DNA of 64,000 nt from a virus (taxonomy: Duplodnaviria > Caudoviricetes), in the IMG/VR virus record IMGVR_UViG_3300031555_003522, positions 143,862-207,861 of that record. The stretch is one strand, 5' to 3'. The notes under the pieces were generated by a model. The model was given only the letters and a program-made list of their open reading frames with translations, did no database searches and had not been told where the DNA came from. Below are positions 1-64,000 of the stretch, piece by piece; the first letter of the stretch is position 1; every line of letters begins with the position of its first letter. The position numbers and the translations under genes are program-made.

Positions 1-121
1 AAATGGGGAGCGTCCTATAAACGGTAACAGAATATAGGATGATGATATAGTCTAATCTATATGGTGACATATAGCAGCTTACAAGCGGTATAAGATTAAC
101 GACCTTATATGAATAAAAATG
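1..121 (+). mobile_element. Group I self-splicing intron, 3' part only (window starts inside it); interrupts DNA polymerase motif A
   Basis: P3' AAATGGGGAGC, P8 hairpin, S element GATGATATAGTCTA, P9 hairpins, terminal G at 121 directly followed by TTT GCT TCG CTA TAC CCA TCT (FASLYPS). Confidence 0.85.
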
Positions 122-580
122 TTTGCTTCGCTATACCCATCTTTGATCCGTCAGTTTAATATAGCAGCTAATACTATTATTGGTAAGCTGATGATTAATG
201 ACAAAGTTCATGACAAAGAAAATATTTCTGATATGGATAACTGGACTAGAGCTGGTGCATTTATGGAAGATATTCAGTCTCAGCAGTGGCTAGAGTTTAC
301 TTCCAGATGGTTTGGACTGCCAGATTATACTGTTCTGTATCATGAAGTAGAGAGATTCTTTACGCAGATTGCTAATGCGTATCTCGGTCTTAGGGTCTAC
401 GAAAGAGATGGAACTATAGAGCCTATCACATTTGATAAAGATGGTCTTATGTGTGAGCCTATTGTATTTGAAGATAACGAAAGAAGAGAGGTTATAGATA
501 CCTATATCCCTCAGAATCTAAATAAATGGATGGAGTGGAGAAATCATGCAATTATGTATCCGAACCAGCAATTTAAATAG
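122..580 (+). CDS. Family B DNA polymerase, motif-A-bearing subunit of a split polymerase, last exon (ORF track 119..580)
   Basis: FASLYPS = PolB motif A (D-x-x-SLYPS) lacking its Asp, which should end the upstream exon; motifs B and C are in a separate gene at 20022-23908. Confidence 0.85.
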   Translation, partial: FASLYPSLIRQFNIAANTIIGKLMINDKVHDKENISDMDNWTRAGAFMEDIQSQQWLEFTSRWFGLPDYTVLYHEVERFFTQIANAYLGLRVYERDGTIEPITFDKDGLMCEPIVFEDNERREVIDTYIPQNLNKWMEWRNHAIMYPNQQFK

Positions 581-584
581 TGGA

Positions 585-1346
585 ATGATTCCTATAGCAG
601 ATTTCAAATATCTCTATGAATTAGCAAAATGCAGTAAATGTCAAATGTTTATATTAAAGGATAATGTATTATATGGAGCAAGTGATGAATGTGCTTCTAT
701 TCATGAAATACCTGTTCCATATCAGACTAATACTGATTTAATGTTTAGAGTGGATATGGTACCCAAAGATATGCTAGATCAATATGATACATTCTTTATT
801 CCATCTGATTTTGATTGGGTTATTTTGCCATCATATTATTGGAATATGTATATCGCTGGTGATCTTGAAGCTCTATACTCTCCAGAAATTGATCAGTATG
901 TGGTTCTAGATAAAACTACGAAAATGCCTATACAGCAGATATTTATAAATAAATATAGATCTGTAGACGACTTTGCGAGAAAAAGAATGATAACCCAATT
1001 AGATGCATACTTTAATAGAACTAAAACATTATTACCGAGATATGAATTTAGAGACATTCATACAAATCCAGCAATTCAATATATCTTTGAATCTAAAACT
1101 ATAGCTGGAGAATCTTTAGTTCATCTATCCGATGGAAATAAAAATGTAGCTTTCTATTTGTTCAAAGGAATGTTTACGTTAGGTAAATCTGATGTACTCC
1201 ATGTAGATATAAGATTTGATGCATTCGATTCTAATCTATTTGTAGCTAGTTTTAAACCGGTAAAAAAGAAGAATCCTATGACACTCAAAACATATGGAGT
1301 TCCATTCAGTGAACAAATACATTGTATGTATATAAATTTGGTATAA
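585..1346 (+). CDS. Hypothetical protein, candidate DNA sliding clamp (PCNA/gp45-like size and pattern)
   Basis: ORF 546..1346, likely ATG at 585 (253 aa), immediately after the polymerase subunit; the clamp assignment is by-eye inference only. Confidence 0.45.
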   Translation: MIPIADFKYLYELAKCSKCQMFILKDNVLYGASDECASIHEIPVPYQTNTDLMFRVDMVPKDMLDQYDTFFIPSDFDWVILPSYYWNMYIAGDLEALYSPEIDQYVVLDKTTKMPIQQIFINKYRSVDDFARKRMITQLDAYFNRTKTLLPRYEFRDIHTNPAIQYIFESKTIAGESLVHLSDGNKNVAFYLFKGMFTLGKSDVLHVDIRFDAFDSNLFVASFKPVKKKNPMTLKTYGVPFSEQIHCMYINLV

Positions 1347-1350
1347 TAAT

Positions 1351-1392
1351 TAAACCCTGGAGGCTTATACTCCAGGGTTTATTTTTTTTTTA
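1351..1392 (+). terminator. Intrinsic terminator
   Basis: TAAACCCTGGAG-loop-CTCCAGGGTTTA followed by a T run. Confidence 0.85.
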
Positions 1393-1407
1393 TACCATTA
1401 TACCTTC

Positions 1408-1419
1408 AACATTTATATA
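1408..1419 (+). promoter_or_regulatory. Late (non-virion RNAP-type) promoter AACA-N6-TA upstream of portal
   Basis: AACA TTTATA TA; same motif precedes most structural genes; matches the AR9 late consensus. Confidence 0.7.
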
Positions 1420-1444
1420 AATTCAAGTTTTGAGGTGACTGAAT

Positions 1445-3856
1445 ATGGCTAGAAATGAAAGAGCTGCATCAGAAGCCAGTAAGAGACTACAGTCTATAGG
1501 TCAGGGTATTGCGTCTAATATGGATGCTCTATATAGAAGCACTTATATGACAACAACCACCCAGAGTAAAGACCTTCAGGATCTTACTGATAGAATTAAT
1601 GATAATATTGATCAAATAGTTGCTAGAAATAATGATGCTCATGGTATTCCTAGTGTTAGTACGCTGTATACCAGAATTGCCAGAAATAACTCAAAAGATC
1701 AGAAGAGTTCTGATTTTATAAATGGCTTAGAAAATATGTTTGATAATGGTATGGTTACAGATGATCTATATGACCTATTCATGAGTAATAGATATTTGAG
1801 AGAATTGGATAACGAAATAGATACCATTTGTAAATATATGCCTGATCTTGAAGAAGCATTGGCAGTTATGAAAGACTGTGTGCTTTCTGCAGATCACTTC
1901 TCCAAAGATTTTCTTAGCCTTACAACTACTTCATCTGGAGTTCAAGCAACTGTATTTTCCGAAAGGGTTAAAGACCTCAAGAAGAGATATAAACTTCTCC
2001 CTCTTGTAGAAGAGATATATGAAAATATGTCTAAATATGGTGAACAGTTTATCTATCGTGTACCTTATAAAGATGCTATAGGTAGACTATTATCTACAAA
2101 ACCAGATACTTCTCTTGTTATGCCTCATAGAGGATTGCATGAAAGTACTCAGGAAGAAGATAAAAACTCTCTGTTTATGCTTAGTATGAATAATGAATCC
2201 TGTACCATTATTGGCATGGATAATCATGAATATTTAAATGAGTCTGCGACTATTATTACAGAAGGTACAACTCATGTGTCTAATGGAGAGGATGTTACTA
2301 CTCCTATGCAGACAAGTATTCTTGATAAGAAAGAATCTTTCAATATAGGTATAGAAATATGTAGGTCTGGTGTCATAGAGAGTGTTATTTCTGGCTATAG
2401 AGATGCTATTGCTAAGAAAACAAAATACACAAATGAATCTATGATGAAAGCATATGCAGAATCTTCTAAGAAAAATATAGAAGCTAGTGGAAATATAACA
2501 CTTCCCAAAGATAAGACAGATGGTAGGATACTTACCAATGATGGTCTTATCGGAGGAAGTAGACCTGAACCTGTAAAAGTTGATCTTCCTGGTTGTGTTG
2601 TTAAAAAGCTTCGCAGAGATCATGTATATCCTATTTATATTGAAGATATATGTATGGGATATTATTACTTTGAACTCAGACAGACTGATGAAGCCGATGC
2701 TTTTATGGGCTTTAAGAATATATTGGGAGACGTAACCACTAATATGAGGAATAGTGGTAACGATGGTCGTACTCCCTTCAATGCTGTAGATAGCCAAAGA
2801 CAGGATAATACTATTAAGTATGTAGCTGCTCAGCTATCTAAATTTATTGATAAGCAGTTTGTAAATGCAAATCAGGATATTGGTAAAGAAATTTATATGA
2901 TACTGAAGTATAATGATCTTTTCAATACTCCTTCTATTGATTCTATCAAAGTTACGTTTATTCCTCCTGAAGATATCGTACATTTCTTCTTTAGACAGGA
3001 TCCGATAACCCATAGAGGTATTTCTGATCTTGAGAAATCTATGGTTCCTGCAAAGGTATATACTAGTTTGTATATCACATCTGCTATCGGTAATCTGACT
3101 AGAGGTTATGATAAGCGAGTATATTATGTAAAGCAAACTGTAGATACTAATATTGCTAAGAATCTACTCACAACTATATCTCAGATTAAACAGTCTAATT
3201 TTGGTATTAGACAATTCCAGAATATTAATCATATTCTAAATATTACTGGTAGATTCAATGATTTGGTTATTCCCACCAATGCTTCTGGAGATCCTCCTAT
3301 TCAGTTTGAGATTATGCCTGGACAAAATATAGAGGTTCCTACTGAGCTTATGGAAGAACTGAAGTCTAGTGCTGTTAGTAGTACTGGTATTCCTATTGAA
3401 ATTATTCAGGCTAGACAGTCTATAGACTATGCAATGCAGTTGACAATGTCTAGCTCCAAAGTTCTTAGACTTTGCTATAAGAGACAGGAGCTGTATGAAG
3501 AACAACTTGCTACATTAATAGCACCTATCTATAATTATCAATATGATGAAAATATTTCTATCAATATTGAACTTCCCCCTCCGACATTTATCAATGTGAC
3601 GAATACCAATCAGCTTGTAGATAATACTAAGAATTTGGTACAATCTTTTGTTGATGTAGATCTTGCTGGAGTGAATGATGATGCATTGAGACAGAAATAT
3701 AGTAAAGAGTTGTTCAAGCACTATATTGGTACTCATATGGACATCTCCAGACATCAGGATATTCTTGAAAGATGTAAAATAGAATTAGCAAAAGATAATG
3801 ATGAATCTCATAGTGATAATGCTGGAAATGAAAATACTGGAGACGACTATTATTAA
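1445..3856 (+). CDS. Portal protein
   Basis: 803 aa; T4/phiKZ portal-like segments KYGEQFIY, RGYDKRVYYV, DLVIP..IQFEIMPGQ; next to tube/sheath genes. Confidence 0.75.
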   Translation: MARNERAASEASKRLQSIGQGIASNMDALYRSTYMTTTTQSKDLQDLTDRINDNIDQIVARNNDAHGIPSVSTLYTRIARNNSKDQKSSDFINGLENMFDNGMVTDDLYDLFMSNRYLRELDNEIDTICKYMPDLEEALAVMKDCVLSADHFSKDFLSLTTTSSGVQATVFSERVKDLKKRYKLLPLVEEIYENMSKYGEQFIYRVPYKDAIGRLLSTKPDTSLVMPHRGLHESTQEEDKNSLFMLSMNNESCTIIGMDNHEYLNESATIITEGTTHVSNGEDVTTPMQTSILDKKESFNIGIEICRSGVIESVISGYRDAIAKKTKYTNESMMKAYAESSKKNIEASGNITLPKDKTDGRILTNDGLIGGSRPEPVKVDLPGCVVKKLRRDHVYPIYIEDICMGYYYFELRQTDEADAFMGFKNILGDVTTNMRNSGNDGRTPFNAVDSQRQDNTIKYVAAQLSKFIDKQFVNANQDIGKEIYMILKYNDLFNTPSIDSIKVTFIPPEDIVHFFFRQDPITHRGISDLEKSMVPAKVYTSLYITSAIGNLTRGYDKRVYYVKQTVDTNIAKNLLTTISQIKQSNFGIRQFQNINHILNITGRFNDLVIPTNASGDPPIQFEIMPGQNIEVPTELMEELKSSAVSSTGIPIEIIQARQSIDYAMQLTMSSSKVLRLCYKRQELYEEQLATLIAPIYNYQYDENISINIELPPPTFINVTNTNQLVDNTKNLVQSFVDVDLAGVNDDALRQKYSKELFKHYIGTHMDISRHQDILERCKIELAKDNDESHSDNAGNENTGDDYY

Positions 3857-3863
3857 AAAGAAT

Positions 3864-3893
3864 AATCCCCACTGGATAATTCCAGTGGGGATT
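3864..3893. terminator. Bidirectional terminator between convergent portal and tail tube genes
   Basis: AATCCCCACTGGA TAAT TCCAGTGGGGATT perfect inverted repeat. Confidence 0.8.
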
Positions 3894-3902
3894 TATATTT
3901 TA

Positions 3903-4760
3903 TTAGATACTGGTACGAGTAACAGAATCCTGAATCAGCTTAGTCTGAGCCAGACCACTATGAGCATCGCTAAGAGCAGCATAGTTGTAATCCCAGCTAT
4001 TACGGTGTACCATCTTGCTATTGGCAGAGGAGTTCATCCAATCGAGGATCTTCTTTGCACGAGCATTGATAGCGGAACCAGTAATGGGGAATCCACTAAA
4101 CTCAGCAGAGATTTCCTGGAACTGAACATCACCCTTATTGCCATTAAAGATAGACAACTGAGCGGTAGTGGGCATACAACCAACAAGGTAGACAGCTCTC
4201 TCAACCAGCAGACCAGTATTATCGGTATGCAGGTACAGGAAGCTAAAGCATTCCTTGTGGAAGCCAGCATCATTTGGCAGAATCTGTCCGTTTTCAAAAC
4301 CGATCATACCATTATAGGTCTTAAAACCGGTTGCAGGATCACGAACAGAACGCAGATACAGTTCATGCATCTTAGTAATAGTTGCACCAGACTTTTCCAT
4401 GTAGTTCATAGAGAAGTTGGAGCCACCCTGGCCATTAACCTTGGTAATGACATTCATAGCCTGGAGACCATTTTCGATAGGAGTAGAATCGGAACTCATA
4501 TCCTCCAGACCAGAGCCAAATCCACGGAATTCATACTCAAGAATATGAGTATAGGAATTAACCAGCTGAGCAACCTCAGTATCAGCTTCGGCCATCTTAC
4601 GCAAGAATTCGGGAATAGAAACCACGATCAGATAAGGATAACCACTCTCGTACAGATCAAACTGCTGAAGCTGAGTAAAGTCCGTAGTACCACGGAACAG
4701 CGTATAAGCAGTAATATCACGAGGGGTCTTCAGATCGGTAAACATATTATACTGACCCAT
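3903..4760 (-). CDS. Tail tube protein
   Basis: 285 aa directly downstream of sheath; strong codon bias; tube-like C-terminus (GCMPTTAQLS..EISAEFSG). Confidence 0.65.
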   Translation of the reverse strand: MGQYNMFTDLKTPRDITAYTLFRGTTDFTQLQQFDLYESGYPYLIVVSIPEFLRKMAEADTEVAQLVNSYTHILEYEFRGFGSGLEDMSSDSTPIENGLQAMNVITKVNGQGGSNFSMNYMEKSGATITKMHELYLRSVRDPATGFKTYNGMIGFENGQILPNDAGFHKECFSFLYLHTDNTGLLVERAVYLVGCMPTTAQLSIFNGNKGDVQFQEISAEFSGFPITGSAINARAKKILDWMNSSANSKMVHRNSWDYNYAALSDAHSGLAQTKLIQDSVTRTSI

Positions 4761-4784
4761 AAGTATTATTCTCCTTTCTTAAGA

Positions 4785-6638
4785 TTAAGATTCGATCTCT
4801 TCGGTAGAGAGAGCAACAACCTTAATCATTTCGGTCTGGATAAAGTCCTTATATGCGACCTTCAGAACAGCATAGAAGATCTTGTTGACAGAATAAGTTG
4901 CATCCTGGACGTACTCCAGAGTCAGAGTATTAAAGTTGCTACGATAAGCGGCAATGACTTCTTCAACATCAGCCTTATAAGCCTCGAGATCCTCACCCTC
5001 AAAGAAGGTATAACGGATAGCAGGGCAACGGGTACGGATAGCCTTAACAACTTCCTGAATACCCATGACGTTGTTGACAAAAGACCACTGACTGTACTTC
5101 TCCTGAGAGGTGTACAGAGCTTCAATAACCAGACGGTTGTCGATATAGGAAGCATAGTTTACACGCATATCCTCAAGGATTTCCTTCTGGTTGACAGTGG
5201 GACAGATAACAGGAGAGAAGGACAGAGTGCCATAAATGGCATTGTCAATACTCATGTTATACTTCATACCAGCAGTAGGCAGAATCCGACCATTGTTAAT
5301 ATGCTGGACAAGCTTGATAGCAATGTCGTAGCCAATGGTGACAGAAATCTGACGCTTGGTATAGGGATCAATGATATCATAAGACTGAGGATAGGTTGCG
5401 CAGAACATGCTCTTAGCCTCATCCTTACAATTAGATTCGATAGCATTGATAGTGGTAACCTTCAAGCCCTGATCACGGAAGTACATAAAGTCTTCACGGA
5501 ACATCGCCAGAGCTTCGATGGCACGCTTAACCTTTGCAGGATAGTTAGCATCGACAATAGCATCAATCTTATACTGATCCATATTGTAGATGACATTATC
5601 GAAAGTGCCGTTAAATGCTTCAACAGCCTGATCGGCCCAAGCATCAACAGCTTCGATGGGGTAGTCACCAAATGCGCCATTGGAACCACCAGACAACATC
5701 TGACCATACTCATACTGAAGGTTAATGCCATCAGCATCGAAAGTAATATTGGGCAGATCGGTACCACGATTGGTGCAGCCAAACAGCACATCGTACTTAT
5801 ACATAGCAGCGGCATCAATAGTGTCGTCGCCAGTAGCAGCAGCCAGAGCTTCAACATAAGCATCCAGCTGATCGGGGTATTCAATACACTGCAGCTGAGA
5901 GGAATTGGTAGAAACCATTCCCTGCAGAGAGATATTGACACCATTAGCAATCAGAGCATGGTTAGCACTGAAGGTCATAGATTCAACCTCAATATTACCT
6001 TCAAAGACCTGAAGAGTGTACAGAACATACTCCAGAGACTTAGAGACCTTATAGTTGGGGGTGATCTTAATACGCTTCTTGCTAGTACCACGACCATTGT
6101 CAGAAATGACATACAGAAGATACTCGCCCTCTGCCAGATTTTCGAGAATTGCATCAGCAGCCTCTTTGATAGTTGCGGTATTTTCTGCAGACTTGATGGA
6201 ATAAGTGACCTTATTCACAGTCTTGGAAACCATATAGGGAGTCTCAGTAACCTCAACAGTCTGGTTACCCTCGCTGTCAACATACAGCAGAGCGCCAGTT
6301 GCATCGGTACCCTGAACTTCGGTTTCCTCCTGAGTGATGGCGGCAACAATACCCATATTCGCCAGGGTTGCATCTTCAGCTACCAGACGCTTACACAACA
6401 GCTCTGCACCAGAGTTGATGGACATAGCGGCCTGCAGCAGAGGCTGACCATGACGCTTGAAGGAGATACTCTTGCCATACATCTTAAAGAAATCTTCGCC
6501 AGAGATACGGGTCCATGCTTCAGTACCCTTATCAGAACTAAATACAGCACAATACAGAGGCATATTACGGACTTCCGTAATAGGCAATGTAGAAATGCCG
6601 CTTTGGTCTTCATATTCAGCAATGAAACCAGGATACAT
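4785..6638 (-). CDS. Contractile tail sheath protein
   Basis: 617 aa; sheath-like features (MYPG start, LSGGSNG, IVDANYP, AMFREDFMYFRDQG); highly expressed codon usage; late promoter at 6713-6724. Confidence 0.8.
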   Translation of the reverse strand: MYPGFIAEYEDQSGISTLPITEVRNMPLYCAVFSSDKGTEAWTRISGEDFFKMYGKSISFKRHGQPLLQAAMSINSGAELLCKRLVAEDATLANMGIVAAITQEETEVQGTDATGALLYVDSEGNQTVEVTETPYMVSKTVNKVTYSIKSAENTATIKEAADAILENLAEGEYLLYVISDNGRGTSKKRIKITPNYKVSKSLEYVLYTLQVFEGNIEVESMTFSANHALIANGVNISLQGMVSTNSSQLQCIEYPDQLDAYVEALAAATGDDTIDAAAMYKYDVLFGCTNRGTDLPNITFDADGINLQYEYGQMLSGGSNGAFGDYPIEAVDAWADQAVEAFNGTFDNVIYNMDQYKIDAIVDANYPAKVKRAIEALAMFREDFMYFRDQGLKVTTINAIESNCKDEAKSMFCATYPQSYDIIDPYTKRQISVTIGYDIAIKLVQHINNGRILPTAGMKYNMSIDNAIYGTLSFSPVICPTVNQKEILEDMRVNYASYIDNRLVIEALYTSQEKYSQWSFVNNVMGIQEVVKAIRTRCPAIRYTFFEGEDLEAYKADVEEVIAAYRSNFNTLTLEYVQDATYSVNKIFYAVLKVAYKDFIQTEMIKVVALSTEEIES

Positions 6639-6712
6639 TAACGTTTCCTCCTTTATAATATTTATAATTTAAAAAGATCTTTAATGCATAAAATTAGAGC
6701 ATTACAGCTTTT

Positions 6713-6724
6713 TATTTTTATGTT
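6713..6724 (-). promoter_or_regulatory. Late promoter AACA-N6-TA (sheath/tube)
   Basis: minus strand AACA TAAAAA TA. Confidence 0.65.
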
Positions 6725-6736
6725 ATGAATAGCAAA

Positions 6737-7471
6737 TCATTCATGAGTACCCATAAGGAGTTTTTCAAGAGGGGAATTAGAATCCGCAGGATTCATAATT
6801 GCTCCAACAACGCCCAAATCCCAGTTCTCGCTACTAATAGAAGCATTGGGAGATATATACTTAGGTAGATCTTTTATACTAATAGCTCTATAAGCCATTT
6901 GATCTGTAAACTTAGTATGTCTGAAAGCTACAGAAGGATCTGATGCAGATCTAGACATTTCACTAACAACAACACCGAACATCTGCAGACTCATCCCATA
7001 AGAAGATCCATTTAATTCAATAGATTCTACAAAGTAATCCTGCAATTTATTATATGGTATTGTAGTAGGAAGTTTACCGGTAAGAAAGATTCTATAGAAG
7101 TCTTCTACGTTTGCAATATTCTGAGGAACCTTGGTAGATACTACAACAGCATCTCCCTTTTCAAATATTAGTAAGCGGTAATCTTGTGCTTCTGTAGCAT
7201 GCTTTAAACGTAAATTTTTAGATTTCTCGATTCTAGAAGGCTTACACAAGAAGACTGTGGGAAAGTAAAATCTCTTAAGTCCTATATTAGATCCATCTTC
7301 ATTAAAGATACTATAGTCTAATATTCCTAAAAGATTTACATATTCGCCCTTAATCTGTGCATCTCCTCTATCGAAGAAAATTTCAGGTACATAAAAAACA
7401 AATTGGCCATTTTGATTAAATAAGAGAGAATCTCCATCTCTCTTTAAAAAGCCAGGTACTTTATATGCCAT
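6737..7471 (-). CDS. RNA polymerase beta'-like extreme C-terminal fragment (probable virion RNAP subunit)
   Basis: SIELNG..MSLQMFGVVVSEMSR and YRAISIKDLPKYISPNASISSEN align by eye with beta' C-terminal motifs (VYRLQG..HIEVIVRQM; LGITKASL..SFISAASFQ); ATG at 7471 after AGGTGG. Confidence 0.55.
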   Translation of the reverse strand: MAYKVPGFLKRDGDSLLFNQNGQFVFYVPEIFFDRGDAQIKGEYVNLLGILDYSIFNEDGSNIGLKRFYFPTVFLCKPSRIEKSKNLRLKHATEAQDYRLLIFEKGDAVVVSTKVPQNIANVEDFYRIFLTGKLPTTIPYNKLQDYFVESIELNGSSYGMSLQMFGVVVSEMSRSASDPSVAFRHTKFTDQMAYRAISIKDLPKYISPNASISSENWDLGVVGAIMNPADSNSPLEKLLMGTHE

Positions 7472-7560
7472 ATAAATACCACCTTTTATAAGTATTAATT
7501 TAATGTAAAAATAATAAAAAACTAGAAGGGTGAGAATCACCCTTCTAATATATAATAGAC

Positions 7561-8046
7561 TTACCAGACTAGTACTCTACCTATAATATTATAAGTAGCT
7601 GGGGAGACATTAATTGTTAAAGACCCATTAGTACAGTTCACAGAGCAAGATTCAACTAAATCCAAGACAGAAAGATCTGGAATAAATTCTGCGTTAGAAC
7701 TACCTCTGATCCTAGAATCAGAAATAATTTTTGTTCCATTAATTACAAGAATATTATTTAACTCAAATCTATTTCCACTTAAATTTATCCACCCATTTGT
7801 TCCGCTATAGATATACAAAGTGCCCGAGTCTAATACAACATAGAGTTTATCAGTAATGGGGGCTAGAATTCTATCTTTTTCATCTTCTGTAGCAATAATT
7901 ATAGTATCGCTACTCATTTTAATACGCTCACCCTGAGTGGGACTATCAAAATAAATATTCTTACTATCGACGCAATAATACAAAGCTTCAGACTCATAAG
8001 GCTTTGCAGATACGTCATTTTCTGTAAGATCATAATACTTAATCAA
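7561..8046 (-). CDS. Virion/tail-associated protein
   Basis: 161 aa in the fibre cluster; repeated LYY..D...IY motif typical of fibre N-terminal modules. Confidence 0.5.
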   Translation of the reverse strand: MIKYYDLTENDVSAKPYESEALYYCVDSKNIYFDSPTQGERIKMSSDTIIIATEDEKDRILAPITDKLYVVLDSGTLYIYSGTNGWINLSGNRFELNNILVINGTKIISDSRIRGSSNAEFIPDLSVLDLVESCSVNCTNGSLTINVSPATYNIIGRVLVW

Positions 8047-8132
8047 GTCTATTCAACTCCTTTTTATAGTTTTATTATAATGTGGATAAAATAAGAAGAG
8101 AGATCTTTCGATCTCTCTTCTATTTATTTTAA

Positions 8133-9419
8133 TTAGAAGCTAGTCTTCCAAGTCAGAGCATCAACGACAGCCTTCTCAGAAGTAACCTTCTCGTCAGAAG
8201 CAGCATCAGCCTGAGCAGCAAATTCAGCAGAACCGACGATATCGGTCTTAGCTACGGCATAGCCCTGGACATAAGCCTGAGCACCAGCCTCGGTAGCCAG
8301 TACAGTAGCACCACCGGTCATGGTCTCGCCACCCAGAGTGTAACCAGAAGCTTCAGCATCGCCTTCAGCAGATGCGCGGATAACCTGGCCAGCAGCGGCA
8401 GCGTCGACCTTGTTCATCTTCTTATTGATGGACTCATTCAGAGCATCACGAACACCAGCAATGTGAGCGGCAACAGCGGCCTCAGTAGCCAGAGTAGTTG
8501 CATTGGGAGTCTCAGCCAGAGTAGCAGCACCAGCCTTAACACCAGAATCAGCAATGCCACCCTCAGCAGTCAGAGTTGCAACATTACCAGCAGTAGCACC
8601 AGCAACCTTATCAACCTTGCCAGACAGATCCTGAGCAGCAACATACAGACCATTGTCGGTCAGGGTCAGCATATTACCGTCTGCCTCGGAAACAATAGCC
8701 TCAGCGGTGAACTCATTACCAGTAACGGTCAGCTGAACACCCTTACCGCTCTTAGCAGTGTAGGTATCAACCAGATCGCCAACAGGAATCTCCAGATCTT
8801 CAGACTCATCATTGAAGGACAGGATGATCTTCTTAGTCTCATCATTATAAGTTGCAGATTCTACGAATCTTTCGAGATCCAGGTTAATAGCAGTACCCAG
8901 AGCAGTACCCTCAGCGTTCAGAATGGTCAGAGCGCCAGTAGAAGGATCATATGCCAGGGAAGCTGCAACATTGGTCATGGGCAGATCCTGAGTATTACCA
9001 TCACCAGTGGTAACCTTCAGAGTATTGGTAGCGGCGGTATAAGATACGCCAGTAACAACACTAGCAGAACCAGTAACATTAGCAATCTGCTCGGTGACAT
9101 AGTCGACAACAGCCTTGCCAGTTACGCCCTGAGTTTCATTGGATGCTTCGACAGTATTTGCAACAGGCTTAATGACGGTGGTCCAAGCGGTACCATTCCA
9201 TATACGGCCTTCCAGAGTTGCAGAGTCGATGTACAGCTTGCCCATGGCAATGCCAGTGGTGGGAAGCGTAGTATACAGCTCAACAGACTCATTGAACAAC
9301 TGAGTGCCGCGATACAGTTCGCCAGTATCTTCCAGGAAGCACAGCATGTCGTTGGTTACTTTGCCAGCCTGGACAGCAGCCTTATATGCGTCACTCTTAA
9401 TAAAATACCAAGATAACAT
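8133..9419 (-). CDS. Tail fibre-like virion protein, paralogue of 11114-13036
   Basis: 428 aa, Ala/Thr/Gly-rich; LCFLEDTGELYRG N-terminal module and LDLERFV shared with 11114-13036. Confidence 0.6.
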   Translation of the reverse strand: MLSWYFIKSDAYKAAVQAGKVTNDMLCFLEDTGELYRGTQLFNESVELYTTLPTTGIAMGKLYIDSATLEGRIWNGTAWTTVIKPVANTVEASNETQGVTGKAVVDYVTEQIANVTGSASVVTGVSYTAATNTLKVTTGDGNTQDLPMTNVAASLAYDPSTGALTILNAEGTALGTAINLDLERFVESATYNDETKKIILSFNDESEDLEIPVGDLVDTYTAKSGKGVQLTVTGNEFTAEAIVSEADGNMLTLTDNGLYVAAQDLSGKVDKVAGATAGNVATLTAEGGIADSGVKAGAATLAETPNATTLATEAAVAAHIAGVRDALNESINKKMNKVDAAAAGQVIRASAEGDAEASGYTLGGETMTGGATVLATEAGAQAYVQGYAVAKTDIVGSAEFAAQADAASDEKVTSEKAVVDALTWKTSF

Positions 9420-9524
9420 AATTTAGTTTCCTCCTTAAATTTAGGTTTAATAAAATGTTTAATTTTTTCCTCATATAGTGATATGTTTTTATATAATGGG
9501 GTGGAAAACCACCCCATCAATATA

Positions 9525-11096
9525 TTACATAGTAGTCTTCCACTGCAACATGCTCAGAAGCAGTTCTTCAGAAACTACCTTACCAGAAGATGCAGCTTCA
9601 GCAGACTCTGCAACATTAGCAGAAGTGACAATGTTGGAGACCAAAACAGCATTCTCATCAGTGTAAGTCTTTGCGCCAGCAATAGCTTCAGTCTTAACGC
9701 CTGCCAGAGTCTCAGTCAGACCAGTGATCTTAGACTGAGGAACAGCGTTAATAGAAGCAGTACCATTAGCATCGACACCGATAGTAGCACCATCGGGCTT
9801 AACACCACCAATGGAATTTACAGTTGCAACAGGAAGCTCATAGACCTTGACATCCTGACCGTCAACAGCAATATGACCATTGGTTTCACCAGCAACGACA
9901 CTCTGTACGGCAGTATCAGCCTTAGCACCCTGCTCAGCAGTAGCAAAAGCATCAGGATCGTAGGCATCAGTAACAGCCTTTACCTCAGCAATAGCATCAG
10001 CAAGCTCCTTTTCCTTGGCCATAGCACGAGTCTCTTCCGCTTTAACAGCCTCAGCAATGTAGCCAAATACAGTAGTAGCAGTAGCACCCTCGGGCAGAGC
10101 ACCAACCAGTTCTTCCAGAGCCTTAATAGCAGTAGCATTGCTATTGATATTTTCATTCATCTTGGTGACATCGGTTGCATGATTCTCAGCCCAATCAACC
10201 AGTTCCTTCAGAGTGTCGAGGCCCTCAGAGCCTTCACCATCCAGATAAGTACTAATAACCTGAGCAATCTTGTAATCGACGGAACCCTCAGTCTGAGCAT
10301 TGGCATTCAGAGTCTTAATATCATTTTCGGTCTTAGTAACACGATCAGACAGAGCACCTTCAGCATTAGTAGCACGCTCAACCTCTTCGGCCAGCGCCTC
10401 ATCCTGAGTAGTCTTGTTGTTATCAACCTTAGTGTTGATTGCTTCGACTTCCTTCTGCAGGGAAGACATACTGGAAGACAGACCTTCAACGGTAATACGA
10501 GAGGGCTCGTACCAAGCCAGCTCATAGCCATTACCGGCAGCATTAGCAACAGCCTTGGGCTCCAAGCCACCAACCCAGCCCTGGGTCAGTTCATAGTAGC
10601 CATTAGTCTGAGGAGTAGTAGTAGCCTGTGCCCAAGCACCCTCGAGATACTGATAATAGACATCGCCAATCTTGACATAGTCTCTTTCAGAAGGAGATTC
10701 GGGCATAGCATCGGGATAGGTATACTCGCCTTCCAGAACGACATCTTCCATGTACTTATAGTACTCGACGCCGAAAGCCTTCAGACCAATAGTGCCACCA
10801 TCGCCGACAGAAATTGTCTTATCATCACCAACAACACGAGCACCCAGCTCCTTCAGAGTCTTATCGGGCTCGATAGAGTAATGAGTAACAACACCGTTTT
10901 CATAAACGGTGATCTTCTGGCCGATATAATACTTAGTATTAGTAGAGCCAGCATTCTCAGCAGTCTGAGCCGCAGCAAAGGCTTCATTATAGCTACCAAA
11001 CATGCTTCTCACGTCAAGCGGGAATGCACTCTTGGGCTCAAAGCCAACGGCAAAGCTCAGAATATTAGTTACCTTTTCATAACTATTTGCGCTCAT
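9525..11096 (-). CDS. Tail fibre-like virion protein with coiled coil
   Basis: 523 aa; FPLDVRS N-terminus, ERATNAE/LDTLKEL coiled-coil repeats, LPVATVNSIGGVK fibre motif. Confidence 0.6.
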   Translation of the reverse strand: MSANSYEKVTNILSFAVGFEPKSAFPLDVRSMFGSYNEAFAAAQTAENAGSTNTKYYIGQKITVYENGVVTHYSIEPDKTLKELGARVVGDDKTISVGDGGTIGLKAFGVEYYKYMEDVVLEGEYTYPDAMPESPSERDYVKIGDVYYQYLEGAWAQATTTPQTNGYYELTQGWVGGLEPKAVANAAGNGYELAWYEPSRITVEGLSSSMSSLQKEVEAINTKVDNNKTTQDEALAEEVERATNAEGALSDRVTKTENDIKTLNANAQTEGSVDYKIAQVISTYLDGEGSEGLDTLKELVDWAENHATDVTKMNENINSNATAIKALEELVGALPEGATATTVFGYIAEAVKAEETRAMAKEKELADAIAEVKAVTDAYDPDAFATAEQGAKADTAVQSVVAGETNGHIAVDGQDVKVYELPVATVNSIGGVKPDGATIGVDANGTASINAVPQSKITGLTETLAGVKTEAIAGAKTYTDENAVLVSNIVTSANVAESAEAASSGKVVSEELLLSMLQWKTTM

Positions 11097-11113
11097 TATT
11101 CTTTACCTCCTTC

Positions 11114-13036
11114 TTACAGAGTTACAGAGTAGGTGTTTTCCTTAGTGCTGGGATCAGAAGCATCCTCGTAGAAGACTACATAAGGAACAGCCTGATATCC
11201 ATTAGCACCCTCGACATTCACCTGTACATTAAGGAAAGCGGTGTTGATCTGAGCCATCATACCATTGTTATCAATGACAGAAGCCAGAGCAGCAACACCA
11301 ATAGAAGCGGGAACAGCAATAACAGTTCTCAGAGTACCGACAGGAATAGTCATATCAAATGCATGACCAGCAGCAACAGCTGCATCAGACTTACTCAGAC
11401 CACGAATGACAGCAGAAGTCAGTTCAGTCTTAGCAGTCAGACAGCCATAGAACATGTTACGATAGCCAGTAATAGCGGAAGAAGTCTTAGACTTGCTGCC
11501 ACCTTTAATCTGACCTGCAGCATAGGGATTACAAGTATTGGTAACAGGAATAGCGCCATCACCATAAGTTGCAGTAGCAGAAACAGTATAGTTGGTGTCA
11601 TCGGTAACAGTAATTCCATCAAAGGAACCATTGTTGCTAGTAGAGGAACCACCATCGGAGTTAGTTACCTCCCAAGAGGTAGCAGTAACACCAGTAGCGG
11701 GGCCATAAGTATACTTACCAGCATTCAGAGATGCAGCATAAGTAACATCGACAGAAGTACCAACTTCATACTCGCCAGCCTGATTCAAGGTTATAGAAAC
11801 AGAGGGCTGAGTAGTACTGGGATTAGCTTCCTTAATATAGATAGAATTCCAGACATCAATCAGGTTCTTTCCCTTAGCAGGAATAGTAGCCTGACCATTG
11901 GTCAACTTAAAGTTGCCAATTGCAGTCGTAGTGCTCAGATCTTCAGGGAAGAATACATTAGCAGCACTGTAATTGCCATCCATAGCTTCCCATGCGGTGC
12001 CATTGAAGACATATGCAGTATGCTGATACTTACCAGTACCCTCACCGATCTCAGTACGAACAATGCAAATATCGTGCTCAACAGGTGTATTGCCAGCAAC
12101 AGCTTCATCGATAGAAGCACCGATATATACCTTAGAGTTGGAGCCCAGATCCTCGAAGTTCTTGCCAGAATCAACAGCCTGGCCATCAGCACCCAGAACC
12201 AGAATATTGCCCTCAACACCATCGGTAACCTTATCCATCTTACCAGAGATGTCAATGGGTGCAACATACAGACCATTTTCATCAACAGTAATCAGGTTGT
12301 CAGAAGCGGTAGAAATCTTGACAGCACCAGTAATAGTATTACCAGTAACAGACAGATCAAGAGTGGTACTACCCTCGGCTTTATAGATATCAACCAGATC
12401 TTCAACAGGAATAGTGACAAAGTCAGTCTTCTCAGCATCGAAATACAGGTAGATAGCCTTTTCATCTACATTATATTCACCAGAGCTAACGAAACGTTCC
12501 AGATCGAGCTTAACTGCATTACCCAGAACATTACCACTAGCATCCAGCATCTTTAACTCACCACTAGCGGCAGTATACTGCAGGCTTACACCGAGACCAT
12601 CGAATACGATACTTTCGGTGCTATCATCGCCCTTAGTAACAGTTAACAGATGCTCAGCACTGTCCCAAGACAGTGCACTAACGCTACCTTCTGCAGTAGC
12701 CATCTTAGCCAGTTCACTAGCAACATAGGCCACGACAGCCTTGCCAGAAACGGGCACCTTTGCCTCGTCGATAACAGAATCAGACACAGCATTAATAACA
12801 GTCTTCCAACCATTAACAGCGCCCTGCCAGATCTTACCTTCGAGAGTTTCAGAATTAATGTACAATCTATTCAGAGCGGGAGACGTCGGCAGAGTTCCAG
12901 TATACATGATAACAGACTCTGTAAACGGCTCAGAACCCCGATAGATTTCTCGAGTGTCACTCAAAAAGTACATATGCCCTTCCTGGGGCGTACCATTGTG
13001 AAACATCTCAGATGTGACAAAATGCCAATTAATCAT
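11114..13036 (-). CDS. Tail fibre-like virion protein
   Basis: ATG at 13036 after GGAGG; YFLSDTREIYRG module; Thr/Gly-rich Ig-like C-terminal half. Confidence 0.6.
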   Translation of the reverse strand: MINWHFVTSEMFHNGTPQEGHMYFLSDTREIYRGSEPFTESVIMYTGTLPTSPALNRLYINSETLEGKIWQGAVNGWKTVINAVSDSVIDEAKVPVSGKAVVAYVASELAKMATAEGSVSALSWDSAEHLLTVTKGDDSTESIVFDGLGVSLQYTAASGELKMLDASGNVLGNAVKLDLERFVSSGEYNVDEKAIYLYFDAEKTDFVTIPVEDLVDIYKAEGSTTLDLSVTGNTITGAVKISTASDNLITVDENGLYVAPIDISGKMDKVTDGVEGNILVLGADGQAVDSGKNFEDLGSNSKVYIGASIDEAVAGNTPVEHDICIVRTEIGEGTGKYQHTAYVFNGTAWEAMDGNYSAANVFFPEDLSTTTAIGNFKLTNGQATIPAKGKNLIDVWNSIYIKEANPSTTQPSVSITLNQAGEYEVGTSVDVTYAASLNAGKYTYGPATGVTATSWEVTNSDGGSSTSNNGSFDGITVTDDTNYTVSATATYGDGAIPVTNTCNPYAAGQIKGGSKSKTSSAITGYRNMFYGCLTAKTELTSAVIRGLSKSDAAVAAGHAFDMTIPVGTLRTVIAVPASIGVAALASVIDNNGMMAQINTAFLNVQVNVEGANGYQAVPYVVFYEDASDPSTKENTYSVTL

Positions 13037-13220
13037 AAGGTGTTTTTCCTCCTTTATAAAATAATTATAAATCGAAAAATTCATAGTCCCATAAGGAATC
13101 TATTACTCAAATGTTCATCATTGTAGGCATCTCTCGACCTTAGTTTTACCATCTATAAACCAACCAAAAAAAAATAAAATAAAAGATATAGAGGTCTCCA
13201 CTGGGAGACCTCTATATTAA

Positions 13221-14774
13221 TTACTTTTCACTTTCCCTTTTCTTACGAATCTTATAGGAGTTAATAAGAGATCTTGCACGACTTGCCTGAACTGCAAAGG
13301 CACGAGCAACCCTTTCAACATCTTTGCTCTCAAGAGCATCTTTCTGTGTTCTGGTAAGATGGCGGCTCTTACCGAGAATCATTCTGGGATTATAGTGGTT
13401 ATAGAGCATGCTTAAGAAGAATTCCTTATCTTCATCCATGACATTCTCTGGAACAGGCTTGGTACCATGAAGAATATCATAATGATTATTATAGGAATAC
13501 TTATAAGGCTCGCTCAAACGCATTACGACTGTATAGATATAAGAATCTATCACATTCTTACTGCAGGCTCTACCATTTGCAAAAGTATCTTGAAGATCTT
13601 CTTCATATGCTCTGTCTCCAAATACAACATAGAGAGGATTAAATGCAAGAATTCTATTGATCTTGCCGAGTATACCCTCTGCTGTGGCAAGACTACAGCG
13701 CTCATTGATATGGAACTCATTTACATCAGATCTTGCAGCATCAATGATGAGTTTCATATTTGCTGTAGATTTTATGGAACTTGTCATAATAATATCCCAT
13801 TTTACAATAGCAGCTTTATCATCTTTTTCTACTTCCATATCCTGATAGTAGCGTCTGATTCTATCTGCAGGGATATTACGATATTTGAAGATGGCGTCAT
13901 CAAGACTCATGCCAGATTCGTAGATTTCTTTAACCGTGATCTCCGGCTTTGTCCTAGTGGTAGGCTCTTTAGGATCAAAAAGTCTCTTAGCATTCTTCAA
14001 CATCTGACTTGCATCGCTCTTAGATACATTATACTTCTCAACAATCATAGCGATACTGGAGCAAGCAATGCTGATACATTCTGTCTCGCTAAATAAATGC
14101 CTTCTATTTTTTGCAGGAGCTCTATAGGAAGGATTATTATTCTTAGTCCTATCGTTTCCTACATTGTTTACAACAGGAGTAGGAAGCAGATCAAAGAATT
14201 GCTCGGCAGACTCTGTATTAGAATTATTAGTATAGATAGGAATTCCTGCTTCTTCTGCTTTACGAAGGATTTCGGAATTTGGAACTTCAAAGTCTACTGA
14301 GTCAGCATTCTGTTCAATGATAACTACAGCAGTCTTATCTTCCTTGGGCATTTCCTTTTTGACAGGAGATTCTACTACCTCCTTAGGAACTTCCTTTTTA
14401 GCTTCGGGAATATTAAGGGCTTCCTTATAGGGAACCTTATCAATATACTCGAAAGCGGTATCTTCGATAATAATATCTCCGAGATAAAGAGAGGAGATTG
14501 CATTGATGATGAGCACATATTGACGTCTGCTGAGCTTCTTATAAAGCTCATACTTGGTAGTACTCATCTTAGTCCAGGGTACATAGATGATACGATCGAT
14601 ACATACTGTACCCACAGTATCATCAATCTTCAGCTCGGGGATATTCGCATATACTTCCTGCACATAGTTATCTGTATTGCAGTAAGCAAATGTAGCTCCG
14701 AATTTTGTTGTGTTGAAAACAAGCATAAAGCTACCTCTGCCGTTTCCATAGACATTACCATTTTCAAGTCTCAT
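13221..14774 (-). CDS. Hypothetical early protein with a degenerate PemK/MazF-like N-terminal domain; paralogue of 26967-27575
   Basis: 517 aa; TVCIDRIIYV..LIINAISSLYLG; helical repeat shared with 26967; early motif and AAAGGAGA RBS upstream. Confidence 0.5.
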   Translation of the reverse strand: MRLENGNVYGNGRGSFMLVFNTTKFGATFAYCNTDNYVQEVYANIPELKIDDTVGTVCIDRIIYVPWTKMSTTKYELYKKLSRRQYVLIINAISSLYLGDIIIEDTAFEYIDKVPYKEALNIPEAKKEVPKEVVESPVKKEMPKEDKTAVVIIEQNADSVDFEVPNSEILRKAEEAGIPIYTNNSNTESAEQFFDLLPTPVVNNVGNDRTKNNNPSYRAPAKNRRHLFSETECISIACSSIAMIVEKYNVSKSDASQMLKNAKRLFDPKEPTTRTKPEITVKEIYESGMSLDDAIFKYRNIPADRIRRYYQDMEVEKDDKAAIVKWDIIMTSSIKSTANMKLIIDAARSDVNEFHINERCSLATAEGILGKINRILAFNPLYVVFGDRAYEEDLQDTFANGRACSKNVIDSYIYTVVMRLSEPYKYSYNNHYDILHGTKPVPENVMDEDKEFFLSMLYNHYNPRMILGKSRHLTRTQKDALESKDVERVARAFAVQASRARSLINSYKIRKKRESEK

Positions 14775-14940
14775 GATTCATTCTCCTTTAATTTGTTTAT
14801 TTTTATTTGTGTGTGGAGTTGAGTATAGAATTTAATATGTGTATGTGTGGTTTTGAATTATCCATACTCATAATTATAATATACAAGAAAAATAAATCAA
14901 AAATACAAGGGAAGGCTCTATTAAGCCTTCCCTTTATATA

Positions 14941-15981
14941 TTACATACCTTCAATAAATCCATTATCTGTAGAAGAATCGCCCATACCATTAGTCCAGCT
15001 GATAGCACTTTTAATGGTTGTCACTTCTTCCTTAAGTTCTGTAACATCCTTCTCAACAACAGTAACATCACCGATTTTGGTTAGCCATTCCTCTTCAGTA
15101 CCTTCAAACCCATTTTCTTTGGCAACCTCGTATGCAGATAAACCTCTAGGTCCACGGATACTTTCGAGCCATTCCTCTTCGGTACCTTCATAACCATGGT
15201 CAAGAGCAATCTCATAAGCAGATTTTCCATCTTTACCATTTTCTCCACTAGCACCCTTAAGAGACTCGAGCCATTCCTCTTCAGTACCTTCAAATCCATG
15301 CTCTACGGCAATTTCATAAGCAGACTTACCATCTGCCCCAGTACCGCCGCCACCAGCCATGATCATATTGATCCATTCTTCTTCAGTACCTTCATAACCG
15401 TATTCTACAGCGATCTCGTAAGCAGACTTACCATCTTTACCACGGATACTTTCGAGCCATTCTTCTTCGGTACCTTCATAGCCGTTATTTACTGCAATTT
15501 CATAAGCACTATAGCCTCGTTCACCCTTAAGACTTTCGAGCCACTCTTCTCTAGTACCTTCAAATCCGCAATCTACAGCAATCTCATAGTTATCCTTACC
15601 AGGATCACCCTTCAGAGATTCCAGCCAGTCTGTTACAGTACCAACGAAACCATGCTCAACAGCAATTCTATAAGCATCATTAGGAGTTACATCCTTTAAC
15701 AACTGCACCTGATGGAAGTAGATTCTTTCTTTTCTACTATTATTATCACAAGACCAGTCGAAAAGAATATAGCTATTCTGAGGCATAGCGCGATTCTGAA
15801 CCACGTTCAGAATCCTACCAGTACGGTTTACACTCTTACCGTCTTTAATATAATATAATTCATAAAGACCATCATCGGTAACAACAACATTCTCGACCAT
15901 TCCATGACCGAGAGTGACAGTAATTCTATATACCTTTTTATCAATAGGATCTGCGGAAATAATTGGCATTTCCTTAAGCAC
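14941..15981 (-). CDS. Virion protein with collagen-like GKSAYEIAV.GxEGTEEEWL repeats
   Basis: 346 aa, about 7 tandem repeats of ~29 aa. Confidence 0.7.
   Translation of the reverse strand: MLKEMPIISADPIDKKVYRITVTLGHGMVENVVVTDDGLYELYYIKDGKSVNRTGRILNVVQNRAMPQNSYILFDWSCDNNSRKERIYFHQVQLLKDVTPNDAYRIAVEHGFVGTVTDWLESLKGDPGKDNYEIAVDCGFEGTREEWLESLKGERGYSAYEIAVNNGYEGTEEEWLESIRGKDGKSAYEIAVEYGYEGTEEEWINMIMAGGGGTGADGKSAYEIAVEHGFEGTEEEWLESLKGASGENGKDGKSAYEIALDHGYEGTEEEWLESIRGPRGLSAYEVAKENGFEGTEEEWLTKIGDVTVVEKDVTELKEEVTTIKSAISWTNGMGDSSTDNGFIEGM
15090..15680 (-). repeat. Coding tandem repeat (~87-nt units)
   Basis: Repeated plus-strand ..CCATTCCTCTTC(A/G)GTACCTTCA.. units. Confidence 0.8.
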
Positions 15982-16052
15982 CTCCTTTAAGATTTTATTA
16001 GATAGTTAAGAGTAAGAAGCCCTATACCTAGCCAGGTATAGGGCTTTAAATT

Positions 16053-17210
16053 TTATACACCGAGATAGAACTTTAGAACTTCGCCCAAATCTACATCAAA
16101 CTTGGATTCTTTACTATTAACCGAAACTTTATCTCCATTCACAGAAACTTTATAATCACCCAAAAGATAGCATTTACCTTCAGGCTTAGGCTTATGTGGT
16201 CTAAAATGACCACAAGTTTCGGGTTTACAAGTTCCGCTATTATGAGAACAGCATGCACATACATTCTCTACGATATCACCCTCAGTTTCAGAAGATGCAT
16301 CTCCAGATACATACTTGCAGTCTCTAATGCTATCCAGAATAATTGTGGTGTAATGTCCACTAAAATCTTCAGAGGTATCAAAGATAAGCTTAACCTTCTT
16401 TACAGGATGAGCTTCCATGAAATCCTTTTTACTAGTACGAGATGTAATAATTTCATTATTACATCCAACAGTCTCTCTAACAAAGCCTTTACCATTTTTA
16501 CCAGGCTCGTCTATAAACTCATGAATAGATTCGAGTTTACCTCTAACCTCATAAATGGTATTATCTCTCTTAGAAAGATATGCGATATCATAAATATTTC
16601 CTACAGCTAAGTCTACATACTTAACAGCATCTTCAAGACAATCATCGAAGAACTCTAAATGTATAACTATAGCCTTAACCATAGTTGCAGAAATTCCAAG
16701 AATCATAACTCTAGTTCCCCTTTCGTGTTTTGGTTTATCATTAGGATCCATATTTTCTCTATTAAATCTAATATCAATAATATTATTTATTGGAATATAG
16801 ACAGTAATAGGAGATTCATATTTATCAGATCTAGGAGGATTCAAAACACAGTTGCAAATAGGAATAGATTTAGGATTACTCTTATTAGAGCAAGCCCTAA
16901 CACAGGACTTGCATTCTACTGTGCAAGACTTATTATCTTCTCTATACTTGAATTGAATGCATGGCTCAATTCGATCTCCTTCACCATATATAGCCTCAAC
17001 AAGTCCTACAAGATTCTTAACTGTACCAAGTTTGGTATCATAGTATTTAATAATGTATTCCATACCAGGAAATACAAGTATTTCTCTTAAATCATATCCA
17101 GGATTAAATAAAGAAGATATTTTAATCCTAGCATAATTGGATAACTCTGATGTCACATTACTTATTACGGTTGTGCATCTTTCCTGACTTGGATTTGTCC
17201 ACAGACTCAT
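16053..17210 (-). CDS. Hypothetical Cys-rich protein
   Basis: ORF 16053..17315, likely start MSLW at 17210 after GGAGG; C-terminal half resembles the N-terminus of 14941-15981. Confidence 0.6.
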   Translation of the reverse strand: MSLWTNPSQERCTTVISNVTSELSNYARIKISSLFNPGYDLREILVFPGMEYIIKYYDTKLGTVKNLVGLVEAIYGEGDRIEPCIQFKYREDNKSCTVECKSCVRACSNKSNPKSIPICNCVLNPPRSDKYESPITVYIPINNIIDIRFNRENMDPNDKPKHERGTRVMILGISATMVKAIVIHLEFFDDCLEDAVKYVDLAVGNIYDIAYLSKRDNTIYEVRGKLESIHEFIDEPGKNGKGFVRETVGCNNEIITSRTSKKDFMEAHPVKKVKLIFDTSEDFSGHYTTIILDSIRDCKYVSGDASSETEGDIVENVCACCSHNSGTCKPETCGHFRPHKPKPEGKCYLLGDYKVSVNGDKVSVNSKESKFDVDLGEVLKFYLGV

Positions 17211-18396
17211 TAAATTCATCCTCCTTATTGCGAATAAAGACGATTGTATCGCAAATATTATTAATAAGTTCAGTGGCAAAATCTGTCTTGGCTTCCTGGG
17301 TGTGCTTAAGTACAATGATATTCTTAATCATGTAGTACATATATGCAGCATCCACAACATTATTGGGATCAAGATTTCTACAAGATTCACAGATCAATAT
17401 ACAGAATTTGGTTACATCCTCAACAGTAAAGTCTAGATCAATTAACTTCTTATACTTCTCAGGAATCTCCTCTCCAGATTCTTCATGCATACTTGCAACT
17501 TGATGAGGTTCATTCATCAAGATATCTATAAGTATTTCTGGTATCTGCCTGACATCATTCATTTTAAAATTACTTCTGCTATTCAAAAGATTGAAACTGT
17601 CTAGGCATCTATTTCCTTCTCTCTCCCAACGACGAATAGCTTTACGTACTCGAGCATTAGTATCATAAGAATCCTTAGCAAAGCTAAAGGTATAAGATCT
17701 TATAAATGCATCTCTTACTTCTAATAAACGAGCAGCCTTATCGGGAAATTCATCCTTAATCTTTTCTGCCATCTCAGGAATATATGTCTCCATTACATTC
17801 TTTGTATGCTCGCTATACAAATCAATTACAGAAGGCATCTCTAATGCTTCATCAATAGCTTTCTCGAGATCAACAAAAGCATCATCTATTTTACTATCAG
17901 ATATAAACTCATCAAGTATCATACATGCTACACTATTCCAATTAGATGCAGGAATATTATTAGCTATTGCTAGCTGTCTAACAGTTTCCTTCATCGATTC
18001 AGGCATATTTTTATATACAGGATAATTTCTATCCTTTTTATACTTAGATATTAGACTAACAAATTCCATCATTTCCTCTTCATTCATCGGATTATCAGAT
18101 TCTGGCTGAGGAATAATAGAATTTTCAGGAATCTTTCCTCCATTTTCAAAAACTTCTTTAATAGCTTCTTCCATAGAGGTCTTTCCTGTTCCATTTTCGC
18201 CCATAATTAGTACTGGATGACTTGTCATACCAGTTACAAATGCAGGCTCTAATTCAGCATCGGGATTAATCTCTGTATTTACTTTTGCTTCGATAACTTT
18301 TTCATCATTAGATTCAGATGCTGTAGTAATAACAGCTTCAAGCTGCTCATCGGTCAATATAGTGGGATTTTTATTTTCCATTTCATTTTCCTCCAT
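17158..18396 (-). CDS. Hypothetical protein
   Basis: 412 aa ORF, acidic N-terminus, in an operon. Confidence 0.7.
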   Translation of the reverse strand: MEENEMENKNPTILTDEQLEAVITTASESNDEKVIEAKVNTEINPDAELEPAFVTGMTSHPVLIMGENGTGKTSMEEAIKEVFENGGKIPENSIIPQPESDNPMNEEEMMEFVSLISKYKKDRNYPVYKNMPESMKETVRQLAIANNIPASNWNSVACMILDEFISDSKIDDAFVDLEKAIDEALEMPSVIDLYSEHTKNVMETYIPEMAEKIKDEFPDKAARLLEVRDAFIRSYTFSFAKDSYDTNARVRKAIRRWEREGNRCLDSFNLLNSRSNFKMNDVRQIPEILIDILMNEPHQVASMHEESGEEIPEKYKKLIDLDFTVEDVTKFCILICESCRNLDPNNVVDAAYMYYMIKNIIVLKHTQEAKTDFATELINNICDTIVFIRNKEDEFNESVDKSKSGKMHNRNK

Positions 18397-18398
18397 AT

Positions 18399-19223
18399 TT
18401 ATTCTACTTCACCTTCAGAATTAGATACATGCTGAGGAGCTCCATCGATATCTGTAGTAGCCTGATCATGTACCATAGCAATTTCCTGAAGCTTAAATCT
18501 AATTGCCGTAATTATATCAGCTCTAATATCGCTATTAAGAACTCTTACATATGCTACTTGGAAGAAGTCATTTTCTGCAGATAGAATGCTTGTAATAAAC
18601 TTCTTCTTATCAGAGTTATTTCCAAAAATAGTAGAGATGATTAAATGGTAAGGAATATCCATAGAACAGACACCACTTACAACAGCATCAATATTAGCAT
18701 TAATTACAGCGAGTTTAATATCTTTGTATATCTTCTTGCCATAAATAGTGCTACTATCTTTATTTTTCTTCATCTCAGAAAGATTGAAATTGTCATAGAT
18801 ATAGGATCTTTCTTTATAAATAAAATTAGCAAAGAAAGACACCATATTTTCTGTAAAGCTGGAGACCATTAATTCATATAAATGATAAGCTGCAGAATAT
18901 AGATCTACAGTGTCATCAATAGTGAAATTCATTCCAAATTCTTTACAAATAGTATCAATGATTTCAGAGTATGTTTCATTTCTGACTCTCATCACTTCTT
19001 CTTTACTACTATCGCCATACTGAGCTATAATAGCTTTGAAGTTCTGCTCCCACCCAGCAACCACATTAGGATATGCTACAACAGGAACATTCATAAATCT
19101 GTATTTTAGGCATTGATCAATAATACTGAAAACGAAATCGGAGTTATAGTGAGATAAAACCTCCGCTAATTCGTTTTCAGTAACCACATTGTATACCTGG
19201 GAATTTGCAGTAAAACTACTCAT
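18399..19223 (-). CDS. Hypothetical protein (probably late/structural)
   Basis: 274 aa; AGGAG RBS; AACT-N6-TA upstream. Confidence 0.7.
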   Translation of the reverse strand: MSSFTANSQVYNVVTENELAEVLSHYNSDFVFSIIDQCLKYRFMNVPVVAYPNVVAGWEQNFKAIIAQYGDSSKEEVMRVRNETYSEIIDTICKEFGMNFTIDDTVDLYSAAYHLYELMVSSFTENMVSFFANFIYKERSYIYDNFNLSEMKKNKDSSTIYGKKIYKDIKLAVINANIDAVVSGVCSMDIPYHLIISTIFGNNSDKKKFITSILSAENDFFQVAYVRVLNSDIRADIITAIRFKLQEIAMVHDQATTDIDGAPQHVSNSEGEVE

Positions 19224-19324
19224 TATTAAGCTCCTTTCAAATTATACAATTTTACCAATAAGTTCAGCAAAAAATAAATATGGAAAAGAATAGACCATCT
19301 AAGTTTCCTTAGATGGTCTATAAT

Positions 19325-19921
19325 TTAATTTGTTGGTACAAAATGAATATCATCAGGATCTAATATGGATTCGGCTATAATGCCAAATTCAGTATAGATC
19401 TTTTTGTAATCATCTTTATAATTTGTTCCATAATCGCATATAATTTGGTTAAGATAATCGGTATTGGCATGAAGCGTGATTCCCAAGATAGGTTTTCCCA
19501 TACTATCCTTTTCTATCACACTTCCAAGAATTGTATTTAAATAAAACGGATTAGCGTCAGAAGGACTAATAGTTATCGTATGCCCATTATTCATATCGAT
19601 ATTGCTAGAAGATTTAAGTCTAGTCATTGATGGAAGGAAATGATCTTTGTTATCATTTATAAATCCGACTACAGAAATTGCTGGATGCCCACATACGCCT
19701 ATTTTGGAAATATCAATTTTTAAATTAGATTGAATGTTTATAAAGATATTGATGGGTTGATCAATATGAGCTTCTACAGAATCCTTTACCCTTATACACC
19801 TTAATACTTCATTAATGTTTCGATCTATAACGATCACGTAGCCAGAATCTGCTGCAGTATGAATAGAATAATTCCCATTCAGCATACTTTCCATTAAAGT
19901 GATGATATCAAGTTTATCCAT
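19325..19921 (-). CDS. Hypothetical protein
   Basis: ATG at 19921 after AGGAGG; early-type motif upstream. Confidence 0.6.
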   Translation of the reverse strand: MDKLDIITLMESMLNGNYSIHTAADSGYVIVIDRNINEVLRCIRVKDSVEAHIDQPINIFINIQSNLKIDISKIGVCGHPAISVVGFINDNKDHFLPSMTRLKSSSNIDMNNGHTITISPSDANPFYLNTILGSVIEKDSMGKPILGITLHANTDYLNQIICDYGTNYKDDYKKIYTEFGIIAESILDPDDIHFVPTN

Positions 19922-20021
19922 TATAAAAATACCTCCTAAGTATTTTATTATATTCATAATTATAGTATCTAATAAAAAATAAAAAGAATTCCCCATCCTA
20001 TTTCTAGGATGGGGATAATCA

Positions 20022-20724
20022 TTAGAACTGAATCATATTTGTAGAATTATTATTAGAGCCACCTCTAAATATTCCGATAGATTCTATCGGGAAACCCTTC
20101 AGATTGTTATTAATGATTTCATCATAATTAACAAATGGAAGTATCCAAGCAGGAACTGGTTCATTTAGAGGAATAGCTATAGCATCTATTCCAGTAGCAT
20201 ACTCTTTCTGCTTCATAAGCTCCACAGCCTTTTCATATACATAAGGATGAGACTCTCTAATTCTATCAATATTCTTAGGGGTTATATTAACTTTAGCAAC
20301 ATCGATAGAATTCCGAATACTCATATCCAATGCTTCTGTCCCAGGCTCATGAAGAGCATTATAAGCTTGAGATGCTACTATACCTTGAATTCTCATGGGA
20401 TTTTCATATGCTGATAGAGATTTTACCTTAAGAGGCTTAAAGAATTTCTTCTCACCACTCTGAATAGATTGATATATTTTCTTTTCCTCTTTAGCCAAAT
20501 CTCTAAGAACAACAATAGGATCTATAGATTCCACATTCAATATATCTTCTGCAAGTATTCGCTTTAAGTCAGCCTGAATAGTTGGATTGACTGTAGACTT
20601 AACAAATACTTCCATGCCTTTTGCATCAATAGATTTTGCATCAGGAACCTGGTTTCCTTCCTGAAGCTCAACCTTATATGCATAGTGTTTCTTTGCATGA
20701 CTAGATAGAAGAACACGCTTGAAT
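20022..20724 (-). CDS. DNA polymerase exon 6 (KKHY motif, thumb)
   Basis: Reads FKRVLLSSHAKKHYAYKVELQEG..KGMEVF into ORF 20022..20615. Confidence 0.85.
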
Positions 20725-23700
20725 CGTTTATTACTTTATATCACTATAAAGACTAGACTATATCTTCATCTTAAATACTATTACCATATTTGAGATGCTC
20801 CCCATTTCGAACTCTATCAAGAGCCCTACTCTACTCGGTTATTCTCATAGATCTTTCTTCTATGATATCCTTTCGATAGTCGTTGAACCTTCCTCTATTG
20901 AGGCTTGGCTGCTGATTGTCTCAATGAGAGTTCCCAGCAATTAAAGGAGATTCTACATAATGTCACCACTATGCAGCCCTATTCTTAAGGAATTCGTTCT
21001 TCATTGTAATTAGGCATGCACGCTCATTATCAGAGTGAGCATTTGTGCAGTATCTATCCATAAAATCATTCAAAAGAATACCTACACAATATGCAAGAAT
21101 ATTTATAATGGAATATCTTAATCCATCCTGAGGTATAATTACCATTGGGTCAACTAATCTATCCATCTCAATCATATCATCATCAACAAAACTATATTCT
21201 GTAACCTTTCCAATTACAGGTTCTGTCTTTATTTCTCCATCATCGATAAACGTAGCAGCATCTACATTTTGTGTCTTAATCTTCATAGGAATCTCACAAC
21301 ACATTTGTCTTACATACTGATACCATCCATCAAATGATACAATTGCACTCGCTTTGTTCATATAGGATCGCAACTCCATACAGTTCTCTTATGAACTTCT
21401 ATATGTTTCCATATAGGCCAGACTATATCATCACCCTACTATGGGTGCCTCCCATTTCGATTTAAAAGGTCTTATTTGGACATCGCCTTACCCCATTATA
21501 AGCTTGGGCTCTACTCTACTAAGTTCATCTATAGATGCTTTTCGATAGTCGTTGAACGTTCCTCTGTGCGAGGATTCGCTGCTGATTGTCTTTTATAAAT
21601 TAATAAGAAGATTTTCCAGCAATTAGAGAGGTTATCGACGCATGTTTCCATGCAAAGGGACGTAAATATCTTCATCCGTGTCCTGAATAATACTGACAGA
21701 TCTGACTAGAGAATCCATCTTAGCCAATCTATCAATAATCTGCTTATTATAATATACATACTCATACAAGATATCTGTTAGAGCTTTAAGCGGCTCTATA
21801 ATATTCTCTGGAGGCTCATTAGGATCCATAAATGGAGCATCGAGACTCTGAAGTATGAATAGTATAGCTTGTGTGACAGGAGCGTTATCAATGAAATGAT
21901 ATAGATTATTCTTATAGAAGAGTCTATCGAGTTCATCTTGATTGAGCTTAGATAGAATTTCCCAAATTATATGCATTTCATCTTCACTAGGCACCCATCC
22001 ATATCCAGTACTAGAAAGTAACTGGAAGAAGGTTTCTTCAATAGAAGCATGAATAGTAATAATACCATTACTATTGAAATGATGCTCTTCTGTAAGCACC
22101 GTATGAATAAATTCAACGAGTTCATTCATGGAACTCATTGGTACATTATTATTTAAGAAAGATTCTAGGAATAGCGCGGCAGCACTATTGCAAGATCTAC
22201 CTTGAGTTGTAACACTGGAAGCAGTATAAAGATTATAGAAAATACAAGAATACTGCCCAGTAGCTCCATAAACAATATATTCAAGTGGTTCATTACTCCA
22301 CCCAGTTCTCTTATGAACTTCTTTAGCTTTCACCAAAGTTTAGACTATATCTTCATCCATAAAGGATGTCCAGTACAGGATCTCATGATTTGAGACCTCT
22401 TAGTCGTTGAACCTTCCTATTTCTAGGCTCGGCTGCTGATTGCCTATTGTACCATCCTTCTACTATTTCCATTTAGGCAAGAAGGCTTTAAGGTGTCCCA
22501 GCAATTCTCTGGATTTAATCGATACCATTACTGGTAAAGTGGACCTTAGTTAATCCATTCATCTGGAGCTTTAAAAATACCATCATTTTCATGATGGGTT
22601 AGACTATATCTTCATTCATTTAAGAATGGTCTCTGTTTCGAGCATTAAGCCCTACGTCTTTCGACTAGTCGTTGAACGTTCCTCTAAACAAGGCTTCGCT
22701 GCTGATTGTCCAATCTCTATATTTTCAAACATTCACGATTACTCTTTCAAGTTGCGTTGTAGTTATAGAGCTCTAAGGAGTTTCCAGCAATTAAGAGACT
22801 TTAACGACACCAATGGATTTAATTTAGCGTCGATCTTACGCAAGTACCTCATATCGCTATGAGGGCTAGACTATATCTTCATCTATATCTCTATTACCAA
22901 GATATAGATGCTCCCCATTTCGAGTTCACTAGAACTCTACTCTACTCGGTTATTCTCATAGATCTTTCTTCTATGATATCCTTTCGATAGTCGTTGAACC
23001 TTTATAAATCAGAATCAGTAATACAGAATTTCATATTAGTTTTTTCTTTCACAACTATGGCTACAATCTGATATTCATCTCTGTATACTATTTCAAGATT
23101 AGAACCATCAGACTCTAATCTTATCACATTGATGCTTTTATTCAATGCCGCTTTCTTTATTTCTCGAATAGCTTTATTGAATTTTCGATTACCTTTCTCT
23201 GTAAAGTAAGATATAGTACCATGAAGTATATCAAAAGGTCTTTCTAAATATCTATCAAAATACCATGATAATCTAAATGCTTCATCTTCATCGAAGATAT
23301 CATCGAGACCAACAAGAATTCCAGTATGTGGTCTACTACACCCAGATTCATATTCATATCTATAATACACATATCTCACTTCCTTTCTGATTTATACTTG
23401 GCTGCTGATTGTCTCAGTGAGAGTTCCCAGCAATTAAAGGAGATTCTACATAATGTCACCACTATGCAGCCCTAAAATTAAGGAGTAGCTGAAGTAGATT
23501 ATATTTCTCAAAATCTTCAGATCCTTTAGGATACTTGAACATTTCTTTCTTCATAGCTTTTCTATCATTTATAAAGCCATCGATCATTCCATACAGTGGA
23601 TTAGGAACAGTTCCGTGTCTCTTAAACAATACACCATAGGAAGTTATAATAGGTTCTTTATCCATGATATAGTTTGCCATATAACTCAAGGTAGAGTTGA

Positions 23701-23908
23701 TTTGTTTGTGGGTATAGTTATTATCCACCACCACAGGAGTATCTTTAAAATGTTGCGAAATAGACCAATCTATTGCAGCAGATAATTCTCCCTCAGATAG
23801 TAGCGGGAAGTTAAAGTGCAGCATATCCATACATATTCGCTTGTATTCTGCTAGTGCTTTTACATCCGGATATGTCGCATATACTGTTCTATTCGTTATA
23901 AAACCCAT
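20022..23908 (-). CDS. Family B DNA polymerase catalytic (motif B/C) subunit, spliced from 6 exons: 23908-23481, 22838-22826, 22559-22553, 22272-21674, 21349-20988, 20724-20022 (703 aa)
   Basis: Exon lengths 428+13+7+599+362+703=2112 nt in frame; reconstitutes QLLLKIDANGFYGATG (motif B), QDTDSAIV (motif C) and KNEFLFKR..KKHYA. Confidence 0.9.
20725..20987 (-). mobile_element. Group I intron pol-I5 (263 nt, no ORF)
   Basis: P AATTGCTGGGAA, Q AATCAGCAGC, R GTTCAACGACTA, S AAGATATAGTCT; P1 CCU/GGG with U.G; P10 GAAU/AUUC; ends in G. Confidence 0.9.
20988..21349 (-). CDS. DNA polymerase exon 5
   Basis: SAIVSFDGWY...ITMKNEF; part of ORF 20969..21379. Confidence 0.85.
21350..21673 (-). mobile_element. 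Group I intron pol-I4 (324 nt, no ORF), splits DTD|S
   Basis: P/Q/R/S elements present; P1 GGAU/GUCC; terminal G followed by AGT (Ser). Confidence 0.9.
21674..22272 (-). CDS. DNA polymerase exon 4 (YG of motif B to DTD of motif C)
   Basis: YGATGQYSCIFYN...SIIQDTD; part of ORF 21632..22336. Confidence 0.88.
22273..22552 (-). mobile_element. Group I intron pol-I3 (280 nt, no ORF)
   Basis: P AATTGCTGGGA, Q AATCAGCAGC, R GTTCAACGACTA, S AAGATATAGTCT; P1 UGGAU/GUCCA; ends ..ATATTG. Confidence 0.88.
22560..22825 (-). mobile_element. Group I intron pol-I2 (266 nt, no ORF)
   Basis: P/Q/R/S present; P1 GACGCU/GGUGUC; P10 AAUCCAUU/AAUGGAUU; ends ..CCAGATG. Confidence 0.88.
22839..23480 (-). mobile_element. 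Group I intron pol-I1 (642 nt) carrying an ORF in the P6 loop
   Basis: P/Q/R/S present; P1 CCU/GGG; P10 AUUUUA/UAAGAU; core nearly identical to pol-I5. Confidence 0.9.
23002..23379 (-). CDS. Intron-encoded protein of unknown function (no homing endonuclease motif recognised)
   Basis: 125 aa with AAAGGAAG RBS, enclosed by a 12-bp stem (23003-23014 / 23385-23396); no LAGLIDADG, GIY-YIG or HNH motif seen. Confidence 0.7.
   Translation of the reverse strand: MRYVYYRYEYESGCSRPHTGILVGLDDIFDEDEAFRLSWYFDRYLERPFDILHGTISYFTEKGNRKFNKAIREIKKAALNKSINVIRLESDGSNLEIVYRDEYQIVAIVVKEKTNMKFCITDSDL
23481..23908 (-). CDS. DNA polymerase exon 1
   Basis: ..NDRKAMKKEM..YNLLQLL, pre-motif-B helix; AGGAGAG RBS; AACT-N6-TA at 23936-23947. 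Confidence 0.88.
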
Positions 23909-24047
23909 AAAACACTCTCCTTTATTATTTTAAATTACTATAAAGTTTTAGATCGAGTCAATGTCAACCATTTACACTCATAATGACAATATGTAATTAA
24001 TCAACATTTAATTAAAAATCGTACCCTATCTGAGGAGGTTATATTAT

Positions 24048-24503
24048 ATGATTTTTAAGAATGATGCTCCTAATGACGCTTTCAAAGAGAGCGTTCTTGG
24101 TGGAACTAATGTAGTTATGGAAAATACTCTTCGCGATCCTAATCAGTATCGTGAAGCTGTTCTTTTTGAAGCCCTTGCAGGTATGCCTGCTAAGCGTATT
24201 CGCGAATTTGTCATCTCTCCCGAAGCTAAGATGATGGTTAATGAAGGTATTATGAAGCAGGAGGCAATCGATCGTCTTGCTTCTCATCATGATAATAAGA
24301 TCCTTAATACTACCATTTGCCAGCTTGCTAAGGAAGCAGATGACCCGCTGTGGCAGGAATTTGTTGCTGCTCGCATCCAGGAACGTAGGGTAATGAACGA
24401 ATTGCTCGAAAAGTATGGTGCTCAGGCTCATACTGTTGCAGATAATGCATATGAGAATTTTGTTGCCCCCAACCTGCCTAAATATTTTGATGATAATGCC
24501 TAA
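24048..24503 (+). CDS. Hypothetical late protein (probable head protein)
   Basis: 151 aa; GGAGG RBS; AACA-N6-TA at 24003-24014; xxE-S/A/G protease-type sites. Confidence 0.65.
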   Translation: MIFKNDAPNDAFKESVLGGTNVVMENTLRDPNQYREAVLFEALAGMPAKRIREFVISPEAKMMVNEGIMKQEAIDRLASHHDNKILNTTICQLAKEADDPLWQEFVAARIQERRVMNELLEKYGAQAHTVADNAYENFVAPNLPKYFDDNA

Positions 24504-24548
24504 AAATAATGGGATAGCTTAAAGCTATCCCATTTTTTCTTTTAGATA

Positions 24549-24599
24549 TATATTATTAGTATGAAAGTACTTTATTATTCTTCCTGAAACAATAAAGTA
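24549..24599 (+). promoter_or_regulatory. Tandem early (TATATTAT..TGA) and late (AACA-N6-TA) promoter motifs upstream of the RNAP subunit
   Basis: TATATTATTAGTATGA at 24549-24564; AACA ATAAAG TA at 24588-24599. Confidence 0.6.
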
Positions 24600-24620
24600 A
24601 CGCAGAAAGGAGACTGACAT

Positions 24621-26840
24621 ATGGAAAGTGCAAAAGAATTAGGGTGTTTAAGATACCCAGAAAACTATGGTATGTATGCCGACATCATAGAAGGTAAGCA
24701 AGTCTGTATTCATACAGATGATCTTACTACTGGCACTTGGGACAGACATTATACATCTGTGTTAAATCTATTTAAAGATGGAATTGCTACAGAAGAAGTC
24801 CAGGGTGCCTTTATTCATGTACACTTTATAGATGGAGTAGATCTTGAGATTGCTCTTACAGATTATTTGCTTAATCTTATTATGTGGAATATGCTTATAA
24901 GAACGGGAACCCTTATCTGTTCTTATCATGTATTTTTCGCCGATGAGATCAAGAAAGATACAATTAAGGATTATATTGATAAGTTTCTTATTGATGAAAA
25001 TCGTAAGAGATATACTAATATGGAACTTAATAACATCATTGACGATACTCTTTATAGAATTCATGATATAGATGAATTCGCATTCTTCTTTGCAAATACT
25101 GTTAATCTTGAAGATAATGTATTCTTGATGCAGAGATGTGAAGAATTCAATGAATGTATGCATGCAGATTTGTCTGGTGTAGCTATTGAAGATGTAAAGT
25201 CTGTTGGCATGGGATATGCTAATAAAGCTATCCATATTATGAAGAATGCTAGTCAATATCTTGGATTCGATCACTGCTTAGCGGATGCATGTAGAGCATC
25301 AGAAGGCATTAACCCTAAACAGTTTAAAGAATTTACTATTAATATTGGTAGTAAACCTGATGGTCATGGAGGTATCTTCCCAGCCATTATCAACAAGTCT
25401 TTTATTAATGGTGGTGTTTCTACACCATTAGACTATTTTATTGAGTCTTCTACAGGTCGTACAGCTCAGATAATCAAGTATAATAACGTTGGTTCTTCTG
25501 GTCATTTTGCACGGCTTCTTGGACTTAATAACATGGATTCTTATTTGAATGAGAATCCAAATTATGACTGTTATAGTCGTAATTTCTTGGTCATCACTAT
25601 CAAGGATAAGAAGACCCTTAAGATGCTTAATAACAGATATTATAGACTCAATCCTAGGGGTAAAGAGTTGTTAATATCTGCATCGAAAGATAAGCATCTT
25701 ATAGGAAAAACAATTTATCTTAGATCTCCAGTTACTTGTGCATCTGCTGCAAGAGGTCAGGGAATCTGTTATAAATGCTATGGTGATTTAGCTTATACTG
25801 TCTATGATGCAGAGGTGCAAGCTGGTGTCAATATAGGCCGTATTGCTAGTGAGACACTATCATCTAGCCTAACCCAGAAATTGTTGTCTGCTAAACATCT
25901 TCTCGAAACATTTGCAGAAAAGGTTTCTTGGGTTAGAAAATTTAATGAACTCTTTGAAGTTGAAGGTAATGTGATTAAGCTTAATTCTGAAATTGAATAT
26001 AAGGGATTAAGATTAATAATTGATCCTGAAATGATTGAATTAGAGAATGAAGAAGATGACGATCTTGGATTTTCTGATGATGATGAGGAAGGCGGCGCAC
26101 CTATCTATAATGAGTATATTGTAGATTTTGATGTTATCGACGAGAATATTCCTGAATATCATCATATCTCAAATGATAAAAACGTTAAACTTTATATCTC
26201 TAATGAATTGAGATCTATTATTCGTAGAAAAGGTGAGCCAATAGAGGGAAAGCATTTTATAGATTTCACAGATATTAAGGATGCTCCTATATTTATTATG
26301 CCCATTCAGAATAATGAACTCTCTAAAACTCTTGAGCACCTTGAAGGATTGCTTAATAAAAATAATACGATGAAAGGTATGAATCTAAACCAGCTTCTGC
26401 AGTCTCTTATTGACACGGTTATTGAAGGTAGACTTAGTGTAGCATCTACTCATCTTGAAGTAATTCTGTCAAATCAGGCTCGAGATCCTGATAATATTCT
26501 CGAAAAACCTAAGTGGTTCTTGTTTAATCCTGGTTATGAGATTCTATCTCTTAATAGGGCTCTTACATTGAACCCTGCAGTTACTATATCTTTGAGTTAT
26601 CAAAAGGTAGGTAAGTCTCTATATAGTCCTATTACATTTAAGAAGAAAGGTTCTTCTTTTATGGATCTATTCTTTATGGAGAAACCGCAATATGCAATTA
26701 GTGGAAAAGAGCCTCCTGTTAAAGATGAATATATTCCTACTCCTGGAGAGCTCTATGAACCTATTACCTTTATTGATGATCCAGATAAAGTTACAGTATC
26801 TGCTCAATCTCTTTCTGATGATGAGGAGGAAGAGGAATAA
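24621..26840 (+). CDS. Multisubunit RNA polymerase beta'-like C-terminal subunit (probable non-virion RNAP)
   Basis: LRSPVTC..GICYKCYG zinc site, NIGRIASETLSSSLTQKLLSAKH trigger loop, THLEVILSNQ; bridge-helix-like SSGHFARLL. Confidence 0.88.
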   Translation: MESAKELGCLRYPENYGMYADIIEGKQVCIHTDDLTTGTWDRHYTSVLNLFKDGIATEEVQGAFIHVHFIDGVDLEIALTDYLLNLIMWNMLIRTGTLICSYHVFFADEIKKDTIKDYIDKFLIDENRKRYTNMELNNIIDDTLYRIHDIDEFAFFFANTVNLEDNVFLMQRCEEFNECMHADLSGVAIEDVKSVGMGYANKAIHIMKNASQYLGFDHCLADACRASEGINPKQFKEFTINIGSKPDGHGGIFPAIINKSFINGGVSTPLDYFIESSTGRTAQIIKYNNVGSSGHFARLLGLNNMDSYLNENPNYDCYSRNFLVITIKDKKTLKMLNNRYYRLNPRGKELLISASKDKHLIGKTIYLRSPVTCASAARGQGICYKCYGDLAYTVYDAEVQAGVNIGRIASETLSSSLTQKLLSAKHLLETFAEKVSWVRKFNELFEVEGNVIKLNSEIEYKGLRLIIDPEMIELENEEDDDLGFSDDDEEGGAPIYNEYIVDFDVIDENIPEYHHISNDKNVKLYISNELRSIIRRKGEPIEGKHFIDFTDIKDAPIFIMPIQNNELSKTLEHLEGLLNKNNTMKGMNLNQLLQSLIDTVIEGRLSVASTHLEVILSNQARDPDNILEKPKWFLFNPGYEILSLNRALTLNPAVTISLSYQKVGKSLYSPITFKKKGSSFMDLFFMEKPQYAISGKEPPVKDEYIPTPGELYEPITFIDDPDKVTVSAQSLSDDEEEEE

Positions 26841-26966
26841 ATATATAAGGTGGACAATTTTGTCCACCTTATTTTTTTTTTGAAAAAATTAACCTTTTCA
26901 GGGATATAATATAACTATGAAAGCATATAAATCTAAGAAATCTTATATGTGTAAAAGGAGAATCAT

Positions 26967-27575
26967 ATGAAAATTAAAATGACAATGGATGAGAGAGTAG
27001 TATATGAGACTGATAAAGGATATCAGTTTCTCGTTATGTATGTAAATCAATTTGGGGCTATCATAGCTCCGTTAAGAGAGAAAAAATATTATCACATTAG
27101 TGATTTAAGTATTGGAGACATGGCTGTAGCTATAGACCAAATGGCTATGCATGAATTCAAATGGTTCTATAAAGCTGGAGTGAAAGAAGTCCTTCAGGTC
27201 GATAATGTGCAATATACAAAAATCATCAATGCAGTTCAAAGAATGCTTATGGGCGATACTAAAAATATGCCTGGCATTGGACTTTGTTTTTCTGATGAGG
27301 CTGAAGACATTGCAGAAAAGCTTGTAGAATCAAGATCTCCTGAAGCCATAAAGATGTCTATGAAATATTTTGATCTCTTAAAGGGTTGCGATCTAACTGA
27401 CAGATCTGGACGCAAATATCCTAGAAGGAAAATGTATTCTGGATCTGAAACTATTACCATTTCTCTGCAAAAAGTTGATAAACTCATTGAGATGTATGAT
27501 GTAGATAGAACTACAGCAGAGATTATGATTAAAAATGCAAAAGAGAAAGTTGATTACTTTAAAAGTAATCAATAA
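26967..27575 (+). CDS. Hypothetical early protein, degenerate PemK/MazF-like fold plus helical repeat
   Basis: FLVMYVNQFGAIIAPL..AIDQMAM..IINAVQRMLMG; paralogue of 13221-14774. Confidence 0.5.
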   Translation: MKIKMTMDERVVYETDKGYQFLVMYVNQFGAIIAPLREKKYYHISDLSIGDMAVAIDQMAMHEFKWFYKAGVKEVLQVDNVQYTKIINAVQRMLMGDTKNMPGIGLCFSDEAEDIAEKLVESRSPEAIKMSMKYFDLLKGCDLTDRSGRKYPRRKMYSGSETITISLQKVDKLIEMYDVDRTTAEIMIKNAKEKVDYFKSNQ

Positions 27576-27630
27576 TTGTATATTATCAAATTGAATAAGG
27601 ATGATTAATCATCTTTGTTTAATATAATAT

Positions 27631-27748
27631 GCGGGTAGGAGCATGGTATACTCATTCTCCTACCAGTTCCTAACCCGTGGTAGAATGTGGCTACCCGGGA
27701 TCGCCTGGTTATCCGGGCGACCGTTAATTACCAGCATAGCTGGATTAT
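27631..27748 (+). ncRNA. Candidate structured RNA or 5' leader (GC-rich, four hairpins)
   Basis: GGTAGGAG/CTCCTACC; CCCG-GGTAG/CTACC-CGGG; TCGCCTGG/CCGGGCGA; CCAGC/GCTGG; possible closing GCGG/CCGT. Confidence 0.5.
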
Positions 27749-27768
27749 AAATAAAGGAGAATGAAATT

Positions 27769-27990
27769 ATGAGCGAATTTGAAAAAACTAATGAAAGTAA
27801 TCTTACCGAAGCTATGATCATCGAAGATGAAAAGGTTACCGCCAAAAAGAAGGAAACATGGGATATGATTTTTCTCATTTGTCCTAATCAGGCAGAAGTC
27901 CTAATTAAGGCATACGAAGAAAAAGGCCCTGAGTTTCTGAGCAAGGCAAAAATTATTATTGAATCAGAACCCGCTGAAGCTCCGGCATAA
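27769..27990 (+). CDS. Small hypothetical protein
   Basis: 73 aa, AAAGGAGA RBS. Confidence 0.65.
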   Translation: MSEFEKTNESNLTEAMIIEDEKVTAKKKETWDMIFLICPNQAEVLIKAYEEKGPEFLSKAKIIIESEPAEAPA

Positions 27991-28131
27991 GTTTCAGTGG
28001 CCCAATCATCTCCTTCTTTGGTACTAGGTACCAGAAAAGAAAAGCATCTTCGGGTGCTTTTCTTTTTTTTTTTGTCTAATTGGCCCATTTTAGGTTTATA
28101 TAGGATCTTTAACTATTAATTGAGGTGATAA

Positions 28132-29652
28132 ATGATGACAAAAATCATTATATATCGTACCCATATAGAAATTACAGATTATATGATGGGAGATTGTCCT
28201 ATTGTAGAGAAGACCTTCTCTATTTATGATATGACTTATCATAAAAGATTTCCAAAAGGAATGCTTTATGATAAAGAAAGAAAAGTATTAATGCTTCCAA
28301 GAGGTATTAATATTGGTTTTTTAGAACGAGTATTTCAAGTAGAGCCTATAATAGATAGCACAGTAGATCCTATTGGTGATATTGGAGAGGTTATGCTTAG
28401 ATATAAACCAAGGGATGAAGATCAAAAAGAGGCTATAAAGTTTATGCTTAGTATGGATAAGTATTTCCGTAATGAGCACGCTACCATGATGTCTGTTAAT
28501 CTAAATACTGGTAAAGGTAAAACATATTGTGCTATAGCTGTAGCAGCATTCTTAAGAATTAGATCTATAGTTATAACTGATAGTATAGGATGGCTAGACC
28601 AGTGGAAGAAGTTCTTTATGGAGTATACAGATATTAAAGAAGAAGAAATATATATGATATCTGGAGCTCCATCTCTTATGAAATTATATAATAGAGATAT
28701 GACTAAGTATAAAGTTATTCTTTCTACTCACTCTACTATTAGAAGCATAGGAGACAGCCAAGGATGGAATAAAATAACAGATTTCTTTAGATATTGCCAA
28801 ATTGGTATCAAATTCTATGATGAAGCTCATTTAAATTTTGATAATATGTTTCAGATAGATTGCTATACCAATACTAATGTCACATATTATCTTACGGCTA
28901 CACCTGGTAGAAGTGATATGAAAGAAAATGCAATATTCAATTTATACTTCAAAAATGTACCATCTATAGATCTATTTAATAGAGATGTAGATCCTCACAC
29001 GAAATATGTAGGTATAAGATTTAACTCAAATCCAACTCCGATTGAAGTATCTAGATGTAAGAATAATTATGGACTTAATAGAATAGCATATACGGATTAC
29101 ATTGTGAGGAATGAGAACTTCCAAAAATTGCTCACAATACTGGTTACTATGGCTATTAAGAAACCAGGAAAACATTTATTCTATATAGGAACTAATGATG
29201 CAATCTTATATGTAAGAAATTGGATATATGAGCATTTTCCAGAACTGATTAATCAGGTTGGTATATATACCAGTATTATTCCAGCAGAAAAGAAAGCTGA
29301 ACAACTAGAAAGAAAGATAATTCTAAGCACTACAAAATCTGCTGGAGCTGCTATGGATATAAAAGGTCTTGTAGAAACTGTAAATCTTGCAGAACCTTTT
29401 AAATCCAGAGTGCTAGCTCAACAAACGTTTGGACGAACTAGAGATGCTGATACAATATATAAGGATATTGTAGATAATGGATTTCTTTATACAAAATCAT
29501 ATTATGATTTTAAGAAACCTGTATTTAAGAAGTATGCTACAGAATGTCTTGAAGTTCGTATGCTTGATAGTGAATTAGATAGTAGACATCAAAGTATACT
29601 ATTTGAAAGATCTAAATTAGAGCAACCAATAGAATTTGATATAAAGGACTGA
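28132..29652 (+). CDS. Superfamily 2 (UvsW/XPB-like) DNA helicase
   Basis: Walker A LNTGKGKT, motif II YDEAH, motif III TATP, motif VI QTFGRTR. Confidence 0.88.
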   Translation: MMTKIIIYRTHIEITDYMMGDCPIVEKTFSIYDMTYHKRFPKGMLYDKERKVLMLPRGINIGFLERVFQVEPIIDSTVDPIGDIGEVMLRYKPRDEDQKEAIKFMLSMDKYFRNEHATMMSVNLNTGKGKTYCAIAVAAFLRIRSIVITDSIGWLDQWKKFFMEYTDIKEEEIYMISGAPSLMKLYNRDMTKYKVILSTHSTIRSIGDSQGWNKITDFFRYCQIGIKFYDEAHLNFDNMFQIDCYTNTNVTYYLTATPGRSDMKENAIFNLYFKNVPSIDLFNRDVDPHTKYVGIRFNSNPTPIEVSRCKNNYGLNRIAYTDYIVRNENFQKLLTILVTMAIKKPGKHLFYIGTNDAILYVRNWIYEHFPELINQVGIYTSIIPAEKKAEQLERKIILSTTKSAGAAMDIKGLVETVNLAEPFKSRVLAQQTFGRTRDADTIYKDIVDNGFLYTKSYYDFKKPVFKKYATECLEVRMLDSELDSRHQSILFERSKLEQPIEFDIKD

Positions 29653-29784
29653 TATTTACCCGTAGAGAGATAATGCTCTCTACGGGTATTTTCGTTAAAT
29701 AAAATAAGTTTAAAGATATAATATAATTATGAATAGATGAGAAATATTTCTCATCTATATCATTTATTTAAGGAGGCCAGAAAA

Positions 29785-31611
29785 ATGGCAAAGAGTAAGT
29801 ACTACGGAGTCCGTTTCACCGATGCCGTGAGATATTGGTGGATGGACAGAACTTTCGACATTGAAAAACATGTCGATAAGATGCGTAGAGATCGCGTGAA
29901 CCGTGCAGCCGGTACAAATTGCGAAGCCAAGGAGACTAATAGTGTCTCTAATAATAACAATGCTGCAACAACAACCGCTACCGAGACTAGTGTCAAGGAA
30001 GCTCCCGCTACCGATACTAAGAAGGAAAAGAAGAATATTTTCTCCAAAGTATTTGGTAAGAAAAATACTGAAGCTACAAGTACTTCTGAGGATCCTGTAG
30101 CCGAAGAATCCGAAGAAGTTATCGCCGCTTCTAAGGAAGCACCTGCAGAAGAACCCGGTGCAGAAAAAATGGAAAACAATAACGATCCCATTGTAGGCGA
30201 TATCTGTTCTGCCAATCAGCAGAATGGCCAGAACCCTGTCGAGGGTATCAACATTGGTGGTATCCATTTTGACATGGATATGACTGTTGAAGAAAAAGTA
30301 GAACCTAGTCTTCTTAAGCAGACATCTGTGAGTGATCAGAACAATATGTTCAATCAGCCTCAGGTATTCCCTGGGCAGCAGCCTGTGATGCAGAATTCTG
30401 CATTTGTACAGCAACCCGTTATGGGAACACATCAGATGAATGTTCCCTCGGGAACACCTCAGATAAATGTTCCCCCTATTCAGCAGCCCATTGTTAATCA
30501 GCCTATGACAACACCTCAGCAGCCCCCCATTCATCGAGTGGATGCACCTCCCAAGGTCATTACTCCCAAGCCTCCCAGAGCTGAAGCGGATCATGTAGAG
30601 GTAAGCAATACAAATATCGCTCAACCCTTCGTTGATCCGAATAAGCACAATAAGGTTATTCGTGATCAGCATCCTGATATCATTCAGAAGGAGACACCTC
30701 ATATTCCGGATAAGCCTTCTGAACAGTTGTACGACAACAGCTTGCTGATTGCAGCATTTCCCTATCTTGGAGAAATCCAGAGAATCGCATTGAAGCATCA
30801 TATCCAGCTTAAGATGGAAATGCTGGGTTATGCTGCAAATCCCATGATTCAGACTGGCATGGTATTGTGCTATGCATTCAATGATGGGACGAATATCTTC
30901 AATGAACTCAAGAGCTTTACGATCGATACCGGAAATATCATCGATCGTAGACCCAAGTTGTTCACAGGCATCGTTCTGAATGGGTTTGAAGATATGCCTG
31001 CATACGCTATCCAGATCAATGACAAGATCAATAAGAATAAGTATAACTTCAATGAAGAAATGTTCGAAAAGATCTTCGTTGGAGGTATCACTATGCTTGA
31101 TGGTCGCGGTATGTACACCCAGCAGTATCGCAAGCTCAATAAGATCGTTGATCTGAGCACTATGCCCACCAAGTTGATGAACGGTGAGCGCCGCAAGGCA
31201 GTTCAGGACCGTCTGGTAAAGGCTTTGACTGCCGGTGTATTCGACAAAGCTATTGCAATGGCACCTGGTTCCAGATTCGAGTTCAAGGATGATTCTTACG
31301 ATAAGGATCGTGGAACCTTCGTCCTGACCAATGTCAATGTACCTGTGACATTCAACGGACCTATCGTAAATACGATTCCTACCGAGATCACCTTTAAGAC
31401 CGGCGCCCAGGTGTTTGTCCACTCTCCCAATAATCCGCCTGCAGATACAGCTTCTTCTGATACCGCTCAGGAAGCCGAAACTCCTAAGCAGGAAAAGAAG
31501 ACAAAGAGCGGAAGCAAGAAATCCAATAAGAAACAGAATGAGGATAAAGTAGAGACAGAAGCCACTACAGAAACATCCTCTTCTAATGCCGCTAATACTA
31601 GCGAGAATTAA
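29785..31611 (+). CDS. Hypothetical early protein with long low-complexity (Q/P, E/T) linkers
   Basis: ATG at 29785 after AAGGAGG; terminator downstream. Confidence 0.7.
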   Translation: MAKSKYYGVRFTDAVRYWWMDRTFDIEKHVDKMRRDRVNRAAGTNCEAKETNSVSNNNNAATTTATETSVKEAPATDTKKEKKNIFSKVFGKKNTEATSTSEDPVAEESEEVIAASKEAPAEEPGAEKMENNNDPIVGDICSANQQNGQNPVEGINIGGIHFDMDMTVEEKVEPSLLKQTSVSDQNNMFNQPQVFPGQQPVMQNSAFVQQPVMGTHQMNVPSGTPQINVPPIQQPIVNQPMTTPQQPPIHRVDAPPKVITPKPPRAEADHVEVSNTNIAQPFVDPNKHNKVIRDQHPDIIQKETPHIPDKPSEQLYDNSLLIAAFPYLGEIQRIALKHHIQLKMEMLGYAANPMIQTGMVLCYAFNDGTNIFNELKSFTIDTGNIIDRRPKLFTGIVLNGFEDMPAYAIQINDKINKNKYNFNEEMFEKIFVGGITMLDGRGMYTQQYRKLNKIVDLSTMPTKLMNGERRKAVQDRLVKALTAGVFDKAIAMAPGSRFEFKDDSYDKDRGTFVLTNVNVPVTFNGPIVNTIPTEITFKTGAQVFVHSPNNPPADTASSDTAQEAETPKQEKKTKSGSKKSNKKQNEDKVETEATTETSSSNAANTSEN

Positions 31612-31701
31612 TAAAAGATGGGGAGACTCCTCCCCATCTTTTTTTTTTTGATTTGTATAAACTCTACAACTCTATAGTAACCTATTTTGAGGAGAATAGA
31701 C

Positions 31702-32484
31702 ATGGCAAAAAGAGTTCTAGAAGAACCTATTGAGTTCTTTAAGATAGATAAAATATCGGATGATGTTTATGCATTAGGTCCGAATGTGGTATTAAAATTT
31801 AATGTATCTCTTTCCAAGGTGGCGAATGGAAAGAGATATCATTTTCATAAAGAATATGAATATCCTTCTAAGTGTAATGATATTCCTACAGTTGCTACAA
31901 TCAAAAGAAGTTTTGATTATTATCTTTCTATAGAGAATATTCAGAAAGATGATAATGGAAATAAAGCATTTATAAGAATTGGAGCTCAAGAGTATATGAT
32001 ATTTAAACGCGCTTTAGATGTCGTAACCTCTTGGTTCACTTCTGAAGAATTTAAATACCTTTTTGCAAGAAATAAAGGTAAACTTATTATAACTAATCCT
32101 ATTCCAGAGTTTACTATATCAAATTTACCTATGCAGAAGGTTATAACATTTGTACCTACAATAATAGATAAAGGTATAGCTAATGATGATAAAGAACCTG
32201 GCATAAGAATGTATATAGGCGATAATTCATCTTTTGTAGATATGGATTTAGATCGATTTATGGGATTATATTATGTATTCTCATGCTTCAATATGTATCA
32301 AGCTGCAACCATTATGATAAATTATCTAGAAAGACCAGAACTTGGTACAAATAGATTCGTAATGGATGTACCTCAACAATCTTATAATTATAATAAAGAA
32401 TCTAAGAGTGGAGCTGAAGGTATAACCGGAAGAGTTGTCACTCCAAAGAATTCAAAAAATAATATAAGTGCATTAGGAGGATAA
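31702..32484 (+). CDS. Hypothetical protein
   Basis: ATG at 31702 after GAGGAG; AACT-N6-TA upstream; N-terminal EPIEF motif. Confidence 0.7.
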   Translation: MAKRVLEEPIEFFKIDKISDDVYALGPNVVLKFNVSLSKVANGKRYHFHKEYEYPSKCNDIPTVATIKRSFDYYLSIENIQKDDNGNKAFIRIGAQEYMIFKRALDVVTSWFTSEEFKYLFARNKGKLIITNPIPEFTISNLPMQKVITFVPTIIDKGIANDDKEPGIRMYIGDNSSFVDMDLDRFMGLYYVFSCFNMYQAATIMINYLERPELGTNRFVMDVPQQSYNYNKESKSGAEGITGRVVTPKNSKNNISALGG

Positions 32485-32488
32485 TAGA

Positions 32489-33151
32489 ATGGATTATACA
32501 TATATTCATCCCATGTTTACTGAAGATGATGAGGATATAGCTATAGATTATTTGGCTAATCGAATGGTAAATACTGCAGATATAGCATTATATAATGGAG
32601 AAAATGAAGATGGCCAACCAAACCTTATATCTGCTCAACATTTAAATAAAGATTTTTTAAAAGAAATGACAAAGCAGATGGTTATAAGATTATATGGTGT
32701 AAATATAATTACTATGGCAAACTACGCGCAAGTTCAAGATATTTTCTACGATAAGTATTCTGCTTATCTTATCAAATATTTAAACTTTTGTGGAATAAAA
32801 GCAAGTTTTGTCATGTTTACACCATCATCTATAACACCATATGCTATGAGTAAATATATAGCAAAGAATCCTAATAAGCCATTGGCTCATTATAATCCCA
32901 ATAGACCTTGGACTTTTAACGTTACGAAGGATATCGGAATTAATTTAATGAATCCATTAAATGGTATGGATATTGTTATATTACGCCTCGAAGGTATAAA
33001 GGAGTATATGCCAATTCTCATAAAACACATGTTTCAAAGAGAACCTACTCCTGATGAACTGGAATATGATAACTTAGATCTAAAGATATTGCCTAGTTCT
33101 ACTATATCAGATCTATTAGATCTAGTTAGAATATTAAATATAGTTTTCTAA
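32489..33151 (+). CDS. Hypothetical protein
   Basis: 220 aa, AGGAGG RBS. Confidence 0.65.
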   Translation: MDYTYIHPMFTEDDEDIAIDYLANRMVNTADIALYNGENEDGQPNLISAQHLNKDFLKEMTKQMVIRLYGVNIITMANYAQVQDIFYDKYSAYLIKYLNFCGIKASFVMFTPSSITPYAMSKYIAKNPNKPLAHYNPNRPWTFNVTKDIGINLMNPLNGMDIVILRLEGIKEYMPILIKHMFQREPTPDELEYDNLDLKILPSSTISDLLDLVRILNIVF

Positions 33152-33170
33152 AGAAAGGCGCAGAGGAGAT

Positions 33171-33521
33171 ATGGAGTTTATATTGAGTAGATTTAGAACT
33201 TTTCTTGAAATGCATAAAATTTTTCATATGGAAGAAGTGACTTTTAAAGGAGAGGTATTTGTAGACATGATAATAGAAGATGATGAATTACGTCATCTTT
33301 TGTTAGACTGCAATTACAATTCTTTAAACTATGAAGATGGTTTACAAGAGTTAACAGTCGATAATAGATACGATACTTCTAAATACATAAAGCCTATTGC
33401 TTCTATTCCTGAAAATAGATCTTCAAAATGTGTTCGTATTATTTGTGATGACCATTATGCAATCAAGGTAAACAAGGCTAGTCATATTATTATGAACTAC
33501 CATTCAAAGCATTCAATCTAA
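33171..33521 (+). CDS. Hypothetical protein
   Basis: 116 aa, GAGGAG RBS. Confidence 0.6.
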   Translation: MEFILSRFRTFLEMHKIFHMEEVTFKGEVFVDMIIEDDELRHLLLDCNYNSLNYEDGLQELTVDNRYDTSKYIKPIASIPENRSSKCVRIICDDHYAIKVNKASHIIMNYHSKHSI

Positions 33522-33565
33522 TGAAAACTTAGAGGATAGGACAAACGTCCTATCCTCATTTTCTT

Positions 33566-34330
33566 TTATACTGTAAACATCAATGGTTGATTACTATTGG
33601 CCGCAGATACATAAGAATCTTTTAGCTCTGCAAGAATATCGCCTCTAGTAGATGCTTTAGACTCAAGATCTCCTAATTTAAGATCTATATTTGCATAAAC
33701 AGTCTCCAGGCCATCATAATACTTCAATTCCTCGTAAAGGAATCTAGCAACATCGGCCTCTGCCAATGCCTCTAAGGTTTCCATCATAGTGGCAGGAATT
33801 GTCATTAGATTGGGAGCATGTTTAATAAGAAGATCTACAGGAAAAGTATTCATACCTCTAGTTATATCAGCTCCAGTAACTGTAGAAAGCTTTATCATAT
33901 TGGGTGGCTTAAACTCCACATAGATCTGGTTATTAAATAGCGACATATGGTCAGCTCTCATCTGCAGGAGCATGACATCATCGAGTCCATATTGATTGGT
34001 CATGAAATCATAAGTTCCATAACCCTGAGCCTCTTGAAGTCGGAGACTATCTTTAGAGAATAAAGACCAATCTATATCCCTAACTCCAATAACTTCAATA
34101 TTATCAGCAAGATGTTCATCAATAAGATAATATCCTTGAGCATTTCTTTGGGAAAGATCTAAAAGTACTTTCATAGAATTAGGGAAATATCTACTGAAAG
34201 TGTCTAGTGTATCTTCTATAATAACTTTAGCCCAATTATCTTTTGTAAGATAATCAGGGAGATTTAATTGTCTAGTGCCTAATCTACGCTCTAATTTATC
34301 AAGGAGCGCATTCATCTTATTAGGTGGCAT
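33566..34330 (-). CDS. Virion structural protein (possible neck/head-completion protein)
   Basis: 254 aa; late promoter AACA TTTATT TA; N-terminal RRLG..L.L pattern reminiscent of T4 gp13-type neck proteins. Confidence 0.5.
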   Translation of the reverse strand: MPPNKMNALLDKLERRLGTRQLNLPDYLTKDNWAKVIIEDTLDTFSRYFPNSMKVLLDLSQRNAQGYYLIDEHLADNIEVIGVRDIDWSLFSKDSLRLQEAQGYGTYDFMTNQYGLDDVMLLQMRADHMSLFNNQIYVEFKPPNMIKLSTVTGADITRGMNTFPVDLLIKHAPNLMTIPATMMETLEALAEADVARFLYEELKYYDGLETVYANIDLKLGDLESKASTRGDILAELKDSYVSAANSNQPLMFTV

Positions 34331-34441
34331 TATATCATCTCCTTTTAAATAAATGTTGAAATAGCTATATCTAACATTTTTAAATATATACTATAGATGT
34401 GATAATGAGGAGATTTAAAAACTTTATAATAAATAAAAAGA

Positions 34442-34666
34442 ATGGAGGGACAGGTTTTGTTAATTAAGACTAGAGTTATTGATGAATTTATAGTACGTCT
34501 CATTAATGATGATCATCGCAATATGTGGATTGGTAAGTTTGATACGTCTACTATTGAAAATGTATATGCCGATACGGAAGGAGATCTGTATAAAGAGATC
34601 TATAATGCTATTGCAAAGTATAAAGGCCTTCCCATTCCATATCCTGATGATAAAGAAGAAGAATAA
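34442..34666 (+). CDS. Small hypothetical protein
   Basis: 74 aa; early-type motif upstream. Confidence 0.55.
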   Translation: MEGQVLLIKTRVIDEFIVRLINDDHRNMWIGKFDTSTIENVYADTEGDLYKEIYNAIAKYKGLPIPYPDDKEEE

Positions 34667-34702
34667 GAAGGTAGAGATAAAACTCTACCTTCTTATTTTT
34701 TT

Positions 34703-37283
34703 TTATTTTATGAATTGAGCAAGATTACCGGCTAATACAGAGTATGGTTGTTCATCTTCATCATTATAGAAGTTATCAAATACTTCATTAGGAATAGTTT
34801 GCACTTGTGAAGACATCTGAGGTATCATCATTTTATACCTATCAGATATAGATTTTTGTACAGCCTTATCAGATAGCAATCTTGTCATGCATTCTTCGTC
34901 CTTTTGTTGCTCTTGACGCATCCAATCTTCATAAAGAAGTTTACCAGGAGCATTTTCCATTGCTTGAACAGCTTGCTGGATTTCTTCATTATCGCTTACA
35001 TCAAGATCGGTAACAACTTCTTCATTATCTTCATGTATATCTACAACAGCCTCTTCAAGATCAGCATCTGTACGGAGCACCCTCTTTGTGATACCCCAAT
35101 TGTTCATCAAATCTCCACCGTTGTAATATACGAACAATCCCCACAGCCAAGAGAATACCTGGTCATCGTGAGTATTACTCGAATGCTCAATCTTACCATT
35201 CTTCTTAACCTCTAGGCCGCATAATTCTTCATAAATTGTAGGAGATATAATCTTATCTTTATGATATTCAACACGGTCTCTCAGAATTTCCATTAGGTTC
35301 TCGCGTTCTGCCTTTGTAGAATCGGAGCCATATACTTTAGTCTTTTGAGTGCGTTTATGTATCGCAGCACCAACTATTCTCTCTTCGATAACTTTATCTT
35401 TTATAGTATAGAATAGATTCTTTCTAATAGAAGTCTGTAAAAGACGCGCGATTACTGACGCGCCGAAACCCATTTGTTTATTACTGGACGCAACTCCAAT
35501 AACCTTGGCTCATTCCAAGCAGTTCCATTACAGAACCTGTGCAGATCATTTGTCATTCTAAACAGCCGTTAGAACGGGATTTTTCTTCCGCCATTAGCTT
35601 GCGGTTCTACTCTCTCGTCAAGAGATGATCGTTGAACGTTTATCTTATAAGATGTGGTATTCTTATAAGATATTTCGCTGCTATACATGGACTTGTCAGT
35701 GAATATTTAGGATTTAACCTTGTATTCATCCTTACTACTTTTTTATGCTTTCGCAACCATCACGCTCATCTTTACAGATCACGTTGTGGTGAGTAAGGCT
35801 CTTAACCCACTTCATAGCAATTAACACCTTGAAACATAAAGATCACTCTTTATGCTGCGATTGCTGTATAAGCTACGCCGTTTCGTTCGATATTTACTAC
35901 TGCATTAGGCATCCATTTTGAAACAATGTCATGGATTACCATTGCTAGTTCTGGGGTTGATATAAAATTACTATTAAGCTCTGCTGTTACTCTTGTGCTG
36001 AAAGAATCAATTATAGTAATTGCAGAGGAGTCTCTTTGATAACCGCCAGAGACGTCAACTCCAATAATGGGCGGATACTTCATATTAATCTTCTCATAAA
36101 TTTTGAGTTCATACTTATTGAGAAGAAGCACTGTATTGATAGGATGCTTAAGTAGACCCTTAATAGTATCCAAATCTTCTGCTCTGAAAGGAGAGTTCTC
36201 AGAAGAATTAGACCATTCAAGCAAAACTTCTCGACGGATTGCATCCCAGTCTTTACGCATTGTAATACAGAGATCTCTAAACCACTGTTCGCTCTTACCG
36301 AGTTGCTGGTATGTATACTTAATGTAAATAAAGTTAGAGTTGGTATTACTATTGACGATATCATAAATCTGTTCCTTGGTAAGGTCATACCATCTTTCAC
36401 TGAAGGGAGTAGCATTCTCCTTCATATTGAAAGCTTCTACGCCTTCATCTGTAGTAAGCATACCAGGAGTAGTAGTAACCAGCATTCCATAAGGACTACC
36501 ATTTCTCTTAGCATTCTGAGAAGCAGTATTAAATGCAGGAACCATGTTAGTATAAATAATGGAGTTATATTGAATAAAGCCATACTCGTCGATATAGATA
36601 ATCGGAGTTGTACGACCACGCATCAGGCTAGCTGCAGCAACTTTATTTCTTGCAGAAGCAACGGTTCTGATACGGTTATTATTTACAGGATGCTGTAATG
36701 TCTCAACGTTATTCTTACCCTTGATTCTAGATCCATCAGGAGCAAATGCTTGATCCATCTTGAGCCAAGAAGGTAATAATGCTCTAAGTTCTCGAATACG
36801 CTGTAAGTTTAATTTAGAGTCATCAAGCTTCTTATTAAGGAAGCTCATTTCAGCATTGGCTGTGCCAAAATTAAACAGATACAAATACCAGCAAAGACTA
36901 GACATAGTCTTACCAGTCTGACGAGGCATCTCTAAGAATGTATTCAAGTTAAGCATTAGGGCAAAAATTAATGCAAGGTTACCTCTAGAGAGCTCAAATT
37001 TAACACCTGTAGCTTGGCCAGAATCTGGAATTCGTACTATTTCTCTAAAGAAGTACCAAGGGTTAAAGATACACTCTCTAAGAACCTTAGTCTTCATCAT
37101 AGCACTTAAATTAGGATCATATGGATCTATTCTTGCTAGATCAGGATCCAATAAAACTAGCATAAATCTATTGTTTTCTATACCAGCATCTTTAAGATAT
37201 CTGTGTACTTCTAGAAAACTTTTATTGGTTGTACTCATATGATAATACACTGTGGTCTGAGTTTGACCATACATAATAGCCAT
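34703..37283 (-). CDS. terL: Terminase large subunit, spliced (exon 1 37283-~35877, exon 2 ~35470-34703)
   Basis: Walker A MPRQTGKT, Walker B IYIDE, coupling motif TTTPG, nuclease IGVDVSGG, NIERNG|GFGASV, HDDQVFS. Confidence 0.88.
35471..35876 (-). mobile_element. Group I intron in the terminase nuclease domain (~406 nt, no ORF; boundaries +/-3 nt)
   Basis: P AATTGCTATG / Q TATAGCAGC, R GTTCAACGATCAT / S ATGATCT (compensatory changes); P9 hairpins; ends ..AACAAATG. Confidence 0.8.
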
Positions 37284-37380
37284 AGAAGTTCCTCCTTTCA
37301 TATGAGTAGCAAAGATATTAATTATAAGTTGACTTCTATACCCCTTATTCGAGCTAATGGTAATTAGAGAAATGAATGAT

Positions 37381-37398
37381 AATATATTATAAATATGA
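37381..37398 (+). promoter_or_regulatory. Early (virion RNAP-type) promoter motif
   Basis: AATATATTATAAATATGA; identical 18-mer at 40461-40478. Confidence 0.6.
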
Positions 37399-37442
37399 AA
37401 TAATATGATACTCAAGTATCAAAATAAAAGGAGAATGAAACT

Positions 37443-38114
37443 ATGCCAAAAATAAACTTTTTAAGGCCAGTAGTAATACAAGAACACGTATTTCTAAACC
37501 AAAAAACTGACCCAATTTTTAATTGGAATGTGGTTATGGCTGTCAATGCTATTGTAGATGACTATGTATATGCTCTCACGTTATCTAAGAATATGCTTAA
37601 AGTTCTATACCGTCTCATTACAACGGGAGATTATACTCCTAAGATTTCTATCATCGAAAACTTTGATAAGAGCCGGGTGTCTTATGATGAAAGCGATGAT
37701 GGACTTTATGGATTTATTAGATATCATTTTTCCGATGACTGGCAGAAGTATACAGATGAAGATGATGAATTCTATAATAATACCATCCTGATCTTTATGA
37801 GCACATATATAGATCTTCAGGAATATGTTTTTGATGACAGCGATCGTGATAAATACGAATATTATGAGGCTAGTGAAGTAGATTGTGATATCAGTAATGA
37901 AGGATCTTATTTCATAAGCTATTTCGAGGGTCTTTATTATGCCATTTCTCTGAGTGATTTTAGAGACGGAGTAGTTGGGGTATCTAATACATTACATGGA
38001 GCAGTAGCAAAACTAGAGAAGTATCTGTCTGATACTTTTAACCTCCCTGAATGTATTTATTTTGATTGCGATGTTAAGGAGGGTAACGTATGGATATCAA
38101 AGAAGGAGCAATGA
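37443..38114 (+). CDS. Hypothetical early protein (acidic)
   Basis: 223 aa, AAAGGAGA RBS. Confidence 0.65.
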   Translation: MPKINFLRPVVIQEHVFLNQKTDPIFNWNVVMAVNAIVDDYVYALTLSKNMLKVLYRLITTGDYTPKISIIENFDKSRVSYDESDDGLYGFIRYHFSDDWQKYTDEDDEFYNNTILIFMSTYIDLQEYVFDDSDRDKYEYYEASEVDCDISNEGSYFISYFEGLYYAISLSDFRDGVVGVSNTLHGAVAKLEKYLSDTFNLPECIYFDCDVKEGNVWISKKEQ

Positions 38115-38446
38115 CCTATATCGATCTATTCAGACGACACGGATGGGTTGTAGATATCTTAGGCCATAACGACTTCATTGCTTATAATGATGTCTACTTC
38201 GTTGCATTTTCTGTATATAACAGATATGCATCTGCAGTATCTTATCTTCTTTGCGATAAAGAAGAATTTATTAGAGAATGGAAAAGTAAATCAAGCTACC
38301 AAGCTATTGGTAGCTTTGCTTTCCATGATTATATGCTTGGAAGAGCACAATCTAAATTCAATCAGTTTGGAGGAATCGCTAATCACGATCATGACACATT
38401 TGAGATCGAGAGATGGCTTATCAAATTGGAGGAGAATAGAAAATGA
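38111..38446 (+). CDS. Hypothetical early protein
   Basis: ATGA overlap with the upstream stop; AAGGAG RBS. Confidence 0.6.
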   Translation: MTYIDLFRRHGWVVDILGHNDFIAYNDVYFVAFSVYNRYASAVSYLLCDKEEFIREWKSKSSYQAIGSFAFHDYMLGRAQSKFNQFGGIANHDHDTFEIERWLIKLEENRK

Positions 38447-39000
38447 ATACAGAATTGAAAAAACCTATAGCATATACCTTTATTCGTCGCTCCTATATGA
38501 TGAATAGTTCAAGGCCCTTTATCAGCTCTAAGGCTAAGCTTTATAAGGATAAAAACAACTGTAGCAAGGCTTTGGATAAAATCCTTAATCATGATTATGC
38601 AGTAATATCTAAACAAGCCGAGTCTGAATGTTGGGCCCATAGGTTTATCGACATCGACGAGTGTTCTGGTAGAGCTGAGTATGAGATCCGTGGATATGAA
38701 TCTGAAGATCACGATAGCGAATTCGTACTTCTATATCAATATATGATTTATCCTATCTATCATTATGCAGATTCTGATCGGTATTGTTATAGAGGCTATT
38801 ATATAACTGGAAGGATAGTTGAAGATCCTGAGTATGGCATCGATAATGAATATGTAGCGATCAGTTATACTGGAGATGATCTTCCCATTCCGGCAGCTAA
38901 TACAATCAGTGTTCTGCTCAATAATATCAATAACTTTATTGAGTACATGAAAGCAATTGGAATGCAGACAGAAAAGGAGGAAGAGTATGATCCAGATTGA
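38443..39000 (+). CDS. Hypothetical early protein
   Basis: 185 aa, translationally coupled. Confidence 0.6.
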   Translation: MNTELKKPIAYTFIRRSYMMNSSRPFISSKAKLYKDKNNCSKALDKILNHDYAVISKQAESECWAHRFIDIDECSGRAEYEIRGYESEDHDSEFVLLYQYMIYPIYHYADSDRYCYRGYYITGRIVEDPEYGIDNEYVAISYTGDDLPIPAANTISVLLNNINNFIEYMKAIGMQTEKEEEYDPD

Positions 39001-39475
39001 TGAGGATGAAGTAATCGTTGGTAAGCGATTGTTCTCTGCCGGATTCAATGATGATGGTTCTGTTAAACAAATTGATAGTACTGATGTTATTTATGAATCT
39101 TTTGAGGAAGCATTCGAGGACGTTAGTAATCCCCTTAATATTCTCTATGGTGGTATGACTGATGAGAGTGTATCTGATGAATTTAAGGGAATTATCACGT
39201 TTAAAAGGAGCGACAAAGATATTGACAATGTCGGGCATAGCATGATTCTTGATATCTATAAACATGGCAGAAAGAAAGCTCAATATTGCATCCTTCCTGT
39301 AGTTATTAATAAACTGCAGATAATTGCTTATAGAGGAATGTTTATTCAGCCATTTGATATCGGTAAGTATCTTATTTGTAGGCGAGATCATAAAGAGCTC
39401 TCTGTGAAGAAGTCTCTTGATCTGGCATTTTCATTTATCGATACCTATCTGCTCATTAATCCGGAATGGCAATAA
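38987..39475 (+). CDS. Hypothetical early protein
   Basis: ATG at 38987 after AAGGAGG. Confidence 0.6.
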   Translation: MIQIDEDEVIVGKRLFSAGFNDDGSVKQIDSTDVIYESFEEAFEDVSNPLNILYGGMTDESVSDEFKGIITFKRSDKDIDNVGHSMILDIYKHGRKKAQYCILPVVINKLQIIAYRGMFIQPFDIGKYLICRRDHKELSVKKSLDLAFSFIDTYLLINPEWQ

Positions 39476-39513
39476 ATAAAGAGGGAGTCTTTCGACTCCC
39501 TCTTATTTTTTTT

Positions 39514-40353
39514 TTACTTATTAGACATCGCTTTAGCCATTTCTAAGCAGAAACCTTCAATTTCATTATGGATATGATTCTCCAGATTAACAACAAAAAT
39601 GTCACCAGTCTTAGCAACAAGCTGCACTTTGCTACCACCGTCAATCAGGGTAGAAGATTCATACATAAAGTCAATCTGATTCAGTAAAGACTTAATATTT
39701 GCAGACTCGCTCTTAATGTAGGAAAGAACACTTTCATTTGTAATAGGAATCAATCTGCCATTATTATTTATACGCTCTATTTCAATCTCAGTACTAATAG
39801 TGCCAGACTCAGTGACTAATCTAGTGGTATAAGCATGAGGATGAGACGGGTAAATAACCCTATCCCATGTAATAACGCGCAGATTCTTAACGACATTACG
39901 ACCATGAAGATTCTCTAAAGAACCAAGAGCTCTCAAAGACCAGCTAGGCAGAACACCTTCGCGAAGATCCTGATCAAACTCTTCACCCTTTTCATTATTA
40001 GTGCCCTTGAACTGAGCCATGACATTATTACCATCCATCCAAATCTTGGTAAAGCGAGCAACAGTGTTATTAGGATCAATAGTCTGCTGACGCATCATAG
40101 AAGTGTCCATAGGATGGCCATTCTCAGACAGCATATTACCAGTACTTAAGAGCTCAATAGTACGAGGACAGTTAATTTCTCTAAGCAGATCGGGCTGTAA
40201 ATAACAGCGGCCGTTACGATTTTCTTCTTCTGCAGTCTGGATAATACCCTCTCCAAGAACTCTCTTGCCAGTATCGGAAATAACCTTAGCCTGGGGGATT
40301 TCAATAGGAGCACTTTCCAGAATGACAAAACCAATAGTTGGTTTATTAGACAT
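39514..40353 (-). CDS. Prohead core protease (T4 gp21-like)
   Basis: NRNGRCY, ENGHP (His), SWSLRALGS (Ser), ITWDRVIYPSHPHAY (Asp). Confidence 0.85.
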   Translation of the reverse strand: MSNKPTIGFVILESAPIEIPQAKVISDTGKRVLGEGIIQTAEEENRNGRCYLQPDLLREINCPRTIELLSTGNMLSENGHPMDTSMMRQQTIDPNNTVARFTKIWMDGNNVMAQFKGTNNEKGEEFDQDLREGVLPSWSLRALGSLENLHGRNVVKNLRVITWDRVIYPSHPHAYTTRLVTESGTISTEIEIERINNNGRLIPITNESVLSYIKSESANIKSLLNQIDFMYESSTLIDGGSKVQLVAKTGDIFVVNLENHIHNEIEGFCLEMAKAMSNK

Positions 40354-40521
40354 AATATAAACCTCCCGAATTTTAATTCAATTATCGATATGTTGGCTAA
40401 TTTGATTGCTTTAGGCTATTTGAATTTATTTATACAAATGTGAAACTTATCTTATATGAAAATATATTATAAATATGAGTAGACAAAAACCACAACTACT
40501 AATGACAAGGAGAATGAAATC

Positions 40522-41274
40522 ATGGGCAACTATAAGTTTTTCACAAAAGAGGAAGATCAGCTTATCCTGGATAACTATCAGACTATGGGATCTAGAATCA
40601 CAGATCTATTTCCTAATAGATCCAAGGCATCTGTTATGGGACGTGCAAATAAGTTAGGAGTTCATATCAGCAAAACTGTTTCTGATTGGACAAATGAGGA
40701 AGAAGATATCCTTAGAAAGCACTATCCTAAAATTGGAGTTAAGGTAATAGATATGCTACCGAATAGAAGCGAGTATGCTATTAAAAATCGCGCTTCAGTT
40801 TTAAAGATTAAAGGTCCTTCTGCATGGACCAAGGAAGAAGATTATCAGATAAGAAAGCATAATATGGAAATTAGTAAAGAACTGATGGAATTGCTTCCTG
40901 GTAGATCTGAAGGTGCTATAAGAATTAGAATTAAGCAACTTCAGACCGCTAAATTGACATCTAATAAAGATAAATATACTTATATGAGTTATCCTCTCAA
41001 TATTTATATATTGGTATTTGGAACTCATAAAGGATATGATAAAATCTATCCTGAATTTGATAGCATAATTACTAAGCATCTTGATGCGATTATTAAGCAT
41101 AATCCCGATAAAATTGATTATGCAACCAAGATGGTAGAAGCATTTGATTTGAGGTTTAAGAAGCATCTCCCGGCATATGATATTTCAAGGGAACTAAATA
41201 TATCTGAAGATATGGTAAATAAACTTTGTGTACAATGCATCAATATCTTTAAACGCACAATGGTTAAACACTAA
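40522..41274 (+). CDS. DNA-binding protein with three Myb/SANT-like repeats and a C-terminal HTH
   Basis: (F/W)TxEE..I...Y......L.(N/G)RS..(A/S)(I/V)..R x3; C-terminal AFDLRF..YDISRELNISE..V sigma4-like HTH. Confidence 0.7.
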   Translation: MGNYKFFTKEEDQLILDNYQTMGSRITDLFPNRSKASVMGRANKLGVHISKTVSDWTNEEEDILRKHYPKIGVKVIDMLPNRSEYAIKNRASVLKIKGPSAWTKEEDYQIRKHNMEISKELMELLPGRSEGAIRIRIKQLQTAKLTSNKDKYTYMSYPLNIYILVFGTHKGYDKIYPEFDSIITKHLDAIIKHNPDKIDYATKMVEAFDLRFKKHLPAYDISRELNISEDMVNKLCVQCINIFKRTMVKH

Positions 41275-41340
41275 TATGATAAAAGGCTCTGAAAGGGGCC
41301 TTTTATTTTTTATTAAATAAAAAATATTAAACTTATGTAT

Positions 41341-41703
41341 AAGAGAGTAATCACGATATATTGAGCAAGACATTCAGGGCTTGGGAGATATATACTTTTT
41401 AAAATATATAGGAAGTGGTGAGCCTGTATATTTTTCAGATTACTCTTTCATTCTTTATTGTGCGTGGAGAACACAATAAAGAGATGAGGCGAAATGATTA
41501 TGGAGTATAATGATGAAAGGATCTTTTATACAAGATCCGGATTATTACAGATGCCTGATCAGCATCTGTAATAATTTTTGTTTTAATCATCTTAACATAT
41601 CATTGAGCTGAATTATGGTGGATATTTGGTTTGGCATGGTTGAAATTTCCTTTCGTAAAATGAGTCTAGTGTCTTTTTAGGCACTAGACTCATATCTTTT
41701 TAT
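41341..41703 (+). ncRNA. Candidate late-transcribed structured ncRNA (~360 nt)
   Basis: AACT-N6-TA motif puts +1 at 41341, the start of a long closing stem; at least 5 hairpins; G.U pairs valid only on +; ends in a terminator; no ORF in the track. Confidence 0.55.
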
Positions 41704-41813
41704 AGACGTATATTATATTCACGAGTATATTACAAATTAATCTAATTCTCCACAATAAAATAAATGAGAGCATTTGTAGTGTACTCATTAAAAATATTAA
41801 AGGAGAAATTGAC

Positions 41814-42581
41814 ATGAAAAAGAATCACAAATGCAAAAATCCTAATGGATGTACTTGCGATAATAACCATGAAAATGAGGTTACTATTGTAGAAATGCAT
41901 CCTGCAATTCCTACAGCCATTAATGGCGATAATAATGGCTATGATCCCAATCGTCCCTATGCTATTCCTGTAACGTGTGTTGAATGCTTTGGTGCACATT
42001 CTAATGCTCAGCCGATTTGTATACCTGATAAATATTGGGGTAATCTCGACAGCCATGTGGAATATATGGCTGGACATTTGGAAGATACAACTCGGCTAAT
42101 TAGATATATGGGTAGAAGTTTTGGTGCACCAGATTCTTATGTATGTACTAAGGATAACAAACTTGGTTATGGAGTAACTAATCCGGCTTCTGGACGTTTT
42201 ATGTATGGTATGGAGTTTGGTGGTAGTGATGATACTCTTCCTGTTGATACCGTTATTACATTTACAGAAAATAATGGTTTGCGCCATGCTGCAATGAATA
42301 GTAATGATGAGATTATTGATCTCGGCCCTGTAACCAACCCTGTAGTTATTGGCCCCAGAAGCCACCCTCAGGCACTGGTAGTTCCTATGGCAAATATCTC
42401 TGCTGTTACTAAAGCTGAAGATATGCTGTATAATGCTATTATAAACCATATTGAAGATCAGTCTGCTAATCCTTGTCCTAGAATTGAAGAAAATAAGAAA
42501 TTGGAAAAGGTAGCAGATTCTAAATGCATTCATACTCTTCCTATGGTTAAGCATTTTGAAGAAGACAAATTACCTTTCTGA
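41814..42581 (+). CDS. Hypothetical late protein (Cys/His/Pro-rich N-terminus)
   Basis: 255 aa, AAGGAG RBS. Confidence 0.65.
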   Translation: MKKNHKCKNPNGCTCDNNHENEVTIVEMHPAIPTAINGDNNGYDPNRPYAIPVTCVECFGAHSNAQPICIPDKYWGNLDSHVEYMAGHLEDTTRLIRYMGRSFGAPDSYVCTKDNKLGYGVTNPASGRFMYGMEFGGSDDTLPVDTVITFTENNGLRHAAMNSNDEIIDLGPVTNPVVIGPRSHPQALVVPMANISAVTKAEDMLYNAIINHIEDQSANPCPRIEENKKLEKVADSKCIHTLPMVKHFEEDKLPF

Positions 42582-42705
42582 TATAAACTATATAAGAGAG
42601 AGCTATATGGCTCTCTCTTATTTTTTTTTCTAATTGATCCTGGTTTCTATTAATTAGGCTCTAACTTATAAATAAATTAATCATAAAAGGCAGGTAAGTG
42701 TAAAT

Positions 42706-45159
42706 ATGAGAATGATTACAATCCATGATATGCAAAGACGAATTAATGGTCTTCGCGAATTAGAATCTGAATCTACACTTTCAAATACTACCTTTATAGA
42801 AAGTGCTAATGCTCTTTCTAAATCCGGAAGATCTCAAGATATAGTAAGACTTATAGAGAGTATGGCTAAATCTTCTTCCGACATACCATTTAGATATTAT
42901 ATGAAATTATACGATGCACTACTTGAGCAAGGAAGTATGAGTATTTCCAAGAAAATGGCTGGATTTGTAAATAATGAGGTTATGCCTAAGGTTAGAGATG
43001 CTATGCAGACACTACATCTTATTCATAGACGGCTTGGCAAAACCAAGTCTAAAGCTGGTAATACTTCTTATATCCATAAATCTCAAGAAAACCTACAAAC
43101 CTCTATTACTTCTCCTCTCACTTCCACAGGCCAGCTATATACTCCTCCCGGAAGTACTGTTCATGTTAGTCATCAGGCCGATGAGGTTGCAAATGAAGCA
43201 TATCAAGCTATGTATGATAGCTTGTTTATTTATTCTCATTGCGATAGAGTTCTCGAAAATTATGATAGAATTTCTAAAAGATTCAATTTAGAGATGCTCT
43301 TTAATGAGAATACTAGACAAAATGATGTTTATGATACTGTAGTAGAATTATGTGGATTTATTGATACATACAATATGCCTACAGATATTAAATTTAATAC
43401 AGTAATAGAAACTGCATGGTATGGATTTGAATCCAATACTATCGATTATGAAAGAAAAGATATTCTAGAAGCTGCTGTAGAATATTTTGCTTTTAAGGAA
43501 AATGGAATATCTGCATGTAGGGAGATTATCGAAACTACTTTATTCTTTGATAAAGATGAAGATACTAAGAATATCGATATTCTTATGGAAGAAGAACCTG
43601 AAGAGGATACTAAACCTAGTATAAGTGAATCTGTAATGAATTATTGTATTCATATTACGGAGACTATGAATACTAAAACGGATGAAGTAGACTTTGATAA
43701 AATATTTGCAGATTTTAAGAAAAAAGAATTAAATGATGATGCTACAAAAAACAATAAGCTTAAGAATTTGGTTACCAGATTGTATTCTAAGAATGTATCT
43801 AATATAGTTGGAGAAACACCAAAATTCTTCAGATGGATAAGATCTTTCTTTATTATAGGATCTGCAACCGTACCTGTAATAGGCCCTGTTCTTATGGCTG
43901 TAAGTTATATAGCAGATAGATGTATCACTCTAAGTCTTGAAAGAAAAGAAGTAGAACAAATGGTAATCTGTTTCAATAAAGAAATAGAAAGCTCTAAGGC
44001 TAAGCTTGCTTCCACTAAAGATGAACAAACCAGAGAAAGACTTGAGAAATATATCGAAACTCTTACTGAAGCATCTTACAAGATTAAAAATTACTATAAT
44101 GATCTATTTGATGGCAATGAAGACCATCCTGACCCTGATGATCTTGGTACCGAGAAACAGGATGATGAGTGGTTTGTAAATGAAGCTCTTATTAATAAAA
44201 TCGCTAATATGCTCGAAAAAGAATATGAGCATATTGGGGTTAAGAATAATGTACTTAATGAAGATACTATTTATAGATTGATAAGATTTGGTAAGATAGC
44301 TAATGATGATATAGTCAATATTGCTACGGCTGCTGCCAAGTTCCCCAGCGCATTCTATAAAGACACTGTAACTAAAGCAATTAGAGATTCTATTGAAGAT
44401 ATCGATAATGGAACAAAAGAATTTGATACTACTATAGATAAATATATTGCTGTTGATAATCTGAATACTTCTTTTAATATATTAAAGAATACAGATCCTG
44501 TTCCTGAAACAGAAAATCTGAATGAGGCTATATTAAATGCTGAGTGTATTTTAGAAGCAAATTCTGCTATTTGTACTCTTATTAATAATATGGAAGACAA
44601 TAGGGGATCTATGCTAGAGGCATCCTTCCTAAATACTCTTAGAATGGCTTCTATGAAACTTAAGAATGCCATGACAAAAGCTAATGATAGAGAAAGATCT
44701 ATGTCTAAAAATCTTGATGCTGCTGTAAACAATCTTACAAAGGGAGTAGAAAGAGCTCTAACAAATGATAACAGAGAAGCTGTTGTCAAAGGAACCTTCT
44801 TACCTTCTGCATCTAAGGTTATTAAGATTTGCTTATCTATTGCAGCTATTGGTGGATCTATAGGTTTAGCCACTGGCACTGCAGTATATGGTATTGCTGC
44901 TGCTGTTATTTCTCTTATTGGATATATTGGTTGTAGCGCTAAATTTAAAGCCAAGGAACGACAAATGGTTATCGATGAAATAGAAATAGAGTTGAAAATC
45001 TGTAAGAAATATATTGAAATTGCTGAAAGCAAGAACGATATGAAAGCTCTTAGAGAACTTTTATCTATTCAGAGAAATCTTGAACGTCAGCTACAACGTA
45101 TTAAATATAAGATGAAGGTAAACTTTGGCCAGAAATACTACGATTCTAAAGCAGATTGA
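42706..45159 (+). CDS. Large virion (inner head) structural protein
   Basis: 817 aa upstream of the capsid gene; multiple xxE-A/S sites; two hydrophobic-helix + coiled-coil modules. Confidence 0.6.
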   Translation: MRMITIHDMQRRINGLRELESESTLSNTTFIESANALSKSGRSQDIVRLIESMAKSSSDIPFRYYMKLYDALLEQGSMSISKKMAGFVNNEVMPKVRDAMQTLHLIHRRLGKTKSKAGNTSYIHKSQENLQTSITSPLTSTGQLYTPPGSTVHVSHQADEVANEAYQAMYDSLFIYSHCDRVLENYDRISKRFNLEMLFNENTRQNDVYDTVVELCGFIDTYNMPTDIKFNTVIETAWYGFESNTIDYERKDILEAAVEYFAFKENGISACREIIETTLFFDKDEDTKNIDILMEEEPEEDTKPSISESVMNYCIHITETMNTKTDEVDFDKIFADFKKKELNDDATKNNKLKNLVTRLYSKNVSNIVGETPKFFRWIRSFFIIGSATVPVIGPVLMAVSYIADRCITLSLERKEVEQMVICFNKEIESSKAKLASTKDEQTRERLEKYIETLTEASYKIKNYYNDLFDGNEDHPDPDDLGTEKQDDEWFVNEALINKIANMLEKEYEHIGVKNNVLNEDTIYRLIRFGKIANDDIVNIATAAAKFPSAFYKDTVTKAIRDSIEDIDNGTKEFDTTIDKYIAVDNLNTSFNILKNTDPVPETENLNEAILNAECILEANSAICTLINNMEDNRGSMLEASFLNTLRMASMKLKNAMTKANDRERSMSKNLDAAVNNLTKGVERALTNDNREAVVKGTFLPSASKVIKICLSIAAIGGSIGLATGTAVYGIAAAVISLIGYIGCSAKFKAKERQMVIDEIEIELKICKKYIEIAESKNDMKALRELLSIQRNLERQLQRIKYKMKVNFGQKYYDSKAD

Positions 45160-45248
45160 TAAATAAAATAATGGGAGAGTGACTAACTCTCCCATTTTCT
45201 TTTTGATCGTGCAACATTCAAATAATTAAAATGATAGGAGGTATTCCT

Positions 45249-45905
45249 ATGGCTGGATTCTTTGCAGCTAAATTTGGCATTTTCAGAGAAGTTGAAACCG
45301 AGCCAGATCCTAACGCACAGCAGCCTCAAGTACAGGAGCAGCAACCTGCTCAAGAGCCTGAGCAACAGCAGCAGGATCAACAGGGATTGGAACAACCTGC
45401 TGAAAATCCAGAACAGAATTCTAATCAGCAAGATCAGGGCGAACAATCTCAGAATGGTGGAGATACTCTACAGGATATAAATCCTGCTGAAGATCCCTCT
45501 ACCGAGCCTGATCCTGGTCAAGATCCTCAAACTTCTGATCAAAATCAACCTGAGGAAAAGGTTGATGAGATTAAAGAAAAAGAAGAGGAAATCTATTCAA
45601 ATTTAACACCAGAGCAATTAGATATAAAGCATAAAGAGCTCAAATCTCAATTTTTAGCAATGTTTGATATGACAACTGAAATTGTACAGAGAATAAACAA
45701 TATAGCTCTAGATGCAAAGGATGTTCCTGTTGTTGAATATGTATCTAATAATTTGTCTAAATTAAGAAAAATGATTACAGATTATATGCAGTCTGTATAT
45801 AAAACTAAATCTTATACTGAGAATTATATAAATTATAATAGATTCCTTGCTACATTGAATGGAATAAGTAAAATTCTTGAAGAAATTAACAAAAACGAGG
45901 ATTAA
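45249..45905 (+). CDS. Head-associated protein, Q/E/P-rich (possible scaffold)
   Basis: ATG at 45249 after AGGAGG; AACA-N6-TA; directly before the capsid gene. Confidence 0.6.
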   Translation: MAGFFAAKFGIFREVETEPDPNAQQPQVQEQQPAQEPEQQQQDQQGLEQPAENPEQNSNQQDQGEQSQNGGDTLQDINPAEDPSTEPDPGQDPQTSDQNQPEEKVDEIKEKEEEIYSNLTPEQLDIKHKELKSQFLAMFDMTTEIVQRINNIALDAKDVPVVEYVSNNLSKLRKMITDYMQSVYKTKSYTENYINYNRFLATLNGISKILEEINKNED

Positions 45906-45932
45906 TTTAGTCCTTACAATTCAAGGAATTAT

Positions 45933-45944
45933 AACATCATGGTA
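45933..45944 (+). promoter_or_regulatory. Late promoter AACA-N6-TA (major capsid)
   Basis: AACA TCATGG TA. Confidence 0.65.
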
Positions 45945-46023
45945 AAATATTGTCCCTTGTGACGTATTTACAGATACAATCTCTATATTTTATTAAGCTT
46001 AGTAAGAAAGGAGCATAAATATT

Positions 46024-47811
46024 ATGCCTATTGTTGGTAATCGCAAGTCTACTGTATCGATGGGTAATCATTATGGTTATGATGCCCTTCATGCATATGC
46101 AGAGAGCTTCCGTGAGTGCGCCAATGAGATTCGTCACGAAGGTGTTGACCTGTTCATTGAGCCTCATAAGGCCCTTATGCTGCCCGCAACCCGTAACGCT
46201 CTGAAGAACTTCTATGTCGAAAATTGCTTCGATCAGAACGAGTTCACTAAGACCGATCCTGGCCATGCTGCCGCACTGGCCGAAGATGCTCGCCTGATGG
46301 CTGAAGCTCAGTTCGAGAACGATCTGGACGCTATCAACGAGCATACCAACCTGGCTGCCGCTAACCCTGTTATCGGTATGACCTTCCCCCTGCACAAGAA
46401 TATCATGATGAACAACGTCTTCGACAAGGGTGCTATTCCCAAGTTCGTTGCACGTGAGCCCAAGTTCACCATCTCCATGGAGAAGCGCATTCTGGTTACT
46501 CCCGAGGGTGAAGAGATCGATATGTTCAAGGAACAGTATCGGATCCGCGATGCTATCGCCGCTACCGCTCCCTATCATGTTCTTGAGCTGACCCTGCCCC
46601 AGACCGACGGCCAGACCGACGTTCTGCTGGCTTGTGGTGGTACTGATGGTGACAACCTGTCCATCGATACCTATATCTCCGCTGTTAAGGTTACTGGCGT
46701 GACCCTGGCTGCTGGCGATATCAACCCCGAAACTGGCCTGCCTGTTGATGCTGAAGGTCAGTACGACTTCTGGATGCCCGTCAACCTGAAGTTTGCCCCC
46801 TCTTATGGTGAGATCGATCGCGCTATCGTCGAAGAAGTCCAGCTGACTGCTCGCGATGCTGCTGATACCACCAAGACTGTCGTTATGAAGGACGTTATTA
46901 CCGGTTACATGCGGAACAACAAGTTTATGCTGGCTGCTTCCACTGGTCTGGTTTCTGCCGTTCGTCTGAGCGCCCGTCTGGATACCTCCAGCGCTATGGT
47001 CAAGACCTGCTCTGTCCGCTGGAAGGTTAATACCGATATCGTTGAAATCGGTTCTGCTATCCCTGTTAACACCACTGTCTCTCCCGAGGAAGTCAAGGAT
47101 CTGGGTGCACTGTACAATGTTAACCAGCTGTCCAAGATTCTGTCCCTGATGAAGACTGTTCTGGGTGAGTACAAGGATGGCGAGATCAAGAAGCATCTGG
47201 ATAACTCTTTCATGACTATGCCTGCTTCTAACAAGATCGCTACCACTTTCGACTTCGCTCCTCGTCAGGGCTACGCTCTGGACCACGTCGAGTGGCGTTA
47301 TAAGACCTTCATGGACTTCCTGGATTCTGTCACCACTGGCATGTTCCAGGTCCTGAATGATCCCAACATGACTGTCACCATCTTTGGTGCTCCCGAGCTG
47401 GTTCGTAAGATTACTCCTACCGAGTACACCTACCAGACTCCTTCCAATATCGGTCCTGTTGAGCTGGACTTCGTTAAGACCGTCGTTACTTCCGACAAGC
47501 GCGTCTATCAGTTCATCTCTTCCGATAAGCTGCGTGGTAACAACAATCTGATCATCGTTCTGTGCCCCCGCAATACCAACCGTATTGTTTACCGCATCTA
47601 CGACTATCAGATGTACGTTTCCAACGAGATCCGTAACATGAACAATCCTGCTCTGCCCGCTATCCATGCGTTCGAACGCTGGAAGTTCGTCGAGTATCAG
47701 CCTGTTCAGGGTCGTATCCAGATTAAGCATCCCACTGGTCTGACCGAGATCGCTCCCAATGAGGATCCCATCGGCGGTCAGTACATGAGTGACTTTAATC
47801 TGCTGAAGTAA
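46024..47811 (+). CDS. Major capsid protein precursor
   Basis: 595 aa; very strong codon bias; N-terminal propeptide-like segment ending about AINE; own promoter and terminator; in the head cluster. Confidence 0.8.
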   Translation: MPIVGNRKSTVSMGNHYGYDALHAYAESFRECANEIRHEGVDLFIEPHKALMLPATRNALKNFYVENCFDQNEFTKTDPGHAAALAEDARLMAEAQFENDLDAINEHTNLAAANPVIGMTFPLHKNIMMNNVFDKGAIPKFVAREPKFTISMEKRILVTPEGEEIDMFKEQYRIRDAIAATAPYHVLELTLPQTDGQTDVLLACGGTDGDNLSIDTYISAVKVTGVTLAAGDINPETGLPVDAEGQYDFWMPVNLKFAPSYGEIDRAIVEEVQLTARDAADTTKTVVMKDVITGYMRNNKFMLAASTGLVSAVRLSARLDTSSAMVKTCSVRWKVNTDIVEIGSAIPVNTTVSPEEVKDLGALYNVNQLSKILSLMKTVLGEYKDGEIKKHLDNSFMTMPASNKIATTFDFAPRQGYALDHVEWRYKTFMDFLDSVTTGMFQVLNDPNMTVTIFGAPELVRKITPTEYTYQTPSNIGPVELDFVKTVVTSDKRVYQFISSDKLRGNNNLIIVLCPRNTNRIVYRIYDYQMYVSNEIRNMNNPALPAIHAFERWKFVEYQPVQGRIQIKHPTGLTEIAPNEDPIGGQYMSDFNLLK

Positions 47812-47920
47812 TTCCTTCTGTGTAAATAACGAGGAGAGCTCTACTTGGAGCTCTCCTCAATCTTTTATACTTCCAACTATTAAGTAAGATTTTAAAACTC
47901 TTAATGGAGGGATATTTATA

Positions 47921-49093
47921 ATGGAAAAGATCCTTTATGATTTCAGTGGTTTTACTGAAGCTTTAACAAATATGATCACATCTGGTACAGCAACCAGCGA
48001 GAATCTTGCTATGTTAAAGAATGAATTAAACAAATTCTTTAAAGATTCTACTTGTAAAGAAGTTCTCTTTACCACAAATACAGACAAAATGTTCTTCGGC
48101 ATCAAACTCATTCCTGTTATCGATGCTGATGATATTTATGATTATCTCGTAGATGATGAACCTCAGCGCATTACTAAGTATCTTATGGAGATTGATTCTA
48201 AGCTTCTTGATCCTATTATGGCCTTGAGTGCTGCTGAGATTATGGCAATCATTATGTATGAGGTAAGCCATTTGATAGGAACATCTGAGCCTATTGAGAA
48301 TGCTAGAGACGCTTTACATGCATATCTTGCTTCTAATAAAGAGCATATTAAGGTTACACAGTCCATTCATTATAAGGAAATCTTAGCATATGGATTAAAG
48401 GATTATTTGTCCAAGAGTGCATCTCTATTTTATGAATCCGATCCTTCTAAGATTACAGGCGATGAATTCTGCTTTATGCATAATCATGGAGATGAGCTTT
48501 ATAGTGCATATTCTAAGATAAGTAAGAATAATATCAAACTCTATGAGAATTGTGAGATAAGCAAATTCATTACATTTGGTTGGACATTGTCTCTTTATAA
48601 GAATATCCGTATTCGTAGAATTGGTTCTTTGAAGACTCTTGGCAGAGCCAAGCAATTGACTGGATCTCGTTTAGAGAAAATGGAAATTGATAATGTGATT
48701 CGTAGAATTAACAGAATTGATGATGATGCTATCTTAGAAGCATCTGGTACAATGGAAACTGTGCGTATTAAGATGCGCGAAAAGATGAGAAAGCATCGCA
48801 TTAATAATCTGCGTACTATCGATAGTTCTTACTATGAACTGAATATGCAGGTTAGAAATGTTGAGGATGAGAATGATGCTCTTTATCTTATGCGTCAGAT
48901 CAATACCAATATTGCCATTATAGATGAATATCGTAATTCTCCCGATTGTGATGATGTGGAAAAGGCTAAGTGGGATCAGGCTATGGATAAATTCGTTCAG
49001 CTTCGTGATAAGCTCTCTTCTACAACTGTCTACAAGAATAAGAATTATGGTCTCTTTGTCAACTATCCTGATATAGTCGAAAATAGATATTAA
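47921..49093 (+). CDS. Virion protein with a degenerate zincin motif (YEVSH)
   Basis: 390 aa; EIMAIIMYEVSHL in HExxH context; late promoter. Confidence 0.55.
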   Translation: MEKILYDFSGFTEALTNMITSGTATSENLAMLKNELNKFFKDSTCKEVLFTTNTDKMFFGIKLIPVIDADDIYDYLVDDEPQRITKYLMEIDSKLLDPIMALSAAEIMAIIMYEVSHLIGTSEPIENARDALHAYLASNKEHIKVTQSIHYKEILAYGLKDYLSKSASLFYESDPSKITGDEFCFMHNHGDELYSAYSKISKNNIKLYENCEISKFITFGWTLSLYKNIRIRRIGSLKTLGRAKQLTGSRLEKMEIDNVIRRINRIDDDAILEASGTMETVRIKMREKMRKHRINNLRTIDSSYYELNMQVRNVEDENDALYLMRQINTNIAIIDEYRNSPDCDDVEKAKWDQAMDKFVQLRDKLSSTTVYKNKNYGLFVNYPDIVENRY

Positions 49094-49212
49094 CTATATC
49101 AATGATATTACATAAACCTCTTTCTTTAATTCGTTTTTCGGATTATCTTTCTCCTTAGCATGTAATATCAAAAAGAAACAGCTAGAGATTCAATCTCTAG
49201 CTGTTTTTATTT

Positions 49213-49599
49213 TTATTCTGTATATGGTGCTATAACTCTTGGTTTGGTAATATCTCCTCCGACAAATACTATTATCCATTTAGATCCACTTGGTATAAAC
49301 CTATCGTCATCTGCAATATAGAACATAGAGCATACCTCTCTCGGAATCTTAATAGTAATATAATTACTTACGCTCAATGTCTCTATTTCTATATTTTTAT
49401 TCTTATTCATTAGACTACTTTTATTTTGATGAATCTTAGATTCAATTAAACGAGAGTTATCCATATTTGGAGTTAATACAGGGATTATAAATTTTACCTC
49501 ACCAGGGTTAAGTCTATCTATTTGTTGCATAGCTATTCCTATTTCAGGATATCTGAGATCCATATTATCATAAAAATTTATAATAGAATCCATAATCAT
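49213..49599 (-). CDS. Baseplate hub/spike OB-fold protein (T4 gp5 N-terminal-like)
   Basis: VKFIIPVL..IPSGSKWIIVFVGGDITKPRVIA pattern. Confidence 0.5.
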   Translation of the reverse strand: MIMDSIINFYDNMDLRYPEIGIAMQQIDRLNPGEVKFIIPVLTPNMDNSRLIESKIHQNKSSLMNKNKNIEIETLSVSNYITIKIPREVCSMFYIADDDRFIPSGSKWIIVFVGGDITKPRVIAPYTE

Positions 49600-49725
49600 T
49601 TCACCTCTTATTTGTAAGTTAAATTTTGTAATTAATACCTTCTATAACTTTAAAAGTAATAATATATTATATTTGAGATAATAAAAATATTATCATAAAA
49701 ATAAATTTAAAAGGAGAATTTAATT

Positions 49726-51213
49726 ATGCTTTGTTGTTATCATCATACTGATATGGATGGAAAGAGTGCAGCTTATGTAATCCATCGTAATAAGCCTGAT
49801 ATGATTGAGGATTCACCTTATGGATACATCCCTACAAATTATGGGGATAATTTTGATAAACATACGGAAAAAGATGATGTATTCATCGTAGATGTCTCCA
49901 TTTCTGAAGGGGATTATAGTAAATTAATCAATACTTGTAAGACTGCTAGAAGTGTTACTTGGATTGACCATCATGCTACATCCCTTCAGACTATCGCCAA
50001 GCATAAAGAAGAACTTCAGCGTACTTCTAACCTCACCTATTTTGTTTCTACTTGTGCATGTGGTGCTGCATTAGCATATGCATATTTACATATCCCTCAG
50101 AAAGATCTAATGGATATCAGAAACACTTCTGAAGATGAGTTTTATAACATTGAAGCAGAATATAAGAACGGCACAATCTGCTTAATTATGAGCAAGCGCA
50201 ATATCAAGTCTGAAAGTCATCCTGCATACAAATGGTATGACTACGAATTTACTCTTCCTCGTTGGTTATACCATGTGGATGATTTTGATTGCTGGAAAAA
50301 GTTAAATACTAATAGCGATCTTCTTAAATTGGCTTTTGATGCCTGTGATACAAGGTTTACCAAACCTGATGCTGATAATAGGGATACTAGAATTTTCAAT
50401 AATTTCTATGAAAATCTTAATAGTAATCCTAATTGTGTGGGCGATTTGATTAAGAATGGCCGTCATATTCATAAGTATATTCATTCTAAATATTCTTCTG
50501 AGTTAGGAGATTGCTTTGAATGGGAACGTGATGGTGTTAAATTCCTTTGTAAAAATGGTCGAGATAATTCTTGGGAATTTAAGCATAAGATTAAAGAATA
50601 TCCCGCATGTATCTTATTCCATTATTCTGGAAAGACTGGTATGTGGAGTTATTCTGTATATTCTGATGAATCTTCCACTTTTGATTGTAGTGCATTTGCT
50701 GCTAAATTCGGAGGTGGAGGTCATGTTCACGCATCTGGATTCTCCACTAAATATCTTATCTTCACTACAGCTAAAGAACAGGAAAAGGCTAAGTTATCTA
50801 ATACTATTTTCCTTGGAGGAACTTGTGGAGAAGATACATGGAGACAGAGATTTATTAAATATTGGAAAAATTCCTATATTGGAGAAGAAGATATTGAACT
50901 CTTCAATCCCGTTGTTGAGGAATGGACTGATGAATGTCGTTTGAAGGAAGACAAAGTCAAAGCTACAGCTCGTATTAATTTGTTTGTCATTACTCCTGAA
51001 CAATCTGGTCCCTATTCCTTTGTAGAAGCAGTAGAATCTGCTATTACATTACCTGGTAAAACCATGCTTCTTATTTATAATGATGAAACAACTGGTGCAA
51101 AAGTTGCAAAATCTGTTGATGCTGTTGGTGCAAGAGTAGTAGCCAATGGTGGTATTTTTAAAAGATATGATAGTATGCAATTGCTCGTAAATGATGTAAT
51201 TGATGCTCTCTAA
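49726..51213 (+). CDS. DHH/DHHA1 phosphoesterase fused to a nucleoside 2-deoxyribosyltransferase-like domain
   Basis: HTDMDG, IVDVS, WIDHH, GGGGHVHASGF; C-terminal IFLGGTC..WR..FNPVVEEW..LFVITP..S..E. Confidence 0.8.
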   Translation: MLCCYHHTDMDGKSAAYVIHRNKPDMIEDSPYGYIPTNYGDNFDKHTEKDDVFIVDVSISEGDYSKLINTCKTARSVTWIDHHATSLQTIAKHKEELQRTSNLTYFVSTCACGAALAYAYLHIPQKDLMDIRNTSEDEFYNIEAEYKNGTICLIMSKRNIKSESHPAYKWYDYEFTLPRWLYHVDDFDCWKKLNTNSDLLKLAFDACDTRFTKPDADNRDTRIFNNFYENLNSNPNCVGDLIKNGRHIHKYIHSKYSSELGDCFEWERDGVKFLCKNGRDNSWEFKHKIKEYPACILFHYSGKTGMWSYSVYSDESSTFDCSAFAAKFGGGGHVHASGFSTKYLIFTTAKEQEKAKLSNTIFLGGTCGEDTWRQRFIKYWKNSYIGEEDIELFNPVVEEWTDECRLKEDKVKATARINLFVITPEQSGPYSFVEAVESAITLPGKTMLLIYNDETTGAKVAKSVDAVGARVVANGGIFKRYDSMQLLVNDVIDAL

Positions 51214-51270
51214 ATAAGTCTTAAATGCCTAGCAAACAATCGAATAAGATTATAAAAGGAGGAAAAAACC

Positions 51271-52071
51271 ATGTCTCTCGGAAATACCTACAATAACCCC
51301 AGCAACACCACTGGAAACCAGTCTAAGGTGTTCGATCCCACTGTGTATTCTGCTTATCGTATGAATAATGCAGAATCTGCAATTGATCCTACTTGCCTCA
51401 CATTCAGATTCTGGAAGAACAATTTATGTATTGGAATCTTCCCTCGAAAGAATACTGGAACTGATGAAGTTCAGTTTGATATGGATAATGGTATTACTAT
51501 TTATCTGTCTCATACTAAAGCTCGTATTCTTGCAGATGAATTGAAGAAGTATCTGCAGAATCCTGTTGCATATAATGGCGCTGGCGTTCCTTCCGGTCAG
51601 GCCGCTATTAGTATTTCTAATGGCGCCGAATATGGAAAGAATGCTGATGTACTCACTATTCGTAAAGTAAATGATAATGGTGAAGTTGCAGCAAGTTTCG
51701 CTTATGAGTTTAAGCGTGACTATCACTTCTCCATTCGTGGATATATCGGAGAATCCTTTACTAAGGTTTATGAAGATTATCAGAAAATTGAAATCGAGCA
51801 GGTAATTACTGTTCTCGAAGAGTACTATAAGGCTATTACAAATGCTGTAGCATTTACTGTCATGGATCAGCGTAAGTTCTCTGCAGCTCGCACAGAGAAT
51901 AAGATTGATTCTATTGCAGCAGCTCTTGGCGTTGAGACCAACCGTTCTAGTGGCGGTCAGCGCCGCTACAATAATAACTCTTACTTCAATGGAAATAATG
52001 GTGGATCCAACAATTCCAGTTATTCCTCTGGTGTTGCCTATGGTACTGCCAGTCTTGAAGATATTGAGTAA
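51271..52071 (+). CDS. Probable single-stranded DNA-binding protein
   Basis: 266 aa; beta-rich core, G/N/S-rich disordered tail ending acidic (LEDIE); inference. Confidence 0.45.
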   Translation: MSLGNTYNNPSNTTGNQSKVFDPTVYSAYRMNNAESAIDPTCLTFRFWKNNLCIGIFPRKNTGTDEVQFDMDNGITIYLSHTKARILADELKKYLQNPVAYNGAGVPSGQAAISISNGAEYGKNADVLTIRKVNDNGEVAASFAYEFKRDYHFSIRGYIGESFTKVYEDYQKIEIEQVITVLEEYYKAITNAVAFTVMDQRKFSAARTENKIDSIAAALGVETNRSSGGQRRYNNNSYFNGNNGGSNNSSYSSGVAYGTASLEDIE

Positions 52072-52137
52072 TTGATATATAGAAAGGTTGATCGCTTATG
52101 TGGTCAACCTTTCTTTTTTGTATTCGAGGTGAATATA

Positions 52138-52806
52138 ATGGCAAAAGGTTTTAATTCTATCTTATTTGATTTCTCATCCATTCTTGATCCGGAAATAACT
52201 GCTATTAATTGGATGAGAGATGAATTTAGAGATATTGCTTTAGATAATTTTGATAAGCATAAATTATTATATACTAGCTTAGATAGTATGAAATTTCATA
52301 GAGTTTATGGTGTAGAAGATGTATTTTCATCTATGATTGTAAACTCTGAAATGAAAGAAAATTGGGTTACGACTCTTAGTTCTATTTACAAGGAATATGA
52401 AAATGAAATCTTAAAAAAGAAATATGCTTGTCTAACCCAAATGTGCGTACTTATCAATGCTTATAAAAAGGCTGGAGATGGAATAATAAAAACTGCAGTT
52501 AGATGTAGTAATGAAGCTCAAAAGAATTTTATAAAAGAAATTCTGCCAGATGCTTATATAGAATTTGGAAATCCAGATGAAATAGATATGAGTAAGTATG
52601 GTAGATTAATTTGTGGTAACTATAAAATCGCTCTTATGTATAAACTCAATGAACCCAAGAGTGTTCTTATCCTTAATTTTAGAGAGAATTTTATAGAAAA
52701 TGACATTACCAAACTACAGCCTGAACTAATTATTAGTCTAGGAGATATACATGATATTCAAATAATATCTGCATTCTCAGAAGAAATAAATGATCCTAAA
52801 GGATAA
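52138..52806 (+). CDS. Hypothetical protein (possible degenerate HAD fold)
   Basis: SILFDFSSILD N-terminus. Confidence 0.55.
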   Translation: MAKGFNSILFDFSSILDPEITAINWMRDEFRDIALDNFDKHKLLYTSLDSMKFHRVYGVEDVFSSMIVNSEMKENWVTTLSSIYKEYENEILKKKYACLTQMCVLINAYKKAGDGIIKTAVRCSNEAQKNFIKEILPDAYIEFGNPDEIDMSKYGRLICGNYKIALMYKLNEPKSVLILNFRENFIENDITKLQPELIISLGDIHDIQIISAFSEEINDPKG

Positions 52807-52827
52807 ATTGAAAGGAGAACAACCAAT

Positions 52828-54600
52828 ATGTCTACACTGATTTCTAATAACGTGGTTACAAAAGATACCATTAGAAAGATTCAGAGCAAAACTCTTAGAG
52901 AGTTGTCTTCTATTTTGGTAAACTCTTTTGGCCCTAATGGCTCTAATGCATGTATTAAGAAAGAAAATGCACTTTCTAGATATACAAAAGATGGTCATAC
53001 TATTATTGGTGCTTTACATTATAATGGTATTATCGAGCAGTCTATCAAAGACGATATTGAATCTATTACTCGCCATATTGTTAAGACAGTTGGTGATGGT
53101 ACTACATCTGCAGTAATTCTGTCTTCTCTTATTCTTGAAGCTGTTATTAATCTTGAAAAGGAAGGTTATAATCCTTCTAAGATTACTAGAACTTTTGAAG
53201 AAGTTGTTAAAGAGATATCTGATAAGATCAAGGAATCTGCTACAGATCTTACTTTAAAAGATGTATACGACATTGCTATGATTTCTACTAATGGTAATGA
53301 GTTCGTATCCAAAACACTGCAGGATATTTATAATGAATTTGGCAATTCTGTATTTATCGATGTAACACCTTCCACTGGTGAAGAGTTTGTTATTAAGAGT
53401 TATAATGGTATGACACTTAATAGTGGATTTGCCAATTCCTGCTATATTACCAATACCAAGAATAATTCTGTAGAGGTTCCTAATCCTGAAGTATATTTCT
53501 TCGAGCATCCTGTAGATACTCAGGAAATGGCAGTATATCTGGATTCTATTATCTCTCGTAATATTATTATGCCGTTTAATCAGCAGGATTGGGATAGCAT
53601 GATTCCTACTGTCATCTTTGCTCCCACTATCTCTCAGGATCTGTGTGCAACAATTGATAGCTTGGTATCTGTTATGGAACAAATGCCTACTAATAATAAA
53701 TTGCCCATTTGTCTTATTGTCAATCTTCATGAGCCTGAGCAGCTTGTTGATCTTGCTCGTATGTGCGGATCTAAAATGATTCGTAAATATATTGATGCTA
53801 AGATTTATAAGCAGGATGTTGAAAAGGGAGTAGCCCCCACTCCTAATACTATCTTTAACTGGGCTGGTCATTGTGATAAGGTTATCTCTTACTCCGATAA
53901 GACTACATTTATTAGGCCTAGCAAGATGTATAATGAAGACGGATCTTATAGCGAGCTTTATAATAATCTTGTAAACTTCTTAGAAAGCGAGATTTCTATT
54001 AATGTTGCCGATGGCGGAGATATTCGTGAAGTTGGTACATTAAAACGTCGTCTTCATTCTCTGAAATCTAACATGGTAGAATTATTTGTCGGTGGTATTA
54101 CTCAGGCTGATCGTGATGCCGTTCGTGATCTGGTTGAAGATGCTGTTTTGAATATTCGCTCTGCTGCACAGAATGGTGTAGGCTTAGGAGCCAACATGTC
54201 TGCATCTATCGCTATTAGAAATATGGCAAATAATGTTCGTTATATTGCTGAAGAGGATAATAAGTGCCTTGAAAATGCCAAGCCGTTTAGCTTGCATGAT
54301 AAGATCTTGTTTGAAATCGAGAATGCATATTCTAATCTTGTTGACATTTTGTATTCTGGTACAGGAGTTGGCAACGGGGTCTATCCTCATGCTGATACAG
54401 CTATAGAAGACCTCTGCTCTCATTATATGAGCTATGGTACAATCTATAATATTAGAGAATGTGTATGGACAGATAACGTTAAGACATCTATAAAGTCTGA
54501 TATCGTTATTCTCGATACCGTATCTAAGATTATTACCATAATGGGTACATGCAATCAGTTTATTGTTCCTACTGCTATGCACAACGTATACGAAAAGTAA
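52828..54600 (+). CDS. groEL: Phage GroEL-like chaperonin
   Basis: SFGPNG, TKDGHTI, GDGTTSA, EDAVL..A..G motifs. Confidence 0.88.
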   Translation: MSTLISNNVVTKDTIRKIQSKTLRELSSILVNSFGPNGSNACIKKENALSRYTKDGHTIIGALHYNGIIEQSIKDDIESITRHIVKTVGDGTTSAVILSSLILEAVINLEKEGYNPSKITRTFEEVVKEISDKIKESATDLTLKDVYDIAMISTNGNEFVSKTLQDIYNEFGNSVFIDVTPSTGEEFVIKSYNGMTLNSGFANSCYITNTKNNSVEVPNPEVYFFEHPVDTQEMAVYLDSIISRNIIMPFNQQDWDSMIPTVIFAPTISQDLCATIDSLVSVMEQMPTNNKLPICLIVNLHEPEQLVDLARMCGSKMIRKYIDAKIYKQDVEKGVAPTPNTIFNWAGHCDKVISYSDKTTFIRPSKMYNEDGSYSELYNNLVNFLESEISINVADGGDIREVGTLKRRLHSLKSNMVELFVGGITQADRDAVRDLVEDAVLNIRSAAQNGVGLGANMSASIAIRNMANNVRYIAEEDNKCLENAKPFSLHDKILFEIENAYSNLVDILYSGTGVGNGVYPHADTAIEDLCSHYMSYGTIYNIRECVWTDNVKTSIKSDIVILDTVSKIITIMGTCNQFIVPTAMHNVYEK

Positions 54601-54647
54601 ATAAATTAAACCGCTAGGGATTTATACCCTAGCGGTTATTTTTTTTT

Positions 54648-57293
54648 TTAATTAGATTCTGGCATACAATATACACCAATTTTATTGATGTTGCTTATAG
54701 CTCCTTTAAGCATAGCGTCATATCCATCAGGACCATCAGGGTCTATTGTAATAATTACATTACAATTCTTACCACTGCTAGATAGCTTAATAGGATTAGA
54801 AGTTATCTGTAAGTGGTTGGAATTTGTATCCGCATTTTTATCTGCAGATATTCCACTTACATCATCAATCTTTATACCCAATTCATTTTCGGCTCTATCT
54901 ATCATTCTTATAGCAATAGCTTTATTTGTATGGGTATTTTTCGAATCACTTCTTTCAAAAGCTTTATCATCATCTACTACATCATCTATTTCGAAATCAT
55001 CTACAACAGGTTCAGTTGAAGTGAGCTTTCTAAGATTGATTTTGAATCTAGGAAGATTTTTCATATCGAATGTCTTAAAATCGACCTTAAAATATCCTCT
55101 AGTACCAACAAAAATTATATCTTTATCTCCCCATGCCTTCCTGAGAGCCTCAGGATTGGTACGTATAAGACGCAAGATAATTGAAATTGGATTTAGATTT
55201 TTCCTAAAGTCGTATAAGTCACTCATAGGCTGTGCGGGCCATACACCTGGATCTATAGGAATAAATATTGTCTGTTTCTTATAAGAAGCATTCAATTCTT
55301 TATTATTTATAAGACGATTAATGAATTCAAAATAGAAATTAACGGCCTTATCTAATTTGAACTGAATATTCTTGAGAAATAGTCCATGATAGTAAGAAAG
55401 ATCTACAAAAAGATTTAATCCCTTATACATCTCTATTCTCGGATACATTTTAGTGATTTCAGGATTAAGAACTTTCATACTCTCATAATACTTCATAACT
55501 TCTCTACTATTTTTAAGGCGTTCACTATACAGATATTTTCTAAGCTTATTAGAATACATACTTTCATCACCTTCTGTGAAGATAGCCATGTTTTCACTAA
55601 TAATCATATTATCTGTATTATATAGGCCACTTTCAAATCTACTATCTGGAGTAATATGAGAAGGAAGAATATTAGGAGCCGCCATATCTTTATTTAGATA
55701 TTTCACAAAAATCTTTCTTCCATATACATCCTTATTACCAGTATCTTCAAATCCGTTGTTTCTTGCCAAATACTGAGATGCTAAATTATCATCATGAGCA
55801 GTCCAATAATATGTATTAAATCCATGCTTTATGCCGAGATCGCATCCAAGCATTTCTTTAACCATAGAACTGGCTATACCCATATCTCTATAATCATTCG
55901 AAACTGCTAAAGTAATTTGAGCAATTCCTGGAGAAGACGGGAATCTATACACGTCTAAAAATCCTGCAGGATTCCCATCTACTTTATGGATAATTCTCTT
56001 AATTATAAAAGGAGAATTCTCATATTCATTTTTGAATGTAATTCTCTTTAACTCATCTTGAGTAAGAGAAGAACAAATCTTCTGTACATCATCAAAGTTT
56101 GAACATTCTGGATTATCTTCTATAGCAGATTCCTTTGTCACTTCAGATTTAGCGCAAGTGTATTTATAGATTTTAGATTTGGTATAATAACTTCTAAATC
56201 TATTAGATGCACTAACTCTAATATCTGTCATACCAAATTTCTTAATCTGTTTGATTATATTTTCAGCTAATTCTTTTTCCTCATCAGCATCGCAAGAATT
56301 AAACATTTTTATTGCTAATCTTACATGCTCTTCATCATGTATAGGATACTTCCTTTTATCTGGTATACCAAATTGAGAGGGGAGCAATCTCTGTCTTTCA
56401 GAGTAGCTTAGACCCTCTGAGAATATCTTACGAAAAGCCATAATATCATTACCAATAATAAATTTGGTAAATATTCTTATATCTGCAGTATTAATATATT
56501 TGGTTATACCACGATAGCCTTCAACCTCTGTCATTCTATTAATAACTTTTAGTATTTTCTTTTCATCGCCAAAATCTACTTGACCATTATTCTCCTTATC
56601 CCAATTGGATAATCCGGACACATTTGCTGCTATTGCGTAAACAATTTTAGCACTAAGATCTATATTATAAGATGCCATTATACAACTTGCAAGAGCAGAA
56701 GCAAGATACATATCATAAGGGCCATACATTAATCTCTCATCATATGCCATAGAACTTACCACGCAAATATGCGAATCTCTTACATAGTAATATAATTTAT
56801 CCTTATCAGACTTACCGTTATAACTCTCCCTAAGAGCTCTAATATTAGGATATACCTTAACATTAATTTCCTCTGGAATTTTCGAGAGTCCTAAAAGAGC
56901 TGCATAGTCTTTAACAAGATTGGAAGTATATATCTTTTTAAGATATCTCATATCCATCATAGATATTCCATCTTCAAATTTGATCTTAGTTTTTCCTCCG
57001 AATGCACTAATCATAGTTTCGGACAAAGTTTCTTCCTCAACAGGATCAAAATTAAGTACCTCTTCTGGTACATTTTCTATATATGCCGTTACATTCCTAT
57101 CGATATAGAAAGATCTATAGATCATTGGATTTATAAGATACGGAAGTCTCATAAGCTGACTACTAACCTCCATACTCGGGGTTAATAGAAGTATAGCAGA
57201 TCCCTTCTTTCTATCTTTCTCATTTATAGGAACATAGACCTTTTTATTGGCAGAATATAAAAATAGAGGTTTAAGTTCATCCATCATTCTCAT
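54648..57293 (-). CDS. Large late/virion protein with an internal GNAT acetyltransferase domain
   Basis: 881 aa; LAVSNDYRDMGIAS (acetyl-CoA motif A), NLASQYLARNNGF (motif B); FGIPDKRKYPIHDEEHV module; AACT-N6-TA upstream. Confidence 0.7.
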   Translation of the reverse strand: MRMMDELKPLFLYSANKKVYVPINEKDRKKGSAILLLTPSMEVSSQLMRLPYLINPMIYRSFYIDRNVTAYIENVPEEVLNFDPVEEETLSETMISAFGGKTKIKFEDGISMMDMRYLKKIYTSNLVKDYAALLGLSKIPEEINVKVYPNIRALRESYNGKSDKDKLYYYVRDSHICVVSSMAYDERLMYGPYDMYLASALASCIMASYNIDLSAKIVYAIAANVSGLSNWDKENNGQVDFGDEKKILKVINRMTEVEGYRGITKYINTADIRIFTKFIIGNDIMAFRKIFSEGLSYSERQRLLPSQFGIPDKRKYPIHDEEHVRLAIKMFNSCDADEEKELAENIIKQIKKFGMTDIRVSASNRFRSYYTKSKIYKYTCAKSEVTKESAIEDNPECSNFDDVQKICSSLTQDELKRITFKNEYENSPFIIKRIIHKVDGNPAGFLDVYRFPSSPGIAQITLAVSNDYRDMGIASSMVKEMLGCDLGIKHGFNTYYWTAHDDNLASQYLARNNGFEDTGNKDVYGRKIFVKYLNKDMAAPNILPSHITPDSRFESGLYNTDNMIISENMAIFTEGDESMYSNKLRKYLYSERLKNSREVMKYYESMKVLNPEITKMYPRIEMYKGLNLFVDLSYYHGLFLKNIQFKLDKAVNFYFEFINRLINNKELNASYKKQTIFIPIDPGVWPAQPMSDLYDFRKNLNPISIILRLIRTNPEALRKAWGDKDIIFVGTRGYFKVDFKTFDMKNLPRFKINLRKLTSTEPVVDDFEIDDVVDDDKAFERSDSKNTHTNKAIAIRMIDRAENELGIKIDDVSGISADKNADTNSNHLQITSNPIKLSSSGKNCNVIITIDPDGPDGYDAMLKGAISNINKIGVYCMPESN

Positions 57294-57478
57294 AAGGATA
57301 TCAACTCCTTTATTTTCTTATTTATAAGTTAAGATGCTCCCAAGTTAACCTTTACAGAGCTATTTACATTTGAGTAACTAGAAGCTTTTCTAAAGTTATT
57401 GATTTCAATAGGTTTAGAAATGTATACCTTTAATTATGTATATACTATTACATAATCCGGTATAAGGAGATTTTTAGT

Positions 57479-57658
57479 ATGAAAAAAGATTCTAAAAATA
57501 ATAAACCAATAATAGCAAAGCAAGATTTTATTAAATTTCTTGCAAGCGCAACACCAGAAGAGATAAATAATTACATAGCCGAAAAGGGTAAACCCGCAAG
57601 GTTAGTAGAACCTATTATCTTTTTTGATGATAAGACTAAAAATAATGAATTGGCTTAA
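57479..57658 (+). CDS. Small hypothetical protein (59 aa, below the ORF-track cutoff)
   Basis: AAGGAG RBS; MKKDSKNNKPIIAKQDFIKFLASATPEEINNYIAEKGKPARLVEPIIFFDDKTKNNELA. Confidence 0.65.
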   Translation: MKKDSKNNKPIIAKQDFIKFLASATPEEINNYIAEKGKPARLVEPIIFFDDKTKNNELA

Positions 57659-57711
57659 TAAGCTTTTCATAATAATTAAAACATGTTTATTTAAACAAGG
57701 AGGAAACTACT

Positions 57712-58245
57712 ATGAGCGAAAATATTACTGTAAAGGGTCTTATTGATGAGATTTCTACTGGTTTATCTCAGGTAAGCTCTTCTCGTAAGGATGAGATTCG
57801 CATTATGCAGGCAATGCTTAGTGATGATAAGTATTCTGTATCTATCTATGGTAAAGATGGAGTAGAGGGTACTTATTCTCCCGCAGAAGATTTCCGTGCT
57901 ATGTGTGCATCTGTTATCTCCAATGCTGCTAAAGTTCCTATGGCTGAAGCAACCCAGTTGATGGAAGGTTATGCTGTCCGTAAGGGCGAGGCTACTGCTA
58001 TGGTTAACATCTCTAAAGAGTTTGTTAATACCTATCTGCAGACTGGTCGTAAGCTTCCTCTTGGAGCTCGTGAAAAGTCTGATGTTTCTCTGAGCTTGAA
58101 GAAGGTAGATGCAAGCACTCGTCTGTATCCTCAGAAGGTTGGGGTTAATGATGATGGGTCTGATCGCTATTCCAAGACTGCAACAACTGTTCCCGCACAT
58201 GAAAGTGTTCGTGTACACGCTCCTTGCCCCTCTTGGGTGAAGTAA
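57712..58245 (+). CDS. HU/IHF-like DNA-binding protein
   Basis: EATAMV..FVNTYLQTGRKLPLG..SLSLKKV..RLYPQ..VPAHESVRV follows the HU helix/beta-arm pattern; AGGAGG RBS. Confidence 0.55.
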   Translation: MSENITVKGLIDEISTGLSQVSSSRKDEIRIMQAMLSDDKYSVSIYGKDGVEGTYSPAEDFRAMCASVISNAAKVPMAEATQLMEGYAVRKGEATAMVNISKEFVNTYLQTGRKLPLGAREKSDVSLSLKKVDASTRLYPQKVGVNDDGSDRYSKTATTVPAHESVRVHAPCPSWVK

Positions 58246-58291
58246 AAAAAATAAAGGTCTAGAGTAGAAATACTCTAGACCTTTTGCCTTT

Positions 58292-58825
58292 TTATTTGCA
58301 TGATTTATAATTAAAATTATCTCCAGTCTTAGGAGATCTCATAAACATCACTATTGGGCTTCCATTTTGAAGATAGGGATATAGTTTAAAATTATTATCC
58401 ATTAAAGCGTAATACATCGGATCAGTATTGGCTACAGGACACTTGGGAACAAAGAATGTAAATCCATCATTTTTGTCGTTAACCGCAATGCCTATCATAT
58501 CTGTAAGAGCCTTTTTCTGAATGTCATGAGAATACATATCGAAAACATGCATAAATTCTATAGAGTATAAGACTCCATGAGATTGACAATAGTATTCCAA
58601 TTTATGCACATTTATTTTATCCATAGTTGTCCTTCTAATTCCGATAATACCTCGAATATTCTTAACAGGGTCATTATGTGAAGTACAAACATAGATATCA
58701 CATTCTTCAAAGACCTGTTTTTCAAGGTTAATATAAGAATTACAATCAGCTTTTAAAAAATTAAATAAAGTGTCTATTAAAACTTCATCTAATCTATTTA
58801 TTCTGGTAATTTCATAATGATTCAT
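58292..58825 (-). CDS. Hypothetical protein, possible GNAT fold
   Basis: IRGIIGI..YSIEFMHVF..ALMDNNF pattern. Confidence 0.5.
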   Translation of the reverse strand: MNHYEITRINRLDEVLIDTLFNFLKADCNSYINLEKQVFEECDIYVCTSHNDPVKNIRGIIGIRRTTMDKINVHKLEYYCQSHGVLYSIEFMHVFDMYSHDIQKKALTDMIGIAVNDKNDGFTFFVPKCPVANTDPMYYALMDNNFKLYPYLQNGSPIVMFMRSPKTGDNFNYKSCK

Positions 58826-58906
58826 ATATCATTCACCTCTATAAACTAGATTAATATAAGGTTGGTTTAATATTATACCCCTGCCAGATTTTTGGCAGGG
58901 GTAAAT

Positions 58907-59716
58907 TTATTTAGCAAAAACCATTGCATTGCATAAAGGATTGGATATATTAATCTTCATAATAGTTGTAGAAGATCCATCCGTAGAACGATACTCATCT
59001 ATATCTATTCTATACGTATCATAATATCCGGCATACTTATACACTAGATCATTAAATAAATGGATACTGTCTTCTATATATCTACCATTACTCTTTATAG
59101 TAACTTCATCTATTCCATTAAATACGAGCACTATATTTTTAGAATGATCATCATCAGTAAATGGTTTAATAGAATAAAATACATCTAGATCTCTAATAAT
59201 TATATTAGCAATAGTCTGTAAATAGTACTGCTGAATAGATGCTCTCTTATAACTAGTATTACCATTAAGAAATGGAGAAGTGAGCTTTCTTATAGAGCAA
59301 TTAAATCCGCCTATTGCAGATAATTCTTCAGAATGTAAAAATACCCAATCATGACTTGCTTGATCTACCTGCTCCTCAACCATTGTTTTATATTCTGGTG
59401 TTTTATACATTATCATAGATATTAATTGATCTGCATGGTGAAGCTCATGACATAAAGTCCAGGAGAGCAAAGTACCAATATAATCATTTCTATTAATTAT
59501 ATTAGAATATTTTCTCTCATTATACGAATCAATTATAGTTCCTATGAATAGAGTAATATAATTTGGATATCTAGTACCAGCATTTGTATTAGTTACAAAA
59601 TCATACATATCTATTATCAGATGACAATTAGAATTGAGTATATTCACTTTACCATTCATAAAAGCAAATACTCTTTCTGCCATAGCTGAATAATGATTAA
59701 ATTCTTCAATAGTCAT
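58907..59716 (-). CDS. Zincin-like metalloprotein (HExxH)
   Basis: TLCHELHHADQ..VEEQVD. Confidence 0.6.
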   Translation of the reverse strand: MTIEEFNHYSAMAERVFAFMNGKVNILNSNCHLIIDMYDFVTNTNAGTRYPNYITLFIGTIIDSYNERKYSNIINRNDYIGTLLSWTLCHELHHADQLISMIMYKTPEYKTMVEEQVDQASHDWVFLHSEELSAIGGFNCSIRKLTSPFLNGNTSYKRASIQQYYLQTIANIIIRDLDVFYSIKPFTDDDHSKNIVLVFNGIDEVTIKSNGRYIEDSIHLFNDLVYKYAGYYDTYRIDIDEYRSTDGSSTTIMKINISNPLCNAMVFAK

Positions 59717-59827
59717 TTAAATCACCTTTCCTTTCATTAATATTATATACAAATGTGTGTTATTTTTAGCATTTTAAACTTTTTTATACATCCTAATAAA
59801 TACCAAATATTTAGGAGGTTAAAAAAT

Positions 59828-60598
59828 ATGCAATTTCCGAGAGGAGAAATTATAGCGTTTGAAGGACTCGATTGTTCCTTTAAAGAGACAAACTTTAAAC
59901 GATTTGTAGATTACTTAAAGTGTACATACCCTAAAGAAAGTAAACAAGGCCTTATAACGGCATCATTTCCTAGATATAATGAATCTTCTTGTTTTATGGT
60001 GAAAGAATATCTAGACAATAAAATTAATTCTGCAAGACTTAGAGCTAACTACAGCGATGCAGTATGCTCTTTTTATTCCATAGATAGACTTCATTTCTGG
60101 AATCAATTTTATCCATATAGAAATATTCAACTGACAAATCTTGATATTCGCAGAATTCCTTCTGCATGCTTCGTATTTGATAGATATTCTCTCTCAAATG
60201 CTATTTATAATCCGGATAATGGAGAATGTATTACAAGAGATGATATTATTAAAGAGAAAGAGAAGTTTGGTAATCCATTACCTACGATACTGGTGTGGTT
60301 TAGAATGAGAGATAGACAAACATATCTCAATATTTTAAACAATAAATCTGGTAAGGATTTTAATGAATCTGATGTTGATTTTATGGCTACAGTATGGGAT
60401 AGAACAAATAAATTCTTCAAATCTCATATTCTTGAAGATTGTGACATCATCCCAGTAATCATAGAATGTTTAGATGAAAATCTTAATATTCGTTCAAAAG
60501 AAGATATCTTTAAAGATGTTCTTGATGGAGTTCAAAAGGCTATTGATATGAGGGAATGTGGATATAATATCGATATGTCACCGAAACCAAATTCATGA
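59828..60598 (+). CDS. tmk: Thymidylate (dNMP) kinase
   Basis: IIAFEGLDCSFKET P-loop variant, SFPRY, FYSIDR, FDRYSLSN. Confidence 0.75.
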   Translation: MQFPRGEIIAFEGLDCSFKETNFKRFVDYLKCTYPKESKQGLITASFPRYNESSCFMVKEYLDNKINSARLRANYSDAVCSFYSIDRLHFWNQFYPYRNIQLTNLDIRRIPSACFVFDRYSLSNAIYNPDNGECITRDDIIKEKEKFGNPLPTILVWFRMRDRQTYLNILNNKSGKDFNESDVDFMATVWDRTNKFFKSHILEDCDIIPVIIECLDENLNIRSKEDIFKDVLDGVQKAIDMRECGYNIDMSPKPNS

Positions 60599-60626
60599 TC
60601 ATCAGATTTTTAGGAGGTGAAGATGG

Positions 60627-60824
60627 ATGAATAAAAGAAAGTATAAACACAACTATTTAAAAGAATTATGGTATAATAGACCATGGAAATATATTCCAGA
60701 GGTTATTAGATTCATAAAAAACTATCCTTTTGATAAGTATAAAGGCAATTTTCTTATTTGGTTTAGAAATTGTTTATATGTAAATTGGCAAGTTTGTTTA
60801 ATGGAGGAAAATGAAAATGGCTAA
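60627..60824 (+). CDS. Small hypothetical protein
   Basis: 65 aa, AGGAGG RBS. Confidence 0.5.
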   Translation: MNKRKYKHNYLKELWYNRPWKYIPEVIRFIKNYPFDKYKGNFLIWFRNCLYVNWQVCLMEENENG

Positions 60825-62211
60825 AAAAGAAACTAATCCGTTGGTTGATACTGGTCTTCTTGGTAAGATCAAAACAAGTGTCAGTAGCAAAAAAGCTAAT
60901 GCTGAATCTACTGTAAAGAATGGTAGTATTTATGCTGCATTTGTTGCTATGAATGATGCAATGAGAATTTGTGCAGAGACTTCTGCATGCTGTTGGGATA
61001 AGCCCATTCCTGAAGAGTATGCTGATAAGGCAGAATATGTTGCTAAGCGTGTTCGTGTTGGTCATACTTCTGTCATGGAGCATTCCAATTTTGTTACCTA
61101 TTTCCGCGTCCCTATGAATTACATAGAAGATCTTGTTACATTCTTAACGGAGTGTGATTATTTGAGTACTTGGTCTCATACTACTAAGAATGGCGATGGA
61201 TTCCATCTGCTGATTGGTGGTTCTCTGAGAGGCTACTCAGATCTCTATAGAGAAACTAGTGATCTCAATAATGTAATTCTTAAAGCCATTACAGGTATAC
61301 TGAAGGTATATTCTAATTCTGCAGCATTTGCAGATATTGGTAAGCTTGGCTTGATTGATATCGATGGATTTATGAATGTCGATCCTATGATCAATGAAGC
61401 TGATGTTATTTCTACTCTTAACGTAGAATCTTGTGATCAGTTCGATGTTGTATCTATGGATTCTATGAATAAGCTAGTTGAAAAGATTTGGGCTATCGAT
61501 CCAGAAATTGTCCCCATGCTGAAGGTCTATGATCTGCTTCCCTTCTTGAGTATTACAATCAACTTCAAGAATATGAGCCGTATTATCACTCAGCAGCTAT
61601 GCCGTCATAGAAACGGCATCACTCAGGAGTCTCAGCGCTATGTAGATTATTCTAAGAGTGCTTTTAATTCTCCTGCTAAGTATGTATCTAAATATGACGA
61701 TACTCATAAGTATGCTGTTCGTTTTGGCTCTTCTAGTCCCCTTATGCACTTGACACTTCAGGAGATTGGTGAAGCTATGGGTTCTGTATATGAGCAGCTG
61801 AATAATCCGGCTATTACTGGTAATAATTATGCCCTGAAGCGTGAAGATGCCCGAGCATATCTGCCCAATAATACCATCTGTCGGAAGATTTATATGACAT
61901 TCACATTCAAGAGCTTGCTTAAGTTCCTTGACTTGAGAGAAGACTCTGCAGCTCAGGCTGAGATTCGTTTCTATGCTACAAAGATTGGTGACTGGTGGAG
62001 ATCTGTATCTCCTTTTACCTCCAAGGAAGCCTGTCAGGAGTATATTAAGCCGAAGCTACTGTGCGCTCACAATATTGCATTCTATCTCGGTGATCTCGAG
62101 ACTGCTGAAGAGGTTGTTGATATTACTGAGGAGGATTATATTAAGGCTGCCGGTCTCGATAAAGAGATGGAAGCAGAAGCGGCTGCTGGTGGACTTCAGT
62201 CTGCAACCTAA
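60817..62211 (+). CDS. thyX: Flavin-dependent thymidylate synthase (extended)
   Basis: GHTSVMEH, SRIITQQLCRHR, QESQRYV, EDARAYLP, LR..AAQAEIR. Confidence 0.88.
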   Translation: MAKKETNPLVDTGLLGKIKTSVSSKKANAESTVKNGSIYAAFVAMNDAMRICAETSACCWDKPIPEEYADKAEYVAKRVRVGHTSVMEHSNFVTYFRVPMNYIEDLVTFLTECDYLSTWSHTTKNGDGFHLLIGGSLRGYSDLYRETSDLNNVILKAITGILKVYSNSAAFADIGKLGLIDIDGFMNVDPMINEADVISTLNVESCDQFDVVSMDSMNKLVEKIWAIDPEIVPMLKVYDLLPFLSITINFKNMSRIITQQLCRHRNGITQESQRYVDYSKSAFNSPAKYVSKYDDTHKYAVRFGSSSPLMHLTLQEIGEAMGSVYEQLNNPAITGNNYALKREDARAYLPNNTICRKIYMTFTFKSLLKFLDLREDSAAQAEIRFYATKIGDWWRSVSPFTSKEACQEYIKPKLLCAHNIAFYLGDLETAEEVVDITEEDYIKAAGLDKEMEAEAAAGGLQSAT

Positions 62212-62287
62212 ACATTATAAAGGTAGGAAGATTAAATTCTTCCTACCTTTCTCAGTTGCTTGATTTAGGTTAACATAGGATTAAAGG

Positions 62288-63028
62288 ATGGTGATTTTTG
62301 TGAGAGATCCCGATAGTATTGTAAAAGGGTATGAGTTGGAAGCACCACCTGCAGTTATAGAAATGCGGGATATTCCAGAATATAACCTTTATGACTTTGA
62401 TCTTAATGATGAAAAATCTTTTAAAAAATATATGCAAGCCATAGAGAAATGTGTACGCACATCATTCGAGTATAAAGCTATGGTAAGCTACTTAAGAGAG
62501 TATATGGATATGAATCAATGCGCTTTCTACTCCAATGTGAATAATATAGATAGTACTAAAATTCATATCGAGATACATCACGAGCCTCTTAGTTTGTATG
62601 ATATTTGTATTATTGTCTACAATAAGAGAGTTGCATTCAATGAACCTCTTGATGAAGAGTATGTAGCAAAGGAAGTAATGTATCTTCATTATAATTTAAT
62701 GGTAGGCCTTATTCCTCTTGCAGAAACTGTTCATCAGTTAGTTCATGCCCAATATTTATTTGTTCCTACAACTGCTGTTTTAGGATACTATAAAGAGTTT
62801 GTATCTAGATATCAGCCCTATATGCTCCCAGAACAGATAGAGGTGTTGGAGCATATTGAAAAAGCTACAGAAGTATATAATAGCGATGATGCTAAAACAC
62901 TTCTGTCTACTAATTATATTTATATGGATATGTCCGGAGCATATAATATGCCAAAGACAGAAGATATTATAGGTATGGTAAAAGGCCGTATAAAAGAAAT
63001 ATTTGATGAAAAGAACGCCCAAAATTAA
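62288..63028 (+). CDS. HNH-like nuclease-fold protein
   Basis: C..IEIHHEP...LIPLAETVHQLVH. Confidence 0.5.
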   Translation: MVIFVRDPDSIVKGYELEAPPAVIEMRDIPEYNLYDFDLNDEKSFKKYMQAIEKCVRTSFEYKAMVSYLREYMDMNQCAFYSNVNNIDSTKIHIEIHHEPLSLYDICIIVYNKRVAFNEPLDEEYVAKEVMYLHYNLMVGLIPLAETVHQLVHAQYLFVPTTAVLGYYKEFVSRYQPYMLPEQIEVLEHIEKATEVYNSDDAKTLLSTNYIYMDMSGAYNMPKTEDIIGMVKGRIKEIFDEKNAQN

Positions 63029-63156
63029 TCATTTTATCATAAATCGTCCATTATATGGTCGATTTAAATAGTTTTTAACTACAACATATAAATAAAATTC
63101 CATACAATTTTCGGAATTGATCAATTCATAACCAAAAATATAAGGAGGAAATAGAA

Positions 63157-63777
63157 ATGTTGTTTTCTACCCATCCCCGCAAGCTGCTGTCTGAGGCTGC
63201 TGCTGCGGATTTGCTGGATCCCAAGGTCAGTGACGAGGTTAAGGAAGTCATTGATGATATGGAAGACATTCTGACCAATAATATCGAAGAGGTCAAGGAT
63301 GAAGATAAGACCACTAATGGTGGTGTTCCCGTTGTTGCTGAAGCTGTTGCTATGCTGGAGTCTACCAATACTTATGGTAAGGCCAAGTATCTGATTACTC
63401 TGGAGTCTGTTATCGCTGTTATGGAGAATGAGGGCGAGAAGCTGGCTGCTGAAGCTGAAGAGGTCGAACCTGGTGAAGCTCCCGCTCCCGAGGCTGTTGA
63501 AGCTCATGAGCCCCATGCCGCTAACGTTATCGAGGATATCGCAAATCGTAATGGCGTTGAGGCTGATCAGGTCGCTGTTGTTATTAGCGCTGAGAACTTC
63601 CGTTTCCTGGCTGAGATGGCTCTGCTGGAAGCTAAGTGTGGTAAGGCTCCTGAGGAGTGCGAGGCTGCCAAGAAGCTTGGCAAGGCTCGTAAGGTTGCTA
63701 AGGAACTGCAGTCTGGCGATGTCGCTATGGTCGTTGCCAAGAAGAAGGCAGTTAAGAAGGCCAAGAAGGCAAAGTAA
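63157..63777 (+). CDS. Abundant late protein, acidic body with Lys/Ala-rich tail (probable internal head protein)
   Basis: Strong codon bias; AACA-N6-TA; LSEA/MLES/LLEA sites; C-terminal AKKKAVKKAKKAK. Confidence 0.65.
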   Translation: MLFSTHPRKLLSEAAAADLLDPKVSDEVKEVIDDMEDILTNNIEEVKDEDKTTNGGVPVVAEAVAMLESTNTYGKAKYLITLESVIAVMENEGEKLAAEAEEVEPGEAPAPEAVEAHEPHAANVIEDIANRNGVEADQVAVVISAENFRFLAEMALLEAKCGKAPEECEAAKKLGKARKVAKELQSGDVAMVVAKKKAVKKAKKAK

Positions 63778-63919
63778 GTCTTTTTCATAATTTTCATTCC
63801 TTTCTGTCTTGAGGTAGTGGAGAAATCCACTACCTCAATCAATTTTGTAATACTCCTATTGGTTAGATATTATATCTTTGGAAACAACAAAATAAAATTA
63901 TCTATAAGAAGGTGAAAAT

Positions 63920-64000
63920 GTGGTAATTAATCTATTTTGTGATGCATCTATTGATTTAGATAAAAAGGTAGCATGTGGAGGTTGCTATATTACATGTCAA
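63920..64000 (+). CDS. Ribonuclease H-like protein, partial (5' end)
   Basis: GTG start after GAAGGTG; MVINLFCDAS..ACGG resembles the first RNase HI catalytic strand. Confidence 0.55.
   Translation, partial: MVINLFCDASIDLDKKVACGGCYITCQ

Follow-up and report, generated by a model that had tools for sequence, protein, structure and literature searches.

The locus studied here lies on the plus strand of a 64,000-nucleotide stretch of phage DNA (the window; positions 143,862 to 207,861 of the IMG/VR record IMGVR_UViG_3300031555_003522), in the gap between a gene for a Myb-like protein (40522-41274) and a gene at 41814. Judged by its sequence, the carrier is an uncultured jumbo phage that is distantly related to AR9/PBS1. 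Its closest cultured relatives are AR9, PBS1, Goe21, and phiR1-37, its protease is ∼30% identical to the AR9-group counterpart, and it has two beta-like RNA polymerase genes. A model that read only the DNA letters had placed in this gap a stand-alone structured RNA of ∼360 nt with its own late promoter and terminator, and the hairpins that it named, the AACT-N6-TA motif, and the terminator are all where it had put them (Table 1). The comparisons described below support the core of this original prediction, namely that a structured non-coding RNA locus stands alone between two genes on the plus strand; the single 360-nt transcript is less likely, as an internal hairpin and U run are followed by an AACA-N6-TR motif. 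The accompanying claim that the gap holds no ORF was nearly right, in that only ORFs of 33 aa or fewer occur. The longest (41510-41611, 33 aa) was rejected as a gene because relatives interrupt it with indels of 1 and 2 nt, and a minus-strand ORF of 16 codons starting at 41637 was rejected because a 1-nt indel frameshifts it in relatives.

Table 1. Features in and beside the locus (window coordinates; RNA-A and RNA-B are the two proposed transcripts)
Feature	Position	Strand	Evidence or variation
Intrinsic terminator of upstream Myb-like gene (40522-41274)	41278-41307	+	Terminator scan; hairpin and T run, compensatory changes in relatives
Late-type promoter AACT-TATGTA-TA (AACTTATGTATA), predicted start A41341	41330-41341	+	AR9 late consensus; relatives
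Three-way 5′ domain of RNA-A (P1, P2, P3)	41343-41447	+	Consensus fold
P1, GAGAGTAATC/GATTACTCTT	41343-41352 with 41438-41447	+	Invariant; 97.8% paired
P2	41356-41393	+	1 compensatory pair
P3, AAAATATATAGG/CCTGTATATTTT, loop AAGUGGUGAG	41401-41412 with 41423-41434	+	2 compensatory pairs
P4, TCTTTATTGTG/CACAATAAAGA, 11 bp, invariant loop CGUGGAGAA	41452-41462 with 41472-41482	+	1 compensatory pair, 2 U.G variants
Purine-rich invariant linker, start-like (GAGG, AUG at 41494, GGAG)	41484-41521	+	Invariant in 10 sequences
P9, GGAUCUU/AAGAUCC, invariant loop UUAUAC	41519-41525 with 41532-41538	+	2 of 7 pairs compensatory
P10, 16-bp hairpin (41539-41577), loop CUGAUCA, then UUUUUGUUUU	41539-41587	+	Terminator scan; 3 compensatory pairs
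Internal late-type promoter motif AACA-TATCAT-TG, predicted RNA-B start G41605	41594-41605	+	Perfect AR9 late-consensus match
P11, hairpin, 12 bp, loop GGUGGAU	41604-41633	+	6 pairs vary one-sided via G.U, 1 compensatory
Putative anti-start-region segment GCAUGGUUGAAAUUUCCUUUCGU: anti-AUG CAU and anti-Shine-Dalgarno UUCCUUUC at natural spacing	41634-41656	+	Folding; duplex energies
Locus terminator, 14-15 bp hairpin and U run	41660-41701 (hairpin 41660-41693)	+	Scan; 9 of 13 pairs compensatory
Early-type promoter GTATATTAT-N6-G for gene at 41814, outside the RNA	41708-41723	+	AR9 early consensus; kept in relatives

Promoters, Terminators, and Neighboring Genes

The passages on promoters in the AR9 study give the late consensus, which the non-virion RNA polymerase reads, as AACA-(6N)-TA/G, where transcription starts at the last base, and the early consensus as AAATATATATTAT-(6N)-G (PMC5312081). 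The first promoter of the locus is of the late type, as had been predicted. It fits the AR9 late consensus except at its fourth base, which is T instead of A, and it is conserved as AACT-CATATA-TA across all relatives; this genome uses AACA and AACT equally often, and half of its intergenic copies have the T. Intergenic DNA makes up 11% of the genome and holds 91 of the 278 copies of AAC[AT]N6TA as well as 45 of the 90 copies of the early motif TATATTAT. When the ending is T[AG], 53 of 113 intergenic copies sit 0-40 nt upstream of a same-strand gene start. The internal AACA-N6-T[AG] is kept in all relatives of the window clade despite a varying N6, and it takes the form AACA-TATATT-TG in L027, from a more distant clade, and AACA-TATTAT-TA in L029. 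From these motifs, we infer that the internal AACA-N6-TG may be used as a promoter and that the locus would be transcribed late by the non-virion RNA polymerase of the phage; the transcript ends and the timing given below are predictions of the same kind.

A terminator scan over 1.7 kb flagged 4 sites against 0.6 expected, 3 of them on the plus strand in or beside the gap. The flagged sites include both 41539-41577 and 41660-41693, the latter being the hairpin and T run that had been called as the terminator of the locus, with compensatory changes in relatives. Taken with the terminator on the 5′ side, the early-type promoter on the 3′ side supports insulation of the locus from both neighbors.

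This arrangement bears on the reading of the locus as a cis-acting leader or attenuator, in which a long 5′ leader would end at a terminator that is conditionally read through into the operon from 41814 onward. The arms of the locus terminator covary without constraint (9 of 13 pairs), but the sequence upstream of them does not vary at all, which leaves no conserved antiterminator to pair with them. Past the terminator, the downstream gene is served by an early-type promoter and has a late-like CACA-N6-TA motif as well. No T-box or riboswitch was matched in Rfam, although the length of the locus is typical of T-box or protein-dependent leaders and a conserved operon lies directly downstream in all relatives. 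We regard a leader as extremely unlikely.

Conservation and Folding of the RNA

The locus is under strong purifying selection and covaries at the RNA level. Among 11 syntenic relatives, its nucleotide identity is 88-92% (the RNA core differs by 8-12% from the window), while the protease gene next to it has diverged by 40-51% at four-fold sites over the same comparison; the flanking genes are 55-75% identical to those of the relatives. The relatives were found only via a 255-aa neighbor (Logan/ENA contigs) and via the protease (IMG/VR). Their alignment comprises only ∼10 different sequences, all of one narrow clade. Under a consensus fold obtained with RNAalifold from nine full-length sequences, 98.4% of its cells are paired. 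Compensatory changes occur at 19 of the 120 consensus pairs, compared with 6.6 ± 1.7 in shuffles (0 of 500 reached 19) and at most 3 in slid controls. Covariation among syntenic relatives, which the original prediction had named as a check, is thus present, as is structural conservation. The claim of a structured RNA also agrees with the folding energy: the stretch with the locus reaches an MFE of −116 kcal/mol, whereas its shuffles average −80 ± 5 (z = −7.0), and the two proposed RNAs, RNA-A and RNA-B, reach z = −5.8 and z = −4.1, respectively, when folded alone.

The assertion that G.U pairs work on the plus strand only is borne out by the alignment. G.U cells make up 16% of paired cells and outnumber A.C cells 188 to 5, from which a plus-strand RNA follows, and the energy of the consensus fold is −111 kcal/mol when computed for the plus strand but −88 for the minus strand. 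The same pattern speaks against a DNA-level element. A replication or packaging site had been offered as an alternative, and it would consist of inverted repeats, with the terminase and prohead genes close by. While several perfect inverted repeats of 11-16 bp do lie in this AT-rich gap ∼4 kb from the terminase gene, the G.U cells would be A.C mismatches in DNA cruciforms, which makes such a site unlikely. Transitions in the stems go via G.U intermediates, the minus strand folds 23 kcal/mol worse, and promoter and terminator motifs flank the unit on one strand only. We give this alternative next to no credence.

A covariance model built from the 3′ half of the locus (R1) recovered a homologous RNA at the same place in the more distant L027 clade (E = 3e-7); the L027 RNA is 453 nt long and folds with z = −8.8. 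The P3 stem is kept in that clade with a different loop, and the P4 position holds a hairpin with a wholly different stem and the loop AGGUGAUG. At P9, where the intermediates are G.U and so workable on the plus strand alone, L027 has the same loop and two further compensatory pairs. Of the compensatory pairs in P10, one is seen in five sequences and one in four, with an invariant U5 run; at the P10 position, both L027 and L029 carry a hairpin and U run with unrelated stem sequences. The Myb-like neighbor gene is absent in L007, L027, and L029, yet the locus is still present.

The Infernal comparison with Rfam that had been suggested (4227 models, E up to 10) gave no family match in the gap; the models covered include tmRNA, RNase P, 6S, group I intron, phi29 pRNA, GOLLD, ROOL, OLE, and HEARO. 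ARAGORN found no tRNA or tmRNA, and in the relatives neither the large-RNA families nor any other Rfam model was matched at E up to 0.05. A scan of the window at Rfam gathering thresholds returns only four group I introns, all outside the gap. No paralogue was detected elsewhere in the genome (nhmmer, R1). R1 found nothing in the cultured AR9-like phages AR9, Goe21, phiR1-37, and SA1, and none of these four has a long gap beside the protease gene. Near and distant DNA searches of a phage collection gave no match to the locus, the exact hairpin patterns are absent from IMG/VR, and an invariant 28-nt pattern is absent from IMG/VR, JGI metagenomes, and GTDB genomes. The two flanking proteins, used singly or as an alignment, yielded no relatives in IMG/VR or JGI metagenomes. 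The alignment and the covariance model are usable as the seed of a new RNA family.

The invariant loops suggest that RNA-A binds a protein or another RNA. The motifs that had prompted a comparison with CsrA-titrating RNAs or Shine-Dalgarno (SD) decoys are present, with three copies of GGAG and two of GGUG. A protein sponge or ribosome decoy would use its UGG(A/U)G loops and SD-like GGAG/GGUGA motifs to sequester either the 30S subunit or an RNA-binding protein, whether this is CsrA-like or encoded by the phage. In the consensus fold, three copies of UGG[AU]G occupy apical loops (P3, P4, P11) and one a linker, and all are invariant; the count of 4 against 0.73 expected (P = 0.005) was found post hoc. 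GGUGA-type motifs occur again in L027 (AGGUGAU twice) and in L029, while the P3 loop motif is lost in L027. Neither GGA (7 observed, 4.64 expected from 5000 shuffles, P = 0.16) nor SD-like tetramers (8 against 4.4, P = 0.09) are enriched. The CsrB/CsrC/RsmY/RsmZ families had no match in 41150-41900 even at E = 10, and CsrA (PF02599) had none in the phage record, with control genomes positive. CsrA titration is thus not supported by GGA content, by Rfam, or by a CsrA gene in the phage, and we consider a sponge or decoy of any kind very unlikely. The decoy part keeps a weak possibility from the post hoc loop count; the anti-SD/anti-AUG segment described below is the stronger signal and points in the opposite direction.

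Number of Transcripts and Coding Potential

We find it somewhat probable that the locus produces two tandem late RNAs, RNA-A and RNA-B. RNA-A (∼41341-41585, ∼240 nt) would be a multi-hairpin RNA (P1-P4, P9) that ends at P10 and its U run, which is its probable 3′ end. RNA-B (∼41605-41700, ∼95 nt) would begin at the internal AACA-N6-TG and consist of one hairpin, a single-stranded CAU-N10-UUCCUUUC, and the terminator. Read-through of P10 would additionally yield a 360-nt form. Two RNAs are probable because the internal terminator-like hairpin and the promoter motif recur while the helices that would join the two parts never covary. The order of hairpin, U run, and AACA-N6-TR is common to three clades with unrelated hairpin sequences. 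Against this stands a rough base-frequency estimate that puts the chance of one internal AACA-N6-TR in 360 AT-rich bases at ∼1 in 4.

The alternative is a single 360-nt RNA that runs from 41341 through P10 to 41700 and folds into a 5′ domain, P4, and a 3′ domain that is closed by long-range helices 6-8 (AUGAGG/CUUUCGU, UGAUUAUG/CAUGGUUG, and GAUGA/UCAUC), as one large RNA or RNP scaffold. RNAalifold on the nine full-length sequences does return this architecture with 98.4% of cells paired, and helices 6-8 are 95.6-100% paired. However, 0 of their 26 pairs are compensatory (helix 6 varies by G.U wobble only), and their duplex energy of −9 to −13 kcal/mol does not improve on the mean for real start regions (−12.7). 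P8 pairing would account for the AAUCAUC adjoining the internal promoter motif; in L027, P8 is deleted, and the 3′ part has another pairing partner upstream. Within the window clade, neither the loop of P10 nor the top of its stem varies, which is unusual in a mere terminator, whereas the final terminator varies freely. P10 therefore has a role beyond termination, and reading through it may be the usual outcome. P10 and its U run nevertheless score as a terminator in their own right, and the internal promoter motif is retained in three clades. We judge a single RNA to be unlikely.

The purine-rich linker of RNA-A also looks like a translation start. Its AUG at 41494 opens a micro-ORF of 17-25 codons (41494-41571 in the window) whose stop falls at either codon 18 or codon 26. 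RNA-A could accordingly be a small mRNA in which GAGG at 41486 and this AUG direct synthesis of a 17-25 aa peptide (MIMEYNDERIFYTRSGL...), with the 5′ part as leader and RNA-B as a possible antisense regulator. An SD-like GAGG lies 4-6 nt 5′ of the AUG in all window-clade sequences, and a real gene at 49599(−) is headed by the same geometry, GAGG-NGAA-AUGAUUAUGGA. Codons 16-18 vary synonymously (GGA/GGC, UUA/CUA, UAA/UAG), and in L027 an ORF continues this frame beyond a 6-nt gap that preserves it (MNEMYVRSLYTGPGL) and stops where half of the window clade has its stop. The pattern of change nevertheless follows the stems: four of the six substitutions are non-synonymous, all but one of the six fall in P9 or P10 stem pairs, and the clades differ by I→S, F→L, R→G, and S→P, which go together as compensatory changes in the stems, such that the amino acid changes track P9 pairing. 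In addition, the stop shifts by 8 codons, GAGG is replaced by GAGA in L027, and an ORF of this kind is missing from L029. No change occurs in the first 27 nt while neighboring synonymous sites are ∼45% diverged, and coding therefore cannot explain the conservation. The peptide is also hydrophilic, unlike type I toxins. We think it quite unlikely that RNA-A is a small mRNA. A type I toxin-antitoxin pair was rejected separately, given the hydrophilic MIMEYNDERIFYTRSGL and an RNA-B/RNA-A duplex of only −9 to −13 kcal/mol.

Start-Region Complementarity and Known Systems

The single-stranded part of RNA-B combines an anti-AUG CAU with the anti-SD tract UUCCUUUC at natural spacing, and the anti-SD part is predicted to be unpaired when RNA-B is folded alone. 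Against 196 start regions of the phage, the mean duplex energy is −12.75 kcal/mol compared with −9.97 ± 0.59 for shuffles, and the best duplex is −26.8 compared with −20.4 ± 2.1; none of 200 shuffles reached either value. As shuffling destroys the anti-SD motif itself, this comparison speaks to the presence of the motif and not to its use. The RNA-B parts of L027 and L029 likewise carry a 5′ hairpin and keep UUCCUUUC directly ahead of the terminator, with three such tracts in L029, and two more ORF-less late units with the same kind of module occur in this genome. On this basis, RNA-B would base-pair with the SD sequence and start codon of mRNAs and would keep ribosomes off them, as a broadly aimed late-phase translational repressor. 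We put this mechanism forward tentatively and hold it to be doubtful. Duplex prediction with the whole RNA did not outperform shuffles when applied to all start regions, and no single conserved target of RNA-B was found. Early-class genes are weakly preferred, at P = 0.023 relative to all other genes and at P = 0.12 relative to late-only genes.

The start region of gene 37443, which gives the best colinear match in the window, was rejected as a conserved target: its duplex is −25.3 kcal/mol in the window, but its orthologues reach −15.4 and −13.0 with an invariant RNA segment, and the other candidates vary as well. Read on the opposite strand, the anti-start segment is itself a start region, that of the 16-codon ORF frameshifted in relatives. 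Sites complementary to the GUGGNG loops are not enriched in leaders. One site in the downstream leader, UUCUCCAC (41748-41755), shows perfect or one-G.U pairing in about half of the relatives and one mismatch in the rest, and it overlaps a late-like promoter motif.

As a whole, the locus is best explained as a late non-coding locus with two tandem RNAs, of which RNA-B would act by the anti-start mechanism, an account that we place a little short of an even chance. A wider late RNA program, in which this locus and at least two other ORF-less late units, each with a mirror-image start region, would mimic the 16S anti-SD tail, mask start sites, and re-allocate late translation, with RNA-A as a new structured class that partners or regulates them, is a speculation that we consider a good deal less likely.

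Strong comparative evidence points to the use of dedicated late RNAs by AR9-like phages, and the RNA locus is conserved to the same degree as the adjoining prohead protease gene. In the passages of the AR9 study on late units, the promoter architecture and the start-site rule are the same as here, apart from the fourth base of the first promoter (A in AR9, T here), and a late class is likewise paired with an early class, TATATTAT-(6N)-G (PMC5312081). The late units described there drive protein genes, one tRNA gene, or antisense RNAs, and those passages name no stand-alone structured RNA (PMC5312081). Non-coding RNAs have hardly been explored in virulent jumbo phages. A review of phage small RNAs draws its examples from lambdoid, P1/P7, and Shiga-toxin phages or prophages, and the terms "jumbo", "virulent phage", and "lytic phage" are absent from it (PMC12197685). 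Among those examples, phages P1/P7 make the c4 antisense RNA, which blocks translation of the ant mRNA by binding around its ribosome-binding site; c4 resembles the proposed RNA-B as a phage-encoded trans-acting RNA whose complement covers a ribosome-binding site and whose structure presents the pairing segment, but it belongs to temperate phages and has one defined target and a role in immunity (PMC12197685). Here, the carrier is a jumbo AR9-like phage, and a generic anti-SD and anti-AUG segment stands in place of a single conserved target.

The large phage-associated RNAs GOLLD and ROOL share with the locus a length of hundreds of nucleotides, many hairpins, invariant loops, and a phage context; the locus differs in that it is smaller, has no Rfam match, and may be two RNAs. 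The Firmicute sRNAs RsaE/RoxS and S. aureus RNAIII have C/U-rich anti-SD seeds, and like them the RNA here has an unpaired pyrimidine-rich motif by its terminator that is able to pair with a G-rich SD, in several copies within one RNA in the case of L029. It differs in that the motif is UUCCUUUC rather than CCCC/UCCC, there is no Rfam or sequence similarity, and the RNA is phage-encoded with a phage-polymerase-type promoter. In phage T4, the shut-off of early mRNAs is protein-based and relies on RegA and RegB. If RNA-B does mask ribosome-binding sites, it would offer a simple, testable model of temporal translation control in phages that are independent of host transcription and would be an RNA counterpart of the T4 RegA/RegB shut-off.

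Conservation and plus-strand structure of the locus

From comparison of relatives, the gap between the Myb-like gene and the 255-aa gene appears to hold a genuine non-coding RNA locus on the plus strand, under strong constraint and with control signals of the late type. Eleven homologues of the 255-aa neighbour (identity 51-67%) lie on contigs with the same gene order as the window and a gap of 520-570 nt. Identity across the gap is 86-94% over 41300-41600 vs 55-75% for the flanking genes. The neutral yardstick was four-fold degenerate sites in the neighbouring protease gene, which differ by 40-51% between the window and five relatives vs 8-12% for the RNA core. L007, a relative from the window clade, keeps the RNA although it is without the Myb-like gene, which is variable cargo flanked by the protease gene and the RNA locus and is also missing at this position in L027 and L029, members of two other clades.

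A protease-based search returned four IMG/VR contigs (protease identity 77-79%). In three of the four, R1, a covariance model built on the 3' half of the locus, matches the syntenic spot at E = 3e-7, and the RNA there (L027 type) is 453 nt long with z = -8.8. At the matching position the fourth, L029, carries a unit of 355 nt, whose likeness to the window locus is confined to the 3' module and the control signals. No second copy was found in this genome. A search of four cultured AR9-like phages with R1 (AR9, Goe21, phiR1-37, SA1) gave no match, and Rfam has no hit in the gap up to E = 10. That the Rfam search was working is clear from the four group I introns it detected in another part of the window (75.7-94.3 bits, within ~2 kb at 20734-22835, minus strand).

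Features of the locus and its surroundings (window coordinates unless marked genome)
Feature	Position	Strand	Remark
Large terminase subunit gene	35850-37415	minus
T4-type prohead protease gene	39514-40353	minus
Myb-like regulator gene	40522-41274
Predicted terminator	41278-41307		hairpin 3' of Myb-like gene; terminator scan
Predicted terminator	41539-41577		16-bp hairpin P10; terminator scan
Predicted terminator	41660-41693		terminal hairpin of locus; terminator scan
Early-type TATATTAT-N6-G copies	41708-41723, 40463-40480, 37384-37400, 49663-49680
Late-like CACA-ATAAAA-TA	41751-41762		C replaces first A; conserved ahead of gene 41814
255-aa gene, family unassigned	41814-42581		539-nt gap separates it from Myb-like gene
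ORF-less gap with late-type motif	genome 41668-41978	minus	start at 41888; outside window
ORF-less gap with late-type motif	genome 115721-116140	plus	start at 115792; outside window
Two genes matching Rpb2_6	genome 3757-4269, 128179-128433		outside window

The original prediction, which proposed one stand-alone ~360-nt structured RNA, had the anatomy right: all of its hairpins, including the terminal one with its T run, lie where it placed them, and so does the AACTTATGTATA motif. The 381-nt stretch has an MFE of -116 kcal/mol vs -80 +/- 5 in shuffles (z = -7.0). Nine full-length sequences yield a consensus fold with 13 helices and 120 pairs, and 98.4% of cells are paired in the 11-sequence alignment. 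Covariation in syntenic relatives, named at the outset as a check, is present, with compensatory changes in 19 pairs vs 6.6 +/- 1.7 in shuffles (reached by 0/500) and at most 3 when partners were slid by 1-3 columns. This support is local, with nine compensatory pairs in the terminator, three in P10, two each in P9 and P3, and one each in P2, P4 and P11. Here P2, P3, P4 and P9 are hairpins of RNA-A, a predicted ~240-nt 5' unit (~41341-41585), and P11 is the first hairpin of RNA-B, a predicted ~95-nt 3' unit (~41605-41700).

Selection acts at the RNA level on the plus strand, as had been claimed from G.U pairing, because the 1187 paired cells include 188 G.U and only 5 A.C, several pairs go from A-U through G.U to G-C across relatives, and the minus-strand consensus fold is weaker by 23 kcal/mol (81 pairs vs 110 on plus). 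The same observations make a DNA palindrome very unlikely.

The RNA-A loops are invariant within the window clade. L027 has the same P9 loop, two further compensatory pairs in P9, a different P3 loop, and hairpins with different stems at the P3, P4 and P10 positions. The suggestion that the locus titrates CsrA found no backing in Rfam, in phage gene content or in GGA enrichment across the locus (P = 0.16); UGG[AU]G occurs in 4 copies vs 0.73 expected, a post hoc count. A 17-25-codon micro-ORF at 41494 comes with an SD-like GAGG, and L027 has a counterpart in that frame too. But substitutions in the micro-ORF track RNA pairing, its stop shifts by 8 codons, and coding does not account for the complete conservation of its first 27 nt; we consider its translation quite improbable. 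The gene at 49599 has a start region, AGAGGUGAAAUGAUUAUGGA (window 49585-49613, minus strand), that matches the invariant RNA-A linker UGAGGCGAAAUGAUUAUGGAG at 17/20 bases, a likeness that is not significant (nhmmer E = 0.4).

One RNA or two

The terminator scan of 1.7 kb gave 4 sites vs 0.6 expected. P10, one of them, has an invariant U5 directly 3', and a perfect late motif, AACA-TATCAT-TG (41594-41605), lies a few bases past this run. All window-clade relatives keep its AACA and T[AG], and the intervening six bases vary. L027 and L029 show the same order of a long hairpin of unrelated sequence, a U-rich run, and AACA-N6-TG or AACA-N6-TA. Helices 6-8, the long-range pairings that join the two parts in a single 360-nt fold, have compensatory changes in 0/26 pairs. 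Folded alone, RNA-A reaches -73.8 kcal/mol (z = -5.8) and RNA-B -31.4 kcal/mol (z = -4.1). Because of the terminator-like P10, the internal motif, the uncovarying helices, the order in L027 and L029, and the separate folding, we lean slightly toward two tandem late units, with the 360-nt form arising by read-through. One 360-nt RNA seems unlikely: the duplex energy of helices 6-8 (-9 to -13 kcal/mol) is that of an average real start region (-12.7), and P8, among these helices, is deleted in L027, where the 3' part pairs elsewhere in its own fold. What stands of the original claim is a non-coding locus with late-type control signals; its single transcript is uncertain, given the terminator-like P10 and the internal motif. 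The top of the P10 stem is invariant, as is the loop with its GAUC palindrome, which shows P10 to be more than a terminator.

RNA-B and translation start regions

Between P11 and the terminator, GCAUGGUUGAAAUUUCCUUUCGU combines an anti-AUG with an anti-Shine-Dalgarno, spaced as in a real start region; the SD consensus of the phage is AAAGGAG, and the anti-SD is unpaired in the RNA-B fold. Paired with 196 phage start regions, this segment has a mean duplex energy of -12.75 kcal/mol vs -9.97 +/- 0.59 in 200 shuffles and a best of -26.8 vs -20.4 +/- 2.1, each reached by 0/200. A pyrimidine tract directly ahead of the terminator, UUCCUUUC, is kept in all three clades, and L029 has three such tracts, two with CAU at start-codon distance. 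RNA-B might block translation start sites, a tentative reading in which the block would be generic or multi-target, because pairing with the start of gene 37443, the strongest colinear match within the window (-25.3), falls to -15.4 and -13.0 in relatives and none of the targets ranked high throughout the three phages compared. Pairing is only slightly stronger for early-class genes (P = 0.023 vs all other genes, but P = 0.12 vs late-only genes). Two other ORF-less gaps in this genome have a late motif and, ~100 nt on, CAU-N6-10-CUCCUU, with ORFs of only 9-10 codons on the opposite strand; both may encode further late RNAs with anti-start-region segments.

Control signals and the AR9-like phages

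The record is 207,861 bp long (G+C 34%), the window being its last 64 kb. Its protease is ~30% identical to the nearest cultured relatives, namely Bacillus phages Goe21, AR9 and PBS1, Yersinia phage phiR1-37 and Staphylococcus jumbo phages, and the record has two separate genes with matches to Rpb2_6, a beta-subunit domain of RNA polymerase, which fits one virion and one non-virion polymerase. These protease relatives and beta-like genes place the phage, as a distant member, in the group that relies on two multisubunit polymerases of its own for transcription. Very long ORFs (520-620 aa) overlap nearly end to end on opposite strands (45937-47811, 9483-11132, 29737-31611, 3798-6641), which is unusual at this G+C; the gene called in relatives is the plus-strand 595-aa one.

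The AR9 consensus sequences given in PMC5312081 are AACA-(6N)-TA/G for late promoters, with the start site at the last base, and AAATATATATTAT-(6N)-G for early ones. Intergenic DNA of this genome shows a three-fold excess of AAC[AT]N6TA, and 53/113 intergenic copies of AAC[AT]N6T[AG] lie 0-40 nt ahead of a same-strand start codon. Early-type TATATTAT is also concentrated ahead of genes (45/90 copies in the intergenic 11% of the genome), and with N6-G, as in AR9, it stands 43-110 nt ahead of many genes. The gap has promoter-type motifs on the plus strand only. AACT-N6-TA at the locus start is kept in every relative. AATCATC lies directly upstream of this motif in most relatives (columns 108-120 of their alignment, A1), where the window has AATATTA, and directly upstream of the internal late motif (window 41584-41593); the repeat may be either an upstream element common to both motifs or a duplication trace. 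UUCUCCAC (41748-41755), adjoining the late-like motif, is complementary to the P4 loop GUGGAGAA in only about half of relatives. [quoted passage not shown]
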